Shown: positions 1 through 47,804 of the stretch, piece by piece
How the letters are laid out: the number at the start of each line of letters is the position of its first letter
How positions within the stretch are numbered: the stretch's first letter is position 1
Virus record (IMG/VR): IMGVR_UViG_2541047728_000005
DNA from: a virus
Taxonomy: Duplodnaviria > Heunggongvirae > Uroviricota > Caudoviricetes
Reading direction: 5' to 3' (one strand)
Length of the DNA stretch: 47,804 bases
The notes under the pieces: model-generated
Databases searched by the model: none
Told to the model about the DNA's origin: nothing
What the model saw: only the letters and a program-made list of their open reading frames with translations
Position numbers and translations under genes: made by a program

Positions 1-95
1 CTTGCCGACTTTGCACTCTTGATACTTCTTAACGTATCCTCCAACATCTCTTTCGAAGGAACAGCACCATCAAAAGAGTTAATCGAAGCAACAAT
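1..95. repeat. Terminal duplication: 1..95 is identical to 47710..47804 (circular-assembly overlap; unique length 47709 bp)
   Basis: Direct reading: the 95 nt 'cttgccgactttgcactcttg...atcgaagcaacaat' occur at both window ends. Confidence 0.9.
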
Positions 96-479
96 TGAGG
101 CTGTATATGGTTCGCCAGGTGGTGATGTTTCAAACCATTCTGTTATGTTTACCTCTCCACCCAAGCTATTTACTACATCTTCAACCGCTGCCCTTGTACC
201 CTTTATTCGCTTTGTTCGTATTATTGATTTAAAAACAGAACGCTTTAACGATACAGGCCAACTATCCCTCCATGTATCAGCATTCCATTGCCAAGCTAAA
301 TGATCGAGAACAACTGAGTCCAGGTTATCAACAACGCTATATATTTCTGTCTTATATATTAAATTGTTAATTGCTTGTAGTTCATCATCAATAGCTTTCG
401 ACATAGCTATCACGTTGGGATCGCTAGCTAAGTTAGGAGGTAAAACATCCAACAAGCTAACATTAAAGATATCAGCCAT
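1..479 (-). CDS. Tail protein I (P2 gpI / Mu gp48-like), 5' part; ORF crosses the circular junction and continues at 47607..47709 (193 aa total)
   Basis: Minus-strand ATG at 479..477 overlaps stop of upstream J-like gene (ATGGCTGA); translation MADIFNVSLLDVLPPN...NITEWFETSPPGEPY resembles P2 gpI; frame continues into window end without stop. Confidence 0.7.
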   Translation of the reverse strand, partial: MADIFNVSLLDVLPPNLASDPNVIAMSKAIDDELQAINNLIYKTEIYSVVDNLDSVVLDHLAWQWNADTWRDSWPVSLKRSVFKSIIRTKRIKGTRAAVEDVVNSLGGEVNITEWFETSPPGEPYTASIVASINSFDGAVPSKEMLEDTLRSIKSAKSA

Positions 480-1596
480 CCTCTAACCCCGCATACTGGC
501 AATTTATATTTCTCTCTCTGGCGACCTGTGTCTCTCCAACCACATTAAAAACAGGACTTGATATTTCTAATCTTTTAGCCCCAGCATTTTTTAAACGTTG
601 AATAATTTCATCTGGATTTATATCTCTTCCCATAACCGAACGTTGCCATTGTTTATACTCATCAATAGCTTTCTCAACCTCACTTTGAATTAAAGTTGTT
701 CTGTTTTTGTCCGATGAGTTAATCCAGTATTTAATTATTATATCGTATTCAATGCTCTCTGGTTTCTTAACAAGAACTTTATCTGTGAATGGTCGAATAT
801 TAGTTGCAGAGAGAACGCTATTTATCTGCTCTAATAGTTCATCAGAAGGTATATCTCCGTTCTCTAACAAAGAACGGATTTCTACAATTCCGGGCGATGG
901 TGTATATACATTCACATCTTTTATATTCTGATTGGCTGTTCTTGTCCAATATTTATAAGAATCCTCCGGCCCTGCTGTAGACAGTTTTTCCGGCGACAGT
1001 TTTATTCTTTCAGCATAATTATCATCTGACTCCGTATCAGCACCAGAATTAGATGTTGTTACATTCCTTACTCTGGAAACATACGGCAACGGAGTCACCA
1101 ACTCATTTATTTGCCCTGGTAAAAAGCCATTCCCAGATAAACCAGGTATAACAGCATATCCTGAGACTGTACCAACTGTTTTCCCAGCAGGTATTTCCAA
1201 CAAAATATCTGTTTGGAAAATAACACCATTTCCAGTTGAAACTTGAGTGCCAGCAGGTATTGTATATATCCCCGATAATTTTGTTGACAGATTAAACTCA
1301 AATGTAGTCAAGGCAGATTGAGCTTCCAGCCTAGGCGTATCCGTCAGATAGCCTATATGGTCGAGATATTCACCTTCACCATATGTAAGAAGGTTTTGTT
1401 TTGCAGAAAAATCGATAGCTTTTCTTTGCTGTATAATAATCTCACACAATGATAAGATGAATAATCTACGTGGATCAGCAGGTGCTAATGTTTCACCTGT
1501 TATACTCTCAAAAGCCCTGATTGAACGAGTTGTTATATCAGTCGGGTTAGAATCTGCGAAAGTAATATCTGGCAAACCACCACGCGGCAACGTCAT
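472..1596 (-). CDS. Baseplate protein J-like (P2 gpJ / Mu gp47 family)
   Basis: 374-aa ORF between W-like and I-like genes in conserved V-W-J-I-H-G order; translationally coupled to gene I. Confidence 0.65.
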   Translation of the reverse strand: MTLPRGGLPDITFADSNPTDITTRSIRAFESITGETLAPADPRRLFILSLCEIIIQQRKAIDFSAKQNLLTYGEGEYLDHIGYLTDTPRLEAQSALTTFEFNLSTKLSGIYTIPAGTQVSTGNGVIFQTDILLEIPAGKTVGTVSGYAVIPGLSGNGFLPGQINELVTPLPYVSRVRNVTTSNSGADTESDDNYAERIKLSPEKLSTAGPEDSYKYWTRTANQNIKDVNVYTPSPGIVEIRSLLENGDIPSDELLEQINSVLSATNIRPFTDKVLVKKPESIEYDIIIKYWINSSDKNRTTLIQSEVEKAIDEYKQWQRSVMGRDINPDEIIQRLKNAGAKRLEISSPVFNVVGETQVARERNINCQYAGLEDG

Positions 1597-1913
1597 TCTC
1601 TAACTCCTATCACAAGTTTTGGCCTAATAAAACCATCAGAAACGTCCGTTCTTTCAAAAGTAACAGAATGGATAATCGCTCTAGGCTCAAACTCACTAAT
1701 TTTTTGAATTATTTCTCGTGTTGCTGTAGCAATAAAAATTGGACTAGGGCTATCAACAAGACTTGAATTAATTCCTAATTTTCTGGCATATGGTACAGTG
1801 CCAATTTGAGTATTAATAATAGTAGAGACATTTTGCAAAACTTCTTCTACAACTGTTTTGGGCGACCAATCAATCGAGTAAGAAGGTGATGATATGGTAA
1901 ACGTATTATTCAT
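1593..1913 (-). CDS. Baseplate wedge protein, GPW/gp25-like
   Basis: 106-aa ORF, size and position upstream of J-like gene; overlapping stop/start with neighbours. Confidence 0.55.
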   Translation of the reverse strand: MNNTFTISSPSYSIDWSPKTVVEEVLQNVSTIINTQIGTVPYARKLGINSSLVDSPSPIFIATATREIIQKISEFEPRAIIHSVTFERTDVSDGFIRPKLVIGVRE

Positions 1914-2377
1914 AATAATTTACCTAACGCACTTCTAGTTTTTGACTCTATATTGCCAGCAATATCAACTAATGCTTCTTTCAGAGAGGTCTGTCCGACT
2001 TCCTGTAATTTAATGCCGACGATAATCACTCGTGGATTCCCAGTTGGACCGAAATAAGTCCATGATTCCTCTATATCTGTAATTATAAAATTACCAAAAT
2101 ACTGAATACCAATTACAACAGGATTTACTTCCTGAATTGATTGCATTGTCCTAAGTAATGAAAGCGCAGCCAATGGAACAATGCCAAGTGTTGTATCCAA
2201 CCGCATATTAAAACTAACTTCATCCAGATCTGGACCTATATCCTCCAGAACAGGTTTAAGCCCAATAACATCATGGCGCGCTACACGACGCTTTGACGTC
2301 CTTTTAAAATTGTTGAACGTATTCACCACTATTGATGAGGCAACAAAAGGCATTGTACCAAGCATACCCACAATCAT
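1910..2377 (-). CDS. Baseplate-associated hypothetical protein
   Basis: 155-aa ORF translationally coupled inside baseplate operon. Confidence 0.4.
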   Translation of the reverse strand: MIVGMLGTMPFVASSIVVNTFNNFKRTSKRRVARHDVIGLKPVLEDIGPDLDEVSFNMRLDTTLGIVPLAALSLLRTMQSIQEVNPVVIGIQYFGNFIITDIEESWTYFGPTGNPRVIIVGIKLQEVGQTSLKEALVDIAGNIESKTRSALGKLL

Positions 2378-2994
2378 GCCTGAGCCTCCGTTGTCGGAGC
2401 GTATTCCCCCTGAGCTGTGTGATGGTGGCCTTTAGATTTAATCCCATCAACATCTATATCACCACCAACAACCTTAACATTCCCAGAAATTGTAGCTGCA
2501 ACACCTCCAGCAGAAGATCCTTTCATTCCACCTTTGAAGGTTAGTAATCCTTCAACTGTAGCATTTCCGGTAATGATGGTTTCTGGAGCATCAATAGTTA
2601 CGGTTCCTGTAGCCTTAATGGTTACATCTCCGACAGCATCAACAAGGAGTAAATTAGATTCTCTGTCTATCTCAATACGAGTTCCGTTATTAAATCTAAT
2701 GACGCGTTTATTAACAGTATTAGATGGCGGCTTCTGTGTTTCATCATAAAAACTACCAAGAATAAAACCTTGTTGCGGCCCCGCGGGATGAAAGATACAC
2801 AAAACTTGCTCACCAATATCTGGCATCCAGTAATCAGCATTCTTATCTGTATTTTTCACAATAACTGATAACTTTGCCGAAGTGACGTTATCCTGATCAT
2901 CGAAAGTAACTCTTGCTGTAACATCACCATCATCAATATCAGAAACAACGCCAACTCTTATAGTCTGACGTAATAATGTTTCTAAATCATTCAT
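2374..2994 (-). CDS. Baseplate spike / assembly protein V-like
   Basis: 206-aa ORF with Gly/Thr/Val-rich beta-helix-like C-terminus (GDVTIKATGTVTIDAP...), position after D-like gene. Confidence 0.6.
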   Translation of the reverse strand: MNDLETLLRQTIRVGVVSDIDDGDVTARVTFDDQDNVTSAKLSVIVKNTDKNADYWMPDIGEQVLCIFHPAGPQQGFILGSFYDETQKPPSNTVNKRVIRFNNGTRIEIDRESNLLLVDAVGDVTIKATGTVTIDAPETIITGNATVEGLLTFKGGMKGSSAGGVAATISGNVKVVGGDIDVDGIKSKGHHHTAQGEYAPTTEAQA

Positions 2995-2996
2995 AA

Positions 2997-3998
2997 TTAA
3001 TACCCATTAATTACTCTTCGGACATCAATCGAGGTGGTATAACCACTAGTCCCAATTGAATGCACAGCTTTCGATATAAGATATTTTCCAGAAAATGAAC
3101 CGAATCCCTCCAGATTTATAGTTACACCAGCTACCAATCTGGTGTCTCCAACCAATACTAAAGATCCGGTATTTTGATATCTATTTTTAAGCCGCAAAGC
3201 AGCCTTTGCCTTACGTTTTGCTTCATCTAAATTAGCTACCAGTTTTCTTATCTTAAGATTCGACCCTTCTTCTACGGATGGATCTACCCAAGTATACGAA
3301 AGCGACTTTCTTTTTTTAGGTACGCGATATTTGCACGTGCAACTTTTATACAAATCTGTAGATTGTGTGCTAAAGCTATATCTGATTATCTCATCAATAC
3401 CTAACGTAAGCGTAGCGATAGGATCTTTTTGCTCAAACATCTCTTGAGCAAATATTATTAATTGGCTATCAGTGACCTTTAACGACAACCCTTCATCCTG
3501 GCAAAGTCGATGGAGAAATTTTAAATCGCTTTCCTCCATTTGATCTTCACGCGCATAATATGGATTACTATCACCATCAATAAGAAACAACAGTTCAAGG
3601 TTAGCTAATTTAGCTATAGAAGTTGCTATATCTTTAAGAGTTGTTTTTTCCCATGCATTACTTTTTAAATCACGTCTAATGCCTGATGAAACAGGAACAG
3701 AAACAGCAGTTACCTCAACCACAGAAGGTGGTCCAGAGCAAGTTATGCCATCTACCTGGAATTTCCCGCACTCAAGGACGATTTGATTTATAGGCTTAAA
3801 GCTCAAATCAATAAAATCACCCTTTTTAGGTGTCCAGTCTCCAGACCATTTCCCATCATCATTTTTTAATATAATAGAAATATCATCGACCTGACCATCT
3901 TCATTATCTGTATAAGACATTGACAAAACATCAGGTGACATATGAGCGGTAATATTTACATTCTGATATATAACATCAAAAAGCGTTTTACGTAACAC
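2997..3998 (-). CDS. Tail protein D-like (P2 gpD / Mu gpP late control D family)
   Basis: 333-aa ORF downstream of tape measure and X-like gene, as in Mu/P2 tail operons. Confidence 0.55.
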   Translation of the reverse strand: MLRKTLFDVIYQNVNITAHMSPDVLSMSYTDNEDGQVDDISIILKNDDGKWSGDWTPKKGDFIDLSFKPINQIVLECGKFQVDGITCSGPPSVVEVTAVSVPVSSGIRRDLKSNAWEKTTLKDIATSIAKLANLELLFLIDGDSNPYYAREDQMEESDLKFLHRLCQDEGLSLKVTDSQLIIFAQEMFEQKDPIATLTLGIDEIIRYSFSTQSTDLYKSCTCKYRVPKKRKSLSYTWVDPSVEEGSNLKIRKLVANLDEAKRKAKAALRLKNRYQNTGSLVLVGDTRLVAGVTINLEGFGSFSGKYLISKAVHSIGTSGYTTSIDVRRVINGY

Positions 3999-4206
3999 TA
4001 TTGCGTCTCCACGGAGGAAAATTGTTTACTGATATTGGCATAACCGGAGCATCAGGAACTTTAAGAATAATTCCCGCAGAAAAAAGCACCGTAAAGCGGT
4101 GCTCAGTATTAGCATCAATAAGAAGATAAGACAGGTACTCATTACCATACAACTTTAAAGCGATACTATCCCATGAGTCCCCTTGAACCGTTCTATAATC
4201 ATCCAA
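3988..4206 (-). CDS. Small tail protein X-like (LysM-like)
   Basis: 72-aa ORF directly after tape measure gene; MDDYRTVQGDSWDSIALKLYG resembles LysM-type tail protein X. Confidence 0.45.
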   Translation of the reverse strand: MDDYRTVQGDSWDSIALKLYGNEYLSYLLIDANTEHRFTVLFSAGIILKVPDAPVMPISVNNFPPWRRNSVT

Positions 4207-6991
4207 AACTTAATCTCCGTTGTTGGAACATATGAGCACTCAATTTCTTCTCAAAATCAGAATATCCCGCATCTAATGCTCTTTTAGCTGCCGCCTCAGT
4301 TTCCTTTGGTGAACCAGCCGGAAGATTGATTACAGGTGAATAGGTTATTCCACCAGTCACAGCGTTAACGTTCTGGCGAGGTCCAGAAGTCCCAGCGGCA
4401 GATATCCCGTGAGGTGATAAATTTGATTGCCCGAACTTGCTTGCTATTGCATTCTGTAAGCTGTTATTCCTGCTAACACCTGATGCCAGAGTAGTCATTA
4501 TTGCACCACCTGACTTTGTTAGCTGTGAGAATGGACCTTTTTTCGCGTCAGAGAACGGTAAATACTCACGTACAGAAGAAAAAACGCCTTTCACTTCATT
4601 AATTAAAGCATTTGCTTTTGATTTTATCCCAGTGATTAACGTCTCAATTATTTTTGCGCCTGACTCACTCCAGTTTATTCCAGATAAATAAGTCGTTACA
4701 GATTGGAATGCTCTTATAAAGAGTCCAACTGGTGAAAAACGCATAAAAACAGATACCAGTGTATCTATGATTTTCTTTCCTGTTTCGCTCCAGTTAATGC
4801 CAGAAAGGTAATTTGTTGTAATTTTAAATGCTTTAATTAAGAACGGAAGCGGAGACATCCATTTAAAAGCACTAATTAATGTACTGTAAATTCTTACTCC
4901 TGCCGAACTCCAGTTTATGTTGGAAAGATAATCCCATGCTTTACCAAACATAGATATAATCCATCCATTGAGGTCAAAGTTTAAGATAAAGTTTTTTATA
5001 GCCTCAAATGATTTAACTGTATATTCCTTAACAGAAGGCCAAACTCTGACAGCATAATCTCTGATCTTATCCCAATTCTGATAGAGCAATATTCCTGCGG
5101 CAACCAGCGCAGATATAGCCATCTGAATCCACCCGAAGGGTGTTAGCTTTGTCGCTACAGATAAAGCCAGCATAGCTACCCTACACGCTATAACCACACT
5201 TTTCATGGTTAGAAACGCACCTGCCGCCATCACTATCTGAGACACAAAATTGGGGTTGTTAGCTACAAATTCACTAATTTTTGTAATCAGCGGAACCAAA
5301 ACACTAAGCGCGGCATTCAAAGCAGGTTGCAAGGCCTGACCAAAACTTAATGATGCATTGCTAGCCTGAATACGTAATTGTTTCAATCGCTCCGCATTAT
5401 CTTTCGTTATGTTGGCAAAATCGCGGTCAATAACAGCACTTCCAGCTCCAAGAGATGTTGCTTTGATTCTCTGGTATTCCTTCCAGTTTTGAATCATCGG
5501 ACGAACAAAGTTCTGAACCTGCATATCGCCAAATAGTTCACCAAGTAACTTCTGATCTCCGTTCTTAGTCATTTTCATGACAGAATGCATTGCAGCTTCG
5601 AATGGATTCTTCCCTTTTTTCTGCGCTGTTGTAACAATTTTATATAAATCTACACCGAAATTTTTCTTTGCTTTTTTTAGTGTTTCAGGGGAAAGTATTT
5701 TTGCCAAAAAGTTGTTCATATTATTAGCAGCCTCATCCGAAGTTGCAGCCCCCTTGCGAGCTATCTGCAAAGCTGCACCCATCGTCGCGGCTGCTTCTTT
5801 ACCTCCCATTTTTAATGCCTGGAACTGAGCACCAAGCACAGGAAGATTTTTGGCCATATCTTTAAATTCAAAGTTCCCCTCTTTCCCTGCCTGAACCAGA
5901 ATCCCCATTGCAGACTTCATTTGAGATGGATCAATCTTCAATGAGTCACTTAATGTAAATGATGCTTTCGAGACATCGAGGATATCAGAGCCAGTAGCTG
6001 TAGCTGTTCGCCCAATAGTTAGTAGATTCGCCTGAGCCTCTTTATAATCCTGCCCAGCAGCGACGAGAAAACCCTGAGCGGCCTGAATATCAGATGCAAA
6101 CTGGTTGGTAGCCGTTCCGGTAACAAGCATCGCCTGCCCCATCGCCTGAACTTCTTCCGGCTTCATATCTGCCGTAAGACCAATCATTTTGTTTTCACGA
6201 TTGAAATTTGCTGCATTGTTAGCAGCAGCAAATGCACCAGCCGCTACAGCACCAGTTTGTAATCCTGACCTTACAAGTTGACTCTTTGCCTCACCAAGAT
6301 GCTCTCGCTTCAATTCACGCTGCCTTTCCAACGCGCGGTTTAACTCCTCCTGAGCACGTTTTACTGCAAGAACATTTTTCCGTGCTTCAGCCAACGCATT
6401 TTTATAGCTGTTAATTTTATCAATACGTTGTTTTTCTAATGCCCGGTTAAGTTCCTCCTGCTGTTTTTTCACTTGCTGAACATTTGCTCTGGCTAAAGCC
6501 AAAGCCGTTCTGTAGCGGTTAACCTGCTCAACGCTACGGGCCTGAGCCTCACGATTACGATCAATGCTGGCTTTAAGCTCTTTCTCTCTTGAGGCCAAAG
6601 CTCTGGCAGATGTATCAGCTCCCTGATAGGCAGACTTTAAAGCGGCCAGTTCTTCACGCTGAGAACGTAGTGATGCTCGTAAATTTGATGAATGTGTTTT
6701 TGCCTTCTCAAAGTCACGAAGCATCGCTCTGGTTGGATTGGCCGTGTTTTTTATTTGCTTCTGTAACTCTTCAACGCGAGCGGCAGCTTTATGATATTCG
6801 AGGGCAGTCTGTCCAACCTTTACTTTTACAGATTGTAGCTTTTGAATTTCCCCATGTTCTTTCGTTAATCCAGCAAGCTCTGCATTTAATTTAGCAACAG
6901 CCTGATTAGCTGTAGTAAAACTTTTGGGGAGAGAGGCGGCAACTTTGCCGCCAATTTCAAAAGCCAGCTTAAAGTTCTTATTGCTGGCCAT
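4199..6991 (-). CDS. Tail tape measure protein
   Basis: 930-aa ORF; N-terminal coiled-coil with repeated AxLxRxxEE heptads, central hydrophobic segments, three tandem ~37-aa repeats ending in YLSGINWSE; follows chaperone gene. Confidence 0.85.
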   Translation of the reverse strand: MASNKNFKLAFEIGGKVAASLPKSFTTANQAVAKLNAELAGLTKEHGEIQKLQSVKVKVGQTALEYHKAAARVEELQKQIKNTANPTRAMLRDFEKAKTHSSNLRASLRSQREELAALKSAYQGADTSARALASREKELKASIDRNREAQARSVEQVNRYRTALALARANVQQVKKQQEELNRALEKQRIDKINSYKNALAEARKNVLAVKRAQEELNRALERQRELKREHLGEAKSQLVRSGLQTGAVAAGAFAAANNAANFNRENKMIGLTADMKPEEVQAMGQAMLVTGTATNQFASDIQAAQGFLVAAGQDYKEAQANLLTIGRTATATGSDILDVSKASFTLSDSLKIDPSQMKSAMGILVQAGKEGNFEFKDMAKNLPVLGAQFQALKMGGKEAAATMGAALQIARKGAATSDEAANNMNNFLAKILSPETLKKAKKNFGVDLYKIVTTAQKKGKNPFEAAMHSVMKMTKNGDQKLLGELFGDMQVQNFVRPMIQNWKEYQRIKATSLGAGSAVIDRDFANITKDNAERLKQLRIQASNASLSFGQALQPALNAALSVLVPLITKISEFVANNPNFVSQIVMAAGAFLTMKSVVIACRVAMLALSVATKLTPFGWIQMAISALVAAGILLYQNWDKIRDYAVRVWPSVKEYTVKSFEAIKNFILNFDLNGWIISMFGKAWDYLSNINWSSAGVRIYSTLISAFKWMSPLPFLIKAFKITTNYLSGINWSETGKKIIDTLVSVFMRFSPVGLFIRAFQSVTTYLSGINWSESGAKIIETLITGIKSKANALINEVKGVFSSVREYLPFSDAKKGPFSQLTKSGGAIMTTLASGVSRNNSLQNAIASKFGQSNLSPHGISAAGTSGPRQNVNAVTGGITYSPVINLPAGSPKETEAAAKRALDAGYSDFEKKLSAHMFQQRRLSFG

Positions 6992-6996
6992 TAGTA

Positions 6997-7179
6997 TTAA
7001 TCCTCATTAAACACGTCAATCCATGCGACGATTCGCCTCAACCGAAGCGAAAGCCAGTAGGATATAGGTGTTGATTGAGATGATTGAGATAGAGAACTCG
7101 CGGCCCTCATTATTTGCTTATCAATAGGTTTTTGCTCATCAAAACCTACGAGAGCAAAAAATTCTGTACCTTTTGACAA
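6997..7179 (-). CDS. Tail assembly chaperone frameshift extension (GT-like product via -1 frameshift)
   Basis: ORF in -1 frame overlapping 3' end of 7146..7427; slippery T_TTT_TTG on minus strand (plus 7155..7161). Confidence 0.45.
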   Translation of the reverse strand: MSKGTEFFALVGFDEQKPIDKQIMRAASSLSQSSQSTPISYWLSLRLRRIVAWIDVFNED

Positions 7180-7427
7180 ACTTTAACAAAGTCTTTCGCT
7201 GGTAATCCATTCAGATACTCTATTGGACGACCAATACAGCGAGCAGCCAAGGCTGCATGGACTTTATTATCAAGTGATGTTTGAACTGAAACATGCCCTT
7301 GAGATTGCAGTAAGTCCGATACCTCTAAAATATCACTGCCTTTTAGGTTGTCTAAATCAAGGTTGAGTTCAGTCACCGGCTCAAAGTCTTCAAAACGATA
7401 TTCTTTACTTAATTTAACGGTTTCCAT
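7146..7427 (-). CDS. Tail assembly chaperone (G-like), upstream frame
   Basis: 93-aa acidic ORF immediately upstream of tape measure gene; overlapped by -1 frame ORF. Confidence 0.6.
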   Translation of the reverse strand: METVKLSKEYRFEDFEPVTELNLDLDNLKGSDILEVSDLLQSQGHVSVQTSLDNKVHAALAARCIGRPIEYLNGLPAKDFVKVCQKVQNFLLS

Positions 7428-7436
7428 TTTGTCACC

Positions 7437-7958
7437 TTATAAACCTAAATCATCACGAACGCTTTTTAATATATCTTCACCATCAAAGATACAAATAAAG
7501 TTCAACTTATCAATTTCCAGGACTTCTTTTCCATCAATAAATAATTTGATATAGAGAACTTCAAATTCATTCTCTGAATCAGTAGCCTTTGCCACCTGTA
7601 GCGAACCTAAATCCAGTTTTTTAGGGTTTAGCTTCATTGAAGCCCGAATAGGAACCGTTTTATATTTTCCTGTTCCTGCATCATAAACCTGCTGGCTACC
7701 GCGAAAATCTACCTGATGCGATGAGGATAGAAATAATTTTGTACCAGCAGAGGTCAGAGTTCGCCATTTAAGAGAGACAGTCATTGGTTTGAAATGCCCC
7801 AGCGTTCCGCTCTCAAGCTCTCCAGCGATACCTGCACCACTAACAGTTTCTGTCATCATCTCAATTGATGGCAGCTTTGCGTCAGCAACACCGATAATAC
7901 GGTTTCCTTCACCGTATACTGTAAAGTTAATAAGTCTCTCAGGAATTTGATTGCTCAA
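7437..7958 (-). CDS. Tail tube protein
   Basis: 173-aa ORF between sheath and chaperone genes (Mu L-M order). Confidence 0.55.
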   Translation of the reverse strand: MSNQIPERLINFTVYGEGNRIIGVADAKLPSIEMMTETVSGAGIAGELESGTLGHFKPMTVSLKWRTLTSAGTKLFLSSSHQVDFRGSQQVYDAGTGKYKTVPIRASMKLNPKKLDLGSLQVAKATDSENEFEVLYIKLFIDGKEVLEIDKLNFICIFDGEDILKSVRDDLGL

Positions 7959-7974
7959 AGCAACCTCCTATTAT

Positions 7975-9438
7975 TTATTCAGAAAACAAGTTCAGCAGAT
8001 AATCAGGATTATATTCCATGACGAACTCTATATCTCTGGCAGGTGAGAATGGTGTCATTTTTACATGGAATTTAACAATCCCGTCCATCAATGACGTAAT
8101 CGTGTTTTCAGACTGATCAAAGGTAACAACACCACCTGCAATATCCTGATTACCAGTGAGGCCGTTAAGCCAAATATTCGCACTAGTAACAATCGATTCA
8201 ATTAATCGACGGTTTGCAGGATTGTCTATTTTTGACCAATGCGAAAGAATTAACGTATTACCCACCCAGTTAAACATACGTCGGCAAACACGAAATGCGT
8301 CTTTGGGGTCTGTAGATGTTGGATAAATAGCATTACGGTTTCCCCATGATTTCCAACCATCAAAATTAAGGCTTGTTACAATCCCCTGTCCATTTAAGTA
8401 GTTTGCCTGGCTAATGTTAAGCCATACCTCACTGCCATCTTTACGTACAGCACCGTCCATCTGTAGTTTTATATTTGACGGAGAACGTGATGGAATATCA
8501 CCATACTGACTATCCAGCAAGCATGTTGCTGCCGCTAAATGGGTTGAGTGATGGTAAATATTGTCACCAAGTTTCACCATCGGCCAGCACACTGTCTGGT
8601 TAGCTGCCATATGATTATTGTTCTGCTTCCATTCAGGAACAGCAGAATAATCACTGATAGTAGATTTATCAGTCGGCGCATCGGTGATAGCTTCTGCTTT
8701 GAACAATTCACTAATCAGCGCAGCTTTAGCCGCCATTAGCTGGCCAACTTCACTATCAGAACTAAATCCAGGCGCAATCACTTGTCCTGGAACTAGTTTG
8801 AAGCGGGGATAAACATCCGACAGTAACTCAAGCCCCGTATTCGCTTTAGTGTTGGAATCCACACCACCAATAATATCGTTTTTAGTTACAGCCCCGGGAT
8901 CAAGATGCGTATAACTAACCTTAAGAGTGGCGTCTTTTTCAGTAATTTTTCCTCCGCTAATAGCGGTAATGACCGTATAGCCATTATCATCCAGCGCCAG
9001 TACATAATCTGTATCAACCGTTAACCCTGGAGAATCACCATCTGCTTTTTTCACAACAACAGATTTATATAAGACACCATCGTTAGAGAGCGTACCTTTC
9101 CCGCCAGAAAGTTTTACTACCTCATCAGTTACGTCTTTCTTATGCTTTGCTGGATCAAGCACATTGATAAATACAACTGGCGCAACACCATATATTCCAA
9201 ATGCGACTTTAATTACTTCGCTTAAAGTATATTTCTCGAAGTTTGTGCTATATCCTATTTTAGATACGGCCTCTGCGTATGTATAAGCAATGATAGGTTT
9301 ATTTACCGCTGAGGCTGGATCTTCTAACTGATTAACAGGAGTTGTACCAAATGCGACAATCAACCCAGCACTAACTTGTACTGGAGGAGTTATAGATGTA
9401 GCCAGCTCAGATATATAAATACCGTGGCGATATCCCAT
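7975..9438 (-). CDS. Tail sheath protein
   Basis: 487-aa ORF, size and position typical of Mu/P2-type contractile sheath, upstream of tube. Confidence 0.65.
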   Translation of the reverse strand: MGYRHGIYISELATSITPPVQVSAGLIVAFGTTPVNQLEDPASAVNKPIIAYTYAEAVSKIGYSTNFEKYTLSEVIKVAFGIYGVAPVVFINVLDPAKHKKDVTDEVVKLSGGKGTLSNDGVLYKSVVVKKADGDSPGLTVDTDYVLALDDNGYTVITAISGGKITEKDATLKVSYTHLDPGAVTKNDIIGGVDSNTKANTGLELLSDVYPRFKLVPGQVIAPGFSSDSEVGQLMAAKAALISELFKAEAITDAPTDKSTISDYSAVPEWKQNNNHMAANQTVCWPMVKLGDNIYHHSTHLAAATCLLDSQYGDIPSRSPSNIKLQMDGAVRKDGSEVWLNISQANYLNGQGIVTSLNFDGWKSWGNRNAIYPTSTDPKDAFRVCRRMFNWVGNTLILSHWSKIDNPANRRLIESIVTSANIWLNGLTGNQDIAGGVVTFDQSENTITSLMDGIVKFHVKMTPFSPARDIEFVMEYNPDYLLNLFSE

Positions 9439-9728
9439 TATTTAATCTCCATGATAGAAGAAGAAACTCTAGAGTACATTACATACTCGACACTGGTTTT
9501 ATCAGAAAGTCTTTTTTCTGCATCTGAAAAATCACTGGTTGCCACAAACAAACACTTTGCACCAGGAATATGTGATATTAATTTTTCACACTCTGGAGAT
9601 AAGCCATTCTTAAATAGTTTATGCTTCAAAATTGAGAGTTGAGGGATTGTTGGCCCTATATATACAAATGTTTGAGCAACATCTTCCTTCTTTTCTATAT
9701 CTTCTTTACTACTTTTCTTATTAGCCAT
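9438..9728 (-). CDS. Hypothetical head-tail joining region protein
   Basis: 96-aa ORF translationally coupled (ATGA-type overlap) to sheath gene. Confidence 0.4.
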   Translation of the reverse strand: MANKKSSKEDIEKKEDVAQTFVYIGPTIPQLSILKHKLFKNGLSPECEKLISHIPGAKCLFVATSDFSDAEKRLSDKTSVEYVMYSRVSSSIMEIK

Positions 9729-10214
9729 TTAGATAAACTCCTGAGACTGAATATTCTGAGGCTTTAATACTAGCCACGTTCCAGTTGCTTCCGTTATCCA
9801 ATATGGATATGGTTGATCATCAAACATTCGCCATCTGATATCACCCTGAAAGAGAAATTTCTCTTCAAGTAAAGGCTTCTCCTGAAAATGAAACATCATC
9901 CTTTCAAGAAGAGCCATTACCCATTCATATCCAGTATGGTCCTCACAAAAACCACCTAGAAGAAACTTAACCTTAACTTCATCCGTTTCAGGCTGCATTC
10001 CTCCTTCCGTGGGCCTGATAATCACATGAGGAAATTCTGGCGGTTTATCTGGAGATGGTTGTGATTTAGGAGGCAAGTACCCTTTAAATATTGTTGGAAC
10101 AAACAATTTAATATCGCTGTCTGTTTCATCATAAGGAGGCCCCTGCACTAATAAATCATGGAAAACCTCATGTTCCAACCGATTTTTTATTGCATCTATC
10201 AAAAGATTAATCAA
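9729..10214 (-). CDS. Hypothetical head-tail joining / tail completion protein
   Basis: 161-aa ORF in structural operon. Confidence 0.4.
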   Translation of the reverse strand: MINLLIDAIKNRLEHEVFHDLLVQGPPYDETDSDIKLFVPTIFKGYLPPKSQPSPDKPPEFPHVIIRPTEGGMQPETDEVKVKFLLGGFCEDHTGYEWVMALLERMMFHFQEKPLLEEKFLFQGDIRWRMFDDQPYPYWITEATGTWLVLKPQNIQSQEFI

Positions 10215-10555
10215 ATCGGCATTCCTCTGTTAGTATTAACAGTGAGAGTTATTTCCAATACACCAACATTATCTGATACTTCATCAACAATATAATTTTT
10301 ACCGTTGATTTTCATTGACTGATCTTTGACAGGGAGAACAGGAAAATCTTTTCTTGAAACAAATAATATTATTTGCCCCTGATTTATTCCCTCTGCAAAC
10401 TCAGCATATGAGCGTTTATTCCGCTCATGAATAAGGTCTGTATCAATAACGGCAAGGATATCCTTGCCGTCTATGTTATATGTATCGGCAAACTCTTTTT
10501 CATTGAGGAATATTGCAGAAATATCTTGCGCTATAACCTCTTTGAAGGAGTTCAT
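10211..10555 (-). CDS. Head-tail connector / head closure-like protein
   Basis: 114-aa ORF between capsid and tail genes. Confidence 0.4.
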   Translation of the reverse strand: MNSFKEVIAQDISAIFLNEKEFADTYNIDGKDILAVIDTDLIHERNKRSYAEFAEGINQGQIILFVSRKDFPVLPVKDQSMKINGKNYIVDEVSDNVGVLEITLTVNTNRGMPI

Positions 10556-10947
10556 TACTTCTTATTACCTTTTTTTTGCGTTGATTTTTTCGCATTACTG
10601 GTATCAGAAGTAGCTACAGATTCAGATGAATCATCAGCAACCATTTCCTCATTGCCGCCATCATCCTCAAACTCAACCTCGAATACACAGCTACCCGCCT
10701 CCGTTCGCGTAATCAACCCCGCGTCCACAGCATCATTAACAGCAGATGCGTATCCATGCTCAAAAGCTAACTTAGCAGCATCATAGCCCCCAGCCGATGC
10801 CAAATCACCATCCTCTTCGGTGGCAATAGCATGTCCTGACGCAATCAGTTCGGCAATTCTGGAGTTATCCATTAGCCCATTAAGCAAACGGCCCGCTTTT
10901 AGCGAGCCGTGGCTTATCGTATCAATGTTTTTAATCAGTCTGGCCAT
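10555..10947 (-). CDS. Hypothetical head protein (acidic, Ala/Asp-rich)
   Basis: 130-aa ORF immediately downstream of major capsid gene. Confidence 0.4.
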   Translation of the reverse strand: MARLIKNIDTISHGSLKAGRLLNGLMDNSRIAELIASGHAIATEEDGDLASAGGYDAAKLAFEHGYASAVNDAVDAGLITRTEAGSCVFEVEFEDDGGNEEMVADDSSESVATSDTSNAKKSTQKKGNKK

Positions 10948-11991
10948 TTAAACCACCTTAGCCACCAGATAGGCATCAGCCACACCAGGATTAGGCAGTG
11001 GAGATGACTTCATGGCAACATAACGGCCAGCCGGCTTACGAGTTACCCAAGTGTCTGGAACTCGTGGTGACTCAACAATCGTTAGAGTCTTTTCGGCGTC
11101 ATCTACAAGCTCTACAGCACCATACAGCATCGTTCCTCGACCAGGAGAGCCAAAGAGGATCTTATCTTCCGGTACTAATGGTTCAGGTTTTCCTGTTTTA
11201 TCATTGCGAATAAGTTCGTCGTAACCATAAAAATCGACACCTTCAAGATTGCCATAATGAGTTACGCCTTCTTCTAACTCTTTAGGCTCAATATACCCAA
11301 GCTCTTTTCGGCGATTATCAAGATATTTAGTTACTGCTTCATTTTTAACGAAGGCATCAACAACTTTTGCGCCCATTACGGCAACACGAGGTGTAAAACC
11401 TGAAGTTAGTGATACCCGACGTTTCCAGTTGCGAACATTGACTAACGGATCTGATTTTGCTGCACTCCATAAATCATCACCTGTCAGTTCAAGATATGGT
11501 TTATCTCCTTCCTCTTCAGGCCAAAAATAAACTGTGTCATCCACTCCTTCACCAACAATATCAACCTGCCCCGTAAACAAGACTTGTGCACACATCCATT
11601 CTTCACGGCGGTTAACCATTTCATCAAGCTCAAGCAAATCTTTACCTAATTGCTCGGCGGCTCGTTCTGCTGGCGATTTTGCGTTGTAAATATTCTCACC
11701 CGGAAGCCTGTTTAAAAGCAGCTCGGCTGTTGTTACCAAATCAGGTGCAACAAGTGGTGGCTCCAGAGTTCTCGTTACAAAGCCGCGTCGCTCAACGGTT
11801 TTTGAGCCAAAACCTTTACCAACAAACGGAGCCATAGTACGGCCACCGCGAACAAAATCCAGATCAACTTTCTTTGTATTAAAGGTCTGAACACCAGGAA
11901 AAAAGGTACGAAGAAGAAAACGACGAGCCTTGAAATTCTGAATAACAGGCTCAAGCATCGTACGTCGTTCAAAAATATCAATATTCGGCAT
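10948..11991 (-). CDS. Major capsid protein, lambda gpE family
   Basis: 347 aa; N-terminal ...RRFLLRTFFPGVQTFNTKKVDLDF and C-terminal ...PDTWVTRKPAGRY...NPGVADAYLVAKVV resemble lambda gpE. Confidence 0.85.
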   Translation of the reverse strand: MPNIDIFERRTMLEPVIQNFKARRFLLRTFFPGVQTFNTKKVDLDFVRGGRTMAPFVGKGFGSKTVERRGFVTRTLEPPLVAPDLVTTAELLLNRLPGENIYNAKSPAERAAEQLGKDLLELDEMVNRREEWMCAQVLFTGQVDIVGEGVDDTVYFWPEEEGDKPYLELTGDDLWSAAKSDPLVNVRNWKRRVSLTSGFTPRVAVMGAKVVDAFVKNEAVTKYLDNRRKELGYIEPKELEEGVTHYGNLEGVDFYGYDELIRNDKTGKPEPLVPEDKILFGSPGRGTMLYGAVELVDDAEKTLTIVESPRVPDTWVTRKPAGRYVAMKSSPLPNPGVADAYLVAKVV

Positions 11992-12011
11992 AAAAATACG
12001 ACCTCTTTATA

Positions 12012-12395
12012 TTATGCAGATGGATTTTGTTGTGCGGTATTAAGGAATATTCCAACCTTCCGGCAAGCCAGATATACATCGGCAACTTTTGCTGATTCAG
12101 GAAGGATAACCGCATGTGCATTGAACATTCCGGTCAGCCATGCTGTTCCGACTTGCGCTGAATCAGTCGCATCAATATTGTGTTGAGCGATACAATACGG
12201 TTCTTTTGCCTCCCCTTCACCAGAGAGATTTATTGGCGCCACAGTGACAACATTTGTTGTCTGATCAATACTGACAAAAGCAAGTAACTCACCCCGTTTT
12301 ACTTTACCGCTGGCAAGTTTAATACTTGCTGGAATTGCTGGCATACCACCAGAAATAATCAGATTATCTGGTTCAAATGAAAAAGACTCTCGCAT
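12012..12395 (-). CDS. Head decoration protein (gpD-like position)
   Basis: 127-aa ORF directly upstream of major capsid gene. Confidence 0.5.
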   Translation of the reverse strand: MRESFSFEPDNLIISGGMPAIPASIKLASGKVKRGELLAFVSIDQTTNVVTVAPINLSGEGEAKEPYCIAQHNIDATDSAQVGTAWLTGMFNAHAVILPESAKVADVYLACRKVGIFLNTAQQNPSA

Positions 12396-12404
12396 AAACT
12401 CACC

Positions 12405-13493
12405 TTAATTTTTATCGCGGTTTTTAAATACTGACCCAATAACATTTTTTACTGCTTCAGCCTGTTTGTTGCCGTTGTTTTCTGGTTGATTAACATCAAC
12501 TGAATCATTCACCTCACTTGCGTCTTCTTGCCGTTGATTAAGAAAGTTTTTGTTACGCGCTCGCTCTGCATTCATAATTTCCAAAGCAAGTTCAGCCGCA
12601 GAAACTCCTGTTTTGAATTTTGCATTCTTAACCAGGTCGTCATGACCAGGAATCACGCTATTCTCGATTGTTTCAATGCGCTCGCGTTCTGATTTAACGC
12701 CCTCGTCTTTACCAGCATTAAAAACCTGATTGTATAATTCTGGATATTTATTTTTTAATTCATCAAGAGTCACAATATCGTCCTCATTTTGTTCATTTGA
12801 TTCAGTAGATAACTCATTTTTATTTTGCGGCAACTTTGCGAGTGAATCAGGTAATTTTGAAAACCTTGATGCTTCAAAAGTTATTCCATTAAGCGAAAGC
12901 ATCCCTTCCTTTATAGAAGCGGATAAGCGTATTGGTTTTTCAACTTCGTCAGCAAATCCAAGCTCTACAGCCTCTTCTGCATTTAGCCATGTTTCCTGAT
13001 CCATTAGTTCAATTAATTTATCCTCAGAAAGCCCTGTTTTCTCCTTATATGCAGATAAAATACTATTGCGTATCTTATCCATCATCTCAGCAATATCACG
13101 CAATTCATCCGCATCGCCAGCAGCAAATATCCACGGATTATGGATCATCATCATAGCATTAGATGGGATAATAATTTTATCACCCGCCATTGCAATAATA
13201 GTTGCAGCCGATGCAGCAATCCCGTCGATATAAACCGTAATATTCGCCTTATGACGCTTTAATGATGAAAGAATAGCTTGAGCAGTAAAAACAGAACCAC
13301 CATAACTATTAATTTTTACGTTGATAGTATTTGATGAAATATCCTTTAATTTATTAACTATGTCAGAAGAAGAAACCTCATCAAATTCACCAATATACCC
13401 GTAAATTAAAAGTTCAGCCGGAGAGTCATCTTCACCCGTGCTATTTTTTATTTCCCACCAATTAGGCATCATCAGTCTCCATATTTTGTTCAT
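12405..13493 (-). CDS. Prohead protease (ClpP-like serine protease domain) with C-terminal scaffold-like acidic region
   Basis: Motif INSYGGSVFTAQAILSSLK...YIDGIAASAATIIAMAGDKII typical of ClpP/S49 family; between portal and decoration genes. Confidence 0.8.
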   Translation of the reverse strand: MNKIWRLMMPNWWEIKNSTGEDDSPAELLIYGYIGEFDEVSSSDIVNKLKDISSNTINVKINSYGGSVFTAQAILSSLKRHKANITVYIDGIAASAATIIAMAGDKIIIPSNAMMMIHNPWIFAAGDADELRDIAEMMDKIRNSILSAYKEKTGLSEDKLIELMDQETWLNAEEAVELGFADEVEKPIRLSASIKEGMLSLNGITFEASRFSKLPDSLAKLPQNKNELSTESNEQNEDDIVTLDELKNKYPELYNQVFNAGKDEGVKSERERIETIENSVIPGHDDLVKNAKFKTGVSAAELALEIMNAERARNKNFLNQRQEDASEVNDSVDVNQPENNGNKQAEAVKNVIGSVFKNRDKN

Positions 13494-15036
13494 TTACCTC
13501 AGAAACAGGAGGTGTAATAAGCCCCAACTCACGGCGAGCATTCTCTTCTCTGCCACAGATTTGTGCGGTTTCTTCCCAGTTAAGACCTGACATTTCAGCC
13601 GCTTCTTTTTCACGGGTAGAGAATGTTTCCTCAACACGCAGTTTTGCAGCTTTGACTTCTTTAAGGGGATCTAATTGGCCTTGTGATGGGCCATACCATT
13701 GAGCGCCACTCCATGCAGCGCGATATTCAGGCCCATAAAAAAAACCAGGGGCAATAACACGACCTTTAGCAACGGCTTCGGCCAACCATTCCTCATAGAT
13801 CGGTTGGCAAAATGACTGAACCATCCAGTCACGTCGCATACGGAACATTTTCCAGGCTTCAAGTAATGCGGCCCTGCTTGCGCTATAACTTGCTGTAAAA
13901 TGCTTTACCAAGAGTTCGTAAGGGAGTTCTAAAGCAGCCCCAATTTGACGGCATATGGCGACAACAAAACCATCAAATGCCGTATTTGGTCGCCCGGGAT
14001 TTGCTGTATCTATCGACTCACCTTCACCCAAACTTACTATGGAGCCATTCCCCATTTCTTGGGTGTTATTATCATGGTTATCGATCTGCTCGTACTGAGG
14101 GATACCCGATTCACCGACTGGCCCATCAGGAGCGTCTGTTTTAATAAAGACAGTAAACATCCCTGACACAACCGCAGCAACCAATTCAGCATCGGTGTAT
14201 CGTCCTAACTGCTTCAATGCTTCAATTACAGGAGCAAGGACAGGAACGCCACGGCGTTGCCCAGGCCTTTCAAAATCCTGCATGACATGCAGAATATTTC
14301 TTCTTCCTGTTTTACTCCCATATGCGGGAATACGTTCCCACTTGCGGGTTACAAAACCAGAAGTCCCGGCTGGGTGATGTTTTGCAACCCAGTACGCCAC
14401 AGGCTCGCTAAATTCACCAACCTCTACGCCACCGTAAAGATTTGGTATAAAACGATCCTCTGGATTGCAAACACGATCACCTTCAATTAAATAGACGCAC
14501 AAATCATATATAACACCCTTACGCTTAATAACTGGTAGCGCAGCAAATATATCGCCAGATGTTAACGCAGATATTTGGACCAATGATTGCAATTGTCCAA
14601 AAGTACACATTCTTGATGCATCACAATTTGGAGAATCAGCCCATAATCTAAACTCACGCTCAACATGCTTTTCCCATGCTCGCGCTTCTTCCTGCGTCAT
14701 CCCCAAGAAATCGGCATCAATGTTCGCATTTAGTTTTAAACCGGAACCAACAACGTTTGTCCTGATAGTTTTTATTGCGCCAACAGATAGCGGGTTTCCC
14801 ATGAAGAGATCACGAGAACGCTCACGCAATTTATCTATATTTTTAACAATATCATCATCAGGAGAACCAGCTTTACTAAACCAACCCCTTAATGATTTTT
14901 TATGAGTGCTTGCACCATGACGTGAATATCCAAGGTTATTAATACCTTCAAGTGCTTCTAACCGTTTTCTTGCCAAAGCTCGATTTAATGCCCTCTGAGG
15001 TGAAAACGGCGCAATAACTCGATCAAGAATATTCAT
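13462..15036 (-). CDS. Portal protein (lambda gpB family)
   Basis: 524-aa ORF between gpW-like and protease genes, lambda-like order A-W-B-C. Confidence 0.8.
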   Translation of the reverse strand: MNILDRVIAPFSPQRALNRALARKRLEALEGINNLGYSRHGASTHKKSLRGWFSKAGSPDDDIVKNIDKLRERSRDLFMGNPLSVGAIKTIRTNVVGSGLKLNANIDADFLGMTQEEARAWEKHVEREFRLWADSPNCDASRMCTFGQLQSLVQISALTSGDIFAALPVIKRKGVIYDLCVYLIEGDRVCNPEDRFIPNLYGGVEVGEFSEPVAYWVAKHHPAGTSGFVTRKWERIPAYGSKTGRRNILHVMQDFERPGQRRGVPVLAPVIEALKQLGRYTDAELVAAVVSGMFTVFIKTDAPDGPVGESGIPQYEQIDNHDNNTQEMGNGSIVSLGEGESIDTANPGRPNTAFDGFVVAICRQIGAALELPYELLVKHFTASYSASRAALLEAWKMFRMRRDWMVQSFCQPIYEEWLAEAVAKGRVIAPGFFYGPEYRAAWSGAQWYGPSQGQLDPLKEVKAAKLRVEETFSTREKEAAEMSGLNWEETAQICGREENARRELGLITPPVSEVNEQNMETDDA

Positions 15037-15272
15037 AAATCTCTTATCACCACTCGTTTAATTCGTGGGCCTCGGCGTACACCTGCTGATAATCTTTCTA
15101 CTTCATTACGCCAGTAATCCATCTCTTTTCTGACTTCTGATAAATCCGCACGAGTTAACTGCCGCGTACCAAATTTATATGACTGACCGCCAATAGCAAT
15201 AGCGCGATATGCTTCCCGCCAGACAGATAACATCTCTCTGGCTTCAGTCAGAGAAAATGCTTCATTGTTCAT
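15033..15272 (-). CDS. Head-tail joining protein gpW-like
   Basis: 79-aa ORF between terminase large subunit and portal. Confidence 0.5.
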   Translation of the reverse strand: MNNEAFSLTEAREMLSVWREAYRAIAIGGQSYKFGTRQLTRADLSEVRKEMDYWRNEVERLSAGVRRGPRIKRVVIRDL

Positions 15273-15283
15273 TTATATTTCCT

Positions 15284-17140
15284 CTATATGGTTACGCCTT
15301 TACTTATAACTCTACGGCGTCTTCTACGTATACCTGACGAGTTCTGCACATACACATTACCTCGCATTTCCTGTTCGGCAAGCCAGTTAAAATTAGGGTT
15401 CAGAATTTCCATCGCGGCAGTTGCATAGTTACGGCAATCAAGAGGCTCGTTACGCTCGTAGACTTTCACCCACTTTTCTTTTGTCTGCCCATTTTTATAT
15501 TCAAATATTTTTTTCTCTGATAATAATCCTTTAAAGTATTCGGTATCATATCCTCTGTCAGAATCTAATGGGAAATGCATATAACCAGGACCAGGATCAT
15601 GTAGTTTAATTCTTGCCATGATGGTCCCTTTACCATCATCAACCCCCAAATTAAACAACATAGCACCCACACGGTTATTATTACTTGGCTTTCCTATAAA
15701 TGGTAAACCTACCCCACCACGCCCCCTGATAGAGTATATTCGCCTTGATTCTCTCGGCTTAGTAAAGCGATATACCTCTGTCGTAAAATGCCCACCAGAG
15801 TCAATACAAACGGAAGAAATCTGTAATTTTCGACCGTCACGGAATGACCAGCTACGGAGTAAGTATTCATCAAGTTGTTTCCAGACAACATCTTGTGCGG
15901 GATCACCTGGGAATATTTTATATTCTATCCCCCATGACTCCTTACCTTTTCCCCAACCGACCAATTCACAAACTAAATACGTGTCCTGTACGTCAACACC
16001 AGCACTTAACAATAAAACATCATCTGGTAAAAACTCTTCAAACCTTATTCTGCGTTGCAACAAGTATTCAGGATCGATATCGTCTTTAGCATCCTCTTTC
16101 CATGGCTCACCCAGCTTAAGGTTAATAAACTCCATTAATCCATTTTTATCGCGGTTTCTGGTTGCTTCCGTAAATTCTTCAACCAGCTCTGACAATGCAA
16201 CCCACGGGGAGTAAAGACTGTTAATATGAAAACCAACAATACCTTTAACTCCAGTATGTTCAGCTATCCATACCCCCTTCGCCAACCAATCAACGTCTGG
16301 TTTACCAGATCCGCGCATAATCCCGCCGCACTCACAGCACTCATATCTGGCCGTTTCCGGTAACGCCTCACCTGAATCGCTCTTATCCCATCTGACTTGC
16401 GACCATTTCATCACCTGCATGGTGCCACAACATGGGCAAGGAACATGGTAGTAACGCTGATCGGAGAGCTTAAACCACTTGTGGATTTTGCTTGTTTCCT
16501 CCAAAACAGGAGTAGAAACAAAAACTTTCTTACGATTATGAAAGTTGGTAGTACGCTGAATACCTAGTTTTAGTGGGTCGCCCTCCTGCGTCACACCGTA
16601 ACGATCAATCTCATCAGCTAACAGTATTCGAATTGGCCTGGATGCAAGACCTGCTGGGGAATTAGCACCAACAAGTGCTATATATCCACCAGCGTAATGC
16701 TTCATACGTATAGTCGTGCTGGACTTTTTGGCTGCACCGCGCCCCTCTTTCCCTTCATGCAGCTTGTGTTTCAAACCAGGGGAATATTTGAACGTCGGAT
16801 CAATACGCTCTTTTGAAAAAGCCTCAGCCGCCTCTACCGTTGGATAAATCATCAACTGAGGAGATGGCTCCTGATCTGCAAAGTAACCCATAACATTTAG
16901 CTGTAATTCGGATTTACCAATTTGCGAGCTACATTGCATCACTACTGTTTCTGTATCAGCGTCACCAATAACATCCATTGGTTCACGCAAATATGGCACT
17001 CGGCTTGTACGCCACGGCCCTGGCTCTGGAGACGTTCCCGGCGCTACATGACGATACTTATCAGCCCATTCGGAAACAGTTAGCCGTGATTTAGGGCGAA
17101 GCGCACGGAAAAAAGCGGTGCTCCATACTGTTTCGCCCAT
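15284..17140 (-). CDS. Terminase large subunit (lambda gpA-like)
   Basis: 618-aa ORF; position upstream of gpW/portal; size typical of GpA-type terminase. Confidence 0.8.
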   Translation of the reverse strand: MGETVWSTAFFRALRPKSRLTVSEWADKYRHVAPGTSPEPGPWRTSRVPYLREPMDVIGDADTETVVMQCSSQIGKSELQLNVMGYFADQEPSPQLMIYPTVEAAEAFSKERIDPTFKYSPGLKHKLHEGKEGRGAAKKSSTTIRMKHYAGGYIALVGANSPAGLASRPIRILLADEIDRYGVTQEGDPLKLGIQRTTNFHNRKKVFVSTPVLEETSKIHKWFKLSDQRYYHVPCPCCGTMQVMKWSQVRWDKSDSGEALPETARYECCECGGIMRGSGKPDVDWLAKGVWIAEHTGVKGIVGFHINSLYSPWVALSELVEEFTEATRNRDKNGLMEFINLKLGEPWKEDAKDDIDPEYLLQRRIRFEEFLPDDVLLLSAGVDVQDTYLVCELVGWGKGKESWGIEYKIFPGDPAQDVVWKQLDEYLLRSWSFRDGRKLQISSVCIDSGGHFTTEVYRFTKPRESRRIYSIRGRGGVGLPFIGKPSNNNRVGAMLFNLGVDDGKGTIMARIKLHDPGPGYMHFPLDSDRGYDTEYFKGLLSEKKIFEYKNGQTKEKWVKVYERNEPLDCRNYATAAMEILNPNFNWLAEQEMRGNVYVQNSSGIRRRRRRVISKGVTI

Positions 17141-17145
17141 GAGGT

Positions 17146-17706
17146 TTATTCTTCCTGCTTAATAAATCGGGATTCCTGGAGCGCCTGAAGCGCAAAATTA
17201 ATCTCGTCTTCAATAATGCGCTCGATCTCCCTGGCTGTTTTGCCTTCACAACGGGGAGCTGCTCTTGGAGCAATACTAAATAAGCGGCTACGCAATTCAT
17301 TAGCTGCCAGAAATGCATCATCCCTGACCGCATCTTTAGCGATGAGAGAGCCTTCCTTTTCTTCAAATTCAAGGCGTTTCAGCTTTGCCTGATAAATTTT
17401 TTCTGCGGTCTTAGCCTTGTTGAATTGCACCGCAACACCGGAAGTACCACCAGCTAATCCGGCATCATCAGCGGGTAACTCTGGTTGTTCCGAAGATATC
17501 CCATGCCCTCTTTTTCCATTTTCAGCAGATACCTCACGACCAACCTGTCGGCTCGCTTCATAAGCCGCACTGGCTTTATCAAAATCCAGCTTGCCGCTTT
17601 TCAGCACTGGAATGCGACCGGAACGACAGAGCTTCGTAACCATTGCCGGAGAAATACCTTTCCGGCGGGCAAACTCTGACTTACTGACGATGGCCATTAC
17701 TTGCAA
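17146..17706 (-). CDS. Terminase small subunit (HTH DNA-binding)
   Basis: 186-aa ORF immediately upstream of TerL; N-terminal HTH-like ...ARRKGISPAMVTKLCRSGRIP... Confidence 0.6.
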   Translation of the reverse strand: MQVMAIVSKSEFARRKGISPAMVTKLCRSGRIPVLKSGKLDFDKASAAYEASRQVGREVSAENGKRGHGISSEQPELPADDAGLAGGTSGVAVQFNKAKTAEKIYQAKLKRLEFEEKEGSLIAKDAVRDDAFLAANELRSRLFSIAPRAAPRCEGKTAREIERIIEDEINFALQALQESRFIKQEE

Positions 17707-18287
17707 CCATTAGCAAGATACTGAACAAATCCCTCATGCGTTTCATGCGCGTCGTGGTACTGACGATAAACATCCAGCAACAATGCAATTTCCATATCCG
17801 TCGCGGGAATACGTTCTTTATCAATAGCCAGGTACTTAATTTGAACAACAGGGGAAGAATTATCGTCTTCTTCCTGCGGCTGTTCATCGCTTAACATTTC
17901 GTCAAGCTCTGCATCATTAAACCCAAGCAGATCAATATCAAAATCATCATCCATTAACTCTTTGACTTCTTCGGCCAGAAGCTGCATATCCCAGCCAGCA
18001 TTTAAGGCCAGCTTGTTATCTGCAATCCTGTAAGCCTTCTTCTGTTTTTCAGAAAGGTTACTCAACCGAATCGCCGGAACTTTATCCATTTCCAGAATTT
18101 CGGCTGCTGCAAGCCGCCCATGCCCCGCAATCAGTTCATTCTTTTCATCGATCAGCACAGGATTAGTGAAACCGAACTCACGGATACTGTTCACCAACTG
18201 TTCAACTTGCTCATCTGAATGAGTCCGTGAATTTTTGGCATATCTGAGCAACTTACCGACTGGTAAATATTCGATTTTTAGAGCCAT
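17697..18287 (-). CDS. ParB-like nuclease (ParB N-terminal domain) protein
   Basis: 196 aa; motif LIDEKNELIAGHGRLAAA typical of ParB/Srx fold; paralog of 20953..21576. Confidence 0.75.
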   Translation of the reverse strand: MALKIEYLPVGKLLRYAKNSRTHSDEQVEQLVNSIREFGFTNPVLIDEKNELIAGHGRLAAAEILEMDKVPAIRLSNLSEKQKKAYRIADNKLALNAGWDMQLLAEEVKELMDDDFDIDLLGFNDAELDEMLSDEQPQEEDDNSSPVVQIKYLAIDKERIPATDMEIALLLDVYRQYHDAHETHEGFVQYLANGCK

Positions 18288-18843
18288 TTTTTAACCGCCA
18301 TAACACAACAGGTTAAAGAAAACTGTTTAACTTATTGATACTAAAAGAGAAAAATGACGATCTTTTTACTCATGAAAAATCACACAAACCAGCATAATTA
18401 TCTGATTTTATTAAGTTTTTATAAGTAAAAAGGATCTTGCGATGGTGTTTTGGTTAAAAGATTGGATGTATTTGCATGATTTATAACGATTTTTATCAGA
18501 ACAACATCACATTGGTTAAAGATCTGCGCGTATCTTGATGATCTAAAAGAAAATTTTCCACTTTCTTTTTACCAGCACAAATACAGAAAAAATCACGTTT
18601 TCCCGATATTTTTCAATGAGATGAGTAAATTTCTTTTACCGCAACTTTTAACCTAACTTTTTTCACGTTTAGCTAGCCGAATATCGGGGTTCGAATGACC
18701 CGCATCCAACGCTTTTGTCCAGAAGGACCCAATTCTGCCGGACGATGAAACGATGCTCGTGCTCCCCCACAGACAGCCAGCGAGCGACGCTACAGAACAC
18801 AGTGAATACACTCTGCATAACAACACCATCAACCACACGATGA

Positions 18844-19563
18844 TTAACGAGAGAAGGTCTTGGAAAGAATGTCATCAATAGCCTTTGTGACTTCATCAGC
18901 AAACGCATCCTCACCAGCACGCAGCGCCACGCCATGCCAATCAAGACGCTGCGAATAGTTAGGTTGCTGGATAAACGTAAGGATCAACGTAGGACGCCGC
19001 CCAACGCGCTGCCAGACGCCTGGTTGAAGCGGGTTACTTGTACCAGGTCGAACAACAAAAAACTCCGTAGGCTTGCCCTGACGGCGATTTTGATGCGCAT
19101 CTCGCTGAACTCTTAGGCCAGATAAGACCTGCTGTAATTGCCCCCGCGAAATATTCCCGTATTTGTCCAGCTTTGCGCCGGGACCAGGAGCAATCTGCCA
19201 GCCGTTAGGCAAATATCCACCAGCCCTTAGCGCCCCTTCTGAGCGTTTGTACTGTCGTTGGCCACCTTCGATTTGCGGAGTCAACGTTACAGGGGCTGGC
19301 GTTCCTCCCCATTCACGAGCATACACAATGGCTGTAGGATCACTCTTCTTTGCGGCCAAAACGTAAGTAGAGTTCTGAATCCACGGCGTGGGCCTGTCAA
19401 ATACCCGATTAATTTCATTCTTAATCGCAGCCTGAGAAGCCTTTGCCGTTCTGGTTGCCGCAAGCGCCATTGCGAACGGCAATTCGCGTTCTTCAAGGCG
19501 CTGGAGTTGTCGTTGAATATCCTGAGAAGAAAAATCCATCTTTATCTCAATTCTGTCAGCCAC
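18844..19563 (-). CDS. Hypothetical protein (Gln/Arg-rich, unrecognised)
   Basis: 239-aa ORF between two ParB-like genes. Confidence 0.45.
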   Translation of the reverse strand: MADRIEIKMDFSSQDIQRQLQRLEERELPFAMALAATRTAKASQAAIKNEINRVFDRPTPWIQNSTYVLAAKKSDPTAIVYAREWGGTPAPVTLTPQIEGGQRQYKRSEGALRAGGYLPNGWQIAPGPGAKLDKYGNISRGQLQQVLSGLRVQRDAHQNRRQGKPTEFFVVRPGTSNPLQPGVWQRVGRRPTLILTFIQQPNYSQRLDWHGVALRAGEDAFADEVTKAIDDILSKTFSR

Positions 19564-19579
19564 CAGCGCCTCCTACACA

Positions 19580-20959
19580 CTACTTAATCAACGGCCGGAA
19601 AGCCGCCAGCACATCATCAGATCGTCCGATTGTTGAACCACCAGGCAACGGCAACTCAAACTCAAAACGAACAGCTTTCTCCAGACTCGCCCAACTAAGG
19701 GAATCATCGTTAATGACGTGCAAATACCAGCTCTTACAGTTGAATATTGACCGCTTAATCCTGAAACCATGTACACGACACAACTGCTTCACTTCCTCAT
19801 CAGAGTGAAACTTCTGGTAAAACCAGTGCCCCTTCCGGTACAACGCGGTAAAACCGTCATGATCAATAAAATAAAGCCGGCTTTTGGAACTCGCCGCTTG
19901 TGTTTGCTTCAGGACTGTTTCCAGTTCTCCACGGCTACGGCCAGAAAAGAATATTGACCCACCAGCTTTACACAGGCCTTTCAGAACCGTCAGAACGGAC
20001 CATTCAGCCTCGACACTATCGACCGAGTTCAAAACGCTATCGCAAATCACGTAGTCGTAACGCCCTCGCGTTTTTAAGTCGTCCACCAGCGTATCAATCA
20101 TCCGGTTTGTTGCGGCCCTATCCAGAGTGTTTCCAGCGCCCTTACGGCGGAAAAGCTCGAGATCATGCAGGTTATATCCCTTTGCCCTGAGCATTCGCGC
20201 GTAGTCTCCCTGCCCCGAACCAAAATCAATTCCTCTTGGCGTCTTGGCAATGATCGGGAGGATCAACGACTCATACAGATTTGATTTCAGGCTGCCACCA
20301 TTACGCAACCGCATAAGCTGCGCATACGTCTGGATGTATGTTGTTTTCTCCAGATGAGAATACTCAAATACACCATAAGTTTTATTCAGATAACTTTGGT
20401 ATTTTTCCTTCTCAACATCAGGGATCACAAACACCGTTAGCGGTGTGCGCGTCATTTTCGCTGCTAATGCATACTGAGCACAGTGAATAACCTCACCAGA
20501 CTGAGTAGCAACACAACCACCCCACGGACCATACTTGATAACCAGTTCCGCTATGTTCTTTCGAACATATGCCATTTTCGCGCGCATATTGCCTGAGATC
20601 TGGCTTGCCGATACCTGAACAAAACCATGCTTATCTTCCAGACCGGACACCCTGCAACGCTCATCTCCGCTATCAAAATCCGTTCCGTTATGCAGTTGGT
20701 TAAACCGTACTTCGTCGTATACCGTCGTTTCACAGGGCAACACATACACCGCAGCACGCGTTATTCCCAACTTACGTAGCGCCTTCGTCCTTTGGTGTCC
20801 CGCCACCAGCAAATCGCCGCGCACTATCAATGGCTTCACAAGCCCCAGCTCCCTGACGCTTTCCGCCAGCCTCGCAAGATCATCCTCACCGATAAAACGC
20901 GGGTTATATTCCGCGCCGCGTAGGTGCGTTATGTCGTAATTGAGGTGAAGCATCAGCAC
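19580..20959 (-). CDS. ParB-N domain fused to class I SAM-dependent methyltransferase
   Basis: 459 aa; N-terminal LIVRGDLLVAGHQRTKALRKLG (ParB-N) and central IDFGSGQGDYARMLR (SAM-binding motif I); no DPPY/NPPY-type motif seen. Confidence 0.7.
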   Translation of the reverse strand: MLMLHLNYDITHLRGAEYNPRFIGEDDLARLAESVRELGLVKPLIVRGDLLVAGHQRTKALRKLGITRAAVYVLPCETTVYDEVRFNQLHNGTDFDSGDERCRVSGLEDKHGFVQVSASQISGNMRAKMAYVRKNIAELVIKYGPWGGCVATQSGEVIHCAQYALAAKMTRTPLTVFVIPDVEKEKYQSYLNKTYGVFEYSHLEKTTYIQTYAQLMRLRNGGSLKSNLYESLILPIIAKTPRGIDFGSGQGDYARMLRAKGYNLHDLELFRRKGAGNTLDRAATNRMIDTLVDDLKTRGRYDYVICDSVLNSVDSVEAEWSVLTVLKGLCKAGGSIFFSGRSRGELETVLKQTQAASSKSRLYFIDHDGFTALYRKGHWFYQKFHSDEEVKQLCRVHGFRIKRSIFNCKSWYLHVINDDSLSWASLEKAVRFEFELPLPGGSTIGRSDDVLAAFRPLIK

Positions 20960-21576
20960 ACCTCCCCAGCCAGCAATGCGGATACAAATCCGATATAGCT
21001 GCCATTATCATCAACATAACGAGACACCGCGCAGTCAAAACGATCCGCTTCCTCATCCGTTGCCGGGATTTTATGACCTCCAAATGACAGGTACTGAACT
21101 TTTACGCCTGATTTGGCCTCATCCTTCTCAAATGGGATATCCATACCCTCTGTGTCATCGTAGACTGCCGCACTCAATAAGTTATCCAGTTCGCGCTGAG
21201 TAAAACCAATTGAGTCCAGAGCAAAATCATCGGCCGCAAGATCTGCAAGCTCCGCGCTTAACAACTCTTCATCCCAACCAGCATTCAGCGGAATACGGTT
21301 GTCGGCCAGACGATATGCCTTCTTCTGATTCTCCGTTAGCCCAGCCAGAACAATGCAGGGAACATCATCCATCCCCAACTGAGTGGCCGCAGCAATTCGA
21401 CCATGACCAGCAATTACAACGTTGTTCTCGTCTATCAGGATCGGATTAGTCCATCCGTACTCCTGTATGCTGGCAACAATCTGATCTACCTGCTCCACGG
21501 AGTGTGTGCGAGCGTTCTTTTCATAACCAATCAACACAGAAAGTGGTAAAGAAACCACATTAAGATGTTTTGTCAT
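20953..21576 (-). CDS. ParB-like nuclease (ParB N-terminal domain) protein
   Basis: 207 aa; motif ILIDENNVVIAGHGRIAAA; paralog of 17697..18287. Confidence 0.75.
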   Translation of the reverse strand: MTKHLNVVSLPLSVLIGYEKNARTHSVEQVDQIVASIQEYGWTNPILIDENNVVIAGHGRIAAATQLGMDDVPCIVLAGLTENQKKAYRLADNRIPLNAGWDEELLSAELADLAADDFALDSIGFTQRELDNLLSAAVYDDTEGMDIPFEKDEAKSGVKVQYLSFGGHKIPATDEEADRFDCAVSRYVDDNGSYIGFVSALLAGEVC

Positions 21577-21810
21577 GCCGTTTATCCGCTAAAATCCCCT
21601 CGCTTGTGCAAGCAAGTGGGCCTCGGTTTGTATCCACGGCACCCTGTGGGTATGAATGACTGTCGTCAGGTCGCAACTGACGGCGGTCGCCCACCTTCCA
21701 GTAATAAAAAAGCCACCAGCATTAACTCCACAGCGAGCAGGAGTTAATGAGGCAGCTTTGGTTTGCGCATTATCGCAGCCCCTGATTAGCACAAGAGCTG
21801 CTGTAATGCG

Positions 21811-22221
21811 TTACGCAGGGATCAAACAGATGTGGCCGTTATTTACCTCAATACGGGAATATTCCGGCTTACCATCCACGATTCCGGTAATGACAAGTTC
21901 GCCATCAGGCGACCATTCTTCTTTGTCGTCTTCAAGTACCGCGCCTTCTGGCAAATCAATACAGGCAAAAACAGGGCAGCCAGGATGACGTTTATCCTCC
22001 ATCGCAATCAGCATCGACTCACCGAACCACTCTGTGGTAGCACGGCCATCAGCCGCCTGATAGTGAATCAGATACTGGTTTTCGCCATTTGCATACTGAG
22101 CACGGGCTTGAACTTCTCCCCACTCTTCACTGATACGCATTGTTACCAGTTGGGATAATTCAAACTTAAACGGAACAGACTCTGCACCAATGGCAATCGG
22201 TTTATCTTCTTTCTTTTCCAT
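21811..22221 (-). CDS. Hypothetical protein (start placed at internal Met after upstream terminator)
   Basis: Track ORF 21811..22290; terminator hairpin lies inside its N-terminal extension and AGGTGA RBS precedes ATG at 22221. Confidence 0.45.
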   Translation of the reverse strand: MEKKEDKPIAIGAESVPFKFELSQLVTMRISEEWGEVQARAQYANGENQYLIHYQAADGRATTEWFGESMLIAMEDKRHPGCPVFACIDLPEGAVLEDDKEEWSPDGELVITGIVDGKPEYSRIEVNNGHICLIPA

Positions 22222-22232
22222 AACATCACCTG

Positions 22233-22262
22233 AAAATAAAAAGCCCCGCGACACCGCGAGGC
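22233..22262 (-). terminator. Rho-independent terminator (minus strand)
   Basis: Minus-strand hairpin CCTCGCGG-tgt-CGCGGGG followed by CTTTTTATTTT. Confidence 0.6.
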
Positions 22263-22419
22263 TGTAAGAGTTACTTTCGATATAAATCAAGGCGCATTTG
22301 CTCCCGCTTAAGCCGAAAAGCCCTCTGCGCCACTAAGATGCGCCACAGGACACCAGCGATAACCACCAGCGAGATACAAAAACACACGGCCACAACCATC
22401 AGAAAAATGCCAACACCAT

Positions 22420-22632
22420 TCATGAAACTATCCATTCTTCAATGAATATCTCCAGTAATGTCAAGAGATACGCCGTCCCCAGCGCGGTTCCTACCGATAT
22501 AGCTAAGACAAACCTCAAAGATAACGAGGTGTCTTTCGCTTTTCTCCAGACGTAAGCGCCAGCTAGAAATACCAACAAATCTCTTATTGGAAGCGGAAAC
22601 CAGAACAAATCACTCGGCATAAGCACGATCAT
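22420..22632 (-). CDS. Small membrane protein
   Basis: 70-aa ORF with two hydrophobic segments. Confidence 0.4.
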   Translation of the reverse strand: MIVLMPSDLFWFPLPIRDLLVFLAGAYVWRKAKDTSLSLRFVLAISVGTALGTAYLLTLLEIFIEEWIVS

Positions 22633-22909
22633 CTTCCGCTGCTGATTTACATGCCGCAGTTACTGATATATTGATAACCGGTGCGCTAATCGTGATGGAC
22701 GACGCTGTCGGTTGACGCGATATAACTGAACGATGGCTATCAATGAAGTCCACAATCTCATTCAGGCACTCTTTAGCTGCCTCATCGTGACTTTTTCCGT
22801 ATGCTTCATGGAGGACTTTCATCCTCATCATTGCTCCGTCACATATAGTCGAAAGCGCGTAAAGCACATCACTAACCGCCATTTCTTTTTTGGTGCTTGT
22901 CGAAGGCAT
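22610..22909 (-). CDS. Hypothetical protein
   Basis: 99-aa ORF in operon downstream of cassette copy 1. Confidence 0.4.
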   Translation of the reverse strand: MPSTSTKKEMAVSDVLYALSTICDGAMMRMKVLHEAYGKSHDEAAKECLNEIVDFIDSHRSVISRQPTASSITISAPVINISVTAACKSAAEDDRAYAE

Positions 22910-23180
22910 CCCATGTTCTCCTTTGTCTGGATGTAAAAAAGCCCCGGCAATTGCCGAGGCTCGTTGTTCGTTATCGTTACGGTTTAATGCTCGCGTCGTC
23001 CGGCGACAACTTCGGATTTGTATTTCAGGTCGCCCAGCAAGAATTGCAGTTTAAGCATCTTTGCCGCCGTGTAGTTTCCTGATTCCACAACCTCTTTCAT
23101 GAGGTCATAAACGGCCGCAACATCATCAGCCAGGAACTATTTGCGTTGCTGCTCAGTCGCACGTTTGAAGGAAATACGCA

Positions 23181-23450
23181 TCACTCATCATCTCCTGCCG
23201 CACATACAACCTCACAAAAAACATCAGCGGAATGTTTCTTTTTGAATGAATGGCGCTCAAAACCGCACTCAATATCAGGCGCAAAAACATCCACCACATA
23301 CGGTCTTTCAGAATGTTTGTTTTCCCAACGATAAACCGTAGTGACGTTGAAATGTTTTAACGCTTCACGGAACTCAACGCTGCCCGTCAGGTTTTTTGAG
23401 GTCAGGTATTGCAGGAGGTTTTTTACTACTTCACGGTCTTGTACTTTCAT
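23181..23450 (-). CDS. Hypothetical protein, first gene behind conserved promoter-leader cassette copy 1
   Basis: 89-aa ORF; ATG preceded by conserved CCGGAGATAACCCG leader/RBS. Confidence 0.5.
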   Translation of the reverse strand: MKVQDREVVKNLLQYLTSKNLTGSVEFREALKHFNVTTVYRWENKHSERPYVVDVFAPDIECGFERHSFKKKHSADVFCEVVCAAGDDE

Positions 23451-23457
23451 CGGGTTA

Positions 23458-23562
23458 TCTCCGGTTTAACCAGGGCGGGTATCGCTCGGTTTCGGGTATA
23501 ACCATAGGAAATTTTTTCCCACCTGTAAAGCACTTTTTATATAAATATATAATTATATAATT
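23458..23562 (-). promoter_or_regulatory. Conserved promoter-leader cassette, copy 1, with upstream palindromic TATA-rich array
   Basis: ~105 bp near-identical to 30406..30520 and 39875..39985; contains TTTACA-N17-TATGGT on minus strand and TATATAATTATATAA palindrome. Confidence 0.6.
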
Positions 23563-24144
23563 CTATGCCACTTGCCAGAGAGCATCATGCAACTGGATAC
23601 CTCCATTGCACTGGTTGCCCCAGCCATGCCAACCATCAGGTAAATCACCGCGAGCAAACAGCTCAATACGAGGAACATCACCTAACAGCCTTACCAGCTT
23701 GTCACGAACCACATCAGGCTTCCGAGAATGCTCCAGACGAGGCGATGTAAACGACTGAATGATCCCCGCATCAAGGCGGGTCGGCAATTTGCCTTTTACC
23801 GCAAACAAGCAATCTTCACTGTTTGCACGAGTCATATGCCCCATCCCCAGCTTATCTGGTTGTCGGCTACCACATTTGTTCCATGTGAAGCCCTTCATGG
23901 TCATAAGCCTGAATCCCCATGCTTTCACCACCAGCAACGCTTCTTCTGGCTGAGTCGGAACCCACCACATGGCCAACAAACACGATTCAGGATTAGCAAG
24001 CTGCCAGACAGGAATACGAGCAATATCCTCAGCTTTCATCGTTGAATACTTAAAACCAGCTCCACGATTCCCATCCTTACACTTATCTTTGTATTCCCAG
24101 GGGGGATCTGCATAAATCAGATTAAACAATGCAATTGCCTCCAT
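23563..24144 (-). CDS. DNA N6-adenine methyltransferase, MT-A70 family
   Basis: 193 aa with N-terminal catalytic motif IYADPPWEY. Confidence 0.8.
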   Translation of the reverse strand: MEAIALFNLIYADPPWEYKDKCKDGNRGAGFKYSTMKAEDIARIPVWQLANPESCLLAMWWVPTQPEEALLVVKAWGFRLMTMKGFTWNKCGSRQPDKLGMGHMTRANSEDCLFAVKGKLPTRLDAGIIQSFTSPRLEHSRKPDVVRDKLVRLLGDVPRIELFARGDLPDGWHGWGNQCNGGIQLHDALWQVA

Positions 24145-24452
24145 GTTAGTTGTGCCTCCGGCGCTTATCTCCGGCAGTCATAACGCTGGCCAGCTCTACA
24201 GCAGACGCAACGAAAAGGGCACTAACCAGACTGATTAATGCCCTTGCCTGTTGTGTGCCGGATATCGCCCGACAACGCTGTTTTGGTAACACGGCTACAG
24301 TTCCGTGCCGCTCCAGCTTTTACCCCTTTGCGGATAACAGGCCCTGCCTGTAACTTAGCCCCACGTTCGCCCGAAATGCGCACCAGGCACGCATAAAGAT
24401 GAGCACGAAGGAAGTAACTCCACCGCGCTTATCTTTATGTGTGAGAGTGAAT

Positions 24453-24528
24453 TGGTGGCCCCTACCGGATTTGAACCGATGACCGTGCGATTATGAGTCG
24501 CCTGCTCTAACCACTGAGCTAAGGGGCC
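24453..24528 (-). tRNA. tRNA with CAT anticodon, tRNA-Ile2 (lysidine)-like; could alternatively be Met
   Basis: Minus-strand GGCCCCTTAGCTCAGTGGTTAGAGCAGGCGACTCATAATCGC...GGTTCAAATCCGGTAGGGGCCACCA; cloverleaf with 7-bp acceptor stem, encoded CCA; 5' 42 nt match my recollection of E. coli ileX. Confidence 0.85.
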
Positions 24529-24539
24529 ATATTTGATCT

Positions 24540-24621
24540 GTTTGTCTGGTGTGGCGCCGCGCACGAAAATCCCAGCCAATAAATTCAGGATTTTTGGGCG
24601 CGGCGGCATATCAGACAAACA
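24540..24621. repeat. Nested inverted repeats flanking upstream side of tRNA gene
   Basis: gtttgtctg...cagacaaac (9 bp) enclosing gcgccgcgc...gcgcggcg and aaaatcc...ggatttt. Confidence 0.5.
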
Positions 24622-24667
24622 TGGTTGATGCGTGCGCCCATGAGAAAAGCGCATAGAATGTTGTAAC

Positions 24668-24700
24668 TATATATTTATATAATTATAGAAATATATATTA
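24668..24700. promoter_or_regulatory. TATA-rich palindromic repeat array (same family as parA-upstream repeats)
   Basis: tatatatttatataattatagaaatatatatta between spanin genes and tRNA. Confidence 0.45.
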
Positions 24701-24907
24701 CTTGGGGCAGTTGATTTCCCATGCCCTGTTATGAGCCAGAATATCTTTCTTTGTCTGGCGGTCCATAACATCGATATCGTGATCAGTCAGGTAGATGGGC
24801 TTTACCCAATCACAGGCGGTATCAACCACCACCGGGACGCTTCCACGACTCCCGCAGCTCGCGATCAACATCGTCATCAGCCATATGGTTAACACTCTGC
24901 TGTACAT
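24698..24907 (-). CDS. o-spanin (Rz1-like outer membrane lipoprotein)
   Basis: 69-aa ORF with signal peptide and lipobox LIASC; overlaps 3' end of i-spanin gene. Confidence 0.6.
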   Translation of the reverse strand: MYSRVLTIWLMTMLIASCGSRGSVPVVVDTACDWVKPIYLTDHDIDVMDRQTKKDILAHNRAWEINCPK

Positions 24908-25100
24908 TGCCCACCTCTTTTGTCACTTCTATACGCCGCTCCGCAGTGGCTTTTACGGCGGCTGCATTCTCATTTATGCGCTGCTTTTCAGCTTCATCTT
25001 CGGCCTTTTCTCGCCCCTTCATACGACCAAAACCAAACGCGCCGAATGCAACCAATATAATTGTGCCAATAAATGACAAAACGGCCTTCAAACCAGTCAT
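24822..25100 (-). CDS. i-spanin (Rz-like)
   Basis: 92-aa ORF, N-terminal TM helix then charged coiled-coil; directly downstream of endolysin. Confidence 0.6.
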   Translation of the reverse strand: MTGLKAVLSFIGTIILVAFGAFGFGRMKGREKAEDEAEKQRINENAAAVKATAERRIEVTKEVGNVQQSVNHMADDDVDRELRESWKRPGGG

Positions 25101-25639
25101 ACCACCACTCGCTCTTTCATCCAGCCGTAGACAAACGACTCATTCGCCTCGCGCTTCTCCGCCAGCTCCAGATAGCGTTCGCCCTGCGTACAGTTCAGCG
25201 ACGTCAGCATCACCCGTTCGCCGTCTTTTCCCCGATTCCCAAGATAAGCACGCAGCGCATTAATGGTACGTGGACCGATTCGTCCATCTGCATCCAAATC
25301 GGGATACAGCTTCCCACGCAGATTGAACACATTCAGCCAGCGTTGAAGCATTTTGGACGCCACTGTTGGCCCCATATTCACACCGGTATCACACAGCTCT
25401 GCGGCAATATCAGAGGATAATGCGGCCACCTGATCAAAGCGTGGTCCGTACCAGTAATCAGCCTCAAGGATTTCTAGTGCCTGTTCGCGGGTTAAATCGC
25501 GCATATCGCCACGGTATCCATGAGCACGGGCAGTGTTCTGAGTAATGCCCCACTTTGTTGGGCCTCCCTTGTCGTCAGGGTGATCCACATAGCCGCCCTC
25601 TTTTCCAAGAATGCTGTTAAAAATCTCATCTTTGGTCAT
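25097..25639 (-). CDS. Endolysin, GH108 N-acetylmuramidase with peptidoglycan-binding domain
   Basis: 180 aa; motif GGYVDHPDDKGGPTKWGIT characteristic of GH108 family. Confidence 0.8.
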   Translation of the reverse strand: MTKDEIFNSILGKEGGYVDHPDDKGGPTKWGITQNTARAHGYRGDMRDLTREQALEILEADYWYGPRFDQVAALSSDIAAELCDTGVNMGPTVASKMLQRWLNVFNLRGKLYPDLDADGRIGPRTINALRAYLGNRGKDGERVMLTSLNCTQGERYLELAEKREANESFVYGWMKERVVV

Positions 25640-25958
25640 GATTAAATCCTAATGCGTCAACTATCCGCGCCAGATTGCCCCTGAAATACAGAACAACGAT
25701 GCAGATAATCAGATTTCCAATAACCACCAGCCAGTGGGATTCTTGATAAAGACCGAACACATAACGGAAGGGAACATTGGCGTATACAATGACGTAGATA
25801 TAAGCCAGAAAGGAAACAAATGGACGATGCCTGGAGTCTTTCCGTTGATAAAGCATCAGCGCCATTACTATTACTGTGCAAAGCACCGCATTAATCAGTG
25901 CTGACGGGTCACTGCTTACCATTTGAACCCCCTCCACGTAAGCGGGAAAGCATTCCAA
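25626..25958 (-). CDS. Membrane protein in lysis cassette (holin/antiholin-like)
   Basis: 110-aa ORF with three hydrophobic segments between holin and endolysin. Confidence 0.45.
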   Translation of the reverse strand: MECFPAYVEGVQMVSSDPSALINAVLCTVIVMALMLYQRKDSRHRPFVSFLAYIYVIVYANVPFRYVFGLYQESHWLVVIGNLIICIVVLYFRGNLARIVDALGFNHDQR

Positions 25959-26304
25959 AGATGCTACCGAGATCCTGGCTGTTTACGAACGTGAGGATTT
26001 TAATTGTCAATGCAGCCACAATAACCGCACCAAGCGCATCAAGAGGTCGATCGTTGTAGCTGGTCCATTTGGCAAGAAATGAGCCAACTAACGGCGCTCC
26101 AATCACTCCAACAATGAACGATGTAAAGAAATAGCCAATCAGCTTGAGACGGCTAATATTCACCGCTGTAGCAACATAGAAAACAGCGCCAGCAAATGCC
26201 CCGAATACAACGCCGTAATCAATACCAGTTGCAATACCAAAAACGCTGGCACCCATCAGGCCACCAGCAGCAACGGCCGTACCGGAAATTGGTTCTGCTG
26301 ACAT
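25909..26304 (-). CDS. Holin-like multi-pass membrane protein
   Basis: 131-aa Gly/Ala-rich hydrophobic ORF, first gene of lysis cassette, GAGG RBS. Confidence 0.55.
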   Translation of the reverse strand: MSAEPISGTAVAAGGLMGASVFGIATGIDYGVVFGAFAGAVFYVATAVNISRLKLIGYFFTSFIVGVIGAPLVGSFLAKWTSYNDRPLDALGAVIVAALTIKILTFVNSQDLGSIFGMLSRLRGGGSNGKQ

Positions 26305-26317
26305 TGAAATCCTCGTT

Positions 26318-26351
26318 AAAAAAAAAGCCCCGCCGAAAAAGGCAGGGCTTC
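26318..26351 (-). terminator. Strong rho-independent terminator immediately upstream of holin RBS (tR'-like)
   Basis: Minus strand: GCCCTGCC-tttttc-GGCGGGGC followed by nine T. Confidence 0.7.
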
Positions 26352-26690
26352 ATAAAGCAACAAATTACGCGGTAATCGCTTAACGCAGTTTTACTACGTT
26401 AAATGAAACACTACACCCAGTTACCATCTAAAACAAGGTTTTTCCATAAAAAAACCTTCATATCGTGGTTAATCGATCAATAAAAAAACAATGTTCAACT
26501 TTTTACCAACCGAACATCCCGACCAGGACTTCCATAATATTCGCCGATATGCCACTGCTTAAGTTGAGTAATCTTCTCCAACTTAGCTCCCATAGAGTCC
26601 AGTTTCTGCCATGTTTTCGGTTGTATGTGCTTCATTACCCGCTCTGAATATCTGAATACTGCTCGTAATCGCATGGATTCTCACTACAGC

Positions 26691-27098
26691 TTATATATGT
26701 TCACGACTGGACTTCCAGAATATCCACGCCAGATCAACATTCGGGTCCTGGTAATTCATCCCTTCGTTGGCACGAATCAATAATGTTTCATGGTTTTTAT
26801 CACCCGCATGAAACCTGACAAGTGCTTCGAACTTTTCGCGCCCATCATCCGGCACTACCACCGTTGGCGGCGCGGAGAATAGAGGTTTAGGTGATATTTC
26901 CGCACGTTTTGCGTATGCTTCAACTGTGTCAGGGTTAAACAGGATTATGTTTTCACCGCATTCCCACGCTACCGGCTCTGCTTCCAGTGATGCCAGAGCA
27001 ATTTCATAAGCACGGCGCTCAATATTGTCTCGGACGTCCAGGCTGCCTATGCGCTCTTTGATTTCTTTAATCAGTTCTTTGTCGGTTAAAGTGGTCAT
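26691..27098 (-). CDS. Hypothetical protein
   Basis: 135-aa ORF in minus-strand operon. Confidence 0.4.
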   Translation of the reverse strand: MTTLTDKELIKEIKERIGSLDVRDNIERRAYEIALASLEAEPVAWECGENIILFNPDTVEAYAKRAEISPKPLFSAPPTVVVPDDGREKFEALVRFHAGDKNHETLLIRANEGMNYQDPNVDLAWIFWKSSREHI

Positions 27099-27304
27099 TT
27101 GTTAATCCTCAAAACTTTATGCCCGGGCGCAAAAGCACGCGTTTTGTCGGCGCTTATTCGCCACCCATCTTTACGTGCCTCTTTTGCACAGCCAGCCCAT
27201 GACGTACCGATATATTCACCGAAGTCTGGTACTGGATATACACCTTCCGTACACTGGCGGCAGTCACAATAGAGATGCATGGTGTAACTTGCGGCAACAG
27301 CCAT
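27095..27304 (-). CDS. Small Cys-rich hypothetical protein (start at internal Met with AAGGAGA RBS)
   Basis: 69 aa from MAVAASYTMHLYCDCRQC...; strong RBS upstream of ATG at 27304. Confidence 0.4.
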   Translation of the reverse strand: MAVAASYTMHLYCDCRQCTEGVYPVPDFGEYIGTSWAGCAKEARKDGWRISADKTRAFAPGHKVLRINK

Positions 27305-27483
27305 ATCACTCTCCTTTAGTACGCAAGTGGTTTTTCCAGCGGTTTTGCGCCGCGCTGCGCTTATCTTTGACTCCCTCTCTGGCAATTCCAGAAAATGAAA
27401 ACAACACCACACGGCGATTGCTAACTCTCAACCACTGGCTGGGGTAGCAAAGTCTGTATACACGGGAAATAAGCATCTTTGCT

Positions 27484-27771
27484 TTACGGTTTTTCATCGT
27501 TTGCCCCCTGCTTTTCTGCCCTTAACACCATGCGAGAACCATCATCCAGCTCCCAATTGATTTCACCGCCTTCTGCCATGACAAGATGCCAAACGAGTTG
27601 TGCGGCCTCGTTGGTTACATCACGACCGCGATCATTGCCTACACGGCGTTTTGTTCCGTCACCTAAATCGCGCATTTTGGCCAACACGATGGTTTTTGAT
27701 AGCGGTGAAAAACCAAGCTGTAGCCGTGCGGAATTACTCACTGGTTGCCCCCTGAATACGTTTAAACTCAA
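27484..27771 (-). CDS. Hypothetical protein
   Basis: 95-aa ORF. Confidence 0.3.
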   Translation of the reverse strand: MSLNVFRGQPVSNSARLQLGFSPLSKTIVLAKMRDLGDGTKRRVGNDRGRDVTNEAAQLVWHLVMAEGGEINWELDDGSRMVLRAEKQGANDEKP

Positions 27772-28426
27772 TTACCCATACCCACGGGTTAGATAGCCAG
27801 TTCTCTTGCCCGTAAATACCGCGCCAGATATCACCAAAGCCAACGCGATAAACAGCTTCCGGCGGTGTAATCTTGTACGTCGCCGGAGATGCGCCTTCCG
27901 CTTTAGCATCTGCCTCGCTCATGTCATGCAGCCGTTCCACACGCACGTCGGTAATTTCCAGCAAAATACGTGAAGCCCAGCGCGGCATGTGAATTGATGG
28001 ACGCCACCCGCCATCAAACTTTTCATTCACAGTGTGAGGTTTCCAGTCGGCATCATCGGGTATCGACCATAAACCGTAATCACCAGACTTTTGCTCACAA
28101 CTGGCCCGATAAATCCTTGCTGCGTTCTTCTCATCGCCACGACAAAGGTTGTCGTTCCAGTCCACACTGCAACCATCCTCATTGCCTAATATCGCCCACG
28201 CTTCACGGACCCATATGCGATCACCAACGTTACCGAACGGGCATAAACCATGTTCCGGTGCATCCATAACGTGGGTATAGACACCATTGCGTTTCTTTGT
28301 CGGTTTACGGATAACCAGGCAGTTATCGGCCCTGACATTTTTTACAGGTCGGCGAGTCTGCGTCTTCCTTCCTTCGAGGATGGCCCTAACCATATCGTCA
28401 TTAAAAACAACACCACGTTCTTTCAT
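27734..28426 (-). CDS. Hypothetical protein, possible ASCH-like domain
   Basis: 230-aa ORF; N-terminal FNDDMVRAILEGRKTQTRRP pattern. Confidence 0.4.
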   Translation of the reverse strand: MKERGVVFNDDMVRAILEGRKTQTRRPVKNVRADNCLVIRKPTKKRNGVYTHVMDAPEHGLCPFGNVGDRIWVREAWAILGNEDGCSVDWNDNLCRGDEKNAARIYRASCEQKSGDYGLWSIPDDADWKPHTVNEKFDGGWRPSIHMPRWASRILLEITDVRVERLHDMSEADAKAEGASPATYKITPPEAVYRVGFGDIWRGIYGQENWLSNPWVWVIEFKRIQGATSE

Positions 28427-28677
28427 TTAGAAGCCACCTTGTTCAATTTCCGGCGACAAGACACGCAATCATCAGGACTCTCAAAAGTGTCTGGCTCACG
28501 GTAATCACCAAAATACATCCAACGGCCGCAAATGCTGGTTACTTCACCTTCATTAAAATAATGATGTTTATTCGCCTTCATTGGCCTGACCCATCCGGCA
28601 TTTTTCTTGCTCACTTCAACTCCTCCCGACGACGTTCCTGAAGCTCTAGCATTGCGGCTCGGAAATCCTGCCACCAT
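28423..28677 (-). CDS. Small Zn-ribbon-like protein
   Basis: CxxC...CxxC pattern (ICGRW...CVSCRRK); true start may be internal Met at 28581. Confidence 0.35.
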   Translation of the reverse strand: MVAGFPSRNARASGTSSGGVEVSKKNAGWVRPMKANKHHYFNEGEVTSICGRWMYFGDYREPDTFESPDDCVSCRRKLNKVASK

Positions 28678-28976
28678 TCCTCATCTGCAACGGGGGTGTT
28701 CCGCTCCAGCACCTTGTCCGCATCGGCGATCAGGTTTGCCAGACTCTTGTCTGAAATCTTCGTTACCGGAGTCGTTGGTTGCTCAACCTGCCCGATAGGT
28801 TTTATCGTGCTCAAAAGGAGGCGACGGCGGGAAAGTGGTGCCCCACAACGACGGCCATCTTCCTTGCGATATGTTTCTTTCGGACCAACACACCAGGTTG
28901 TCGGCGTCTCGCGCAACTTCACTTTTTTCTCACCATCATTGGTAATGATTATTCCGGTATGTGTTTTGATGCTCAT
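28611..28976 (-). CDS. Hypothetical protein
   Basis: 121-aa ORF. Confidence 0.35.
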   Translation of the reverse strand: MSIKTHTGIIITNDGEKKVKLRETPTTWCVGPKETYRKEDGRRCGAPLSRRRLLLSTIKPIGQVEQPTTPVTKISDKSLANLIADADKVLERNTPVADEEWWQDFRAAMLELQERRREELK

Positions 28977-29275
28977 GCCACAGCCCCTCTCAACGGCTTA
29001 ACTTTGGCTAATAAGGTGTTAAACAACATGGAGTTAGGATTCATGCCAAATGGCAATTCCGGTTTAGCGGAGTAGTACAGGCAACCATTTATTTTCCTGG
29101 TTGTTATCTGTCCTTCGGCAACCATGCTTCTCAGTCTGCAACGCATAGAGTTCTGCGACACACCAATGTGCTCCGCGATTACGTCCACTTTTGAACATGG
29201 GTGATCGGTCAGGAAATTAATCACATCTTGGGGGTTAATAATTTTGCGTTTCATTGTCGAGGCGTCCTTATACAT
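28973..29275 (-). CDS. Putative winged-helix DNA-binding protein
   Basis: 100 aa; segment DVIAEHIGVSQNSMRCRLRSMVAEGQI resembles wHTH; preceded by TATA-rich array. Confidence 0.4.
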   Translation of the reverse strand: MYKDASTMKRKIINPQDVINFLTDHPCSKVDVIAEHIGVSQNSMRCRLRSMVAEGQITTRKINGCLYYSAKPELPFGMNPNSMLFNTLLAKVKPLRGAVA

Positions 29276-29301
29276 TTATATAAATATATAATTCTATATA
29301 C
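29271..29301. promoter_or_regulatory. TATA-rich palindromic repeat array
   Basis: tacatttatataaatatataattctatatac. Confidence 0.45.
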
Positions 29302-29320
29302 GGCGGGAGACATCCCGCCG
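29301..29320 (-). terminator. GC hairpin, possible terminator or protein-binding palindrome
   Basis: cggcggga-gaca-tcccgccg, 12 nt after stop of 29332..30399; weak U-tract. Confidence 0.35.
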
Positions 29321-29331
29321 TAGGCTTACTG

Positions 29332-30399
29332 TCAGGCTTTCAATAGCGATTCTTTCAGATATCGGGCATCAGCCAGGGCGTTTGGAGTAATCTTGCGAAC
29401 CCATGCATTACGGGTTGGACTCCACTTAAAGGCGCGTGATTTAAGCAGCGAACGAATGTTTGCCTCTGGTTTGCCAGGGAAATAAAACAGGATGCGGTTA
29501 TCCTCTGGATCTATCTCCATAGAAAAGCCGTCGTATTCTTCGCGCTGTGCTCCTGTTACAGACTTGACCGATTCAAGCTCCTTAATACGGCTCTGTAGTC
29601 GTTTGATTTCGGCGTTATTGTTGCTCAGTGCGTATGAAGGGAATCCGATGCGCCCACAGAAATCTCCGGCCAGTAACTCTTTGGCTTCGCTTTCTGTAAA
29701 CCTGAGATCGATTAATGCAGAAAGCTGCTGTATTTGGTCTTTTTTGTATTTGCGAATGGCCTTATTTGCGGCCTTCATTTTGACGTGTGACTTCATGCAG
29801 CCTTGCAGCTTACGAAGCAACTTAAATAGCGCATCAGGATCATCAGACGAAATTCCATTACGACCAACACCTGCGGCTTTGCTCTCGTAGTGTGATGCTT
29901 TACTTTCGCATTCAACAAACGCTTTTCTGAATAACGCATCAGCTTTAGACAAACGGCGGCGATGGCCTTTCGCGCTATAATGGTCAACTAAAATCGGCTG
30001 GCCTAACGGGATCACATCCAACAGGTCATGCGCTCGCTTATGCGCTACCGCACCTTCTTTTCTGGCTTTTTCTGCACGAGCAATATATCGGGCAAGACGC
30101 GCGTTCTGGCGTTCCTGATAGGTGTTTACGTAATCATCTCCGCGCTGCTGCTGTTCAAGCCATGCTTTGCGCAGATCTTCTGTTACATCCACCAGCTCCG
30201 CAGGGATACAACCAGTTTGGGCTTCATAAGAGTAACCATCCTCATAGATACGCCCATCGTCTTCAACAAAGAAAAAGGTTTCGTGCTCATCGCTTTTGAC
30301 CATACGACCATTAACATGGCGTAATAGGTAGCCAGTATCAGTGCTTAACAGGCTGTTAGGGTTGTTGATCCAGTCAGAAATAATTACTTGTTTATTCAT
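29332..30399 (-). CDS. Hypothetical 355-aa protein (possibly DUF3560-like), first gene behind cassette copy 2
   Basis: Track ORF starts inside conserved leader; start moved to ATG at 30399 preceded by CCGGAGAAATCTG. Confidence 0.5.
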   Translation of the reverse strand: MNKQVIISDWINNPNSLLSTDTGYLLRHVNGRMVKSDEHETFFFVEDDGRIYEDGYSYEAQTGCIPAELVDVTEDLRKAWLEQQQRGDDYVNTYQERQNARLARYIARAEKARKEGAVAHKRAHDLLDVIPLGQPILVDHYSAKGHRRRLSKADALFRKAFVECESKASHYESKAAGVGRNGISSDDPDALFKLLRKLQGCMKSHVKMKAANKAIRKYKKDQIQQLSALIDLRFTESEAKELLAGDFCGRIGFPSYALSNNNAEIKRLQSRIKELESVKSVTGAQREEYDGFSMEIDPEDNRILFYFPGKPEANIRSLLKSRAFKWSPTRNAWVRKITPNALADARYLKESLLKA

Positions 30400-30405
30400 C
30401 AGATT

Positions 30406-30520
30406 TCTCCGGTTTAACCAGGGCGGGTATCGCTCGGTTTCGGGTATAACCATAGGAAATTTTTTCCCACCTGTAAAGCACTTTTTATATAAATCTATAA
30501 TTATATATTTATAGATTTTC
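30406..30520 (-). promoter_or_regulatory. Conserved promoter-leader cassette, copy 2, immediately downstream of Q-like gene, with palindromic ATCTATAA...TTATAGAT array
   Basis: Near-identical to copies at 23458..23562 and 39875..39985. Confidence 0.6.
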
Positions 30521-30568
30521 GATGTTCCCGATGTCTACACACCATCAAAACAGCTCAAAATGACACTT

Positions 30569-30946
30569 TTACTCTCTTCGCTTTTTCAAATAGTCGACAA
30601 CATACGCCCTGGCTTTTGCCAGCTTCCGGCGATACTGTCTGAGGCTAAGAGAAAGGGCGTGGGCTTTATCAATATGCGGTGCATTTATGTCGAGGCCCCG
30701 AATCTCCCACGCCCCGTATTCAATTCGGACAACCAGCGCCGCAGTCTCATCAACTACCGTGAGGGCCGTCACCGCTCCCTCTATACTGGTTTCCAGTGAG
30801 TCATTTGGTGCGCCGCCCCCTCCGGTAAACTGGCAGCGCGTAACCATCATCATTTCTAACATCGACGCGAAACCGCTACGGGCGTTGCAGCCATTGCGCA
30901 CCCACAGCGCCCATAGCTCAAACAAGCTATCCAGATCGCGTCTCAC
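30569..30946 (-). CDS. Putative antitermination protein Q-like
   Basis: 125 aa; N-terminal MRRDLDSLFELWALWVRNG...SGF pattern reminiscent of 21/82-type Q; position after nin-like genes. Confidence 0.45.
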   Translation of the reverse strand: MRRDLDSLFELWALWVRNGCNARSGFASMLEMMMVTRCQFTGGGGAPNDSLETSIEGAVTALTVVDETAALVVRIEYGAWEIRGLDINAPHIDKAHALSLSLRQYRRKLAKARAYVVDYLKKRRE

Positions 30947-30949
30947 TGT

Positions 30950-31282
30950 TCAGATCTCCCGTATCGTGACGGGATAAAGCGCCTCTACCTGCTTTTTCTT
31001 CATGATGTAGACGTCTGTTCGCACACCTTTAGTGTCGACACAATCAATCGTCCCATCGTCATAAAACACCATGAAATCAAGTTTATAAACGACACCACCT
31101 GGCAGATGAAAAGGCACCTGCATAAGAAACGTCACAACGCGGCCAGCTTTTCTCAGTAGCTTCAGTTCGCAGTAGTAATCAGCCTCTTTTTTGCTATCAA
31201 AAGCGATATCATCGACAACCGTTTTTTTATTGCCGTATTTGCTTTTCCTTGTCGCTGGTTTGCGAAAGCCGGTATATCTCAT
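30950..31282 (-). CDS. DUF1064-like phage protein
   Basis: 110 aa with GNKKT...FDSKKEADYY...VDTKG pattern. Confidence 0.5.
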   Translation of the reverse strand: MRYTGFRKPATRKSKYGNKKTVVDDIAFDSKKEADYYCELKLLRKAGRVVTFLMQVPFHLPGGVVYKLDFMVFYDDGTIDCVDTKGVRTDVYIMKKKQVEALYPVTIREI

Positions 31283-31683
31283 TTGGTATCCCCTGGTACT
31301 TCACCAAGACTAAGATCAAACCCAATTTCGTCTTTAACTGACTGCGGCAACAGCTCCCACGTCTGCGCACACAAAAATTCATCTGTGCCATAACGCTCAA
31401 CAAAGCGAGCACAATTACTCAGGGGAGGGTGACGAACGGCAATATGCGGAGGCACACGCCCACCACCAGGCACAACACCGCGATGATGTGGTGCGCACAA
31501 CCCAAAGCTATGGAAGTGGCAATTCTCATCAACGCTGCCGTAATCAGGATCGTGATGTAGCTCCGTCCACAGCTCTGGATTCTCAATTTCACGGCCATCA
31601 ATAATGCAAGCTATGCAACCCACGTGAGTGAGCACCGCTTGTATATAAAGTTTCTCTTTCTTCGTTGGTGTACGTCCGTTCAT
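31279..31683 (-). CDS. Zinc-binding nin-region protein (HNH/Ref-like or YbcO-like)
   Basis: 134 aa with HVGCIACIIDG...HH...HFHSFGLCAPHH Cys/His clusters. Confidence 0.4.
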   Translation of the reverse strand: MNGRTPTKKEKLYIQAVLTHVGCIACIIDGREIENPELWTELHHDPDYGSVDENCHFHSFGLCAPHHRGVVPGGGRVPPHIAVRHPPLSNCARFVERYGTDEFLCAQTWELLPQSVKDEIGFDLSLGEVPGDTK

Positions 31684-31916
31684 CAGCGCCCCTTACCATT
31701 GATAAAGAGGTTGAACTCGTTGATTAACTGGACATACATGCTTCTGGCCGCGTAGTTCTTTGCCAGCTCTTTACGGGATGAGATCCCGCAAAACTCACGC
31801 AGAATCACAGAGGCCTCAGAACTGTTTGAAACGTTCTTCCCTGTTTTACTGACCAGAAAGCGCCAGAATTGGGGATTCTGGCAATGCATCGCAGCACCGC
31901 GAACATAACTACTCAT
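31683..31916 (-). CDS. Hypothetical protein
   Basis: 77-aa ORF in early-right-like operon. Confidence 0.35.
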   Translation of the reverse strand: MSSYVRGAAMHCQNPQFWRFLVSKTGKNVSNSSEASVILREFCGISSRKELAKNYAARSMYVQLINEFNLFINGKGR

Positions 31917-32428
31917 TGATGGCCCCCGTCATTTCTGGTGCTTTTCACCGTGCGGCTTCTTAAAAACCTGCCATCACGAACAACAGACACTTCTCGTTTA
32001 CCCAACCTCATTTCACGGCGGTAACATTCAGAAAATGCCTCGTCCGGCATCATATAAATGCGACGCTTCGCCTCCGTATCCAGAAGGGAACGGCTTGGGG
32101 TTACATATAAGAACGACTCATCAATAGGGACAAAACCACGAGCAAGAATTGCTGGCAGAATACCAGGAAGAACGCAGAAAACAGCTCCACGATGCAGCAA
32201 CATCTGGTACTCCATGACCTCCGTAATCCCCGTAACGACTGTTACGGTGTCACGTCTGTTACGGCTGGCAACCAGTCGCTGCACACCTCCAATTTTCTGC
32301 TCTACAGATAGACGTTTGCTATCGTTATCAATATGATCGATAACAAATCCTTTAATCGTTTGATCAAGGTAGTGCACCACCTGCGATTGAATCTGGTGAT
32401 TATCACCAAAGAAGGCCAGAATCATCAT
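31913..32428 (-). CDS. Hypothetical protein
   Basis: 171-aa ORF translationally coupled to neighbours. Confidence 0.4.
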   Translation of the reverse strand: MMILAFFGDNHQIQSQVVHYLDQTIKGFVIDHIDNDSKRLSVEQKIGGVQRLVASRNRRDTVTVVTGITEVMEYQMLLHRGAVFCVLPGILPAILARGFVPIDESFLYVTPSRSLLDTEAKRRIYMMPDEAFSECYRREMRLGKREVSVVRDGRFLRSRTVKSTRNDGGHQ

Positions 32429-32919
32429 TCCTCAAGCCTCCCAAGTGCTGAACGCCGGGCGTTGCTAATCTCCTTATGAATCAGCTCGATATCGCTGGAA
32501 TCTTTATTCTTAAGCTCCAGCACGGTAATCGCATCACGAACCTCTGAAACGGTTACATGTGAGTGTTTCCAGCGAGCAATGAATCGCGGACCGCGTAGAT
32601 TGCAACGCTCCGCAGGCATCCCCAGCTCAGAGAAAACCGCTTTCAGCCTTGATAAGCAGTTAACAGGGAGATTCCCTTTGATCTTGTTCTGCCGAACCGA
32701 TGTGCCATCGCTACGCTGGCGCTGACGTTCGGCAAAATCTGCCGCCCATTGCTGGACGTTAATCCGGCCTTCCGAATACGCCACCAGCAGCGTCAGGTTA
32801 TCCGCACGAGGGAATCTCTCGAAGCGATACCAGGCACCAATCAGTGATGACGTAAAGCCAAACTTTCTGGCAACACCAATTTGGCCTCCATTTTCGTCAA
32901 CCCACTCCTGAAAGGTCAT
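32425..32919 (-). CDS. Putative Cro/CII-like early regulator (HTH), divergent from repressor gene
   Basis: 164-aa ORF with GGAG RBS; first gene of minus-strand operon leaving the operator region. Confidence 0.4.
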   Translation of the reverse strand: MTFQEWVDENGGQIGVARKFGFTSSLIGAWYRFERFPRADNLTLLVAYSEGRINVQQWAADFAERQRQRSDGTSVRQNKIKGNLPVNCLSRLKAVFSELGMPAERCNLRGPRFIARWKHSHVTVSEVRDAITVLELKNKDSSDIELIHKEISNARRSALGRLEE

Positions 32920-32938
32920 TTAACGAACTCCAGTTAAA

Positions 32939-33056
32939 ACCACGATATGTGGTATTAAAACCACATATCGTGAGTTTTTCAATGGGCGAAACAAAAAATA
33001 ACCTTCTATTTGTGGTCCACCTCTCGTCTTACCATGTGAAAACCACTAAATGTGGT
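32939..33056. promoter_or_regulatory. Divergent operator/promoter region with three ACCAC-N5-GTGGT operators (32939..32953, 32960..32974, 33042..33056)
   Basis: accacgatatgtggt, accacatatcgtgag, accactaaatgtggt between divergent repressor and cro-like genes; minus-strand TTGAAA-N17-TTTAAT overlaps O2. Confidence 0.65.
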
Positions 33057-33093
33057 AATGTATAAATAACCCACCATTCACGATTGATGAGAC

Positions 33094-33750
33094 ATGAAAA
33101 GCAACGACGAGAACATCAAGAAAGAAATAGGTCTGCGCATTCAGACTCTACGGAAACAATCCGGCATGACTGCCGGAGATCTCCAGCAAGTCACTGGAAT
33201 AGGCTTAAGCACCTTGCAGAACTATGAGGCCGGATTAAGACAACCATCTATACCTGCCATCAAGAAAATCGCGCACGCCCTGAAAGCATCAGCGCCTTAT
33301 ATCGCGTGCTTAACAGATAACCCGTTCCCACCCCAGAATACTAACGCTCCTGTTATTCCTGGGCTTGTAGCTATAAAAAATGACATAGCATCGCACGCCG
33401 GAGAAAAGCCAGTGCTGGCGATAGAACAGGAGATTCTACGAAGCAAGAACATCAACCCATCGTCTCTGTCAGTTCTCCAGAGCAACGATGAGTTAATGTC
33501 ACCAACAATATCCCCAGGCTCCCAAGTCCTGATTAATACAGACGATACAGAGATTCATGAGGGGATCTATGCCCTTGAAGACAGAAATGGCCTGGTTGTT
33601 TTGAGGCACTGTAGAGTCATACCGGGTGACAATGCTGTTATGCTGTCAACCGAAAGGGATGCTGAAATGAACACTAAGCATCTGAATAACGAGGAATTTA
33701 AGCGTTATAAAGTTCTTGGCCGCGTAGTTAGTGTTGTCAACTGGTTATGA
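33094..33750 (+). CDS. cI/LexA-like repressor (HTH_XRE plus S24-like C-terminal domain)
   Basis: 218 aa; N-terminal HTH (TAGDLQQVTGIGLSTLQNYEAG); C-terminal MSPTISPGSQVLINTDD...KVLGRVVSVVNWL resembles lambda cI/LexA C-domain. Confidence 0.8.
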   Translation: MKSNDENIKKEIGLRIQTLRKQSGMTAGDLQQVTGIGLSTLQNYEAGLRQPSIPAIKKIAHALKASAPYIACLTDNPFPPQNTNAPVIPGLVAIKNDIASHAGEKPVLAIEQEILRSKNINPSSLSVLQSNDELMSPTISPGSQVLINTDDTEIHEGIYALEDRNGLVVLRHCRVIPGDNAVMLSTERDAEMNTKHLNNEEFKRYKVLGRVVSVVNWL

Positions 33751-33792
33751 TACACAGCACGGCGAAAGCCGTGCATTTCTACGCTCAAAAAA

Positions 33793-33807
33793 ACCACATT
33801 TTGTGGT
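33793..33807. promoter_or_regulatory. Fourth operator ACCAC-ATTTT-GTGGT downstream of repressor gene
   Basis: accacattttgtggt, perfect palindrome adjacent to TTGACA. Confidence 0.55.
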
Positions 33808-33842
33808 TTTGACAACATGTAAAAGTATAAAAGAGGCTACGC

Positions 33843-34217
33843 ATGGAATTACATACAGCCAATAAAAACGAAACTCTGATCACTGCTGGAATCGAAATCC
33901 AAGCGTTGAACATAGCGATTGAGTGTATGTTATGCCAAATCATTGATAATGAGAAAGATATCGACTGGATAGAATCTATCCTTCATCTGGCATCAGAACA
34001 AAAAGTCTGCCTCAAAACGGCCTTACAATACGATGTGCCAGCGATATCGAAGCTGTGCCAGCCATTGATGGCATATAACAGGGCTATTATTTCTGTATGC
34101 CTCATGATTCTTGATGAAAACACCCCTCTTAGCGACCGCTCAGAAGCTGCTCTCACCCTCTCACGTAAACAGCGACAGCTAGCAAATCAACTGATATCAA
34201 CGATAGCTGACCTCTGA
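33843..34217 (+). CDS. Hypothetical protein downstream of repressor
   Basis: 124-aa ORF. Confidence 0.4.
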   Translation: MELHTANKNETLITAGIEIQALNIAIECMLCQIIDNEKDIDWIESILHLASEQKVCLKTALQYDVPAISKLCQPLMAYNRAIISVCLMILDENTPLSDRSEAALTLSRKQRQLANQLISTIADL

Positions 34218-34221
34218 CTGA

Positions 34222-34241
34222 AAGCGGGCTAACGCCCGCTT
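34222..34241 (+). terminator. Hairpin after 33843..34217, possible terminator
   Basis: aagcgggc-taac-gcccgctt. Confidence 0.4.
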
Positions 34242-34245
34242 ACAT

Positions 34246-34346
34246 GATTATAGATTTATATAATTATATAAAACGCTTTTCATCCGCCAAAAAGTTGGTT
34301 ATGCTTACCTCGTTCTATAAATATAGATTTATAGAATTATATAACC
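34246..34346. repeat. Two TATA-rich palindromic repeat arrays upstream of parA (candidate centromere/operator)
   Basis: gattatagatttatataattatataaaacgc and ctataaatatagatttatagaattatataacc; related arrays at seven other loci. Confidence 0.55.
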
Positions 34347-34367
34347 AAACACATGGAGTCTCGACAA

Positions 34368-35021
34368 ATGACTATCTCTGTAGGTATTTTCAACGGAAAA
34401 GGCGGCGTAACCAAATCAACAATTGCCCGTGCTTTAGCAGTTGCTTATGCAAAGGCCGGCTGGAATGTATGCCTGATCGATATGGATGTGCTTAACGGAA
34501 CGGTAACGCGTTGGGTACAACGCAGAATGGCCAACAATATCGAACCTGCAATCGCGGCGCAGCCGTGCGGCACGCCATCACAAGTCCAGAAAATCATCGA
34601 ATCAGAAGTATACGACCTGGTTATCGTCGATGGCGGTGCCTACGCATCTGAATCAGTACCGAAGCTCTCTGAATTTCTGGATATGGTTATTTTGCCAACC
34701 AGATTCTCTACCGATGACCTAGAAACCACCGTTAACACAGCTCACGGCATCGTTAAAAAGGGTGTGCCAATCAAGAAAATTTGCATGGTGTTCTCAGGCG
34801 CGGCTGAAAACGAAGCCGACTACATTGAAGCCCAAGAGTACCTAGCTAATACGCCATACTTTGTTGTCGATAAGTACATTCCCCACAAGCCAGCTCTGAG
34901 CAAAGCTCAGGATAAGGGCTTAAGCCTCATTGAATGCTCATACGTTGCGCCACGCAAAAAGGCAGACGACGTTATTCAGGGGATTATCAACCAGCTTGAG
35001 GCTCTGACTACTGCCGCGTAA
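34368..35021 (+). CDS. parA: ParA-family partition ATPase (small, type Ib-like)
   Basis: Deviant Walker A GKGGVTKST; ~217 aa from GGAG RBS-supported ATG at 34368. Confidence 0.85.
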   Translation: MTISVGIFNGKGGVTKSTIARALAVAYAKAGWNVCLIDMDVLNGTVTRWVQRRMANNIEPAIAAQPCGTPSQVQKIIESEVYDLVIVDGGAYASESVPKLSEFLDMVILPTRFSTDDLETTVNTAHGIVKKGVPIKKICMVFSGAAENEADYIEAQEYLANTPYFVVDKYIPHKPALSKAQDKGLSLIECSYVAPRKKADDVIQGIINQLEALTTAA

Positions 35022-35056
35022 TATATAATTATAGTTTTATAGATTTATATAAGAGG
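35021..35056. promoter_or_regulatory. TATA-rich palindromic repeat array between parA and RHH gene
   Basis: atatataattatagttttatagatttatataagagg. Confidence 0.45.
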
Positions 35057-35064
35057 GGATACAC

Positions 35065-35313
35065 ATGGCCGGACCATCAAAACCACCAAAGAAGAACAGC
35101 AAAGGCGTACCGCCATCGATCGAACAACCGCAGGTTTTCGACCCGACTGAAACGCCAACCAGAACCAAATCAGGTGGGGCACAAATGGCGTTTAACGTCG
35201 ACCCTGAATTTAAACGCGAGTACAAAACGTTCGCCAGCTCAATGGATATGTCATTGAAAGAAGTGCTGACAAAATCTTTTGAGTTACTCAAGGCTCAATA
35301 CAACCAGAAGTAA
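35065..35313 (+). CDS. Ribbon-helix-helix centromere-binding protein (ParG-like)
   Basis: 82 aa; flexible basic N-tail then AFNVDPEFKREYKTFASSMDMSLKEVLTKSFELL RHH-like fold; AGAGGGG RBS. Confidence 0.55.
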   Translation: MAGPSKPPKKNSKGVPPSIEQPQVFDPTETPTRTKSGGAQMAFNVDPEFKREYKTFASSMDMSLKEVLTKSFELLKAQYNQK

Positions 35314-35342
35314 GAGAAGGTGACGGCCTCCAGCGCCAACTG

Positions 35343-35525
35343 TTGGCCGTCGCGACACAACAAGGGGAATTTGTTATGTCCGAGCAACAATATACACGGT
35401 TACTGAAAACTCGTCTAACCGACCTCAAACGGCTGAAAGCTGGTCGCTTATTTGCCCTGCTATCCACCAGGCCAGAATGGGTACGTGAAGCAGTTCTGAA
35501 AGGCTTAATGCGCTCCAGCGTTTAA
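35343..35525 (+). CDS. Small hypothetical protein
   Basis: 60-aa ORF after parG-like gene. Confidence 0.3.
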   Translation: MAVATQQGEFVMSEQQYTRLLKTRLTDLKRLKAGRLFALLSTRPEWVREAVLKGLMRSSV

Positions 35526-35534
35526 ATTCAACCA

Positions 35535-35557
35535 TAAAAAAGGCCCCCGAAGGGGCC
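35535..35557 (-). terminator. Rho-independent terminator oriented for minus-strand transcripts
   Basis: Minus strand GGCCCC-ttc-GGGGGCC followed by TTTTTTT; 7 nt after stop of small ORF 35564..35686. Confidence 0.65.
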
Positions 35558-35563
35558 TAATCG

Positions 35564-35686
35564 CTACTTGCTGCTAATGTTTATCGTCACATTCAGAGCG
35601 TTATCAGTAATCTTCCAACCCTCCCCATGTGGCGTAAACAAAGCCCCAGTAACAACGATAAAAATACACATACAGTATTTTTTCAT
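35564..35686 (-). CDS. Small hydrophobic peptide (40 aa), candidate type I toxin-like or small membrane protein
   Basis: MKKYCMCIFIVVTGALFTPHGEGWKITDNALNVTINISSK; AAGGG RBS 7 nt upstream; strong terminator immediately downstream. Confidence 0.45.
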   Translation of the reverse strand: MKKYCMCIFIVVTGALFTPHGEGWKITDNALNVTINISSK

Positions 35687-35917
35687 TGTATGGCCCTTAC
35701 AGGCCGTTTCACGGCATCCCCACCGACGAAAACAACGCGAGAGCAAGCACGGCTGCTTGTGCTTGCATGTACGGCAACGGAGAATCCTCCCCTAAAGTCG
35801 GTGCCCGGGTGCGAATCGGCGGGAAGGTCCACAGGTATTTTACGATTATTTTAAGATTAGTAATAGGAAAGAAATTAAACGAAAAAACTCGTTTATTTTC
35901 ACAAAATCAGTAACCTA

Positions 35918-35932
35918 CCCACAATCTGTGAG
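35918..35932. promoter_or_regulatory. Operator-like site related to O2
   Basis: cccacaatctgtgag vs O2 accacatatcgtgag. Confidence 0.35.
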
Positions 35933-36004
35933 TTTGCAGGCACAACAAGAACCACAATTTTTTGAAGCATAATAGTGGACTATTATTACCTTTTGGGTAA
36001 AATT

Positions 36005-36111
36005 AACTTGCTGCTTGTGCTTGCGTGGTTGTTTATACAACGACGTTATGCTGAAAGGACCGCGAATCCGATCAGCACGAAAGAACCGTCCTCAATAGGG
36101 CGGTTTTTTTG
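36005..36111 (+). ncRNA. Candidate small RNA ending at intrinsic terminator; carries 15-nt repeat complementary to the opposite-strand transcript region at 35753..35767
   Basis: TAAAAT -10-like at 35998..36003; gctgcttgtgcttgc at 36010..36024 repeated at 35753..35767; hairpin CCGTCC-ucaaua-GGGCGG plus T7 at 36084..36111. Confidence 0.35.
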
Positions 36112-36179
36112 TTTCTGCCTACCAATAAACCCACGCTATGTGGTTGTCTCTGTTAAAATCCCGCCGTATTGACATGAAT

Positions 36180-36279
36180 GCGCCATTGGTGGACACTTTC
36201 CGAGCCGTAGCAAAATCTACGGTCGGGATTGGAACCCCGATAATCATCATGGCGCATACCGCGTTAGCGGTTTTTTTAT
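36180..36279 (+). ncRNA. Structured RNA segment ending at intrinsic terminator in antirepressor operon leader
   Basis: Hairpins CCGTAG-caaaat-CTACGG, CGGG-attggaa-CCCG, terminator ACCGC-gtta-GCGGT plus TTTTTTT at 36259..36279. Confidence 0.35.
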
Positions 36280-36442
36280 GCGTAAAGCACTGCTACACCC
36301 AAATTATGGTGGGGCGTGCGGGGGAGTCGTAAGACTCGCCGGATTCCATGGTGACCGGTAGTTCCAACCCTGTACGTCTCACCACCCAATGATTGGAACC
36401 AGACGGTGGTGAGTATCCTTAACCTTTAAGGGAACTATCACC

Positions 36443-36634
36443 ATGACAAACTTACCCCATGACTATTACGTCAACCTCGTAAAGATCCTTCTCAAGAAAG
36501 CCTCATACGCCGATAAATTCCGCCTAGCTGAAATCATCGAGCGCGAAGCTATGCGCATCGCCAGCAACGATAACGCTGTTTCTGACGCAAAAATCTCCCT
36601 CGTAACCAAAGTAGTTATGGGAGGTGCAAAATGA
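36443..36634 (+). CDS. Small protein preceding antirepressor (icd-like position)
   Basis: 63-aa ORF overlapping start of antirepressor gene (ATGA); AAGGGA RBS. Confidence 0.45.
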   Translation: MTNLPHDYYVNLVKILLKKASYADKFRLAEIIEREAMRIASNDNAVSDAKISLVTKVVMGGAK

Positions 36635-37773
36635 AAACGCTTCCGACCGTTAACACCCTACAGCCTATCTTGCATAACCAGATCCCCGTTATTACAACTG
36701 AACTTCTGGCGCAGTTATACGGAACAAAAATCAAAAACATTTCTGATAACTTTCTGAACAACACGACGCGATTCATAGCCGGAAAGCATTACTTTAAAAT
36801 TGAAAAAAACGAATTACGCGAGTTCAAGAACAGACCTGAAACAATCGGGTTAGTTGGTAAAAATGCCCGCTCCCTCATTCTCTGGACAGAACGCGGGGCT
36901 GCACGTCACGCCAAAATGCTCGAAACCGATCAGGCGTGGGATGTATTCGAACGGCTGGAAGACTGCTATTTCAGCCAGAACGCGCAAACGGCCGCGACCG
37001 TAACCGTCTCGCCAAACAATGCTCGTGAGGTTGTCGATACGCTCAACGCCAAACCGATGTTTTACATTAAAGTGTGCAACAACGAGCCACTCACAACCTC
37101 AGCCGATGTTGCCCAAGCATTCAGCACCACAAACAATTCCATCGTTATGGCCATCGATGCGCTACGCATTCCTCGCACGGCTGCGGCGCGTCACTTCTTT
37201 AAAGAGCAACGACCGCTGGAAGGAAGCGACCGCGAAATAACAATCTATCGCATGACAAAAGACGGATTTACCTTGCTCATGGAGAGCATCGACGGTCCAA
37301 GCGTGAAAGATATCAAGCTGGCCTACATTGAAGCCTTTAACGCTATCAGCAGCGTGTTAAAAACACAGTACGAGCGTGATCTGGCTAAACGACTGTACCA
37401 GGAAAAAACGATTATCCGCGCGGCAACAGAGCATAATCGGCTATTAACGGAACCGAACTACAGGAAGGAACTAATCAAGGCGTTTGACAAGGCAACAGGG
37501 AAAACCAAAGCGGCGCTAAATCTGCCAGCAATGACTCAGGAAAATGTGATATCAGCCTTACTTCTTGATCTGCTCAGAAACGCCAGAGCACTTATCAGCT
37601 TTGACGAAAACCTGAATCCTCAGCTCAAGCTACTACCACCGACAGGCAAAGTAGTCGACCAAGCTGATCACAACAGCATACTCAGCGTACTGGATGCAAA
37701 CCTGCCAGCCAAGACACTACAGGATCTGATAAAAACATGTGCTGATAAGCTGGCACAGAAAAGCAGACCATAA
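36631..37773 (+). CDS. Antirepressor-like protein (ORF6N/KilA-N-type N-terminal domain)
   Basis: 380 aa; N-terminal ITTELLAQLYGTKIKNISDNFLNNTTRFIAGKHYFKIEKNELREFK...LWTERGAARHAKMLETDQAWDVFERLEDCYF matches ORF6N-type antirepressor pattern. Confidence 0.65.
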   Translation: MKTLPTVNTLQPILHNQIPVITTELLAQLYGTKIKNISDNFLNNTTRFIAGKHYFKIEKNELREFKNRPETIGLVGKNARSLILWTERGAARHAKMLETDQAWDVFERLEDCYFSQNAQTAATVTVSPNNAREVVDTLNAKPMFYIKVCNNEPLTTSADVAQAFSTTNNSIVMAIDALRIPRTAAARHFFKEQRPLEGSDREITIYRMTKDGFTLLMESIDGPSVKDIKLAYIEAFNAISSVLKTQYERDLAKRLYQEKTIIRAATEHNRLLTEPNYRKELIKAFDKATGKTKAALNLPAMTQENVISALLLDLLRNARALISFDENLNPQLKLLPPTGKVVDQADHNSILSVLDANLPAKTLQDLIKTCADKLAQKSRP

Positions 37774-37778
37774 CTACA

Positions 37779-37797
37779 AGGGGCTACGGCCCCTTAC
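37779..37797 (+). terminator. Terminator hairpin after antirepressor gene
   Basis: aggggc-tac-ggcccct followed by T-rich tactcttttctctctt. Confidence 0.5.
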
Positions 37798-38507
37798 TCT
37801 TTTCTCTCTTATCAACGCCAGAGACTTTCTGAAAATCCTTCCGAATAGCGTCAGCATCACGCGCCAAGCCCATACTGGAACGCGTCGCCATATGACGAAA
37901 ATGATCAACTGCCGGAAACAAAGAAATAATGGACCCAATAGCTTGCAGCAAACTCGCTTTTCTACGCATCATAATTCCACCATAACCGATAACCACCCTT
38001 CAGACACAACCCCCCCTCCCCCCATACAGGGTGCCCTTTACCGGAGTTCCGGCCCCTTCTCAAAAGCATCAAAAAAAGCTCGAGATCGAGTACCGGAACT
38101 CATGCCACCAGATAGCTCCACATTGTTTCCAATGCTTCGCCGCCGTGTGCGCCCTGTGGCCCACAATCATGCCATTGGTCGTCTGATATACCTTCTTCTG
38201 CTCATAGAGCACAGGCGAGTTGTCGCACTCCTGCCTTTCTCAGACTCGACTTAGTTTAGATCGCTGTTCCTGGCTTGCGTCAGCACACTTTCCCCTTGTA
38301 CGCATACCCGCGCGCCACTTCGCCCAAAAACACCGAACCCAACGAAGTGGCAAAGACAACGACGCGAGCGTGAGTCTGAAATGGGCACCAGTAAAAAAGG
38401 GGTTGCAGGCGCAAAAAGATTTGATTATCTTTAGACGCAAGAAAGCCGCCCCAATCAAGAGGTGTCTTTTTAAATCCAGCCTACCAAGCAAGATTTAAAT
38501 TTCAGAC

Positions 38508-38535
38508 TGAAAACCGCCCGGCAAGGCGGTTTTTG
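38508..38535 (+). terminator. Rho-independent terminator (plus strand) at end of coding-poor structured region
   Basis: AACCGCC-cggcaa-GGCGGTT followed by TTTGTCTTT. Confidence 0.55.
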
Positions 38536-38594
38536 TCTTTCTGGCGCTTACATTACACCACCATAAAACGATCCGTAAAGGATCATTTGATCCC

Positions 38595-38855
38595 TTATTC
38601 CAATTCTGACGACACTTTAACCTTTTCCCATACAAGGGTTTGCAGCCTTAACAGAATCACATCTTTATCAAGGTGTGAAAGATCCTTAACCATATCGTCA
38701 AACGACAGAACGCGAATGGCCATCTCAATGACCCTCGGCGGCTCACCCTTCTCATATCGCTTATATGTAGCCAACGATATCCCAAACTCTTCGGCGGCTC
38801 GCTCCTGCGTCCAGTTCATCCCACGACGCCATAATTTCAATTCGTAACCCGTCAT
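38595..38855 (-). CDS. XRE-family HTH transcriptional regulator
   Basis: 86 aa; WTQERAAEEFGISLATYKRYEKG HTH motif. Confidence 0.65.
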   Translation of the reverse strand: MTGYELKLWRRGMNWTQERAAEEFGISLATYKRYEKGEPPRVIEMAIRVLSFDDMVKDLSHLDKDVILLRLQTLVWEKVKVSSELE

Positions 38856-38956
38856 TACATCCTCTACCTTTCCCTAGATATTCAATAAATTAGACATAGC
38901 CACTCACGACAAAATAAGATGTATTAACAATCCAATCTTTAGGCTTTAGGTAAAAA

Positions 38957-39382
38957 ATGAGTTCATCTGCTTTTGTCACCGTGGTCACTGGTGTAAGTGT
39001 TTTTGTTCTAGGCCAACTCATCGTCAAAGGAGCTATTGAGCCTTACATTTCATTCAGGGAACAGCTAGGGAAAATATCCAATCTGTTATTGTGTAACCAA
39101 GCAAAAATAGTGAATCCTGGCTCGAACTTAAAGCCAGAAATCATTCATGATCTAAAAGATTCCGCAGCACAGTTAATGGCGAAATATTCCACTTTACCTT
39201 TCTATATCAAAAAGTTACATATCGGCTTTCGTCTTGTTCCATCAGCCACCGAGATTCTTGGGGCAGCTCAAAATTTGAACTATATAGCGTCAATACATGA
39301 AGGTAAGACTGGGGAGAATCCATCTAAGCATCTCGAAGAGATTGGCCATATGCTCAAAATACCAACTACCTATTCAAGCTAA
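38957..39382 (+). CDS. Membrane-anchored hypothetical protein (N-terminal TM helix), divergent from HTH regulator
   Basis: 141-aa AT-rich ORF; N-terminal SAFVTVVTGVSVFVLGQLIV hydrophobic helix. Confidence 0.45.
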   Translation: MSSSAFVTVVTGVSVFVLGQLIVKGAIEPYISFREQLGKISNLLLCNQAKIVNPGSNLKPEIIHDLKDSAAQLMAKYSTLPFYIKKLHIGFRLVPSATEILGAAQNLNYIASIHEGKTGENPSKHLEEIGHMLKIPTTYSS

Positions 39383-39451
39383 CCCAATGTAAGTTATCGG
39401 CTTGCCCCACAATAAGTTATCTATCTTCAAACGCCCCCTATATTAACACTC

Positions 39452-39476
39452 GCAAAGTGTCATTTTGACACTTTGC
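39452..39476. terminator. Perfect 11-bp inverted repeat between convergent genes
   Basis: GCAAAGTGTCA-ttt-TGACACTTTGC. Confidence 0.4.
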
Positions 39477-39485
39477 GCATTGTGT

Positions 39486-39866
39486 TTACTTAACGAGGAA
39501 TAAAAATGGTTTATCGTTCGGCGGTGTAATCGGGGCTGGCTCGCTTTTGCTCATGCGATCAGTGTACCAGGCCAACTCCTTGTCAAAGTAAGCCTGATTA
39601 AAATAGGCCATGAATGTGGTTTCAAATCCATAACGACCGCTAATACGGAGCATCTGATTGCCGTTCTCTGTTTCCAGATATACCTGGGCACGTTCCTGAT
39701 TCTCCTTCAGCCAGGTTAAAGCCTCATCGCACGAGGACAAACGATACTCATCATCGTAGCCGTCATCGATGCGGCTTGAAGAAGAACGGCAAATCACGCC
39801 AACAGAACCAGCCAGGATAGTTTGAATTTTAAGGAAAGCGTTTTTGCGGATTTTAATCATGCTCAT
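39486..39866 (-). CDS. Hypothetical protein with N-terminal signal-like hydrophobic segment, first gene behind cassette copy 3
   Basis: 126-aa ORF; ATG preceded by conserved CCGGAGATAACCCG leader. Confidence 0.45.
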   Translation of the reverse strand: MSMIKIRKNAFLKIQTILAGSVGVICRSSSSRIDDGYDDEYRLSSCDEALTWLKENQERAQVYLETENGNQMLRISGRYGFETTFMAYFNQAYFDKELAWYTDRMSKSEPAPITPPNDKPFLFLVK

Positions 39867-39874
39867 CGGGTTAT

Positions 39875-39985
39875 CTCCGGTTTAACCAGGGCGGGTATCG
39901 CTCGGTTTCGGGTATAACCTTAGGAAATTTTTTCCCACCTGTAAAGCACTTTTTATATAAATCTATAATTATATAATTCTATGAG
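39875..39985 (-). promoter_or_regulatory. Conserved promoter-leader cassette, copy 3, with TATA-rich array
   Basis: Near-identical to 23458..23562 and 30406..30520 (single a/t difference in 'aaccttagg'). Confidence 0.6.
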
Positions 39986-39988
39986 CGC

Positions 39989-40013
39989 AAAAAAGCCCCT
40001 TTGCAACAGGGGC
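39989..40013 (-). terminator. Rho-independent terminator after higA
   Basis: Minus strand GCCCCT-gttgcaa-AGGGGC followed by TTTTTT. Confidence 0.65.
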
Positions 40014-40029
40014 TTATCATTCGTTCTGA

Positions 40030-40329
40030 TCAGATGTTAAACGCTATTCGTTTTCCTGTGGGAAGCTCAACATCCAGGCTTAATTTGCCTCCCATAGCTT
40101 CAACGTAACGCTTTAATGTCGCCAGCTTTAAATCATTTCCGCGCTGCTCCAGCTTTGTTACTGCTGGCTGGCTTATACCCATCGCCTCAGCAACCTGTTT
40201 TTGTGATAACTGGAGTTCTTCACGCATCATCTGCAAGCCGACCTCAAGAATCATCTCATCTGCCATTTCTTTAATTCGCGCCTGGCTTTCAGGTGAACGG
40301 CTGGCAATCGCCTCATCTAATGTTCTCAT
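40030..40329 (-). CDS. higA: HigA-like antitoxin (XRE HTH)
   Basis: 99 aa; HTH LSQKQVAEAMGISQPAVTKLEQ; directly downstream of and overlapping toxin gene. Confidence 0.7.
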   Translation of the reverse strand: MRTLDEAIASRSPESQARIKEMADEMILEVGLQMMREELQLSQKQVAEAMGISQPAVTKLEQRGNDLKLATLKRYVEAMGGKLSLDVELPTGKRIAFNI

Positions 40330-40682
40330 TACTTGCTCTCCAGTGTGTTCAGATGTGCTGCAAACTCATCCTCAGCTATACGCACCAGTTTTTCATAAAA
40401 CCGCTTATCGTTACTTTTGTCTCCTGCACAAAGAACGATGGCCCGGCGAATCGGATCGAACGCATAAAAGGCTCTTATCGGACGGCCAGAAAACTGAACG
40501 CGAAGCTCTTTCATATTTTTGTACCGAGAACCTTTTACGGTATCGGCATATGGCCTGGGTAACTCAGGTCCGTAAACCTGTAGCTTTTTCAAATCAGCCA
40601 AAACCTTTTCCTGAAGAGCGTCTTCTTGCTCATTTAGCCAGTCGTCAAATCGCTGGCTAAAAAGTACCGTCCACATGCTCAA
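40329..40682 (-). CDS. higB: HigB-like toxin (RelE/ParE superfamily, Gp49-like addiction module killer)
   Basis: 117 aa; toxin-first order with XRE antitoxin; pattern ...DWLNEQ...KNMKELRVQFSGRPIRAFYAFDPIRRAIVLCAGDK. Confidence 0.7.
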   Translation of the reverse strand: MSMWTVLFSQRFDDWLNEQEDALQEKVLADLKKLQVYGPELPRPYADTVKGSRYKNMKELRVQFSGRPIRAFYAFDPIRRAIVLCAGDKSNDKRFYEKLVRIAEDEFAAHLNTLESK

Positions 40683-40686
40683 TCCT

Positions 40687-40732
40687 ATAACCTGTAGTTT
40701 ATATCACTAACTATATAACCTGTGAGTTATAA
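40687..40732. promoter_or_regulatory. Tandem palindromic operators upstream of higBA
   Basis: tataacctgtagtttata and tataacctgtgagttataa. Confidence 0.5.
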
Positions 40733-40920
40733 TTTCAAGAAAAACGGGGCTATTTAACATAATGGACGTTATCGGCACCACCGGATCACCGTTCATTGTC
40801 GGATCTAAAAAATCCGCTCAAAAGATCATGTTTTCCTGGGCGTTTTCCACCGTTTTTTATGTTGCTTATTTGTTAATGAAATCTCGTTTTCAGTTTCGCC
40901 TCATTTTCGACGCGAAAGCC

Positions 40921-41211
40921 CTATTTTTGTGACTTTACTCCTGGCATATGGACTTCCCAGCGACGAATCCCCATAGCTGCGCAAAAATCAGCCACATAAT
41001 TCAATCCCGCCCATTCGCGGATACCACCACGGGCTTTTTCAATGAAAACGGCAATCCCTTTTTTATTGAGAGCAAAAAGCCGCCAGCTTTTTGTCACTTC
41101 GTCCTGGGTAGCCACAACACAAGTGAAAGCTCCCATGCGATACAGGTCCAAGAACTCTTTGCGTGTTTTGCGTACAAGTTCCATAACAAACCTCATATTT
41201 GCATGTTTCAA
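40921..41211 (-). CDS. Hypothetical protein
   Basis: 96-aa ORF downstream of replication region. Confidence 0.35.
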   Translation of the reverse strand: MKHANMRFVMELVRKTRKEFLDLYRMGAFTCVVATQDEVTKSWRLFALNKKGIAVFIEKARGGIREWAGLNYVADFCAAMGIRRWEVHMPGVKSQK

Positions 41212-41507
41212 ACATCTGTTTTGTTATCAATGAAGATTAACCCTAACCCAGCGAAGTAACACAGCAGCGCCCAGGCTGCATACGGAATGCTGGATCTGGA
41301 TGTGGACTCCTTTAACATCTGCCAGTTGCGAACATTGCGACTATCTTTTAAGCCTAGTTTTTTGGCTAACTGCGAGCCGCTCATTCCGGTCAGGCCAATG
41401 ACTGCCCGAACTTCTCCACATGTAGGAGATTCCCATTCATCCGCTTTTTTTAAACAAGCCGGATTCAACATTTTTAAAACAGTATCTTTATCCATAACCA
41501 TCTCCAT
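41208..41507 (-). CDS. Putative HTH DNA-binding protein
   Basis: 99 aa with IGLTGMSGSQLAKKLGLKDSRNVRNW HTH-like segment. Confidence 0.4.
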   Translation of the reverse strand: MEMVMDKDTVLKMLNPACLKKADEWESPTCGEVRAVIGLTGMSGSQLAKKLGLKDSRNVRNWQMLKESTSRSSIPYAAWALLCYFAGLGLIFIDNKTDV

Positions 41508-41859
41508 TTATTATATCTACGATGGTAGGAAATCTTTTCCTATGTGGCAATAGAAATTTACTACATTGCGTATAAGACAAGTTTTCTATGTCTAATAGGA
41601 AATGATGTTTCTTACATTTTATCGCGTTCTGATGGCTACTGTGTGCGTATTTATCGACGTTTATTGATAAGGCTCGCCCCTTCCTCCTGCAAAGCCCGGC
41701 CGTAGGCCTTATTTCGGCCTTATATAAATTGATTTTGTATAGTTCGAAACGTGCCGTTTCGAAAAGGATGATCAGGCTGCTCCATGCCTCCGGCAAGTGC
41801 CGGAGGAGGTATATTTGAGCGTAGCGACTCGAACCGGCGCGAGCTTTAGCTCGCTGCAA

Positions 41860-42138
41860 GGGCGAACATATTCACAGGCAAAGCCTGCGTAAGTTAAATA
41901 AAGAAAGTCTTAATAAAAGAAAGTGATTTTGCATTTATTTGTTTAGTGCATCTATTATAAAAAACCATTTGCATATACATATCAGAACTGTGGATAACTT
42001 TATTAGCCGATGCCTGTAAAGGCGATATTTTTGCTGTGTTCAGGTTTAGAGAAAATTAATTTAGATTGTTTTTTGAACAGATATTTTATTGCGACGTAGA
42101 TAATCCTCCGGTAAAACCGGATTCATCATTCAGGTGGG
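41860..42138. other. Candidate plasmid origin region downstream of repA (AT-rich, DnaA box TTATCCACA at 41989..41997 on minus strand)
   Basis: Perfect DnaA box consensus; location immediately 3' of repA as in IncFII oriR; flanking hairpins at 41746..41762, 41781..41804, 41841..41856. Confidence 0.45.
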
Positions 42139-43119
42139 TTAATGTTGGAGTGATTTCCAGGTCTTTCTTAACCTGTTATAACGCTGCTCAACGAGGGATC
42201 GTAAATATGCAAGGTCAGCACCAGGATACATGCCATCAGCAAATTCCTGACTAACCTCTCTGGTGATTTGATGACGAAGTTCGGCCTCTCCCTTTTCCCG
42301 AACAAGACGCGCAGCTCTCTCCGCTGCTTTCTGTTTTGCCTTTATCTCTCTGGCCGTCTTCCTCTGACGCCATACATTCTCCATCTGCTCCTGAATAACA
42401 ATACGCTTATAATCAGCCTCCGTTATCGCTTTTTTAAGCCGTTCGCTATTCTTCGCATTGAAGTAATTAAGTTTCTGGCTAACCGCACGTCTCCATGCTT
42501 GTTCAGTAATACCAACGGTTTCCAGCAGTTGATCACGAATCTCTATTTTCGCTGGCCAATACTGTTTATTCACCCGATCCCAGCGACGTTCATAATCAAT
42601 AAAACCTAACGCTTTCAGTTGCGACAACGCCCTTGTACAGCGCGTTATAGACTTGTTCCCAGCTTCGGATACGGTAGACAGGCCGCAAAAATCAGCCAAC
42701 GCCTCAGCACTAGCCAGAACCCGCTTAGAAATGATGTTTACATGGTGCAAAATCGCAGCGATCACAGCATTAATCGCCCGACGACGATGCTCGTTTATCC
42801 GGCGCTTCCGCTCTGACGGTTGATTAACGTAGAACGCAACCTCACACGTAAGATCACGCCCATTAATGCGCTGTAAAGCATCAGATAACACCAGCGGCAG
42901 CTTGTGCGTATGGTGCTTTGGAGGCTGGAACTCCGGCGACAAATTACAAACGTAAGCTGAACGTAGAGACGGCATTGGTCTATCCATATGTTCGCTCTTG
43001 CGTCCACGGAAAACCAACGTATAATGGGAGTTGTCGAGGCGCCCATGGATTGTTGTTGTTGGTTTTCCGTGGATGTCGCAAGAAGCCCGCAGATTTATCT
43101 GCGGGCTTTTTGTTTCCAT
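42139..43119 (-). CDS. repA: Replication initiator RepA (IncFII RepA1 family); true start possibly internal Met at 42987
   Basis: Segment RRRAINAVIAAILHHVNIISKRVLASAEALADFCGLSTVSEAGNKSITRCTRALSQLKALGFIDYERRWD closely parallels my recollection of R100/R1 RepA1. Confidence 0.8.
   Translation of the reverse strand: METKSPQINLRASCDIHGKPTTTIHGRLDNSHYTLVFRGRKSEHMDRPMPSLRSAYVCNLSPEFQPPKHHTHKLPLVLSDALQRINGRDLTCEVAFYVNQPSERKRRINEHRRRAINAVIAAILHHVNIISKRVLASAEALADFCGLSTVSEAGNKSITRCTRALSQLKALGFIDYERRWDRVNKQYWPAKIEIRDQLLETVGITEQAWRRAVSQKLNYFNAKNSERLKKAITEADYKRIVIQEQMENVWRQRKTAREIKAKQKAAERAARLVREKGEAELRHQITREVSQEFADGMYPGADLAYLRSLVEQRYNRLRKTWKSLQH
43031..43112 (+). ncRNA. CopA-like antisense RNA candidate in repA leader
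   Basis: Plus-strand TTGCGT-N16-TATAAT (42998..43025) followed ~60 nt later by 11-bp GC hairpin agcccgcagat...atctgcgggct and TTTTTGTTT (43084..43115), antisense to repA 5' region. Confidence 0.5.
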
Positions 43120-43585
43120 ATCTGGTCACTTTCCAACCAGACACCCACAATCATAACCACGTTACGTGGTTTTAAGAGAACTCTACCACAACACTTTCGG
43201 TCATGCACGAAGTCTCTCACTGATCGAACGATAATCCACCAGTAAAAGGATCTAAATTGGATCTCGTTTTGCGAGCATCATACTACTGGCCTAACTCCAG
43301 TCAATGATTCCCAGCCAGAAACCTGCGGTAAACTCATCGTTCAGCAATATGCTGTCCGGCTTCAAAGATAAGGTGACATCATCCCTTAACAGCGCGGCCA
43401 GTTCAGTTAAAGGGCTGTTCTGATTTAATGCTGGCCACTCATACCTGGTAATAAGTGGTCAGTCTTAACACTCACTATTTGATTGCACCCGTGTTGACGA
43501 TTTGTTACTGGATATCAGACACGCTGGATAGCCAGTAGAAACATACCATTAAAATTATTACAATAATTGGTCACATGATTATCTT

Positions 43586-44149
43586 ATGCTGAATAATAAA
43601 GATATGAATATTAATGAACTTAAAGACTGTATTCACTATGAAGTAATCGGTAGCGAGCGTCCTTTCTCCTGGCGAAAGGCAATTGTTCGCGCAATAAAAC
43701 ATAGAAGGGTTCGTTATTTATTTTGGTGGCGCATAGCCAAATACCTTTTTGATAAAGGCGGATACTGTCGGAAGATTGCGGGAAAAATAGAACGTTTCAT
43801 TCTTGATAAATATAATGTAACAGTCCCTTTAACTGTAAATATAGGGAAAGGCTTTGATATTTCTTATCTCAACAGTGTTGTTATCGGTCACAAAGTAACA
43901 ATCGGTGAAAATTGTTCAATTAAGCCCGGAGTAACTATTGGACTTCGCGGGGAATTTAATGATATGGATATTGTTATAGGGCATAATGTGACCATTGGTT
44001 GTAATGCCACCATTCTTGGTGGCAAAGTGCGTATAGGAAACAATGTCACAATAGGTGCTCATGCATTGGTATTGCATGATATTCCTGATGATTCAACATT
44101 CATCACTAAATTTCAGTCTGAAGTTATCTGCTCGTCCTCCCGAACATAA
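43586..44149 (+). CDS. Hexapeptide-repeat (left-handed beta-helix) acetyltransferase, moron-like
   Basis: 187 aa with tandem [LIV]-G-x-x-x-x-I-G repeats ([21 protein letters not shown]...[32 protein letters not shown]); AT-rich; convergent with and overlapping 3' end of tfa. Confidence 0.8.
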
Positions 44150-44730
44150 CCCTGATTCATCAGCTCTGGCCATACGATATCCGGAGCTGTACTGGTGTCA
44201 ATTCTACTCACTAATACTCTGTATTTTCTCCAGGAATCCAGTTGTGAATTTTCCTCGTTTGTTGCTATTTCAAGATTAACTGCATCCTGCAGAATTGCGA
44301 TGTTATCTGTTGCTTCCTGGATCAACCTTGCCTTTTTCTCTTCCGCTTCCCGTATCCGAAACAGTTTTTCTGCTTCCTCATCATTCACCCAGGATACGCC
44401 GTCCCACTTCTGATACTCCCCTGCTGGCGACAACCAGGTGACATTCTCTGGTAGCGGTCCGAGTTCAGAAATAAACAATGCGTCCCCCGACGCCACGTCA
44501 TAGACCGTTTTACCACGATGGTCTTCAACAATATTCCACGATTCATTTTCACTGTTAAAAACTGCCACAAAGCCAGCAGGAATTTCCGGTGGGGCGATAT
44601 CTGTAGAATTAGCTGGCAGCCCTGTATGAGGTGGAATATATGCGTCACCTTCACCAATAAACTCATTAGTTCCGGCCAGCAGGTTATAAATTTTTACGGT
44701 ACGTGATTGTTCACTCATTCTGAATGCCAT
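44113..44730 (-). CDS. Tail fibre assembly protein (Tfa family)
   Basis: 205 aa beginning [58 protein letters not shown], closely resembling E. coli prophage Tfa proteins; TAATG overlap with fibre gene. Confidence 0.85.
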
Positions 44731-47576
44731 TATGCAAGCCTCACAATATAATTAAATGCGATGTTTTTAACGGTGTTTTCCGCGTTACCAGCAGCGTTAA
44801 CGGTGATGGTGTGTCCATGTGAACCAATCGCAACAGAGTGCGTATGAGCGCCAATACCAACAGTGTGTGCATGTGCCCCAGCACTTGTAGCGGTACCTGA
44901 TACTGAGTGGGTATGTGCGCCAGAAGAAGGCACAGTTCCATTCCCCACCACCGTGCCACTTGATGAACCATCCAGCCAGTCGAAATTCATACCGCCACTG
45001 TTTGGTCTCCTTAATGGAACGGTATGAGTATGTGCGCCAGCACTATTTGCAGTACCAGATACATTATGGGTATGTGCACCTGTGTTATTCGTTGATTTAG
45101 TACCGTAATCAAACGACGATGTGGTTTTCGTACCCAAATCCGTATTGGATGCGCTGGCACTGTGGGTGTGCGATTTAATGCCATCCTGTTCCTGAGACAA
45201 TACGGCCCGACCACTGGCGGGTTTGCCCTTGATTGTCCAGCCGCGCATATCTGGAATAACACCAGAAGGATAGGCAATAGCCAGTTTCGGATATGCTGCC
45301 TTATCAAACGTCTGCCCCAGCATGATTGCATAACCTGCAGGTGGCGTATCTGATGGCCACGGCAGCGGAACACCTGGCGGAAACGCTTCAATATTTGCCG
45401 AGCCGTCAAATTTTACGCCGTTAATTGTCCTTGCCGTTTTCAGCTTTGTTGCTGTAGCAGCATTGCCGGATAGTTCGCCTGAAAGACCACCGCTGAATGT
45501 CTGTTTCGCCATCCATGTCTGAGCTTCGTCGATAATTGGCACACGTCTTGTCGTGATCGTGCGGCTTCCCGGATTTCCTGAAATGCGAACCATAAAAAAG
45601 CGGTAGTTGGCTTTACTTACAGTGCTGCGCCATACATGCATTGAGCGTCCCGAACCAGAATCATCACTCGGACCGACTGAGATGTTTATCAGGTTGCCAT
45701 CAATGACGCCCCAGTCCATACCGTCGGGAATATTGGTCATGTTATCAAGCCGAACGGTTATCAGACTGCCCGGCACAAAATCGTAGGTCTGCCAGTCCAG
45801 GCTGGTGAGCTTTGCCACAGCACCGCCGATACCCAGATTCAGGGGAAGTGAATACGAGGTGTAGACTTCCCGCCATTCGCTCCATGAGCTGCCGGTAAAG
45901 ACGCGCTCAAAGGTGCGGCCTTTAAGGGTTGTACCTGTTCCGGCAGTTGTATAACGCTGCCATACATTAACACCATCAAAGCGCCTCAACACCTCCAGAA
46001 TACCGAGGACTGTCACGCCGTTTCCGTCCAGTATTGGACCGTTGGTCGCTTTACCTGTAACGCTGTAAATACCTGGTGAGGTTACATCATTCAAATCACC
46101 GTCGTAATAACGACTCTCTGACTGATGACCGACTCTTAACCACGGTTCCCACTGCGGATTTGATGCATCCCAGCTTGCCGCAAGACAGCGGACATACATA
46201 TTTCCACGGCGAGTGGTATAACGTTGCGTTCTTCCATAATTTCCGCCTTCGAGGATCTCAAGCATCCCCTGAGCAAAGCCGCCTTCCTCTGGATAATTGC
46301 GTTCATATGAAGCTATAGCTGAGCTACTGTTACGCCATAAACCAAGATGCTCGGCGGCTCCAAGCGTATTCAGGTCTATAGTCGTACTCAAAGGGCGGGT
46401 AGCAGATTGAGTGTGACGCCATACGCCCCACGGACCATCAGTGCCATTCCACTTATTGGCGAGTTTACGCATGTATACATTGCCGTCTCTCGTGGTAAAG
46501 CGTTGCGTACCTGCAAAATTGCCGGCAGCAAAAACCTCAAGCACACCGACAGCATTATCTTCCGGGAAATTTTTCTCCAGTGTTGCGTTGGTGGATGTTG
46601 CTTTAGACCAGATACCTGAATAAGCCTTAACAGGACCAAACGTATTCAGATCAGCATCAAGCGGCATTTCGCCATTGTTTTTCATAAACGTCAGGCTGGT
46701 AACGCCAACATTGTCCAGAAAAGCTGATTTATCCTGGATATCTGCACCGTTCTGATTTTTCGCCAGACGTGAATTTGCGTTGTCATTTGCTGCCTTGACC
46801 GCTTTTGGCGTTGCCGCCTGCGTTTCAGACGTACTGTTAGTGGCACTACTGAGCTGAACAATCCCTTTTCGCGCCGTGGTAGCGTCCTGTGCGGTGTATT
46901 TAGCGTTAGCCAGGTCATATGCAGCCTTAACAGCCTTAGGCGTCGCTGCGAGCTTTTCAGACGTGCTATTGGTGGCATTACTGAGTTGAACAATGCCTTT
47001 TGATGTTAAAGTTGCATCAGGATGATTACGTGATTGCTCATGTTTTACAATAGCTTGCTTAAGCCGCTTTGCTGAAACAGCCAAGGAATCATCTGTACCT
47101 GCATCAATTTCTTGTTCATTAGCAAATCTTGCTACTCCAACAACAGTTTCGGTTGCGGGAGGGTTAATAAACTCAACATCACCAAATGTAATGTTTTTAG
47201 TATCAAGATTTTTAATTGCTATATCACTTGATATTAAAGCAATTGTAGAAGATGCTTTATTTATTATTACTTGTTCTTGCGAGTATACAGCAAACAATGT
47301 TCCTTTATTTGTATACAAACCTATTGTATGGACAACATACTCATCTTTACTATCATCCTTCGCAGTTACATGAATGGTATCAGGAGAAACGACTTTGCCT
47401 CCTATTGTGGTAAGTCGCTTTATTTCATCTGTTATTTTTGTTTGTGTGGTTGATGTGGCATAATATCTACTACCTAAACCAACAGAAACGATCTCAACTT
47501 TATTTGTTCCAGTCTTGTTGGCATTAACCAGCGCCTTACGCCCGGCGTCAGTCATCGTAAATAATAATTTACTCAC
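44730..47576 (-). CDS. Tail fibre protein (P2 gpH / lambda Stf-like) with C-terminal HxH repeat tip
   Basis: 948 aa, GTG start with AAGGAA RBS; duplicated [27 protein letters not shown] motif as in P2 gpH; C-terminal GAHTHxV repeats. Confidence 0.85.
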
Positions 47577-47606
47577 GCTTAATTCCTTGGATTAACAAAT
47601 CGCAAA

Positions 47607-47804
47607 TTAGCACTCACCAATTAATCGTACATAAGACACAGGCTGGAAAGCACCGACAATACCAACACCACCTGAAACATTGGTTGCTTGCGAAAATGTA
47701 AATAGTGTTCTTGCCGACTTTGCACTCTTGATACTTCTTAACGTATCCTCCAACATCTCTTTCGAAGGAACAGCACCATCAAAAGAGTTAATCGAAGCAA
47801 CAAT
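47607..47804 (-). CDS. Tail protein I (gpI-like), 3' part continuing from 1..479 across the circular junction
   Basis: Reading frame from 479 continues through 47709 to TAA at 47609..47607; 47710..47804 duplicates 1..95. Confidence 0.65.
   Translation of the reverse strand: MVASINSFDGAVPSKEMLEDTLRSIKSAKSARTLFTFSQATNVSGGVGIVGAFQPVSYVRLIGEC

Follow-up and report, generated by a model that had tools for sequence, protein, structure and literature searches.

A tRNA-Ile2 gene of the P1 trnI lineage, flanked by conserved hairpins, on a 48-kb phage-plasmid of Escherichia coli

Introduction

A tRNA gene with a CAT anticodon, framed by inverted repeats, lies between the lysis genes and a DNA methyltransferase gene in the stretch of phage DNA analysed here (47,804 nucleotides, referred to below as the window). 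The locus raises the question of whether this tRNA reads AUA or AUG, what its carrier may gain from it, and whether the inverted repeats belong to the tRNA or to the element around it. We addressed these points by examining the structure and isotype determinants of the tRNA, its relatives, the codon usage of the element, and the conservation of the intergenic region in related elements.

Structure and isotype of the tRNA gene

ARAGORN identified a single tRNA within the window, a 76-nt gene with the anticodon CAT at 24453-24528 on the minus strand. It scored 67 bits against the Rfam tRNA model RF00005 (gathering score 29), and its cloverleaf has an energy of -28.4 kcal/mol, the same as the minimum free energy, bearing out the standard cloverleaf described in an initial annotation of this DNA. 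The acceptor stem consists of 7 bp, all Watson-Crick, and the D stem of 4 bp. The T stem has 5 bp including one U.G pair, and the 3' CCA is encoded. The anticodon stem comprises four pairs (G-C/C-G/G-C/A-U) and a G27xA43 mismatch. An ORF overlapping the tRNA on the minus strand (24355-24654, 99 aa) was dismissed as spurious.

The initial annotation had stated that the first 42 nt match E. coli ileX, and this proved exact. The tRNA agrees with K-12 ileX at every one of positions 1-42 and 66-76, and the overall identity is 89.5%, compared with 86.8% for ileY, 74% for metT/metU and 61% for the initiator metZ. The two identical blocks span the acceptor stem, in which C4-G69 and C5-G68 are kept, as well as the D arm, the CUCAUAA anticodon loop, the discriminator A73 and the CCA end; the anticodon stem-loop is the same at positions 28-42. 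The eight differences are found at positions 43, 44, 49, 50, 51, 59, 63 and 65. Three of these are changes from U43 to A43, which converts G27.U43 to G27xA43, from U44 to C44, and from G59 to A59. The others represent a compensatory rebuilding of the T stem, in which pair 49-65 changes from G-C to A-U, 51-63 from U-A to C-G, and 50-64 from C-G to U.G. While ileX and ileY, whose lysidine-modified products decode AUA, are chromosomal, the gene examined here is plasmid- or phage-borne.

As to the isotype, the initial annotation had proposed ARAGORN as a check, and the program returned 'tRNA-Met'. The same label is found in the GenBank records OR545053-55 of the Yersinia phages vB_YpM_39/41/44, which represent the virion form of the element. 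An elongator or initiator tRNA-Met, reading AUG and not AUA, would also agree with the facts that a CAU anticodon, when unmodified, pairs with AUG and that unmodified tRNA-Ile(CAU) acts as tRNA-Met (PMC1635315), and the G27xA43 mismatch is a deviation from the G27.U43 of E. coli tRNA-Ile2. The ARAGORN and GenBank labels, however, are based on the anticodon alone, and the identity values given above clearly favour ileX over the tRNA-Met genes. In E. coli, C4-G69 and C5-G68 are positive determinants for TilS, while the corresponding pairs of tRNA-Met, U4-A69 and A5-U68, act as negative determinants (PMC2500205; PMC1635315). Both positive determinants are kept in our tRNA. Acetylation of tRNA-Met by TmcA needs C27-G43, C30-G40 and G44 (PMC2500205), and all three are absent, the corresponding residues being G27/A43, G30-C40 and C44. 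The hallmarks of initiator tRNA, namely the C1xA72 mismatch, A11-U24 and three G-C pairs at 29-31/39-41 (PMC1635315), are also absent, with G1-C72, C11-G24 and the anticodon stem described above in their place. In addition, PGAP labels the identical gene in near-identical RefSeq plasmids as tRNA-Ile, and the P1 record annotates trnI, a member of the same lineage, as 'tRNA-ile2 (CAT) gene; 89 pct identical to ileX'. A tRNA-Met is therefore very improbable, and the label is very probably wrong. Judged from its determinants, the gene is an ordinary, already annotated tRNA-Ile2, in agreement with the ileX-type assignment of the initial annotation. A possible effect of the G27xA43 mismatch, which is common to P1 trnI, on TilS or IleRS should be kept in mind as a caveat for tRNA-Ile2 function.

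Relatives of the tRNA

Phage-borne tRNA-Ile2 genes have long been known, and the gene examined here already carries the label tRNA-Ile in RefSeq. Its lineage is that of P1 trnI, which is 94.7% identical with four differences, one of them C50-G64 in place of U50.G64. Copies of trnI are also found in P1-like/D6-like phage-plasmids; among these, the tRNA of the P1-like pPSS-08-1_2 is 100% identical and that of pE2863-2 is 97.4% identical. P1 trnI, the P1-like copies and our tRNA share A43, C44 and a T stem of the form (A)YCGG/CCGGU, which distinguish them from ileX. P1 and the element in the window are both phage-plasmids of E. coli, but the surroundings of the gene differ. P1 trnI lies beside tciC and ban, while our tRNA has the lysis cassette on one side and an MT-A70 gene on the other, and P1-like plasmids harbour clusters of up to four tRNAs, in contrast to the single tRNA found here. 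No flanking similarity is observed between the P1-type loci and the window. One tRNA lineage, with up to 100% identity, is shared by two phage-plasmid families of E. coli that are unrelated to each other, a hint that the gene has passed between co-resident elements by exchange or gene conversion. For biology at large, the gene changes little.

A second phage-borne tRNA-Ile2, ileZ of Stx-converting lambdoid phages, is 84.2% identical to our tRNA. Both genes adjoin the lysis/late region and lie on the late-gene strand. They differ in that ileZ is accompanied by two tRNA-Arg genes (ileZ-argN-argO), downstream of Q and upstream of stx, and precedes the lysis genes, whereas our tRNA stands alone after the spanin genes. 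The ileZ-argN-argO cluster is usually regarded as a supply of rare-codon tRNAs for late genes; our literature search on ileZ/argN/argO found nothing relevant.

Within the family of the element itself, E. coli members retain the tRNA even where the identity of the flanks has fallen to ~95%. In a distant relative, designated L021, the corresponding locus harbours a diverged tRNA of 85.5% identity whose acceptor stem and anticodon loop are unchanged.

The carrier element

The window corresponds to a phage-plasmid of E. coli of the myovirus type and ~48 kb. RefSeq contains near-identical plasmids, among them a 48.5-kb plasmid of the quality-control strain E. coli ATCC 25922, whose element is 95-99% identical and whose tRNA gene is likewise labelled tRNA-Ile. 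PGAP annotation of a 99.97%-identical plasmid includes RepA, ParA and a RelE/ParE toxin-antitoxin pair, and no integrase is annotated. Of 5426 complete genomes of E. coli, 69 contain the element family. Among the matches listed, which together are expected to span nearly all 69 records, every record is a 31-94-kb replicon; the totals for the 69 genomes count one place as 'chromosome', and no chromosome-sized record occurs among the matches listed. We found no published name for this 48-kb phage-plasmid family in the literature, and no paper in a search on the vB_YpM phages. An identity with the phage-plasmid 'pSLy3' was considered and rejected, as the pSLy3 group falls in the SSU5 supergroup. 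The elements of that supergroup are presumably ~100 kb, unlike the 48-kb element here.

tRNA genes serve many phages and islands as integration sites, and the initial annotation had raised the possibility that a core shared with a host tRNA locus would indicate an att site. The blocks of 42 and 11 nt exactly shared with ileX might be taken to suggest that the element integrates into host ileX or ileY, with the tRNA gene as the attachment site or as a marker of it. This is not supported, as an integrase is not annotated and all listed copies are replicons of 31-94 kb. The element has the RepA, ParA and toxin-antitoxin pair named above. Moreover, the gene is a complete tRNA gene and not a 3' fragment, and the long block of identity corresponds to its 5' part. 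We consider an attachment site extremely improbable.

AUA codon usage

The suspicion that the element is rich in AUA codons was confirmed by counting. AUA accounts for 211 of 13155 codons in the element (16.0 per 1000), or 25% of the Ile codons. In a K-12 sample, consisting of one 50-kb core region, it accounts for 36 of 14790 codons (2.4 per 1000), or 4.2% of the Ile codons. The difference is ~6.5-fold (Fisher p = 2e-36). Genome-wide, AUA occurs in K-12 at ~4 per 1000; as the sample lies below this value, the enrichment may be nearer to 4-fold. Among all codons, AUA shows the third-highest ratio between element and host, and its absolute excess is second only to that of AAU. By module, the frequency per 1000 is highest in the tail and baseplate genes (21.4), followed by head/packaging (17.6), early (10.1) and lysis (10.0) genes.

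The initial annotation had proposed that the tRNA could support translation of late genes, and the enrichment with its peak in tail and baseplate genes agrees with this. Other observations do not. The major capsid gene contains no AUA in its 347 codons, and capsid, sheath and tube combined show 7.9 per 1000. The genes of the most abundant, highly expressed virion proteins thus avoid AUA, which weakens the link to late genes. AGA and AGG exceed AUA in their over-representation, yet the element carries no tRNA-Arg. Furthermore, the Salmonella relative pAR-0407-1 has no such tRNA and nevertheless reaches an AUA frequency of 12.7 per 1000, indicating that the tRNA is no precondition for AUA-rich genes. 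With these caveats, the codon statistics are consistent with codon supplementation.

We also considered that the main value of the tRNA may lie in counter-defence: instead of matching codon usage, it would replace or outnumber host tRNA-Ile2 when induction triggers a host anticodon nuclease or a general depletion of tRNA. The similar AUA usage of the tRNA-less relative would be compatible with this, and the occurrence of the tRNA lineage in two unrelated phage-plasmid families fits selection on the tRNA itself. We know of no E. coli nuclease directed at tRNA-Ile2, and the codon statistics alone already provide a sufficient reason for keeping the gene. Phage tRNAs have been proposed as a counter to tRNA-targeting defences (PMC10264068). 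Of the anticodon-loop changes which that work ties to nuclease escape, our tRNA displays no sign, as positions 28-42 are identical to those of host ileX. We judge a role mainly in counter-defence to be distinctly unlikely. Rather, the gene probably encodes a functional tRNA-Ile2 that augments the scarce ileX/ileY tRNA of the host in the decoding of AUA. With natural relatives that carry or lack the tRNA, the locus provides a compact and testable case for codon supplementation.

Hairpins flanking the tRNA gene

The initial annotation had reported a nested inverted repeat (24540..24621) and a 9-bp inverted repeat (24392..24439) on the two sides of the tRNA. Both are real, and both turned out to be parts of longer structures. 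The former is a long imperfect palindrome at 24539-24621 (hairpin 1) with arms of 34 nt each (24539-24572 and 24588-24621, 85% complementary). The latter is the core of a hairpin at 24388-24443 on the minus strand (hairpin 2) with arms of 25 nt each (24388-24412 and 24419-24443, 80% complementary) and a 6-nt gap. Viewed on the tRNA strand, and correcting the earlier description, the long hairpin 1 lies upstream, 10 nt from the tRNA, and the shorter hairpin 2 lies downstream, at a distance of 9 nt. The RNA of hairpin 1 on the tRNA strand folds with -40.3 kcal/mol (z -5.6) and that of hairpin 2 with -28.4 kcal/mol (z -6.4). In neither case was any of 200 shuffled sequences as good, and both structures are thus well beyond chance.

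Conservation in relatives was then considered. Hairpin 1 is conserved in relatives both with and without the tRNA. The share of paired cells in its alignment is 92.9%, compared with 30-47% in slid controls, and four pairs show compensatory changes. Hairpin 2 is nearly invariant across the E. coli group, and the homologous stem in the relatives L021, L010 and L022 covaries, with four both-sided changes and G.U pairs on the sense strand. In these three, the stem closes a highly conserved insert of ~97 nt and not a short loop. As the number of independent lineages in the hairpin alignment is about three, support from covariation is moderate at best.

A search of Rfam 15 gave no family at or above the gathering score for the flanking hairpins. 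Below threshold, there were only generic miRNA-precursor hairpins (31-34 bits versus 70-86) and a rydB-like match at 24147-24202. When Rfam was searched by E-value, no family was obtained for hairpins 1 and 2 or for the segments X and Y of the relatives described below. Neither hairpin is followed by a U run on either strand, as would be expected of a rho-independent terminator. The hairpins are absent from the loci of this tRNA in P1, in P1-like plasmids and in Stx phages. Taken together with their presence in relatives without the tRNA, this indicates that the hairpins belong to the backbone of the element and not to the tRNA.

Variable content between the hairpins

The MT-A70 protein was used to scan viral contigs, which gave 80 loci; 11 of them (L012-L022) are similar in the intergenic region, and the rest were left out. 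Between the stems of hairpins 1 and 2, the E. coli group contains the tRNA alone. The slot in L021 holds extra hairpins, a segment X of ~135 nt and the tRNA. In Salmonella pAR-0407-1 it holds X and a 73-nt non-tRNA segment, and in L022 X followed by a longer non-tRNA stretch. A further segment, Y, sits inside the covarying hairpin 2 stem in the relatives. Segments X (by eye) and Y (from alignment) each appear much more similar across lineages than the backbone, whose identity is ~75%; this suggests recent exchange. Segment X of L021 is no more structured than shuffled sequences (z +0.67).

These features raise the possibility that the two hairpins bound a mobile or recombination-prone slot, and that the tRNA is a cassette moving through it. 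The lineage-dependent content, the likeness of X and Y, and the P1-like plasmid with a 100% identical tRNA in unrelated flanks would all be in line with this. On the other hand, hairpins 1 and 2 are each self-complementary and are not inverted repeats of one another, and so they are not terminal inverted repeats. PGAP annotates no adjacent recombinase or transposase. The tRNA-Ile2 loci of P1, P1-like plasmids and Stx phages are without such hairpins, which means that the tRNA did not travel with them. The distance between the tRNA and hairpin 2 is the same in L021 and the window, and an ancestral tRNA with later indels fits this better than repeated insertion. The sole deletion seen, a loss of 102 nt just downstream of the tRNA in pESBL3215, which keeps the tRNA, falls outside the slot and is flanked by two TCGGGCGA direct repeats. 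A mobile slot thus seems doubtful, and we favour a tRNA residing in a backbone intergenic region.

Organization of the intergenic region

On the upstream side, the region is preceded by the i-spanin gene (24822-25100; PHROG 1026, E 5.9e-32) and the o-spanin (Rz1-like) ORF that overlaps it (24698-24907, minus strand; PHROG 1275 'Rz-like spanin', E 2.9e-33). The latter closes the lysis cassette. Downstream of the tRNA unit, the first gene encodes an MT-A70 family DNA methyltransferase (23563-24144, minus strand; Pfam PF05063, E 1.5e-23; PGAP annotation), a position shared with the Salmonella relative and with L021 and L022. No function was obtained from Pfam or PHROGs for a 135-aa protein encoded upstream of the holins.

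An AT-rich motif at 24668-24704 begins at the o-spanin stop codon and belongs to a repeat family (D2) of the type TATAG(A/T)(A/T)TTATATAA. It is one of seven copies, each located before a gene start, and the Salmonella relative, which has no tRNA, carries an almost identical segment. The motif may act as a promoter or operator; a scan with the sigma-70 consensus found no promoter adjoining the tRNA or at the motif. A scan of viral contigs for the motif together with GTTACAACATT recovered only contigs already known, and exact-pattern scans of genome contigs with the same combination and with the conserved MT-A70 leader gave no match. At the other end, a hairpin at 24209-24245 on the minus strand resembles an intrinsic terminator. 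It has a 14-bp stem with two U.G pairs and a 3-nt loop, followed by UUUUCGUU, and thus combines a stem-loop with the U tract of a rho-independent terminator. It folds with -24.8 kcal/mol (z -4.0) and is located ~65 nt before the MT-A70 start codon. A simple terminator consensus scan missed this hairpin, and folding revealed it. L010 and L021 have an equivalent stem with a CUCUUUUCGUUG tail, although the stem sequence differs.

The order of AT-rich motif, leader hairpins, tRNA, hairpin 2 and terminator-like hairpin looks like that of a small transcription unit. The initial annotation had proposed a transcription/processing unit or a recombination hotspot. The unit-like anatomy and the varying slot content are in keeping with these proposals; the hairpins themselves, however, belong to the backbone and not to the tRNA.

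A further reading is that the gap between lysis cassette and MT-A70 gene is a conserved regulatory RNA/DNA module, in which hairpin 1 is the active element, the slot swaps structured RNAs (tRNA, X, Y), and Y is an undescribed small RNA. In all three lineages, the plus-strand RNA of hairpin 1, whose strand is antisense to the genes, is the more stable one (-55.9 versus -40.3 kcal/mol in the window). It could serve as an antisense or single-strand-DNA signal, or as an element for processive antitermination or processing. The antitermination idea remains speculative, as Pfam and PHROGs assigned no Q-like antiterminator in the element. As a whole, we consider a regulatory module unlikely.

Returning to codon supplementation, gene structure, isotype determinants, lineage, codon statistics and hairpin conservation together suggest a course of events in which expression, lysidine modification, translation benefit and hairpin role are predictions. 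The tRNA would be transcribed on the strand it shares with the lysis and packaging genes, either from the promoter-type AT-rich motif or by read-through from the lysis cassette. RNase P acts at the 5' end of tRNAs and exonucleases at the 3' end; these host enzymes would mature the transcript, in which the CCA end is already encoded. Host TilS would convert C34 to lysidine through the C4-G69 and C5-G68 determinants, and IleRS would charge the tRNA with isoleucine. The tRNA would then read AUA and supplement the scarce ileX/ileY tRNAs, chiefly for tail and baseplate genes. Hairpin 1 as a leader, hairpin 2 and the terminator-like hairpin would be structured parts of the backbone intergenic unit, and not of a tRNA cassette. 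Between the AT-rich motif and hairpin 1, there is also a small 7-bp stem-loop at 24633-24653 on the minus strand, for which the evidence is weak (z -2.2); a small stem-loop, differing in sequence, occupies the corresponding position in L010 (z -2.0) and in L021 (z -3.2).

A tRNA-Ile2 of the P1 trnI lineage

The sole tRNA of the window, found with ARAGORN at 24453-24528 (-), has the anticodon CAT and scores 67 bits with Rfam. It forms a regular cloverleaf, the energy of which equals the minimum free energy. The initial annotation had proposed a match of the first 42 nucleotides to E. coli ileX and an Ile2-type isotype. The match is exact; positions 1-42 and 66-76 agree with K-12 ileX throughout, and 8 differences lie between the two blocks. 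Overall identity is 89.5% to ileX, 86.8% to ileY, 74% to metT/metU and 61% to the initiator tRNA. The acceptor stem carries C4-G69 and C5-G68, which are recognised by E. coli TilS, the U4-A69 and A5-U68 pairs of tRNA-Met being negative determinants (PMC2500205; PMC1635315). The elements needed by TmcA, the tRNA-Met acetylase (C27-G43, C30-G40 and G44; PMC2500205), are all three missing from the window tRNA, and none of the hallmarks of initiator tRNA is present in it. PGAP labels the gene tRNA-Ile in all RefSeq copies seen. The isotype is thus of the Ile2 type. The label tRNA-Met, given by ARAGORN and in phage GenBank records, was considered and rejected; it reflects only the anticodon, and the four lines of evidence favour tRNA-Ile2. 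Records OR545053-OR545055 call the gene tRNA-Met, probably an anticodon-only label of this kind. Within a recognised region, A43 is the single departure from E. coli tRNA-Ile2; it replaces the G27.U43 wobble pair by a G27xA43 mismatch.

A43 is shared with trnI of phage P1, as are C44 and the rebuilt T stem. In the P1 record, trnI is entered as 'tRNA-ile2 (CAT) gene; 89 pct identical to ileX', and it differs from the window gene at 4 positions. The tRNA of the P1-like plasmid pE2863-2 differs from that of the window at 2 positions, and ileZ of Stx phages is 84.2% identical. Similar tRNAs occur in more than 1100 phage records, and the window tRNA is a known gene type of known lineage. The tRNA at 3001-3076 of the P1-like plasmid pPSS-08-1_2 (NZ_AP027678.1) is 100% identical to that of the window, and those of other P1-like plasmids are 94-97% identical. 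Similarity between the P1-like plasmids and the window ends at the borders of the tRNA gene, which, together with the complete identity in pPSS-08-1_2, suggests gene conversion or exchange of the tRNA between two phage-plasmid families. In pPSS-08-1_2 and a second P1-like plasmid (L006), tRNA-Ile2 is clustered with tRNA-Ser(UGA), tRNA-Thr(UGU) and tRNA-Arg(UCU); these decode AUA, UCA, ACA and AGA, all four of which belong to the five codons with the strongest over-representation in the window against K-12.

The replicon is a phage-plasmid

The window is a complete circular replicon with a 95-base overlap between its ends. The identity of 1-95 and 47710-47804 is this circular-contig overlap and not a biological repeat. 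The E. coli plasmid pMB9698_3 (NZ_CP103471.1) is 99.97% identical in reverse complement. Its PGAP annotation lists the complete myovirus complement (portal, capsid, sheath, tube, tape measure, baseplate and fibres), together with terminase, a lysis cassette, an XRE repressor, RepA, ParA and a RelE/ParE pair, but no integrase. This gene content makes the element a phage-plasmid. The virion genomes of the Yersinia phages vB_YpM_39/41/44 are 99.1-99.3% identical to the window; in their GenBank records (OR545053-OR545055), nearly all proteins are labelled hypothetical. Of 5426 complete E. coli genomes, 69 contained near-identical DNA, and among the records listed all were of 31-94 kb. Such DNA also forms the 48,488-bp plasmid of ATCC 25922. 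The idea that the tRNA marks an att site was not supported, as the element encodes no integrase, carries the whole tRNA gene and is extrachromosomal in all records listed.

AUA codon usage

We counted codons in 66 complete coding sequences mapped from the PGAP annotation, and used 42 annotated genes of one 50-kb K-12 region as the host reference. The enrichment of AUA anticipated in the initial annotation was evident. AUA accounts for 211 of 13,155 codons in the element (16.0 per 1000; 25% of Ile codons) and 36 of 14,790 in the K-12 region (2.4 per 1000; 4.2% of Ile codons; Fisher p = 2e-36). By element/host ratio AUA ranks third, after AGG and AGA. Values per 1000 were highest in tail, baseplate and fibre genes (21.4), followed by immunity and maintenance (17.7), head and packaging (17.6), early (10.1) and lysis genes (10.0).

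This pattern fits codon supplementation by the tRNA-Ile2, but three facts temper this. The major capsid gene (10948-11991) has no AUA in 347 codons, against the element mean of 16 per 1000, and the three most abundant virion proteins combined have 7.9 per 1000. The skew in AGA/AGG exceeds that in AUA, yet no tRNA-Arg is carried. The syntenic Salmonella plasmid pAR-0407-1, with no tRNA at the locus, still uses 12.7 AUA per 1000, a small difference from the window (p = 0.03) that accompanies a higher G+C content (47.4% vs 44.5%). A role of the tRNA in the plasmid state is also conceivable, since the repressor gene is AUA-rich (36.7 per 1000). Near the capsid gene, a head-tail gene (10211-10555) reaches 61 AUA per 1000.

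Taken as a whole, the initial finding stands and is ordinary: the gene is a tRNA-Ile2 of the P1 trnI lineage that had been annotated before, carried by a phage-plasmid whose genes are rich in AUA. New here are only observations on how the non-coding unit around it is built, and these are modest.

Architecture of the non-coding unit

The gap that holds the tRNA measures 677 nt. On the gene strand, the o-spanin stop codon (24698; PHROG) and an AT-rich motif (24668-24704) are followed by a weak small stem-loop (24633-24653), hairpin 1 (24539-24621) and, after 10 nt, the tRNA. Hairpin 2 (24388-24443) begins 9 nt past the tRNA, followed by a conserved stretch of about 140 nt and a terminator-like hairpin (24209-24245), whose 14-bp stem includes two U.G pairs and leads into a UUUUCGUU tail. 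The MT-A70 start codon (24144) lies about 65 nt further on. Should the AT-rich motif mark promoter or operator sites, as proposed below, the tRNA would own one such region, with a terminator after it. The family member pESBL3215 lacks 24273-24374, a stretch of 102 nt cleanly deleted between direct repeats of TCGGGCGA; the loss falls between hairpin 2 and the terminator-like hairpin, and the tRNA, both hairpins and the terminator are retained. The leader of the MT-A70 gene, 246 nt long, has a folding z of -4.0. Directly upstream of the MT-A70 start, at 24147-24202 (-) and likewise in pAR-0407-1 (2995-3058) and in the viral contigs L021 (2927-2986) and L022 (2928-2991), the rydB sRNA model gives a match below threshold, with 26-29 bits across lineages against a gathering score of 50.

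The inverted repeats reported to flank the tRNA are both real and longer than initially described, with arms of 34 nt in hairpin 1 (z -5.6) and 25 nt in hairpin 2 (z -6.4); in either case 0 of 200 shuffles folded as well. Neither matched an Rfam family. For comparison we used three diverged relatives, pAR-0407-1, L021 and L022, whose MT-A70 protein is about 76% identical to that of the window. All three contain the AT-rich motif, small stem-loop, hairpin 1, hairpin 2 stem, leader and terminator-like hairpin. Only L021 has a tRNA; it is 85.5% identical, with acceptor stem and anticodon loop unchanged, and its distance from hairpin 1 is about 300 nt greater than in the window. Hairpins of the window type are absent at the tRNA-Ile2 genes of P1, P1-like plasmids and Stx phages. 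As they are kept in relatives without the tRNA and not found beside these other tRNA-Ile2 genes, the hairpins are part of the backbone locus and not of the tRNA.

The share of cells that pair in hairpin 1 is 92.9%, compared with 30-47% when partners are slid, and four pairs are changed on both sides, a count that 6 of 500 shuffles attain. With about three independent lineages only, the alignment gives moderate covariation support. The RNA is more stable from the window plus strand, antisense to the genes, than from the gene strand in all three lineages (-55.9 vs -40.3, -49.6 vs -45.7 and -54.9 vs -45.7 kcal/mol), and mismatches that are A.C on the gene strand are G.U on the opposite strand. 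The predicted energies are suggestive, not decisive, for hairpin 1 acting on the opposite strand or as single-stranded DNA. Covariation across lineages is seen in the hairpin 2 stem too, where four pairs change on both sides and the G.U pairs fall on the gene strand.

The content of the interval between the hairpins varies among lineages. This lends some support to the proposed recombination hotspot, but nothing points to a dedicated recombination mechanism. In the relatives, the hairpin 2 stem closes a nearly invariant insert of ~97 nt, where the window has a short loop. This segment, Y (L021 2587-2683; pAR-0407-1 ~3298-3400 (-); L022 ~2590-2690), is nearly identical between lineages of only ~75% backbone identity, while its closing stem covaries. 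The whole unit of Y and stem gave z -4.0 and no Rfam match was found; Y may be an undescribed small RNA. A second segment of ~135 nt, X, upstream of the tRNA position (L021 ~2340-2478; pAR-0407-1 ~3480-3610 (-); L022 ~2250-2385), is nearly identical by eye in the three relatives and missing from the window; its structure showed no excess over shuffles (z +0.67).

Other repeats and RNA matches in the window

The AT-rich motif belongs to a TATAG(A/T)(A/T)TTATATAA-type family with seven intergenic copies, each close upstream of a gene start (23538-23574, 24668-24704, 29269-29305, 30486-30522, 34241-34277, 34314-34350 and 39954-39990); two of them precede parA. Three copies head dispersed direct repeats of 113-121 bp, each upstream of a minus-strand gene start (23447-23567, 30395-30515 and 39863-39983), with a mutual identity of 89-98% in ungapped register and 96-99% by BLAST. 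The repeats fill their intergenic gaps, and in each the AT-rich motif is joined by a promoter-like pair (TTTACA-17-TATGGT), a leader that is identical in all three, a ribosome-binding site (GGAG) and the ATG. One promoter-plus-leader module seems common to three operons. We take the motif as a probable mark of promoters or operators, possibly a common one for a regulator that the element encodes; several ParB/Srx-domain proteins are among its products.

Three Rfam matches exceeded the gathering score, all within the region of immunity and anti-repressor genes and adjoining ORF6N and Rha: ryfA (35536-35832 (-), 141.8 bits), isrK (36204-36277 (+), 70.2 bits) and C4 antisense RNA (36302-36389 (+), 84.3 bits).

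Follow-up and report, generated by a model that had tools for sequence, protein, structure and literature searches.

Conserved 15-bp palindromes of a circular phage-plasmid are probable operators of its CI-type repressor, with one site at the predicted repA promoter

Palindromes of the form ACCAC-N5-GTGGT recur around a repressor gene in the DNA studied here, and the question that this locus raises is which factor reads them and which genes they control. The window, that is, the whole stretch of 47,804 bp that was analysed, is an E. coli phage-plasmid of ~48 kb with myovirus genes together with an IncFII-family RepA and a ParA. An earlier note on this DNA had described three such sites between the divergent repressor and early genes and a fourth behind the repressor gene, and inspection of the sequence confirms the presence and the positions of all four (Table 1). 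We consider it probable, at roughly 80%, that the palindromes serve as operators to which the CI-type repressor of this circular phage-plasmid, a protein of 218 aa, binds as a dimer; the repressor would act on the early promoter, on its own promoter and on repA.

Table 1. Features of the predicted repressor regulon, with positions in the window and position weight matrix (PWM) scores of the sites.
Feature	Position	Strand	PWM score (bits)	Sequence and remarks
Divergent first gene of leftward operon, 164 aa	32425..32919	-		phrog_7452
O1	32939..32953		30.5	ACCACGATATGTGGT; exact match; same position in all relatives, sometimes CCCAC
Predicted leftward early promoter	32954..32982	-		-35 TTGAAA (32982-32977), -10 TTTAAT (32959-32954), spacer 17 bp
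O2	32960..32974		22.9	ACCACATATCGTGAG; 2 mismatches
Ox	33002..33016			CCTTCTATTTGTGGT; half-site GTGGT (repressor-type) and a different half, CCTTC; block conserved
Predicted repressor-gene promoter	33034..33061	+		-35-like ATGTGA (33034-33039), spacer 16 bp, extended -10 TGgTAATGT (33053-33061)
O3	33042..33056		23.1	ACCACTAAATGTGGT; exact match; arms perfect in every lineage, arm identity 1.00
Repressor gene, 218 aa	33094..33750	+		N-terminal XRE/HTH_3 domain; C-terminal S24-like domain
Terminator-like hairpin	33757..33780	+		GCACGGC-GAAA-GCCGTGC (33757-33774) and T-rich tail; hairpin and T-run conserved in all relatives
O4	33793..33807		31.0	ACCACATTTTGTGGT; exact match; arms perfect in every lineage
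orf124	33843..34217	+		Directly downstream of O4; PHROG phrog_7632
Candidate sixth site	36130..36144		18.2	CCCACGCTATGTGGT; 1 mismatch; above shuffle maximum of 14.0
repA	42139..42972	-		IncFII_repA initiator; Pfam PF02387, 1.3e-43, 149.8 bits (cut-off 22.9)
O-rep (predicted fifth operator)	43156..43170		31.0	ACCACGTTACGTGGT; exact match; missed by the earlier note
Predicted extended -10 of repA promoter	43180..43188	-		TGgTAGAGT, 9 bp upstream of O-rep

A genome-wide search for the motif, which the earlier note had proposed as a check, returns a density far above chance. The window holds five exact copies of ACCAC-N5-GTGGT, compared with a mean of 0.00 in 100 dinucleotide-preserving shuffles, none of which reached five copies, and with a simple expectation of ~0.05. 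Two of the exact copies lie beyond the set described earlier, one at 43156 in the intergenic DNA upstream of repA and the other at 3718 inside a tail gene. Copies with one mismatch are near chance (4 seen, ~1.4 expected), and only the copy at 36130 has other support. We also scored the window with a PWM trained only on the sites of relatives, 4-bp flanks included. Its six best matches all fall in non-coding DNA, each at a regulatory junction, and each outscores all shuffles; the seventh-ranked match scores 12.4 bits and the maximum over 50 shuffles is 14.0 bits. The extended consensus is AAAACCAC-N5-GTGGTTTT. The copy at 3718 was rejected as an operator, as it lacks the A/T flanks (PWM score of 1.3 bits) and reads ACAAC in a Yersinia phage.

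The closest relatives of the window, 58 complete Escherichia plasmids of the 47-50-kb phage-plasmid type in PLSDB and three Yersinia phages, are near-identical to it, and infectious particles of this type have been isolated on Yersinia pestis. An example of a lysogen is ECOR 39, the host of RCS82_pI. More distant relatives come from Citrobacter, Salmonella, Klebsiella, Enterobacter and Yokenella, and the repressors of those from Citrobacter, Salmonella, Klebsiella and Yokenella are only 60-66% identical to that of the window. In the loci of these relatives the motif occupies the same five positions as in the window (three intergenic, one behind the terminator and one at repA), and the positions are kept in at least nine diverged lineages and in an independent 44.5-kb genome. 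Mean pairwise identity is 0.94 for the arms, 0.60 for the 5-bp spacers and 0.66 for the remaining intergenic region. The repeated ACCAC-N5-GTGGT palindromes are real, evolutionarily conserved sites at fixed positions, far beyond chance, and the comparative data bear out a clear operator consensus of the kind claimed earlier. Scanning IMG/VR with an O1-linker-O2 pattern yielded 11 contigs, 10 of which belong to the window's own family; the eleventh (L021) is an unrelated phage whose matches fall in a coding region, and we set it aside as a false positive. Such coding-region matches, together with the tail-gene copy at 3718, which looks like chance, would suit the view that the palindromes arose by chance in AT-rich intergenic DNA. 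The shuffle counts and the positional conservation nevertheless already refute this view for the five intergenic sites, and we give it practically no weight.

O1, O2 and O3 all lie in the 174-bp intergenic region between 32919 (minus strand) and 33094 (plus strand) and overlap both of the promoters predicted there; the earlier placement of three sites at this divergent junction is thus borne out, and the sites are conserved in relatives. On the minus strand, TTGAAA-17-TTTAAT is the best-scoring promoter-like site, and it is found at the same position in nine of nine lineages with its columns conserved. A general promoter scan of the intergenic region found nothing, and it missed this leftward promoter because the -10 lacks an A at its second position (the -11 A). 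O1 directly follows the leftward -10 and covers the predicted transcription start, with the ATG of the 164-aa gene 20 bp downstream of the site. The 17-bp spacer of the promoter is exactly O2. The right arm of O2 is degenerate, reading GTGAG in the window and GTGGG in relatives, and the centres of O1 and O2 are 21 bp, or two helical turns, apart. O3 lies 82 bp from this pair. The repressor gene has a predicted rightward promoter, and O3 overlaps both its spacer and its extended -10. This promoter keeps its position in six relatives with TGnTAAnGT, has ATGAAA or GTGAAA as its -35-like hexamer in relatives, and scores just under the listing cut-off in the window; the predicted promoters at the switch are weak consensus matches. 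That O3 is perfect and sits on the repressor's own promoter implies tight self-repression.

The arrangement of O1 and O2 could also be read as a nucleic-acid structure, with a hairpin and its trailing U's terminating or attenuating leftward transcription before the 164-aa gene. Folding of the O1-O2 region gives a stem of 13-14 bp (-25.7 kcal/mol, z = -7.05) with UUUUAA behind it; the region is flagged as terminator-like on both strands, relatives fold too (z from -2.1 to -5.6), and some lineages have outer arms that can pair with each other (CCCAC...GTGGG). However, any two adjacent palindromic sites give such a hairpin by construction, and the mirrored spacers are confined to the window's clade. 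The same arms also occur as isolated single sites (O3, O4 and O-rep), which could form 5-bp stems at most, and the arm sequence itself is conserved beyond pairing. Since the conserved -10 falls within the loop of the hairpin, a transcript from the predicted promoter would begin inside the structure itself. Finally, the arm deviations CCCAC, GTGGG and GTGAG are accompanied by no compensating change within the same site, which fits a protein that reads the bases and not a hairpin. We regard a structural role for the palindromes as very improbable.

The main reading assigns the sites to the 218-aa repressor. This protein matches HTH_3 in Pfam (4.5e-11) and the repressor family phrog_4 in PHROG (9.6e-27), and its match to Peptidase_S24 (0.0018) falls below the cut-off (18.4 versus 23.3 bits). 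A tblastn search of 50,697 phage records with the repressor returned the three Yersinia phages and otherwise proteins of at most 30% identity from Vibrio and other phages. Residues 12-49, which comprise the HTH, are invariant among homologues of 60-66% identity, and since the HTH is identical in all available homologues, there is no protein-DNA covariation that ties the motif to the 218-aa protein. This invariance gives some room to the alternative that the motif is read mainly by another protein of the element, either the 164-aa product acting as a Cro-type lytic repressor or a small HTH protein encoded near 38.2-38.5 kb. The 164-aa protein is 71-76% conserved in relatives and as syntenic as the repressor, Cro shares operators in lambda-type switches, and the related motif CCTTC-N5-GTGGT shows at least one further specificity in the region. 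On the other hand, no Cro or HTH signature was detected in the 164-aa protein by Pfam (E <= 10), by NCBIfam or by profile comparison with PDB, so that the label "cro-like" given to its gene earlier reflects position only, and the poor quality of its AlphaFold model (pLDDT 56) precludes a fold search. A regulator of the maintenance state would fit the sites at repA and behind the repressor gene, and the Cro proteins of phiKO2 and PY54 bind only one operator (PMC4997575). Operator sharing by both proteins would be compatible with the repressor as reader, and we judge a different main reader to be improbable.

The perfect fourth site announced after the repressor gene is present and is followed by TTGACA at 33809-33814. 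The hairpin just before it, a predicted intrinsic terminator, ends the repressor transcript, and the spacer of O4 is polymorphic even among near-identical plasmids. The adjacent TTGACA, mentioned earlier, does not hold up as a promoter element: the hexamer was rejected as a -35 because no -10 follows at 15-19 bp, and it is not conserved, relatives having TTTTAG, TTTAAC or TTTAGC at this place. No conserved promoter was identified beside O4. The AlphaFold model of the orf124 product is a four-helix bundle (pLDDT 90.3), for which Foldseek searches of PDB and BFVD returned only designed or generic helical bundles and nothing at E <= 0.001.

O-rep is perfect at the same position in the relatives L002-L006, L010 and L015. 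It spans ~+3 to +18 relative to the predicted start of the repA promoter, whose TGnTAGAGT is invariant in five lineages, and lies ~185 bp upstream of the repA start at 42972. The repA frame is open back to 43119 in the window, but this extension is not conserved, and the upstream ATG is absent in relatives (277 aa are called). The repA leader is long and conserved, contains a convergent TATAAT (43020-43025, plus strand), a hairpin and a terminator (43085-43112), and folds at -41.1 kcal/mol (z = -6.26). Rfam yields no match to CopA even at E <= 1, and neither the window nor its relatives have a copB gene or any small gene between the operator and repA. The relatives of RepA fall into two groups, one of at least 83% identity, which is the same family with the same repressor type, and one below 40%; this leaves no plasmid with the same RepA but another repressor for a covariation test.

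The neighbourhood of O4 and O-rep invites a reading in terms of plasmid maintenance, with O4 as a centromere or operator site of the ParB type, for which the 82-aa ParB would be the binder, and O-rep as a RepA iteron. O4 lies ~550 bp upstream of parA, and O-rep adjoins repA. Three of the sites, however, lie in the intergenic region between the repressor and the early gene, and each site is a single inverted repeat, unlike the arrays of direct repeats that usually make up centromeres and iterons. Between O4 and parA lie orf124 and a further hairpin, parA has an AT-rich upstream region of its own, and replicons of the IncFII type, such as R1 and R100, use antisense RNA, not iterons, for their control. 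We find a maintenance role in this sense scarcely credible.

We also examined the repressor for a catalytic dyad of the LexA type. An alignment of 12 homologues with reference sequences of LexA and lambda CI revealed no conserved Ser/Lys dyad in the S24-like domain: where the catalytic Ser would be expected, 12 of 12 homologues have Glu or Leu (DELM[S/A]PT), and there is no conserved Lys. Since the repressor lacks this dyad, it is probably inactivated by way of an antirepressor, and a candidate module lies downstream. Rfam identifies isrK (70.2 bits, cut-off 50) and C4 (84.3 bits, cut-off 45) at 36204-36389, and downstream of C4 lies the gene for a 380-aa ORF6N/Rha protein that matches antirepressor PHROGs; the same module is present in relatives. 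It is served by the conserved promoter TTGACA(36171)-17-GACACT. No LexA box was found near this promoter, and window-wide counts of LexA boxes equal chance. The candidate site at 36130 lies ahead of this promoter, centred ~67 bp upstream of the isrK start. Contigs of the E. coli type keep it in place, as do L006, L009 and L010, where it reads ACCACAATGCGTGAT, but it is absent in L002. At -67, this site is badly placed for simple repression.

From the sequence we infer that the 218-aa protein is the binder, and on the same footing where the promoters lie and in which direction each regulatory effect would run. Transcription is predicted to start near 32947 (minus strand), 33068 (plus), 43173 (minus) and 36204 (plus). 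In a lysogen, repressor bound to O1 and O2, which bracket the leftward -10, would turn off early lytic transcription, and repressor bound to O3, over the core of its own promoter, would produce negative autoregulation. O4, behind the repressor terminator, may serve to repress orf124 or may be a distal anchor for looping over 750 bp. Repressor bound to O-rep, just past the start of the repA promoter, would throttle the IncFII-type initiator and hence plasmid copy number. Induction would probably proceed through the antirepressor behind the isrK/C4 RNA module, and not through self-cleavage.

A second element, Ox, lies between O2 and O3, whose centres are ~42 and 40 bp away, respectively. The window contains two copies of its exact pattern, CCTTC-N5-GTGGT, the second upstream of the lysis genes at 26455; both places hold the pattern in relatives as well. 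Read as AACCAC-N5-GAAGG, the element occurs only at two promoters, the early-left one and a terminated late/lysis promoter, ~61 bp upstream of each.

In the literature searched, we found no paper on the genetic switch of this 47-50-kb phage-plasmid family, and accession searches returned nothing on regulation. Matches to vB_YpM names were rejected as other phages (HQ103 is a 32-kb peduovirus), as was pSLy3, a member of the SSU5 group. Phage-plasmids of this 47-50-kb type are common, and the consensus, with a regulon of five to six sites, provides an experimental map of the silencing promoters, of the tie between lysogeny and copy number, and of the antirepressor target.

The OR/OL-like architecture proposed in the earlier note stands insofar as the layout resembles that of lambda. 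As in lambda, a repressor gene and a first lytic gene diverge from a tripartite operator region, adjacent sites lie on the same helical face (21 bp), and the two-domain repressor combines an HTH with an S24-like domain; the order of repressor gene, terminator, distal operator and codirectional gene likewise recalls cI-rex-tImm-OL/PL-N. The proposed set was incomplete, though, as it omitted 43156 and the weaker 36130. Without a conserved catalytic Ser/Lys, the repressor here is unlikely to undergo RecA-mediated self-cleavage; lambda has three distal sites where the window has one; and the 164-aa partner is not a recognisable Cro. Whereas OR3 of lambda is a weak site, the third proximal site here lies apart from the pair on the repressor's core promoter and would be a strong site of self-repression. 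Sequence analysis gave no evidence of positive autoregulation of the repressor gene as in lambda.

The immI region of P1 and P7 combines the C1-controlled Op51 with the c4 antisense RNA and icd/ant. The window shares with it the isrK and C4 RNAs upstream of an antirepressor gene and a site of the primary-repressor type upstream of the module's promoter. This site differs from Op51 in that it is degenerate, lies at ~-67 instead of on the promoter and is missing from one lineage, and the primary repressor of the window is unrelated to P1 C1.

IncFII plasmids such as R1 and R100 combine a CopB repressor at PrepA, a CopA antisense RNA and a leader peptide with RepA. The window resembles them in its IncFII_repA-family RepA, in the long conserved leader between promoter and repA, in the convergent TATAAT and hairpin-terminator unit at the position of the antisense RNA, and in a predicted transcriptional repressor site at the repA promoter. 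It differs in that there is no Rfam match to CopA in the window and no copB, the site being a phage operator instead; judged by its sequence, the repA promoter appears to be served by the prophage repressor in place of CopB. A broader proposal, which we advance tentatively and hold to be rather unlikely as a whole, is that the prophage repressor took over the role of IncFII CopB and that AACCAC-N5-GAAGG marks a second regulator, perhaps the 164-aa product, alone or with a repressor monomer, that activates both of the promoters downstream of this element. If so, the switch would be wired differently from those of lambda, P1 or N15, and through the takeover the control of copy number would be tied directly to lysogeny across a widespread family of phage-plasmids of the Enterobacteriaceae.

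The closest counterpart is the CB regulon of N15 and phiKO2. In the immB region of N15, phiKO2 and PY54, the CB (CI) repressor has operators OR1-3 between cB and cro and OL on the repA promoter (PMC4997575, PMC4488713), and CB of N15 and phiKO2 binds the three OR sites and the OL sites on the repA promoter and lowers copy number (PMC4997575). By analogy, and not by membership, the predicted regulon of the window follows the same logic, which is already known in that group. Both are phage-plasmids with three operators between divergent repressor and early genes and an operator on the repA promoter, here the perfect site O-rep. Both also have a repressor without a LexA-type cleavage site or active site, and induction via an antirepressor that is encoded at a separate locus, where a C4-type small RNA keeps it in check; for the window this is a prediction. 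The parts themselves differ. The proteins are unrelated in sequence, as the tblastn search of phage genomes with the repressor returned no match from the N15 group, and the motif here is a 15-bp ACCAC-N5-GTGGT, compared with the 16-bp T-A-N10-T-A of N15. There is one site at repA instead of two, and an additional operator directly behind the repressor gene. The window's element has a myovirus virion, and a circular replicon with an IncFII-type RepA and an antisense-RNA-like leader takes the place of the linear-plasmid RepA with telomerase of N15. The N15 solution, in which a prophage repressor acts on a replication promoter, would thus have arisen again with unrelated parts, which bears on how phages evolve into plasmids.

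The 15-bp sites of the form ACCAC-N5-GTGGT in the window are, as read from sequence comparison, a conventional repressor-operator regulon of the N15 kind, hitherto uncharacterised, with a 218-amino acid helix-turn-helix repressor as the predicted binder. An earlier note had placed four such sites (O1-O4, in coordinate order) around the repressor gene, and all four sequences lie where it had put them. A genome-wide search returned five exact copies of the motif, where 100 dinucleotide-preserving shuffles averaged 0.00, so a similar density by chance, which the note had raised against itself, is not borne out. Two exact copies were absent from its list: O-rep, at the predicted repA promoter, and 3718-3732. 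When up to two mismatches are allowed, there are 25 matches in the window versus 12.7 expected, indicating that degenerate copies are mostly noise and that each requires its own separate support. A weight matrix trained only on the sites of relatives ranks 43156, 33793, 32939, 33042, 32960, and 36130 as the top six positions in the window, with scores of 18-31 bits; the best remaining score is 12.4 bits and the maximum over 50 shuffles is 14.0. Chance palindromes are excluded for the five intergenic sites. The exact copy at 3718 is coding, reaches 1.3 bits, and is altered in the Yersinia phage; it was rejected as a chance occurrence. The core of the proposed operator set was right but incomplete: the repA site and a possible antirepressor site must be added.

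Coordinates of the sites and associated features in the window, and of the second motif in relatives
Feature	Position	Strand	Remarks
tRNA gene	24456-24528	-	tRNA-Met in Yersinia phage annotation
Second motif, copy 1	26455-26469		intergenic, upstream of lysis genes
164-aa gene	ATG at 32919	-	leftward
O1	32939-32953		ACCACGATATGTGGT; in 174-bp gap between 164-aa and 218-aa genes
Predicted leftward promoter	32982-32977; 32959-32954	-	TTGAAA, 17 bp, TTTAAT
O2	32960-32974		ACCACATATCGTGAG; same gap
Second motif, copy 2	33002-33016		between O2 and O3
O3	33042-33056		ACCACTAAATGTGGT; same gap
Predicted rightward extended -10	33053-33061	+	TGnTAAnGT
218-aa repressor gene	33094-33750	+	rightward; ATG at 33094
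Terminator-like hairpin	33757-33774		between repressor gene stop and O4
O4	33793-33807		ACCACATTTTGTGGT; 43 bp past repressor gene stop, a little beyond hairpin
TTGACA	33809-33814		follows O4
AT-rich repeats	34218-34352		TTATAGATTTATATAATTATATAAAA; between post-orf124 hairpin and parA
ryfA	35536-35832	-	Rfam 141.8 bits, over gathering score
Sixth site (candidate)	36130-36144		CCCACGCTATGTGGT; between terminator and conserved promoter TTGACA-17-GACACT of isrK, C4, and antirepressor gene
isrK	36204-36277	+	Rfam 70.2 bits, over gathering score
C4 antisense RNA	36302-36389	+	Rfam 84.3 bits, over gathering score
ORF6N/Rha antirepressor gene	36631-37773		380 aa; directly downstream of isrK and C4
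Candidate antisense RNA unit	43000-43115	+	TATAAT 43020-43025; terminator 43085-43112
O-rep	43156-43170		exact copy
Predicted repA promoter element	43188-43180	-	TGnTAGAGT
Second motif, relatives	L002 2906; L006 1561, 8442; L008 1360, 9906; L009 3525, 9907; L010 2381, 9907		L numbers denote relatives' loci

We compared these sites with the loci of repressor homologues and with the complete sequence of one Salmonella plasmid from this family, and the motif recurs at matching places in every relative's locus examined. O1 lies approximately 20 bp ahead of the divergent gene, at times with the arm CCCAC; the center of O2 lies 21 bp beyond that of O1, with the right arm GTGGG; O3, 82-83 bp beyond O2, and O4, past the repressor-gene terminator, are perfect in all. 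Every locus that extends far enough also has a perfect site approximately 180 bp upstream of a 277-amino acid repA. Mean pairwise identity in the aligned intergenic region is 0.94 for the arms, 0.60 for the 5-bp spacers, and 0.66 for other columns, and among near-identical E. coli-type IMG/VR contigs the O4 spacer varies (ATTTT, GATTT, GCTTT) with no change in the arms. Arm deviations have no compensating change inside the same site, which favors base-specific protein recognition over a hairpin.

In the window's clade, O2 mirrors O1 down to the central 5 bp (GATAT/ATATC), and the two together make an inverted repeat of 13-14 bp (32940-32973) whose 6-nt loop holds the predicted -10; the O1/O2 spacers of relatives are not mirrored. 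A rival reading takes O1/O2 as an RNA terminator, and their fold is strong (-25.7 kcal/mol, z = -7), but any two adjacent palindromes fold likewise, the mirroring is confined to one clade, and the same arms are also found as isolated sites, making a terminator very improbable. A centromere or iteron role is also very improbable, as it does not fit single inverted repeats clustered at a repressor gene.

The repressor contains an HTH_3 domain (Pfam, 4.5e-11) and matches the PHROG repressor family phrog_4 (9.6e-27). Its homologues in a large protein database, 60-66% identical, come from Citrobacter, Klebsiella aerogenes, Yokenella, and Salmonella contigs of 46-49 kb. The helix-turn-helix (residues 12-49) is invariant in 12 of 12 repressor sequences and the C-terminal halves have diverged; given this invariance, one shared DNA specificity is expected across all homologues. 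An unlikely alternative is that the motif is read by some other protein of the element, although there is no covariation to exploit against it; in PLSDB, no relatives of RepA turned up with which a different repressor might be paired.

With the repressor as predicted binder, the sites would cover two promoters, which we infer from weak consensus matches; a generic promoter scan reported nothing in this intergenic region. The predicted leftward promoter is the best promoter-like site on the minus strand and has the same position in 9/9 lineages. Its 17-bp spacer coincides exactly with O2, and O1 starts directly past the -10, over the expected start. The rightward promoter has a conserved extended -10 and an ATGAAA-like -35; since it overlaps O3, repressor bound there would repress its own gene. 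For O4, we found no conserved promoter, and the adjacent TTGACA singled out in the earlier note is neither conserved in relatives nor followed by a -10 at a workable distance. O4 may mediate repression of the next gene, orf124, may stop read-through, or may be the distal partner in a loop with O3, 750 bp away. The orf124 product yields a confident four-helix-bundle model, for which fold searches were uninformative.

The predicted repA promoter has an invariant element 9 bp upstream of O-rep, which places O-rep at approximately +3 to +18 of the predicted start. The leader between O-rep and repA is highly conserved and folds strongly (-41.1 kcal/mol, z = -6.3). Its opposite strand carries a convergent TATAAT together with a long hairpin and a strong terminator. 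This unit is a candidate antisense RNA for copy control, at the position of IncFII CopA; Rfam gave no CopA match for it. The layout resembles that of the IncFII antisense-RNA control region, where CopB acts at the repA promoter; the window has no copB gene, so the putative phage operator occupies the place where CopB would act. RefSeq annotates a 326-amino acid repA from 43119, but relatives lack that ATG and have a gene of 277 amino acids with a conserved start that maps to 42972 in the window. The longer version, probably an over-extension, would put the leader and antisense region inside coding sequence (42973-43119, minus strand).

The isrK/C4/antirepressor module is kept in relatives. The sixth site, a candidate operator, is centered approximately 67 bp before isrK starts. 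E. coli-type contigs have the site at this position, as do three other lineages in the form ACCACAATGCGTGAT; it is absent from Citrobacter lineage L002. The S24-like C-terminal domain of the repressor is weak (0.0018, under Pfam's cut-off) and, on alignment with LexA and lambda CI, has no catalytic Ser/Lys in 12/12 homologues (DELM[S/A]PT and LRHCRV). LexA has GMSM where this family has DELM[S/A]PT. The repressor is probably not RecA-cleavable. Given the missing Ser/Lys and the lack of a LexA box near the antirepressor promoter, induction likely proceeds via the antirepressor.

A second conserved motif, CCTTC-N5-GTGGT (minus strand AACCAC-N5-GAAGGTT), has one half-site in common with the operator and occurs in exactly two copies per genome. 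At either copy, 18-19 nt separate the end of the motif from a minus-strand -35-like hexamer downstream, which puts its center at approximately -61. Upstream of the holin gene (26305-26455, minus strand), there is a highly conserved promoter-like TTGTTT-17-TAGTGT. After it come a conserved leader, approximately 90 nt long, and a strong intrinsic terminator (approximately 26320-26350). This arrangement resembles lambda PR'/tR' and points to antitermination as a likely mode of late-gene control; we identified no Q-like gene.

At 99-100% identity, the region matches 58 complete plasmids (57 Escherichia, 1 Klebsiella aerogenes) with lengths of 47-50 kb, all typed non-mobilizable; it also shares 99% identity with the Yersinia pestis phages vB_YpM_39, 41, and 44, each approximately 49 kb long. 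These matches show the window to be a phage-plasmid that also forms infectious particles. It encodes contractile-tail and lysis genes, an IncFII-family RepA (Pfam 1.3e-43), ParA, and a toxin-antitoxin pair. A tRNA gene is also aboard, and the AT-rich stretch with its short repeats may be a parA promoter/operator or centromere.

Our literature search found no paper on the genetic switch of this phage-plasmid family. The putative regulon is useful and directly testable, and would not surprise a specialist. The OR/OL-like architecture proposed earlier stands in its gene order, which is that of lambda (repressor, terminator, distal operator, then a codirectional gene), and in its tripartite proximal cluster. 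It does not extend to the self-cleaving repressor and recognizable Cro of lambda, both missing here; the 164-amino acid divergent product has no detectable fold or family, and the label "cro-like" should be corrected, as it fits by position only. The CB repressor of N15 and phiKO2, whose targets are three OR sites and OL sites at the repA promoter, represses repA and lowers copy number, and has no self-cleavage site (PMC4997575). The logic of these telomere phage-plasmids matches that predicted for the window, but the likeness does not extend to homology: no N15-group relatives of the window's repressor were found, the N15 operator motif is unlike ours, and its replicon differs from the window's circular, IncFII-type one. 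P1 and N15 have a secondary immunity module of the same type as the isrK/C4/antirepressor module.

Follow-up and report, generated by a model that had tools for sequence, protein, structure and literature searches.

The window analysed here, a stretch of 47,804 nucleotides, is an entire E. coli phage-plasmid, complete and circular at about 47.7 kb. The features of interest are collected in Table 1. The gene for a CI-type immunity repressor, near-invariant across 56 plasmids (at least 99% identity), sits immediately 5' of the par genes and diverges from an ORF that belongs to phrog_7452 (E 3e-104), weakly matches phrog_35 'transcriptional repressor' at its N-terminus and keeps its position in the relatives L002 to L006; its product may have a Cro/CII-like role. 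Downstream of the repressor gene, a 124-residue ORF without a Pfam or NCBIfam match was found in every relative examined, and one possibility is that its product modulates the switch. An operon encoding a putative antirepressor (Ant) follows; its first ORF, of 63 residues, begins 2.7 kb beyond the repressor's stop codon.

Table 1. Positions of the predicted regulatory features in the window
Feature	Position	Strand	Remarks
Candidate Cro/CII-like regulator, 164 aa	32425..32919	-	First gene of leftward early operon, divergent from repressor
Operator O1 (predicted), ACCACGATATGTGGT	32939..32953		Site in same place in L002-L006
Operator O2 (predicted), ACCACATATCGTGAG	32960..32974		One half-site degenerate; position conserved, full palindrome in relatives
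Operator O3 (predicted), ACCACTAAATGTGGT	33042..33056		38 bp 5' of repressor start codon; position conserved in L002-L006
CI-type immunity repressor, 218 aa	33094..33750	+	N-terminal HTH_3, C-terminal LexA/S24-like domain (Pfam, PHROG, HMM, AF2)
Operator O4 (predicted), ACCACATTTTGTGGT	33793..33807		Best palindrome; between repressor gene and 124-aa ORF; position conserved in L002-L006
Conserved ORF, 124 aa	33843..34217	+	Downstream of O4; phrog_7632 (E 8e-84)
Degenerate operator copy, CCCACAATCTGTGAG	35918..35932		CCACAATCTGTGA at 35919..35931; in ryfA / antitoxin-sRNA cassette
Operator-like site O5, CCCACGCTATGTGGT	36130..36144		Left edge of conserved ant module
Candidate tandem promoters	36151..36197	+	Extended -10 TGtTAAAAT 36151-36159; TTGACA 36169-36174, GACACT 36192-36197
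isrK leader RNA with own terminator	36204..36277	+	Rfam isrK, 70.2 bits
a1 TTGGAAC; b1 TCATCATGG	36229..36235; 36244..36252	+	Within isrK leader
c4 antisense RNA	36302..36389	+	Rfam RF01695, 84.3 bits, E 3e-15
c4 loops b' CATGGTGA; a' GTTCCAA	36347..36354; 36361..36367	+
c4 mRNA targets a2 TTGGAAC; b2 TCACCATG	36393..36399; 36438..36445	+	Together 36393..36445
Leader ORF, 63 aa	36443..36634	+	Position of P1 icd; phrog_7886
Putative antirepressor (Ant), 380 aa	36631..37773	+	ORF6N, Phage_pRha and family-specific C-terminal region
Terminator-like hairpin	37778..37795	+	End of ant operon
Operator-type perfect palindrome ACCACGTTACGTGGT	43156..43170		38-50 bp upstream of repA start (-, about 43119)

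The repressor carries an N-terminal HTH_3 domain (Pfam, E 4.5e-11), and its best PHROG match, phrog_4 'transcriptional repressor', spans the full length (E 1e-26). The Peptidase_S24 match over residues 113-212 stays below threshold, at 18.4 bits against a Pfam cut-off of 23.3. An AF2 model (pLDDT 91.3) resembles the C-terminal domains of 186 CI, LexA, UmuD' and lambda; among its best PDB matches 186 CI ranks first, followed by LexA (TM 0.71, rmsd 2.5), UmuD' and lambda. A profile of 58 relatives matched UmuD' chains over positions 126-218 (E ~1e-7). Many C-terminal residues are invariant across the 12 close homologues, and the domain, which has a LexA/S24-like fold, is under purifying selection.

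To locate the catalytic positions, an HMM built from the 58 relatives was aligned to E. coli LexA, lambda cI and UmuD. Leu134 of the repressor shares a column with LexA S119, cI S149 and UmuD S60, and Arg171 with LexA K156, cI K192 and UmuD K97, exactly the Ser to Leu and Lys to Arg replacements of the original prediction. Both L134 and the run R171-H172-C173-R174 recur in each of the 12 close homologues, at 60-67% identity. Of the 58 relatives, 33 have Ser and Lys in these columns, 24 have neither residue and one has Ser with Arg; this joint loss identifies the columns as the dyad and argues that the loss is no alignment artefact. Since both S24 catalytic residues are absent family-wide, self-cleavage of the repressor appears very unlikely on sequence grounds, in line with the earlier proposal of a non-autocleavable protein.

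The motif ACCAC-N5-GTGGT, allowing up to one mismatch, occurs nine times in the element against 0.73 expected, and none of 100 shuffled sequences reached nine. The positions of O1-O4 are kept in Citrobacter and Klebsiella relatives. O5 is kept in Yersinia phage vB_YpM_39, whose homology to the window starts exactly at this site, and L004 has a half-degenerate site that, as in the window, stands 73 bp from isrK; comparison of the ant module with that of L002 found no O5 there. The site lies upstream of the -35 element of the conserved ant promoter rather than over it. An operator for the ant operon had been proposed at 35918-35932. A sequence resembling the weaker operator O2 does exist there, but it has three mismatches to the palindrome and, separated from the ant promoter downstream of it by about 250 bp and a terminator, lies in a different, inserted ryfA toxin cassette; we rejected it as the ant operator in favour of the better site, O5. 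This cassette was not found in L002 or vB_YpM_39.

The operon at 36130-37795 is a module of the P1 immI / Gifsy-1 isrK-anrP type, locked by a c4 antisense RNA. Its order runs from operator and promoter through the a1/b1 leader (isrK) and c4 to a2/b2, which overlie the start of the 63-residue ORF, and on to the ORF6N-Rha gene. Both candidate promoters were read from the sequence, and a consensus promoter scan called neither of them. The TTGACA and GACACT hexamers are separated by a 17-bp spacer, the latter ends 6 nt 5' of isrK, and L002, L004 and L132 all retain the TTGACA...GGACACT block. A c4-a1b1 match overlaps the isrK leader (Rfam, 38.2 bits, E 2.4e-8, under its gathering score).

The loops of c4 co-vary with a1 and b1, and compensatory loop-target changes at a2/b2 are seen in L002 and L004. 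In 46 variants the exact 7-nt match of a' to a2 is present in 98%, compared with 16% of non-cognate pairs, and b' matches b2 over 7 nt or more in 76% compared with 6%; the c4-target duplex energy is -31.1 for cognate and -23.0 for non-cognate combinations. This covariation supports an RNA lock on the ant operon, with the repressor's own operator probably providing a second hold. The ATG of the 63-residue ORF is covered by b2, and its stop overlaps the ATG of ant (ATGA). The ORF, for which comparison by eye gives about 90% identity in L002 and L004, had been described as icd-like, which is correct for its position but not for its homology, as BLASTP found no similarity to P1 Icd.

Ant itself consists of an ORF6N domain (residues 12-96, E 4.5e-21), a Phage_pRha domain (155-239, E 1.5e-12) and a C-terminal region from about 245 to 380, so the ORF6N-type antirepressor operon of the original prediction is indeed present. 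At the DNA level its ORF6N part is 92-93% identical to ant genes of Stx phages and 89.6% identical to Gifsy-1 STM2616. Within 72,556 plasmids and 50,697 phage records, the C-terminal ~130 residues occur only in elements with the same repressor family (61 plasmids, compared with 63 that carry the repressor; the three Yersinia phages with a match are also the same for both), and they are kept beneath swapped N-terminal modules. With identities of 83-100% in this region against a near-invariant repressor, the pattern is not that of tight co-evolution.

A Gifsy-type arrangement, with the antirepressor under LexA control, had also been suggested. A search of the whole 47.7-kb element found no credible LexA box: CTGTn8ACAG with at most one mismatch has 15 occurrences where 14.1 are expected, and the best LexA-like 20-mers match at 12-13 of 20 positions and are located in coding sequence. 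At the sequence level, nothing thus ties the element to the SOS response, and the SOS wiring of the Gifsy GfoA type gives way here to the c4-locked module.

On balance, we favour a reading in which a dyad-less CI-type repressor is paired with a c4-RNA-locked, P1 immI-type ant operon. The N-terminal HTH of the repressor would bind the ACCAC-N5-GTGGT operators, of which three lie in the divergent region, one 3' of the repressor gene, one at the ant operon and possibly one at repA, and its C-terminal domain would now serve dimerisation or cooperativity instead of self-cleavage on activated RecA. Transcription of the ant operon would begin beside O5 and yield the a1/b1 leader and then c4, whose loops would pair with a2 and with b2, the latter covering the start codon of the 63-residue ORF. 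As ant is translationally coupled to this ORF, Ant should not be made while c4, and probably also the repressor, is present. Once made, Ant may inactivate the repressor through its family-specific C-terminal region. [quoted passage not shown]

How far induction depends on Ant is where the main alternative arises. Ant could be a mobile accessory regulator of other prophages' repressors or promoters, as are Fels-1 FsoA on the Gifsy-2 repressor and Gifsy-1 AnrP switching on antQ, while the element's own repressor is inactivated by the conserved 124-residue product in the manner of P1 Coi, host proteolysis, dilution or copy-number effects, or LexA-controlled antirepressors acting in trans from co-resident prophages. 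We regard this as a possible but less probable explanation. Some relatives that keep the dead-dyad repressor have a shortened ant or none at this locus: in L003 the Rha protein is truncated and lacks the C-terminal region, and in L006 (K. aerogenes) ant, c4 and isrK were not found in the 4.3 kb 3' of the repressor, up to the contig end. The RNA-ant cassette is common among unrelated phages, including Stx and other lambdoid ones, so its presence alone implies no dependence on Ant, and the 92-93% identity of the ORF6N part to Stx-phage genes points to recent exchange; the 124-residue ORF and O4, in turn, are conserved in all relatives examined. Against this stand the restriction of the Ant C-terminal region to elements of the repressor family, its retention where N-terminal modules swap, and the family-type operator at the edge of the ant module. 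The proposal of induction through an antirepressor therefore stands to the extent that an antirepressor-type protein lies nearby with a C-terminus tied to the repressor family; given its truncation or absence in relatives and the spread of the cassette elsewhere, Ant is not demonstrably an obligatory route.

Two further explanations concern the repressor. It seems unlikely that the 33094-33750 ORF is an accessory or plasmid-maintenance regulator (of par or repA, for example), leaving another HTH protein, such as the 86-residue ORF at 38595-38855, to hold the lytic genes off. The adjoining par genes, the operator-type site upstream of repA and the second small HTH gene with its divergent partner (38595-39382) would fit such a role, but the divergent layout is classical: its three operators face a long leftward operon in which lysis and structural genes come after Ref, DUF1064 and DUF3560; the full-length phrog_4 match and the annotation 'repressor protein' in one record also oppose it. 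There seems very little chance that RecA-dependent inactivation persists, whether by cleavage at Ala102-Gly103 (through other residues or an active S24 partner in trans) or by binding of RecA* without cleavage. This Ala-Gly does lie in a predicted loop, between strands 91-96 and 107-111, equivalent to the LexA cleavage loop; its surroundings, AGEKPVLAIEQ, resemble LexA AGEPLLAQQ by eye, and the fold is intact and conserved. However, this pair gives way to SG, a single G, GS or D in homologues, and every close homologue has both dyad residues replaced. That 24 of the 58 relatives have lost Ser and Lys together indicates relaxed selection on catalysis, and the C-terminal domain shows no evident alternative pair of conserved Ser and Lys.

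Under the reading we favour, the switch combines known parts, a dead-dyad LexA-like repressor and a c4-locked antirepressor operon, in a new combination, and is no new type. The closest parallel is P1, likewise a plasmid prophage whose primary repressor lacks the S24 dyad, which also encodes a Ref nuclease and whose ant is under joint C1 and C4 control (PMC8198154). The annotated immI order (Oc4, P2c4/P1c4, a1, b1, c4, a2, b2, icd, ant1) is the same as here, the c4 RNA of the window is a homologue of the P1 one (Rfam C4, 84.3 bits), ant overlaps the stop of the small ORF, and a2/b2 lie over the translation start of that ORF. Unlike P1, this element has an HTH plus LexA-like repressor rather than a C1-type one, a small ORF without similarity to Icd and an ORF6N-Rha Ant where P1 Ant1 carries a KilAC/ANT domain; the P1 coi promoter bears a LexA site, whereas no LexA box was found here.

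Gifsy-1 isrK-orf45-anrP (PMC4825925) likewise has an ORF6N antirepressor-like gene after the isrK RNA, with the 89.6% DNA identity noted above for the ORF6N part, and Rfam places isrK, c4-a1b1 and C4 in the same order before anrP, translation of which rises 139-fold with IsrK in trans (PMC4825925). Gifsy-1 differs in that its b2 target for c4 coincides with the ribosome-binding site of anrP itself and that c4 is overlapped by the published 'orf45', whereas here a separate 63-residue ORF comes after c4. The Gifsy repressor is likewise non-cleavable (PMC3121763), but Gifsy repressors, with a length of only about 136 aa, have no C-terminal domain, whereas a dead one is kept here, and Gifsy induction is driven by the small antirepressors GfoA and GftA behind a LexA box that is absent here.

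Induction by an antirepressor instead of self-cleavage, as we propose, also recalls 186 CI/Tum and CB/AntC of N15, another plasmid prophage; the repressors of both are non-cleavable. The antirepressor genes of 186 and N15 are under LexA (PMC3121763), whereas the ant operon here, with no LexA box, would be controlled by c4 RNA and probably also by the repressor; 186 CI is the best full-length structural match to the repressor model (7jvt, 2fjr, 2fkd; E 2e-8 to 2e-4). In comparison with lambda cI, LexA and UmuD, the catalytic Ser and Lys are replaced, the Pfam score falls under the family cut-off and the family does not conserve the Ala-Gly of the cleavage site, but the two-domain architecture and C-terminal fold are common to all, the motifs remain in register (GDSM-EPTI against DELM-SPTI here, VKRL against LRHC), and the divergent cI/cro-like gene arrangement with three operators is retained.

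The C-terminal domain of the CI-type repressor was predicted to lack the catalytic Ser/Lys dyad of S24 peptidases, through Ser to Leu and Lys to Arg replacements, and profile alignment bears this out. When aligned with LexA, lambda cI and UmuD, Leu134 falls in the column of the catalytic serine nucleophile (LexA S119) and Arg171 in that of the catalytic lysine general base (LexA K156). Both residues are invariant in 12/12 close homologues from Citrobacter, Klebsiella, Salmonella and Yokenella elements (60-67% identity), all of which carry the motifs D-x-L-M-(A/S)-P-T-I and (L/I)-R-H-C-R. A phmmer search of the whole library with the C-terminal 118 residues returned 52 relatives, and the 12 close homologues were combined with 46 distant relatives from a representative search into a 58-sequence set. 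Across these 58 aligned relatives the dyad columns hold S/K in 33, neither residue in 24 and S/R in one. As Ser and Lys are lost together, the column assignment is valid, and dead-dyad repressors, with both residues replaced, arose repeatedly. Replacement of the dyad argues strongly that this repressor would have lost self-cleavage. An Ala102-Gly103 pair lies in a predicted loop at the position of the LexA cleavage loop. The pair is not conserved: SG, G, GS or D takes its place in the homologues.

The S24-type C-terminal beta fold is present. The match to Pfam PF00717 (Peptidase_S24) is sub-threshold (18.4 bits, cut-off 23.3), a direct phmmer search of the repressor against PDB sequences gave HTH matches only, and an HMM from the 12 close homologues alone produced no useful alignment to LexA, cI or UmuD. 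The 58-sequence profile, however, matches UmuD' chains with an E-value of about 1e-7. AlphaFold modeling on the shallow 12-homologue alignment left the C-terminal domain unusable (pLDDT 56.6), which was cured by the 46 added distant relatives (pLDDT 91.3). The best PDB matches to the resulting model were 186 CI, followed by LexA, UmuD' and lambda C-terminal domains, with a TM of 0.70-0.72 and rmsd of 2.5 for the LexA domains. Its many invariant residues indicate that the domain is maintained, presumably for oligomerisation. This is a clean case in nature of a LexA-like domain retained as a non-catalytic module. The R-H-C-R motif (residues 171-174; 33604-33615) is invariant in 12/12 close homologues and belongs to the strand where LexA has its catalytic Lys; FRHCR is also found in P0017, a distant relative. 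Judged from sequence conservation, R-H-C-R is a conserved surface of the repressor.

Operator-type sites of the form ACCAC-N5-GTGGT are strongly enriched in the window, with nine observed at up to one mismatch against 0.73 expected. Three lie where the repressor gene and a leftward gene of 164 aa diverge, and a fourth lies 3' of the repressor gene, all four (O1-O4) being kept in position in the related Citrobacter and Klebsiella loci L002-L006. Two more good copies are found at 36130-36144, on the edge of the ant module, and at 43156-43170, just upstream of repA. The former, candidate O5, is kept with the ant module in Yersinia phage vB_YpM_39, whose homology to the window begins exactly at this site; it is partly kept in L004 and absent in L002. 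The operator originally proposed for the ant operon at 35918-35932 did not hold up: the site at 35919-35931 has three mismatches and sits in another cassette, between ryfA, which encodes a TimP-like toxin, and an sRNA, the putative antitoxin, with its own terminator.

The copy upstream of repA is a perfect operator-type palindrome, ACCACGTTACGTGGT, 38-50 bp from the start codon. From its position, the prophage repressor may also control the plasmid replication initiator. In P1, C1 controls kilA-repL.

Coordinates and supporting matches of annotated features in the window
Feature	Position	Strand	Remarks
tRNA gene	24456-24528	-	Rfam tRNA, 67 bits
Repressor	33094-33750	+	218 aa; HTH_3 domain and sub-threshold Peptidase_S24 match
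Conserved 124-aa ORF	33843-34217		just after O4; present in every relative examined
Partition locus	34241-35313		parA 34353-35021 and 82-aa ORF 35065-35313
Type I toxin-antitoxin-like cassette	35536-36112		inserted between par and ant modules; absent in L002 and vB_YpM_39, which keep the ant module
ryfA RNA	35832-35536	-	Rfam 141.8 bits; contains 40-aa TimP-like ORF (35686-35564)
Putative divergent antitoxin sRNA	promoter-like 35976-36003; terminator about 36085-36111	+	
isrK	36204-36277		Rfam 70.2 bits; upstream of 63-aa ORF
C4 antisense RNA	36302-36389		Rfam RF01695, 84.3 bits, full length 1-87; directly upstream of 63-aa ORF
Second small HTH gene, 86 aa, divergent from 141-aa ORF	38595-39382	- (86-aa gene)	conserved in relatives

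The leader of the ant operon has the features of an RNA lock. The isrK match is overlapped by one to c4-a1b1 (E 2.4e-8). Within c4, the loop CAUGGUGA is the complement of UCACCAUG, a stretch spanning the AUG of the 63-aa ORF. A further c4 segment, GUUCCAA, complements UUGGAAC at two places, 45 nt upstream of that AUG and inside isrK. These complements are exact over 7 nt (a) and 8 nt (b2). L002 and L004 have other c4 loops, with matching changes at every target site. Covariation was assessed over 46 c4 variants, all distinct, drawn from 120 viral contigs, comparing the loops a' and b' with their targets a2 and b2 near the start of the 63-aa ORF. The a':a2 match was found in 98% of cognate against 16% of non-cognate pairs and the b':b2 match in 76% against 6%, with c4-target duplex energies of -31.1 and -23.0, respectively. 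The loops are diverse: a' occurs in at least 10 forms and b' in at least 38. When the window's c4 was compared with 80 other leaders, two shared both a2 and b2, and a b1 complement of at least 7 nt occurred in 0/80.

This arrangement closely follows P1 immI, whose annotated order (Oc4, P2c4/P1c4, a1, b1, c4, a2, b2, icd, ant1/2) is the same as that of the window's ant operon if candidate O5 is taken as the counterpart of Oc4. In P1, Ant is kept off jointly by C1 and C4 (PMC8198154). The stop codon of the 63-aa ORF overlaps the ant start (ATGA, 36631-36634), an arrangement for translational coupling, just as P1 icd and ant1 overlap. The description of this small ORF as icd-like fits its position but not its product, as BLASTP against P1 Icd gave no alignment. 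Homology of the putative antirepressor Ant to P1 Ant1 was likewise rejected at the protein level: the best alignment has an E-value of 5.2, and Ant contains ORF6N and pRha domains whereas Ant1 contains KilAC/ANT.

The same RNA order precedes anrP in Gifsy-1, and in both elements isrK is followed by an ORF6N antirepressor-like gene. AnrP translation in Gifsy-1 is activated by IsrK given in trans, and the published 'orf45' corresponds to +107 to +245 of the isrK transcript (PMC4825925). In the Gifsy-1 locus (L131 1206-1459) 'orf45' overlaps a full Rfam C4 match of 69 bits, and isrK overlaps c4-a1b1; ORF calls named 'Phage_ASH' or 'ash family protein' similarly sit over c4 in the relatives (L002 8537-8734). 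IsrK activation of AnrP may work through a c4 block. The Rfam isrK, c4-a1b1 and C4 annotations can in this way be joined into one P1-type regulatory unit. Known parts are combined here in a new way, with P1 immunity and the Gifsy-1 isrK-anrP locus as the nearest systems, and no single part is new in kind.

Ant (36631-37773) has an ORF6N domain (E 4.5e-21), and this part of the gene shows 89.6% DNA identity to Gifsy-1 STM2616 over 307 nt. The module is also 92-93% identical at the DNA level to Stx-phage ant genes. By sequence comparison, Ant looks like a Stx-type ORF6N module fused to a Rha plus C-terminal protein that is native to the family. PGAP annotation of an identical plasmid shows solely a nested 238-aa ORF from Met143 of Ant, recalling the nested ant1/ant2 of P1.

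The first and last 95 bp of the window (1-95 and 47710-47804) are identical, an overlap left by assembly of a circular molecule; the element is therefore complete and circular, at 47,709 bp. The studied region is 100% identical to E. coli plasmid pMB9698_3. Its close relatives are some 60 further plasmids, non-mobilizable and 46-52 kb long, and the Yersinia phages vB_YpM_39/41/44 (about 96%). The family is common: about 60 complete plasmids of E. coli, Salmonella and Klebsiella carry it, including the 48.5-kb plasmid of quality-control strain ATCC 25922 (NZ_CP009073.1), whose repressor is 99.1% identical, and its isolation as the three Yersinia phages demonstrates that it gives infectious virions. 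Annotated plasmid genes include terminase, portal, contractile tail, lysis, repA, parA and a toxin-antitoxin pair, and the co-occurrence of phage structural and lysis genes with repA and parA identifies a phage-plasmid. Membership of the pSLy3 group was rejected, as pSLy3 belongs to the SSU5 supercommunity. No study of this family turned up in literature searches on the Yersinia phages, on ATCC 25922 with phage-plasmid, or on dead-dyad repressors.

The proposed Gifsy analogy would call for a LexA-controlled antirepressor, but no CTGTn8ACAG site with up to one mismatch is present in the ant promoter region (35800-36450). Across the element such sites number 15 against 14.1 expected, and the best LexA-box 20-mers match at 12-13/20 positions and lie within coding sequence. 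The LexA-box hypothesis was rejected, as none stands in a promoter context anywhere in the element. The absence of a LexA box sets this system apart from the LexA-controlled antirepressor wiring of Gifsy GfoA, 186 Tum and N15 AntC (PMC3121763).

The prediction of induction through the antirepressor survives in part. Support comes from the C-terminal region of Ant, for which a word-based search gave three close proteins only and tblastn against plasmid and phage collections was used instead. These approximately 130 residues are confined to elements that have a repressor of this family: 61 plasmids carry them and 63 carry the repressor, plus three Yersinia phages in each case. In L002 and L004 they are kept under different N-terminal modules. 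Against a role for Ant as inducer, the L003 version is truncated, neither ant nor c4 nor isrK lies in the 4.3 kb between the repressor gene and the contig end in the K. aerogenes locus L006, and many Stx and other lambdoid phages carry the isrK-c4-ant cassette. The c4 lock also has no known release signal, and the lack of a promoter LexA box counts against the SOS-linked form of the proposal.

A broader reading, which we regard as rather improbable, would make the family SOS-blind, with a pseudo-protease repressor, no LexA box and a lysis switch gated by the c4 'combination lock' alone; a matching a1/b1 (IsrK-like) decoy from a co-resident or superinfecting phage would titrate c4 and free Ant. 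Were this so, other phages rather than DNA damage would trigger induction, and IsrK activation of AnrP in Gifsy-1 would be relief of a c4 block. Apart from this broader reading, if the repressor is non-cleavable and no inducer is under LexA control, the family would depart from the general pattern of prophage induction by DNA-damaging antibiotics, and SOS-independence, if true, bears on predicting the spread of these phage-plasmids.

In the toxin-antitoxin-like cassette, the putative sRNA carries GCUGCUUGUGCUUGCGUG, a segment that complements the 5' part of ryfA. Repeats of the TATAGATTTATATAA type flank parA (34241-34352 and 35022-35052) and are likely centromere or autoregulation sites. From its position, the conserved 124-aa ORF is a possible modulator of the switch, and the 86-aa HTH gene and the 141-aa ORF may form a further regulatory pair.

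Follow-up and report, generated by a model that had tools for sequence, protein, structure and literature searches.

In phage-plasmids, one genome serves both a plasmid and a phage programme, and outside P1 and N15 the coordination of the two is poorly understood. The partition locus of one such element raises this question in a concrete form. Short palindromic, TATA-rich arrays flank the parA gene and recur far away from it, and it has to be asked which protein would bind them and what this binding would do. The element is a circular phage-plasmid of ~47 kb from E. coli. Its structural module is of the myovirus type (contractile tail), its RepA is IncFII-type (42139-43119), and its ParA is small and ParF-like. 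The whole stretch of analysed DNA, 47,804 nucleotides, is referred to below as the window. The pSLy3 group, assigned in the literature to the SSU5 supergroup, was considered for this element and dropped, because the SSU5-group elements are ~100 kb long.

The repeat unit and its arrays

The window contains eight arrays. The first-pass annotation had placed them at parA and at seven other loci. A motif search of the window recovers every array that it named, and corrects the count: three arrays lie at the par locus and five elsewhere, the latter spread over 16 kb. Each array consists of three or four abutting units, 31 over all eight arrays, and the period is strictly 8 bp in each of them. The units follow the pattern [AT]T[ACT]TA[TGA]A[AT]; the consensus TTATATAA is a palindrome, and the variants include TTATAGAT and TTCTATAA. 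The arrays are pure A/T and rich in TpA steps, and their tandem units generate perfect TATAAT hexamers. These eight arrays, and no others, are the TATA-dense and AT-only stretches of the 47.8-kb window.

With the unit defined and the sites counted, the occurrence of the arrays proves to be non-random. Runs of at least two tandem units are observed 17 times in the window against 0.1 expected, and runs of at least three units 9 times against 0, the null being 200 dinucleotide-preserving shuffles. No run of two or more units lies outside the eight arrays in the whole window. This includes the surroundings of repA (42139-43119), and RepA iterons were rejected as the identity of the arrays.

Two geometries can be distinguished, the promoters named here being putative and recognised by consensus match. 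In the first, the array ends 5-8 nt 5′ of a -35 hexamer, as in P1, A23, A30, A39 and probably A24. In the second, the array abuts a ribosome-binding site, as in P2, P3 and A29. The earlier description of the arrays as lying mostly just upstream of promoters thus fits the first class and fails for the second.

Organization of the par locus

Array P1 (34248..34271; TTATAGAT TTATATAA TTATATAA) sits after a hairpin located 3′ of the gene 33843-34217, and ends 5 nt 5′ of the putative -35 hexamer of parA. The putative parA promoter (34277..34305, plus strand, TTTTCA-17-TATGCT) lies between P1 and P2. Array P2 (34313..34344; TTCTATAA ATATAGAT TTATAGAA TTATATAA) starts 7 nt past the -10 hexamer and stops 23 nt short of the ATG that opens the longest parA reading frame (34353). 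The parA gene (34353..35021, plus strand) encodes a 222-aa partition ATPase, small and of Walker type; the RefSeq start is at 34368, which gives 217 aa. Array P3 (35021..35052; ATATATAA TTATAGTT TTATAGAT TTATATAA) begins on the final base of the parA stop codon and leaves 12 nt between its end and the ATG of parG. The ParG-like gene (35065..35313, plus strand) starts 44 nt after parA and encodes the 82-aa protein proposed as the binder of the arrays. It is followed by an ORF of 60 aa (35343..35525, plus strand), which has no match in Pfam, PHROG or NCBIfam and is possibly an accessory third gene. The repeat arrays that adjoin the par operon in type Ib systems are represented here by P1, P2 and P3 (34248-35052).

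This layout is kept across seven repeat-unit classes. P1 is present at the same position in the Salmonella relative, and analogous arrays made of other units are found in Serratia, Vibrio, L020, L025, L031 and L035. The order of array, -35, 17 nt, -10 and array at parA recurs in Salmonella and Serratia. P3 has a counterpart in Salmonella, L021 and L025, and none in Serratia and Vibrio.

ParA and the ParG-like protein

ParA matches the Pfam families CbiA, ParA and MipZ over residues 10-191. It also aligns end-to-end with the NCBIfam model ParA_partition (residues 10-211 on a model of 203 positions), with 78 bits, a score below the cutoff. The nearest solved partition structures are those of TP228 ParF (4dzz and 5u1g). 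The protein carries no N-terminal HTH extension or domain and has the form of the small type Ib ParA proteins (about 200-230 aa, without an N-terminal HTH). For want of an HTH domain, ParA itself was rejected as the binder of the arrays.

The 82-aa protein belongs to PHROG 6024, an entry without function annotation. Searched directly, it gives no significant match in Pfam, NCBIfam or PDB, so its assignment as an RHH protein rests on the family members and on the predicted topology; a word-indexed homologue search returned close relatives only. Pfam RHH_10 is matched by 19 of 50 family members (best E 8.8e-6), Antitox_RHH by 12 and 56B_RHH by 4. The family profile matches RHH structures weakly (2kel, E 0.11; 1p94 ParG, E 0.69; 9kkd, E 1.4). 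In the AF2 model, residues 1-40 are predicted to form a disordered basic tail (KPPKKNSKG), followed by an extended strand at 41-46 (MAFNVD) and by helices at 47-59 and 62-80. The basic N-terminal tail is conserved in the family. Foldseek on the AF2 monomer yielded no information, a result to be expected of a protein that folds only as a dimer and has 40 disordered tail residues. On these family matches and this predicted topology, the gene directly 3′ of parA would encode a small RHH protein. Membership in the TP228 ParG family (PF09274) was rejected, with no Pfam match for the protein and 1 of 50 homologues matching at E 0.018. By analogy, the 82-aa protein may work like ParG and still represent a separate RHH family, PHROG 6024.

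Dispersed arrays and the promoter cassette

Three of the five dispersed arrays, A23, A30 and A39, each head a conserved cassette of promoter and 5′UTR (type I), which is read from the minus strand. A23 (23537..23568; TTATATAA ATATATAA TTATATAA TTCTATGC) precedes copy 1 (23450..23536), with a -35 TTTACA (23529-23524), a -10 TATGGT (23506-23501) and a 5′UTR that leads to the ATG of an 89-aa gene at 23450. A30 (30485..30516; TTATATAA ATCTATAA TTATATAT TTATAGAT) precedes copy 2 (30399..30484), in which a -35 TTTACA (30477-30472), a -10 TATGGT (30454-30449) and a 5′UTR lead to the ATG of a DUF3560 gene (355 aa) at 30399. A39 (39953..39984; TTATATAA ATCTATAA TTATATAA TTCTATGA) is located 3′ of the terminator of a relE/HTH toxin-antitoxin operon. 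Its cassette, copy 3 (39866..39952), comprises AAAAGTGC, a -35 TTTACA (39945-39940), 17 nt and TAAGGT (39922-39917), and continues with a 5′UTR hairpin, GGAG and the ATG of a 126-aa gene at 39866.

The remaining two arrays stand in other surroundings. A24 (24667..24698; CTATATAT TTATATAA TTATAGAA ATATATAT) lies, on the minus strand, ~140 nt upstream of a tRNA-Met gene (24453-24528) and an MT-A70 methyltransferase gene. Reading of the sequence did not single out a promoter for A24, and Salmonella has its counterpart at the same position. A29 (29268..29299), of type II, follows a hairpin and on the minus strand stands directly before AAGGACGCCTCGACAATG, the start of a 100-aa wHTH/MarR-like gene (28973-29275), arranged as P2 is in front of parA.

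The type I cassette is homologous across E. coli, Salmonella, Serratia, L031 and L035, and its array part is, in each of these elements, the unit of the resident par locus. In enterobacterial elements of at least four ParG types, it occurs in 2-4 copies per genome, and the distance from the array to the -35 hexamer is fixed.

Exchange of the repeat unit with the ParG type

A search for related loci was run with a subset of four ParG sequences, broader ParG alignments being too diverse for it. The relatives come from Escherichia, Salmonella, Serratia, Vibrio and metagenomes, and they carry at least seven different repeat units. Four comparative lines support the first-pass proposal that the arrays are bound by the small protein whose gene follows parA, in a dispersed centromere/operator network; three of them come from these relatives and the fourth from the 8-bp period.

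The relatives with a diverged ParG and a readable unit have a different unit in the same placement, flanking parA and dispersed. In the Salmonella relative, whose ParG is ~90% identical, the unit and the array positions are kept, and individual units have changed without leaving the motif. The unit is ATTTAAAT / TTTAAATA in Serratia pJSRIV006_2 (ParG 38-39%) and L020, and CACGAAAG / TAAGAAAG in Vibrio phage PE002A, L017 and L019. It is GAATTAAC in L021 and L025, GCGAATTC in L018, and GATATAAA / TATATATT in L030, L031 and L034-36. The period is 8 bp in every class, and the unit adjoins parA in every class. It brackets the putative parA promoter in Serratia, L020, Vibrio, L025, L031 and L035, the elements in which this promoter is readable and the bracketing could be judged. 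Dispersed copies of the unit occur in the elements of all classes, the exception being L021, a short contig. L023 has a long palindrome in place of an array.

Units read at the par locus predict dispersed arrays only within the same ParG type, and the cross-matrix of units against dispersed arrays is block-diagonal. Within a ParG type, units read at par find 5 dispersed arrays in E. coli, 5 in Salmonella, 4-5 in Serratia/L020 and 3-7 in Vibrio/L019. The counts across types are 0, save for 2 AT-rich cross-matches per cell when the E. coli/Salmonella units are applied to Serratia/L020. Block shuffling gives a null of 0.06 or less. Furthermore, ParA and ParG are the sole window proteins common to all five screened relatives (L006, L018, L019, L020 and L021). 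Beyond these two, L018 and L021 have only ParB/Srx-like proteins in common with the window.

As to the protein side of the exchange, ParG strands with Lys appear to pair with G-containing units, and strands of only Asn/Gln/Ala/Ser with pure A/T units. The correspondence between the DNA-facing strand residues and the units is not one-to-one, and P-N-K occurs with both CACGAAAG and GAATTAAC. Erwinia phage LS-2018a has the same strand residues as Vibrio. The unit predicted from them was not confirmed, as no clean array was found upstream of its parA. All proteins have diverged between the compared elements, and an exchange of the unit is also compatible with another co-diverging factor.

Comparison with known systems

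The first-pass annotation had compared the arrays with the dispersed centromeres of N15, where the sites of the partition protein are spread over the phage-plasmid genome and do not cluster at the par operon (PMC7205306). Of this analogy the dispersal stands, and it is the only feature in common. The SopAB system of N15 (IR1-4) is of type Ia, with a large ParA and the spreading HTH ParB SopB, and its sites are four single palindromes of ~16 bp, whereas the element here has a small ParA, an RHH-like partner and tandem arrays. N15 also differs in its linear genome and lambdoid siphovirus character, and centromeres of the N15 type were rejected for this element. Ravin et al. 2008, as cited in PMC11652158, reportedly found that the Sop system influences late gene expression in N15.

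Two further systems can be set beside the arrays. MetJ is an RHH dimer on the palindromic 8-bp metbox AGACGTCT, of which 2-5 abutting units are bound cooperatively; this binding is said to have been described by Somers and Phillips in 1992. MetJ represses metabolic genes from the chromosome, depends on a co-repressor and plays no part in partition; the analogy is confined to the geometry of binding. KorB of IncP plasmids is a ParB and a global regulator, which co-regulates many operons from 12 OB sites over the plasmid. Unlike the protein proposed here, it is an HTH, CTP-dependent ParB that binds single 13-bp palindromes and can act at a distance.

The delta/omega system of pSM19035 is a closer precedent than N15. 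It likewise combines a small Walker ParA with an RHH centromere-binding protein. Its several arrays of short contiguous repeats, direct and inverted, overlap the promoters of several operons and serve at once as parS and as operators (PMC9499535), as is proposed for the arrays here. At the sequence level, the window has a comparable arrangement, in which the putative parA promoter and three cassette promoters lie 5-8 nt from arrays and two further gene starts are abutted. At least four contiguous repeats are needed in pSM19035, and the arrays here have 3-4 units (PMC9499535). The differences concern the 7-bp heptad WATCACW against a mostly palindromic 8-bp unit, 7-10 units per array against 3-4, and the control of copy-number and toxin-antitoxin genes against accessory-gene cassettes. 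The host here is a Gram-negative phage-plasmid. With TTATATAA as the unit and no array near repA, the WATCACW heptad and the control of copy-number genes were set aside for this element, and no sequence similarity to Omega was detected.

TP228 ParF/ParG supplies the fourth comparative line. TP228 ParG binds 4-bp boxes with 4-bp spacers, one dimer per box, and the 8-bp period of the arrays fits this mode (PMC3130281). Both systems have a small ParF-like ATPase, TP228 being the nearest solved partition relative, and a centromere-binding protein of ~80 aa in which a flexible basic N-terminal tail precedes an RHH core, predicted in the case of the 82-aa protein. The TP228 sites, direct and inverted, lie upstream of the operon and act as operator (OF) and centromere (parH) (PMC3130281). 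They differ in forming one block of 20 boxes upstream of parFG, as opposed to the short split arrays P1-P3 and five dispersed ones, and the box is ACTC instead of TTATATAA; the window protein also lacks a Pfam ParG match. A literature search on the array sequences, on Yersinia phage relatives and on ParG in phage-plasmids returned nothing relevant.

Candidate binders and alternative functions

The eight arrays are likely to be the cognate sites of the ParG-like RHH protein, which would act both in type Ib partition and as a regulator of several promoters. It is rather unlikely that they are operators of another regulator of the element, with the ParG-like protein binding some or none of them. 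The candidates would be the 60-aa protein after parG, the 124-aa protein before parA and the wHTH/MarR-like protein (28973-29275), which the first-pass annotation had named as an alternative binder. The wHTH gene stands directly behind A29; however, neither it nor the 124-aa protein has a detectable homologue in the Serratia and Vibrio elements, which have such arrays. The 60-aa ORF is kept 3′ of parG in the Salmonella, Serratia and Vibrio relatives, and yet it was not detected in L018, L020 and L021 despite their par-proximal arrays, accompanied by dispersed ones in L018 and L020. The cI-like repressor was rejected as the binder, having its own inverted repeat (32940-32973) and no array in its intergenic region. 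It counts for another regulator that the link between ParG and the arrays is a comparative one, drawn from sequences. Against it stands the 8-bp tandem period, which is characteristic of RHH and not of HTH binding (PMC3130281).

The dispersed arrays could also be extra centromeres only, as in N15, their proximity to promoters being incidental, although the probability of this is low. Several arrays of the Vibrio phage lie in tiny intergenic gaps of the late structural operon (e.g., 19252-19283 and 26388-26419) without an obvious promoter, as would suit such a role. In pSM19035, the promoter-overlapping arrays are the parS sites themselves, and the four units of an array equal the smallest number of contiguous repeats that activates ParA there (PMC9499535). 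In enterobacterial elements, the fixed distance between array and -35 hexamer and the copying of the cassette, 2-4 times in each genome and in at least four ParG types, nevertheless speak for a link between array and promoter. The centromere and transcription roles are compatible with each other. Very improbable is the remaining explanation, by which the arrays are intrinsic promoter DNA without a dedicated protein, i.e., clusters of -10-like TATAAT hexamers, UP elements or bent DNA to which H-NS or IHF binds. The perfect TATAAT hexamers in the tandem units, the pure A/T composition with many TpA steps and the location where UP elements lie would agree with it. The units of relatives that contain G/C (CACGAAAG, GAATTAAC and GCGAATTC), in the same architecture and positions, speak against it, since such units can provide neither UP elements nor -10 hexamers nor sites for H-NS. 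Moreover, Serratia has the same promoter cassette with a different array, and a strict 8-bp register with a palindromic unit is not expected from base composition.

Proposed role of the partition protein

If the arrays are sites of the ParG-like protein, one dimer would bind per 8-bp unit, and three or four adjacent units would be coated cooperatively. P1 and P2, which bracket the parA promoter, would together with P3 serve as the centromere in a type Ib ParA/ParG system and, as an operator, would provide autoregulation of par. The small partition protein probably also regulates the genes behind the five dispersed arrays, because the relatives swap the repeat together with that protein. Further transcription units would thereby come under its control. 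The three conserved cassettes would drive accessory genes (the 126-aa, DUF3560 and 89-aa genes), and the other two targets would be the beginning of the operon led by the wHTH gene and the region of tRNA-Met and the methyltransferase. The dispersed arrays may double as extra centromeres, as in pSM19035.

At the cassette promoters, the effect of the ParG-like protein is most likely repression, because the arrays end 5-8 nt 5′ of the -35 hexamer, beside an A-tract that resembles the proximal UP subsite. A coated array could there exclude the alpha subunit of RNA polymerase. Arrays upstream of the -35 hexamer could activate instead. In this element, a type Ib partition protein appears to have candidate sites before at least five non-partition transcription units. 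This offers a testable model of a partition protein that regulates accessory genes in phage-plasmids, a defined promoter cassette as a marker of accessory cargo, and a natural set of orthogonal pairs of RHH protein and operator with a simple 8-bp code.

More tentatively, the ParG-like protein may be the master regulator of a portable cassette that consists of operator array, sigma-70 promoter, structured 5′UTR and RBS. Such a cassette would have spread through a superfamily of enterobacterial phage-plasmids, with the operator re-tuned to each resident ParG. In a newly infected cell, the absence of ParG would let the cassette genes (DUF3560, the methyltransferase region and small genes) fire in a burst at entry, to be shut off as ParG accumulates. 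If this possibility, which is not the favoured expectation, were true, the partition of the plasmid, functions in establishment or anti-defence and the expression of phage genes would all be linked through one 82-aa protein. A member of the family is present in the standard laboratory strain E. coli ATCC 25922 (NZ_CP009073.1).

Palindromic arrays in the window

The window was scanned for 24-nt segments containing at least 22 A/T, which gave 13 AT-rich stretches. Eight of them hold 5-7 TATA tetramers and are exactly the repeat arrays of the first-pass annotation. Laid out in register, these arrays consist of abutting 8-bp units with the consensus TTATATAA, a perfect palindrome, and the variants TTATAGAT/ATCTATAA, TTCTATAA/TTATAGAA and ATATATAA/TTATATAT; P1 has three units and each of the other seven arrays has four. 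The pattern [AT]T[ACT]TA[TGA]A[AT] was counted against 200 dinucleotide-preserving shuffles, the kind of control that the annotation had suggested. Single matches are only about twofold enriched (96 versus a shuffle mean of 52), tandem pairs number 17 versus 0.1 and triples 9 versus 0, and every pair and triple lies inside the eight arrays. The register layout, the AT scan and the shuffle test show that the arrays are real, with one correction: the par locus "and seven others" becomes three arrays at par and five elsewhere.

At the par locus, P1 (34248-34271) comes after the hairpin that follows gene 33843-34217, with 5 nt between the end of the array and a putative promoter, TTTTCA-17-TATGCT. 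From the -10 hexamer it is 7 nt to the start of P2 (34313-34344), whose far end is 23 nt short of the parA ATG, and P3 (35021-35052) spans the interval from the parA stop codon to the ribosome-binding site (RBS) of the next gene. Among the dispersed arrays, named by position, A29 resembles P2: a hairpin precedes it, and it is immediately adjacent to AAGGACGCCTCGACAATG, with which the wHTH/MarR-like gene begins (type II layout). A23, A30 and A39 each open a minus-strand module that is nearly the same in all three and about 120 nt long (type I cassette). Some 140 nt downstream of A24 are the tRNA-Met gene and the MT-A70 methyltransferase gene. This tRNA-Met (CAT) gene (24453-24528, minus strand) lies downstream of A24, between the lysis genes and the methyltransferase; ORF 24355-24654 at the same site is probably spurious.

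The partition proteins

ParA (222 aa) matches the CbiA, ParA and MipZ models and carries no additional domain at its N-terminus; among solved partition proteins, TP228 ParF (4dzz) and 5u1g are nearest to it. The 82-aa protein encoded after it (35065-35313, plus strand) has itself no Pfam, NCBIfam or PDB sequence match. In the AlphaFold2 model, residues 1-40 are a disordered basic tail, 41-46 are extended, and 47-59 and 62-80 make up two helices, a layout that is the ribbon-helix-helix (RHH) topology. An exhaustive HMMER search yielded about 50 clusters of 62-97-aa proteins sharing this layout, with Pfam matches to RHH_10 (19/50, best E 8.8e-6), Antitox_RHH (12/50), 56B_RHH (4/50) and ParG (1/50). 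The family profiles align in register with the RHH proteins 2kel, 1p94 (TP228 ParG) and 9kkd, at weak E-values. From sequence and model, we accept the 82-aa protein as a predicted RHH protein working like ParG. Membership in the Pfam ParG family was rejected, as the protein has no match of its own and a single relative matches.

A 60-aa ORF after parG (35343-35525, plus strand) keeps its position in Salmonella, Serratia and Vibrio relatives at 35-88% identity. It has no family match, is left unannotated in some records and may be a third gene of the par operon. Immediately after the operon, and convergent with it, is a strong match to the ryfA RNA family (35536-35832, minus strand; 141.8 bits).

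Exchange of array units among relatives

The comparison of sequences across relatives is the main evidence of this analysis. The Salmonella plasmid pAR-0407-1 (ParG about 90% identical) carries the window's unit at the eight syntenic positions, with single units exchanged within the motif, and the arrays are kept in ten further close relatives. Serratia pJSRIV006_2, which has a lambda-like tail module, shares cI, parA, parG and the early-gene region (ParA 54%, ParG 38-39%). It has no TTATATAA arrays; its own are of ATTTAAAT/TTTAAATA at an 8-bp period, two bracketing the TTTACA-17-TAATCT promoter before parA and four located elsewhere. Locus L020 has the same unit. Vibrio phage 10N.237.312.C11_PE002A and loci L017 and L019 have CACGAAAG/TAAGAAAG in two inverted arrays upstream of parA and in 3-6 arrays elsewhere, some in the late operon. 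The unit GAATTAAC is present at the P1, P2 and P3 positions in L025; in L021 it lies before parA and where parA meets parG. L018 has seven arrays of GCGAATTC within 15 kb, and GATATAAA/TATATATT is the unit of L030, L031 and L034-36, with eight arrays in the 20-kb L031 locus. The units of L026 and L024 are TTTCGTTA and TTAATTAG. Two ParG-family loci are off-pattern: L023 has one long palindrome (TATCCGTTTTTAGCTA...TAGCTAAAAACGGATA, about 9170-9215) before parA, and Erwinia phage LS-2018a (L005/L022) has only degenerate TTACNTTT-like repeats upstream of parA.

Units taken at each element's par locus only were searched in every element outside the par region. They find dispersed arrays only in elements of the same ParG type (5 and 5; 4-5; 3-7). 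Cross-type counts are 0, except for two AT-rich cross-matches per cell of E. coli/Salmonella units in Serratia/L020, and block-shuffled controls give at most 0.06. Such dependence on the ParG type makes it unlikely that another regulator binds the arrays, as does the fact that ParA and ParG are the sole window proteins present in all five relatives screened (L006, L018, L019, L020, L021). The Serratia and Vibrio relatives lack homologues of the wHTH and 124-aa proteins; the 60-aa ORF is still a partial candidate binder, but is missing from L018, L020 and L021. The reading of the arrays as intrinsic promoter DNA is excluded by the G/C-containing units at the same positions in relatives. It is possible that the dispersed arrays are centromeres only, which is compatible with the main model of ParG binding.

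In the Vibrio phage PE002A (L006, PQ189289.1), CACGAAAG arrays at 19252-19283, 20695-20718, 26388-26419 and 29739-29762 lie in tiny intergenic gaps of the tail-gene operon with no evident promoter, in contrast to the promoter-linked arrays of enterobacterial elements. By their position in the late operon, the Vibrio arrays suggest that dispersed arrays may double as centromeres.

The sole other window proteins common to L018 and L021 are ParB/Srx homologues. The window encodes three such N-terminal-domain proteins (17697-21576, minus strand), which adjoin the terminase genes and are unrelated to the ParA/ParG system.

Regulatory cassettes

The type I cassette has the order array, AAAAGTGC, TTTACA, 17 nt, TATGGT, conserved 5′UTR, GGAG and ATG, and precedes an 89-aa gene, a DUF3560 gene and a 126-aa gene. 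When three modules each from E. coli, Salmonella and Serratia are aligned, the -35, spacer, -10, 5′UTR and RBS segments are homologous, while the array segment is the unit of the resident par locus. Modules with GATATAAA-type arrays occur four times in L031 and twice in L035. The genes that follow the Serratia cassettes show no significant similarity to those that follow the E. coli cassettes; by eye, two L031/L035 cassette ORFs begin with residues like those of a Serratia and an E. coli cassette gene. Non-par genes of Serratia, L031 and L035 are also preceded by the type II layout (array, then GGAnnCCTCGACAATG). Since the cassette is homologous and its array is swapped to the resident unit, the alignment identifies one regulatory DNA re-fitted with different operators that match different ParG proteins. 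Such re-fitting would be hard to explain without a par-linked protein reading the arrays.

The type I 5′UTR has a conserved hairpin just 5′ of the RBS (23450-23500, 30399-30448 and 39866-39916, minus strand; also in L002 and L031/L035). Its sequence is AACC..GCG/CGC..GGTT in E. coli and Salmonella versus GGCC..GGC/GCC..GGCC in Serratia, two pairs changing on both sides, and L035 has GAC/GTC at a further pair. The hairpin may be a stabilizing or regulatory RNA element.

Proposed mechanism and known systems

The 8-bp period is common to the window arrays and the TP228 ParG sites, and is also that of MetJ metboxes. The TP228 sites consist of a 4-bp box and a 4-bp AT spacer, with one RHH dimer per box in either orientation and cooperative coating (PMC3130281). 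In pSM19035, arrays of the RHH protein ParB Omega overlap the copS, delta and omega promoters and serve as parS, and full ParA activation needs at least four contiguous repeats (PMC9499535); four is the typical unit count in the window.

In the proposed mechanism, ParG dimers would coat each array. P1, P2 and P3 would together form the partition complex and switch off parA-parG, and P3 may act as a roadblock tuning the ParG:ParA ratio. In the type I cassettes, 8 nt separate the end of the array from the -35 hexamer downstream, and an A-tract resembling a proximal UP subsite lies beside it. Given this arrangement, repression is the most likely effect of a coated array, which would exclude the RNA polymerase alpha C-terminal domain; activation instead is possible.

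Partition proteins that also regulate several operons from scattered sites have precedents in Omega, KorB and partly N15 SopB; KorB regulates many operons. In the portions of the literature available, no published description of the present system was found for ParG in phage-plasmids, the array sequences or the related Yersinia phages. What is new is that the principle occurs in phage-plasmids and uses a type Ib RHH protein, that the palindromic arrays are short and built of 8-bp units, that the cassette has its operator swapped, and that the specificity classes are so broad a set.

The phage-plasmid and its possible immunity region

Region 33000-36200 is 100% identical to the E. coli plasmid pMB9698_3 (NZ_CP103471.1, 47.7 kb, circular) and about 96% identical to Yersinia phages vB_YpM_39, 41 and 44, and is found on 62 enterobacterial plasmids of 44-52 kb (one record, 94 kb). 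The pMB9698_3 annotation includes a contractile-tail structural module, terminase, portal and lysis genes, as well as plasmid RepA, ParA, a RelE/HTH toxin-antitoxin pair and a cI-like repressor; the window RepA is of IncFII type. By this gene content, the window is identified as a complete or nearly complete phage-plasmid.

A perfect inverted repeat with 14-bp arms (CCACGATATGTGGT/ACCACATATCGTGG, 32940-32973) lies where the cI-like repressor and the early operon diverge. It is probably a bidirectional terminator or the cI operator, and this region has no TATA array. Rfam matches in the window are a C4 antisense RNA and isrK upstream of the Rha/antirepressor gene, the ryfA-like RNA and tRNA-Met. 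The isrK-like and C4 genes (36204-36389, plus strand) lie directly 5′ of the Rha/ORF6N antirepressor gene (36631-37773), and this group looks like an immI-type immunity module of P1/P7, beside the separate cI-like repressor (33094-33750).

Follow-up and report, generated by a model that had tools for sequence, protein, structure and literature searches.

What kind of genetic unit is formed by two small transcription units of opposite orientation that share a 15-nt repeat and lie next to the partition genes of a phage-plasmid? The window, that is, the whole stretch of 47,804 nucleotides that was analysed, is a myovirus-type phage-plasmid of about 48 kb with genes for capsid, tail, terminase, RepA, and ParA, and the locus adjoins parA and the partition genes. 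A sequence-only reading had likened it to trans-acting type I toxin-antitoxin systems such as tisB/istR or zor/orz. The trans-acting type I layout is supported, since it is the architecture of timPR, whereas the named systems share no homology with the locus.

The best explanation, which is rated as highly probable, is that the locus represents a diverged type I toxin-antitoxin module of the timPR type. The locus is assigned as a timPR homologue because all three components match: the mRNA (Rfam ryfA), the peptide (TimP), and the sRNA (TimR). Rfam ryfA (RF00126) is the mRNA of timP in timPR, a type I toxin-antitoxin system that has been characterised. In the whole window, only ryfA, isrK, C4, and one tRNA score above the Rfam gathering score, and none of tisB/istR-1, zor/orz, and hok/sok gives a sequence or structure match above it anywhere in the window. 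timPR is already a known family; what is new is a diverged member borne by a mobile element. For Salmonella timPR, toxicity and repression by the sRNA have been shown by experiment (PMC7667032, PMC11228461, PMC13000454). The molecular mechanism proposed below for the phage-plasmid copy is drawn from homology with this system, and its transcription, toxicity, and repression by the sRNA are likewise inferred.

The timP-like mRNA and its peptide

The predicted timP-like mRNA is about 297 nt long and lies on the minus strand (35832..35536), with its putative start at the G at 35832 and its 3' end after the T run of the terminator. The match to RF00126 reaches 141.8 bits (gathering score 80; E=1.7e-36) and covers model positions 1-296 of 296, and the RNA can be aligned over its whole length with K-12 ryfA and with 18 further homologues. 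Read from the sequence, a -10-like TAAAAT (35839..35844, minus strand) is predicted 6 nt upstream of this start, behind a poor -35 element; sister plasmids have TAATAT or TAACAT at the same positions. At the other end, the intrinsic terminator (35536..35558, minus strand) is composed of a 7-bp stem (35558..35541) with six G-C pairs and a following TTTTTT. Such a terminator had been noted before, although it was placed 7 nt after the stop codon instead of the actual 5.

The open reading frame MKKYCMCIFIVVTGALFTPHGEGWKITDNALNVTINISSK (35686..35564, minus strand) comprises 40 codons and a stop. A leader of 146 nt places its ATG at mRNA nt 147, the position also found in K-12, and the Shine-Dalgarno sequence AAGGG (mRNA nt 135-139) precedes the ATG by 7 nt. 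The peptide begins with MKK, followed by a signal-anchor-like hydrophobic stretch of 14 residues, and the Kyte-Doolittle mean of residues 4-17 is 2.36, compared with 2.34 in K-12 TimP. In these respects, the sequence-only reading, which had described a 40-residue product with a hydrophobic N terminus and a good ribosome-binding site, was correct. It had recognised no family for the peptide, but one exists: NCBIfam NF040796 (toxic_TimP) matches it over its full length (residues 1-40 of 40) with 23 bits and E=7.1e-5, which does not reach the cut-off of 45, while K-12 TimP scores 86.8 bits. NF040796 is the sole family match for the peptide, so the low score reflects divergence and not another family, which also fits the absent annotation. 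Pfam has no family for the phage-plasmid peptide, and none for K-12 TimP either. In alignments from end to end, the peptide is 40% identical to E. coli K-12 TimP and 49-51% identical to plasmid TimPs, and M1, C7, I8, V12, G14, A15, L16, V33, N36, and K40 are invariant among the TimPs aligned. A lipoprotein seems improbable from the sequence, as the cysteines have no preceding lipobox, and so does a cleaved secreted peptide, as small residues appear to be absent from positions -1 and -3 behind the hydrophobic stretch. The product is probably a TimP-like inner-membrane peptide and may be toxic on expression.

Could the peptide instead be incidental, the minus-strand RNA being mainly a non-coding "RyfA sRNA" for host stress, biofilm, or virulence genes that the plus-strand RNA titrates? 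ryfA was originally described as a non-coding sRNA, RyfA and TimR continue to be treated as regulatory sRNAs in several reports on UPEC and APEC (PMC8205139, PMC10664665, PMC13188913), and the leader is conserved more strongly than coding alone would demand. This explanation is nevertheless quite unlikely, given that the reading frame is intact in all 20 of the diverse homologues compared, substitution is of the coding type (entropy by codon position 3>1>2), every indel is a multiple of 3, and conservation of the peptide extends from E. coli to Erwinia. Moreover, the conserved leader elements are those known to control translation, and TimP has been detected and is toxic in Salmonella (PMC7667032).

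Leader structure, the TimR-like sRNA, and their pairing

The elements of the timPR leader are found in order along the minus strand. Pseudoknot site 1, CACCGAC (35797..35803; mRNA nt 30-36), lies in upper stem-loop 1 and is the perfect complement of site 3, GUCGGUG (35721..35727; nt 106-112), in the loop of stem-loop 3; the two could form seven Watson-Crick pairs, judged by complementarity only. Between them are site 2, GCCGU (35771..35775; nt 58-62), which forms 5 bp with site 4 (ACGGC), and the stem-loop 2 hairpin (35743-35766). According to the consensus structure, site 4 and stem-loop 4 (35692..35707) hold the Shine-Dalgarno sequence (35694-35698). In Salmonella, the SL1-SL3 pseudoknot is needed for timP translation (PMC11228461, PMC13000454). 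Across the 20 homologues, 97.9% of the cells of this helix are paired, with compensatory change in four of the seven pairs, and the phage-plasmid clade carries a double compensatory change of its own. For the helix of sites 2 and 4, the paired share is 94.8%, and its outermost pair is missing in this clade. For every whole-structure measure of the leader, the observed value was reached by none of 500 shuffles.

Two elements are less well kept. The stem-loop 4 hairpin, with the GGG of the Shine-Dalgarno sequence in its stem, has -8.9 kcal/mol compared with -13.5 in K-12. The site 1-2 pairing, which locks the inactive leader conformation in Salmonella (PMC11228461, PMC13000454), reads C-G, G-C, A.C, C-G in the published register in the phage-plasmid clade, with an internal mismatch, and its covariation is not above that of shuffles. 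Because of this weaker stem-loop 4 and the A.C mismatch in the lock, the structural switch may work differently in the clade.

The predicted TimR-like antitoxin sRNA is about 102 nt long (36010..36111, plus strand). It had been proposed as a plus-strand unit with a -10-like TAAAAT and its own terminator, and both are present: a promoter-like site, TGGACT-16-TAAAAT (35976..36003, plus strand), with an expected start at about 36010, and an intrinsic terminator hairpin (about 36078..36111, plus strand) that was found by RNAfold and can be aligned with TimR terminators from other species. The description of the two units as convergent was wrong; they are divergent and separated by a spacer of 177 bp, in which TGGACT is kept in sister plasmids despite the divergence of the rest. 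The fold given by RNAfold has the three-part layout of K-12 TimR, with a single-stranded 5' end that forms the seed (36010-36027), a first hairpin (36023-36046), and a conserved body hairpin (36049-36077, all on the plus strand) that shows three compensatory pairs in the phage-plasmid clade. None of the Rfam matches in the window is to a family for this sRNA; its homology to the annotated K-12 TimR extends along the full length, and it was aligned with 17 TimR homologues.

The repeat GCTGCTTGTGCTTGC occurs in exactly two copies, at 35752..35766 and 36010..36024; the first had been placed one base off, at 35753..35767, and the second is as described. With up to 2 mismatches allowed, none of 100 dinucleotide shuffles had as many matches as observed (shuffled mean 0.14). 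On the mRNA, the repeat is included in the putative TimR target CAUGCAAGCACAAGCAGC (35752..35769, minus strand; nt 64-81), which makes up the 5' half and loop of stem-loop 2, at a position common to 18 other homologues. The perfect pairing over 15 nt that had been predicted for the sRNA and the mRNA leader is thus extended: nucleotides 1-18 of the sRNA and 64-81 of the mRNA form 18 contiguous bp when G-U is allowed. RNAduplex on the full-length RNAs returned long interrupted duplexes without meaning, shuffled sequences scoring on average just as low as the real ones, and the pairing was therefore judged by a scan for contiguous pairs and by seed-only duplex energies. The duplex check suggested earlier gave, by this measure, -35.5 kcal/mol for the cognate pair compared with -21.0 +/- 2.6 for shuffled seeds. 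Seed and target also co-vary among sister plasmids (AAGCAGC/AAGCAGC, AAACAG/AAACAG, AAGCGG/AAGCGG).

By homology, the two RNAs would act as follows. An mRNA of about 297 nt would be made leftwards from about 35832 and carry the 40-residue TimP-like inner-membrane peptide behind its structured leader of 146 nt, and an sRNA of about 102 nt would be made rightwards from about 36010. Translation of the peptide would need the active leader conformation, in which the 7-bp SL1-SL3 pseudoknot forms and the pairing of site 2 with site 4 releases the Shine-Dalgarno sequence from stem-loop 4. Binding of the sRNA to stem-loop 2 over 18 bp, through its single-stranded 5' end, would destabilise the pseudoknot and turn translation off, whereas depletion of the sRNA would allow synthesis of the peptide and damage to the cytoplasmic membrane.

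Carrier elements, conservation, and possible role

Carriers of the locus comprise about 60 phage-plasmids of E. coli, Klebsiella, and Escherichia albertii, and 3 isolated Yersinia phages. Among the phage-plasmids is pATCC25922_4 of the quality-control strain E. coli ATCC 25922, in which the locus occupies NZ_CP117232.1 7089-7667. Matches in E. coli genomes are found in 74 places, 73 of them on plasmids. The locus is missed by PGAP and is without annotation in all 72 matching E. coli records, so that the annotated genomes of these phage-plasmids and Yersinia phages show neither the type I toxin gene nor the antitoxin RNA. A search with blastn at "distant" sensitivity in 5,426 E. coli genomes retrieved the phage-plasmid copies only and not chromosomal ryfA, and homology to K-12 emerges only from the covariance model, from the peptide, and from targeted alignment. 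The literature search found no paper on the phage-plasmid locus, which, with its incomplete coverage, is weak evidence that it is undescribed.

Such divergence might suggest that the locus is a decaying, non-functional remnant of a timPR taken from a host or plasmid. All sister elements match ryfA, with 129-142 bits, the lowest among the homologues examined (others 180-315 bits), and the low score of the peptide, the weakened stem-loop 4, and the mismatched site 1-2 pairing point in the same direction. Still, a remnant is very unlikely. The seed-target pair, the SL1-SL3 pseudoknot, and the TimR body hairpin have been maintained through compensatory changes within and into the clade, neither terminator and neither -10 element has been lost, and the transcribed parts are nearly invariant among sister elements while the 177-bp promoter spacer between them has diverged. 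The reading frame is intact in 58 phage-plasmid records, 3 phages, and 7 IMG/VR contigs, with no frameshift or stop in any record examined.

Downstream of the sRNA unit, by about 90 nt, lies an isrK-like RNA (36204-36277), followed by a C4 antisense RNA (36302-36389), both Rfam matches on the plus strand, and these RNAs and antirepressor-like ORFs have the same orientation as the sRNA unit. That the latter is the 5' leader of an immunity operon formed by them, with the repeat linking immunity control to the peptide gene, is extremely unlikely, since the unit closes with an intrinsic terminator that is conserved and has homologues in chromosomal TimRs, is undisturbed in the ATCC 25922 plasmid and phage vB_YpM_39 despite an opposite-strand HTH gene inserted between it and isrK, and has counterparts next to timP where there is no immunity operon, both in chromosomes and in conjugative plasmids.

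With regard to its role, the timPR-type module most likely keeps the plasmid prophage stable, in that cells from which the element is lost would be killed or inhibited; alternatively, it may exclude other phages. In Salmonella, deletion of timR at native expression levels did not halt growth (PMC7667032), and a killing or addiction role is for this reason not assured. More tentatively, and with considerable doubt, the phage-plasmid timPR may be functionally specialised, insulated from the host timPR by its own seed/target pair and pseudoknot, and serve the element as an addiction or exclusion device. As an addiction device, it would stabilise the low-copy plasmid prophage beside the partition genes. 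As an exclusion or abortive-infection device, it would be triggered once an infecting phage has stopped transcription and TimR has decayed. If this specialisation were true, it would provide the first clear biological role for the timPR family and would point to a mobile-element origin of the chromosomal copies. A copy next to parA on a plasmid prophage also offers a setting in which plasmid-loss or phage-exclusion phenotypes can be studied directly, and the clade, with its altered pseudoknot, weaker stem-loop 4, mismatched lock, and orthogonal seed, is a natural experiment for the RNA-switch model. The advance is an incremental one and does not concern a new kind of system.

Comparison with known systems

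The closest known system is the chromosomal timPR of Salmonella, E. coli, and Shigella (ryfA/timR, formerly ryfA/STnc2070 or RyfA1/RyfB1). It shares with the phage-plasmid copy an mRNA of about 300 nt, a leader of four stem-loops, the start of the ORF at nt 147, the SL1-SL3 pseudoknot, the site 2-4 pairing, the terminators, and a divergent sRNA of about 100 nt that, in Salmonella and E. coli, pairs with stem-loop 2 through its 5' end. Peptides of the chromosomal family have 38-41 residues and an N-terminal signal-like hydrophobic segment, which the phage-plasmid peptide fits. Chromosomal timPR is located between sseA and sseB; the copy described here is sited on a phage-plasmid and is thus a xenologue, not an orthologue, of chromosomal ryfA. 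It also differs in its pseudoknot sequence, its weaker stem-loop 4, its mismatched site 1-2 lock, and its spacer between the genes (177 bp compared with about 400 bp in K-12). Seed and target differ from those of K-12 and, as computed, would not be cross-compatible, the energy with K-12 partners (about -19 kcal/mol) being at background level.

The closest relatives found for the peptide are the TimPs of Yersinia pseudotuberculosis pGDT4 (NC_011759, annotated timP) and Serratia pJSRIV001_1, which share a GGW.I..N...V.IN motif with it and are 47.5-51% identical to it by tblastn and alignment. These are also mobile elements, each with a divergent TimR-like sRNA and with promoters arranged back to back, about 60-70 nt apart. 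Unlike the phage-plasmid, however, they are large conjugative plasmids with timP among transfer genes, and their ryfA scores of 235 and 214 bits are far more canonical.

A like layout, with a small hydrophobic toxin and a divergent trans-encoded sRNA, is found in tisB/istR-1, zorO/orzO, and shoB/ohsC of E. coli, which have no sequence or structure homology to the phage-plasmid locus. The mRNAs of these systems require nucleolytic processing for translation, whereas timP works through a purely structural switch (PMC11228461, PMC13000454). sRNAs of the tisB/istR-1 type likewise pair with the leader of the toxin mRNA via a short repeat that is well away from the ribosome-binding site; the TimR target lies >60 nt upstream of it.

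A further type I system borne by a mobile element is hok/sok of plasmid R1, in which Sok is a cis-overlapping antisense RNA that acts through the mok leader ORF and the toxin family is unrelated to TimP. hok/sok serves in post-segregational killing and in the exclusion of T4, and by comparison with it, killing and exclusion of this type would be the most plausible roles of the phage-plasmid locus.

The timP-like mRNA and its peptide

The locus is homologous to the timPR type I toxin-antitoxin system in its mRNA, its peptide and its sRNA, and it displays seed pairing, leader elements, covariation and a coding signature. RyfA, originally listed as a non-coding RNA, has since proved to be the mRNA of the toxin gene timP of this system, and TimP translation is repressed by TimR, an sRNA encoded divergently to timP (PMC7667032). 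In the annotation of E. coli K-12, timR, ryfA and timP all lie between sseA and sseB. In an Rfam scan of the whole window, the minus-strand timP-like mRNA (35832..35536) is a full-length match to ryfA (RF00126), covering model positions 1-296 of 296 with 141.8 bits (E=1.7e-36; gathering score 80).

The TimP-like ORF, as read from the sequence (35686..35564, minus strand), encodes the 40-aa peptide MKKYCMCIFIVVTGALFTPHGEGWKITDNALNVTINISSK; a Shine-Dalgarno AAGGG is located 7 nt 5' of its ATG, and its stop codon is followed by a G+C-rich terminator hairpin (35558..35541) and a T run. The peptide aligns end to end with K-12 TimP (MKIRCFCIVLIVSGALLTEVNNNRSLSGDNLLVVNNLQSSK) at 40% identity, with equal mean hydropathy of the hydrophobic segment, and in either mRNA the ATG falls at nt 147; identity reaches 49-51% with the TimPs of Yersinia pseudotuberculosis pGDT4, where the gene is annotated as timP, and of a Serratia plasmid. 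The sequence-only reading had found no recognised family for the peptide, but besides this alignment it has a sole NCBIfam match, NF040796 "toxic_TimP" (E=7.1e-5, aligned over 1-40 of 40), at 23 bits, under the curated threshold of 45. The TimP family is not represented in Pfam. PGAP calls no gene at the locus interval in 72/72 matching E. coli records, which is consistent with the low NF040796 score.

In all of 20 homologous mRNAs compared, the ORF has 39-41 codons, indels come only in multiples of three, and column entropy falls from codon position 3 (0.97) through position 1 (0.65) to position 2 (0.41), as would be expected if the sequence is translated. This coding signature contradicts a purely non-coding "RyfA sRNA" role for the minus-strand RNA. 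Within the leader, just 5' of the ATG, there is also a promoter-like GTGAAA-16-TACAAT (35685-35712, minus strand), which is probably incidental because TACAAT overlaps the conserved ACAAUG start context; if active, it would give a leaderless-like transcript devoid of the TimR site.

The TimR-like sRNA and its seed

Only two exact copies of the 15-mer GCTGCTTGTGCTTGC are present in the 47.8-kb window (35752..35766 and 36010..36024), a match count reached by 0/100 dinucleotide-preserving shuffles. The second copy forms the 5' end of the plus-strand, TimR-like unit of ~102 nt, which ends in a hairpin and U run (~36078..36111) and is preceded, 7 nt upstream of the copy, by a promoter-like TGGACT-16-TAAAAT. 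The sequence-only reading was essentially correct in its reasoning: its 40-aa ORF, ribosome-binding site, terminators and plus-strand TAAAAT are all present, and so are the two exact repeat copies, the first of which lies one base to the left of where it had been placed. The units are not convergent, as had been thought, but divergent from a 177-bp spacer.

Pairing was searched between mRNA nt 56-95 and the opposite strand upstream of the mRNA at 20 homologous loci, namely the window, four sister phage-plasmids or phages, two conjugative plasmids, 12 gene copies from Yersinia, Erwinia, Pantoea and Kalamiella assemblies, and K-12. At 19/20 loci, 13-28 contiguous pairs are found, the target falling within mRNA nt 63-92 and the pairing starting at the 5' end of a ~90-104-nt unit with a terminal terminator; only a rearranged copy from Yersinia similis departs from this. 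The window's sRNA pairs through nt 1-18 with nt 64-81 of the mRNA (18 bp, one G-U), and in K-12, TimR and timP pair over 19-20 bp (mRNA nt 64-83). Together with the homology to timPR, this supports the proposed type I pair with sRNA-leader pairing. The cognate seed duplex is computed at -35.5 kcal/mol, versus -21.0 +/- 2.6 for shuffled seeds. Cross-combinations with the K-12 partners stay at background level (-18.9 and -19.4 kcal/mol), and hence the plasmid system and the host chromosomal timPR should not cross-regulate each other.

The TimR-like sRNAs can be aligned over their whole length, the conserved blocks being GUGCUUGCGU, the hairpin CUGCUGG...CCAGCA and the terminator. RNAfold predicts a common arrangement for the window sRNA and K-12 TimR, in which the 5' end is free and is followed by two hairpins and a terminator. 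Three compensatory pairs (G-C to A-U, A-U to G-C, G-C to A-U) preserve the central hairpin in the phage-plasmid clade. At the level of sequence and predicted fold, the plus-strand unit is a TimR homologue. In seven sister elements, 80-100% identical to the window across the locus, both transcribed units are nearly invariant and the promoter-bearing spacer has diverged. The mRNA target and the same strand of the sRNA gene read AAGCAGC in the window, AAACAG in vB_YpM_39, ATCC 25922, E300082, strain 222 and GMI14, and AAGCGG in JE86; the remaining difference, A versus G in GCAAGC/GCAGGC, yields a G-U pair. Seed changes thus track target changes, which points to pairing under selection.

A two-mismatch copy of the 15-mer, GCCGCTTGTGTTTGC, is also present at 19893-19907 (plus strand) inside a 459-aa minus-strand ORF, whose mRNA would show partial complementarity to the TimR seed; with 0.14 such matches expected, it is probably due to chance.

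The predicted leader switch

[quoted passage not shown] Interaction of site 2 with site 4 opens SL4, while that of site 1 with site 2 locks the inactive form (PMC13000454). SL1-SL4 are recovered by RNAalifold from the 20-sequence alignment (A3), onto which the tertiary pairs were explicitly written and tested against 500 shuffles and sliding of the partners. The whole leader structure is 95.4% paired, with 13 pairs showing compensatory changes; 0/500 shuffles reach the observed value on any whole-structure measure, and sliding by 1-3 columns reduces pairing to 40-56%.

In the pseudoknot helix, pairing reaches 97.9% and 4/7 pairs have compensatory changes; the helix reads CACCGAC/GUCGGUG in the phage-plasmid clade, CACCGGA/UCCGGUG in most other homologues and CGCUGGC/GCCAGUG in K-12, the first being a double compensatory change specific to that clade. 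Pairing in the site 2-4 helix is 94.8%; in the phage-plasmid clade, this helix has lost its outer pair and converted G-U and U-G to G-C and U-A. The putative site 1-2 lock of this clade is weaker than in the reference, being interrupted by an A.C mismatch. SL4 is weaker in the window (-8.9 kcal/mol) than in K-12 (-13.5). Such compensatory changes, together with intact ORFs, contradict the view that the locus is a decaying timPR remnant.

Genomic setting, relatives and known systems

Two tested stretches of the window, of 1.2 kb and 586 bp, match the circular E. coli plasmid pMB9698_3 (47.7 kb) with 100% identity. The element is a phage-plasmid, since pMB9698_3 combines virion and lysis genes (capsid, portal, terminase, tail sheath, tail tube, baseplate, holin, endolysin) with RepA, ParA and a RelE/ParE pair, and shares its virion module, at 98.7-99.8% identity, with the isolated phages vB_YpM_39/41/44 and vB_EcoM-613R2. 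The near-identical plasmid NZ_CP103471.1 (L029) encodes, at 18917-19563, a type II toxin of the RelE/ParE family and its HTH partner, so that the element carries at least two toxin-antitoxin modules. A tRNA gene at 24456-24528 (minus strand, 67 bits) is probably the tRNA-Ile annotated in the near-identical RefSeq plasmid.

The locus is flanked by a parA-parG-like partition cassette (34353-35313) and, directly downstream of the TimR-like sRNA and in the same orientation, by a P1 immI / Gifsy-1 isrK-anrP-like immunity cassette, which comprises an isrK-like RNA (36204-36277, 70.2 bits), a C4 antisense RNA (36302-36389, 84.3 bits) and, 3' of C4, a 63-aa short ORF and a 380-aa ORF6N/antirepressor-like ORF (36443-37773), all on the plus strand. 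The plus-strand unit might be taken for the leader of this immunity operon, but it has a conserved terminator, the same sRNA occurs beside timP where the operon is absent, and in some sister elements an inserted opposite-strand XRE/HTH gene, absent from the window, separates timR from isrK. This gene lies at 2056-2628 of the ATCC 25922 plasmid (L004), where its 3' end overlaps the final bases of the matched locus (1501-2079), that is, the TimR terminator, and at 3818-4357 of vB_YpM_39 (L002), where it begins just past the locus match; in those elements, the toxin-antitoxin pair therefore remains on the partition-gene side.

The TimP-like peptide is intact in 58 phage-plasmid records, three phages and seven IMG/VR contigs. 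With the lowest ryfA scores of all homologues scored (129-142 bits, versus 180-315), the phage-plasmid clade is by this measure the most diverged timPR branch among the homologues here; the peptides closest to its own come from Yersiniaceae and Erwiniaceae copies, among them those of conjugative plasmids. Kalamiella and Erwinia contigs carry tandem duplicated ryfA/timP (L014, 1053-1353 and 1545-1845; L018; L021), with SL2 targets that differ between copies and a pairing partner upstream of each, which hints at paralogue insulation via seed divergence; for one Erwinia pair, an identical upstream seed was recovered for both copies, and the evidence for separate TimRs thus does not extend to every pair. 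The Yersinia similis copy (L012, 1070-1353) has a rearranged 5' end, lacks SL1 in the alignment and adjoins a Ysr224 sRNA match; no TimR partner was found on the opposite strand upstream (best pairing 9 bp), and it may be an orphan or decaying copy. In K-12, the IS128 RNA (RF00125; L003, 2016-2224) lies between timR and ryfA and contains a 16-nt copy of ryfA positions 2-17, 321 nt upstream of where ryfA starts; this copy resembles a partial duplication of the leader of the toxin mRNA.

By analogy with Salmonella, the mRNA would be constitutive and mostly held untranslated, and the active leader conformation, with pseudoknot and site 2-4 pairing, would recruit the 30S subunit. TimR bound at SL2 of this conformation would break the pseudoknot and block initiation; without TimR, the signal-anchored peptide would enter the inner membrane and make it leaky. 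On a low-copy plasmid prophage, such a system might, with less confidence, serve addiction and stabilisation or the exclusion of other phages, like hok/sok. At native expression levels, deletion of timR in Salmonella does not stop growth, which counts against a strong killing role (PMC7667032). No paper describing the phage-plasmid clade was found in the literature searched, the coverage of which was incomplete. As a kind of system, timPR is known and well studied, and PGAP names one plasmid-borne timP, that of pGDT4; the modest novelty here is a diverged timPR clade, absent from current annotation, that has its own seed and pseudoknot sequences and has become fixed across a widespread enterobacterial family of phage-plasmids and phages.
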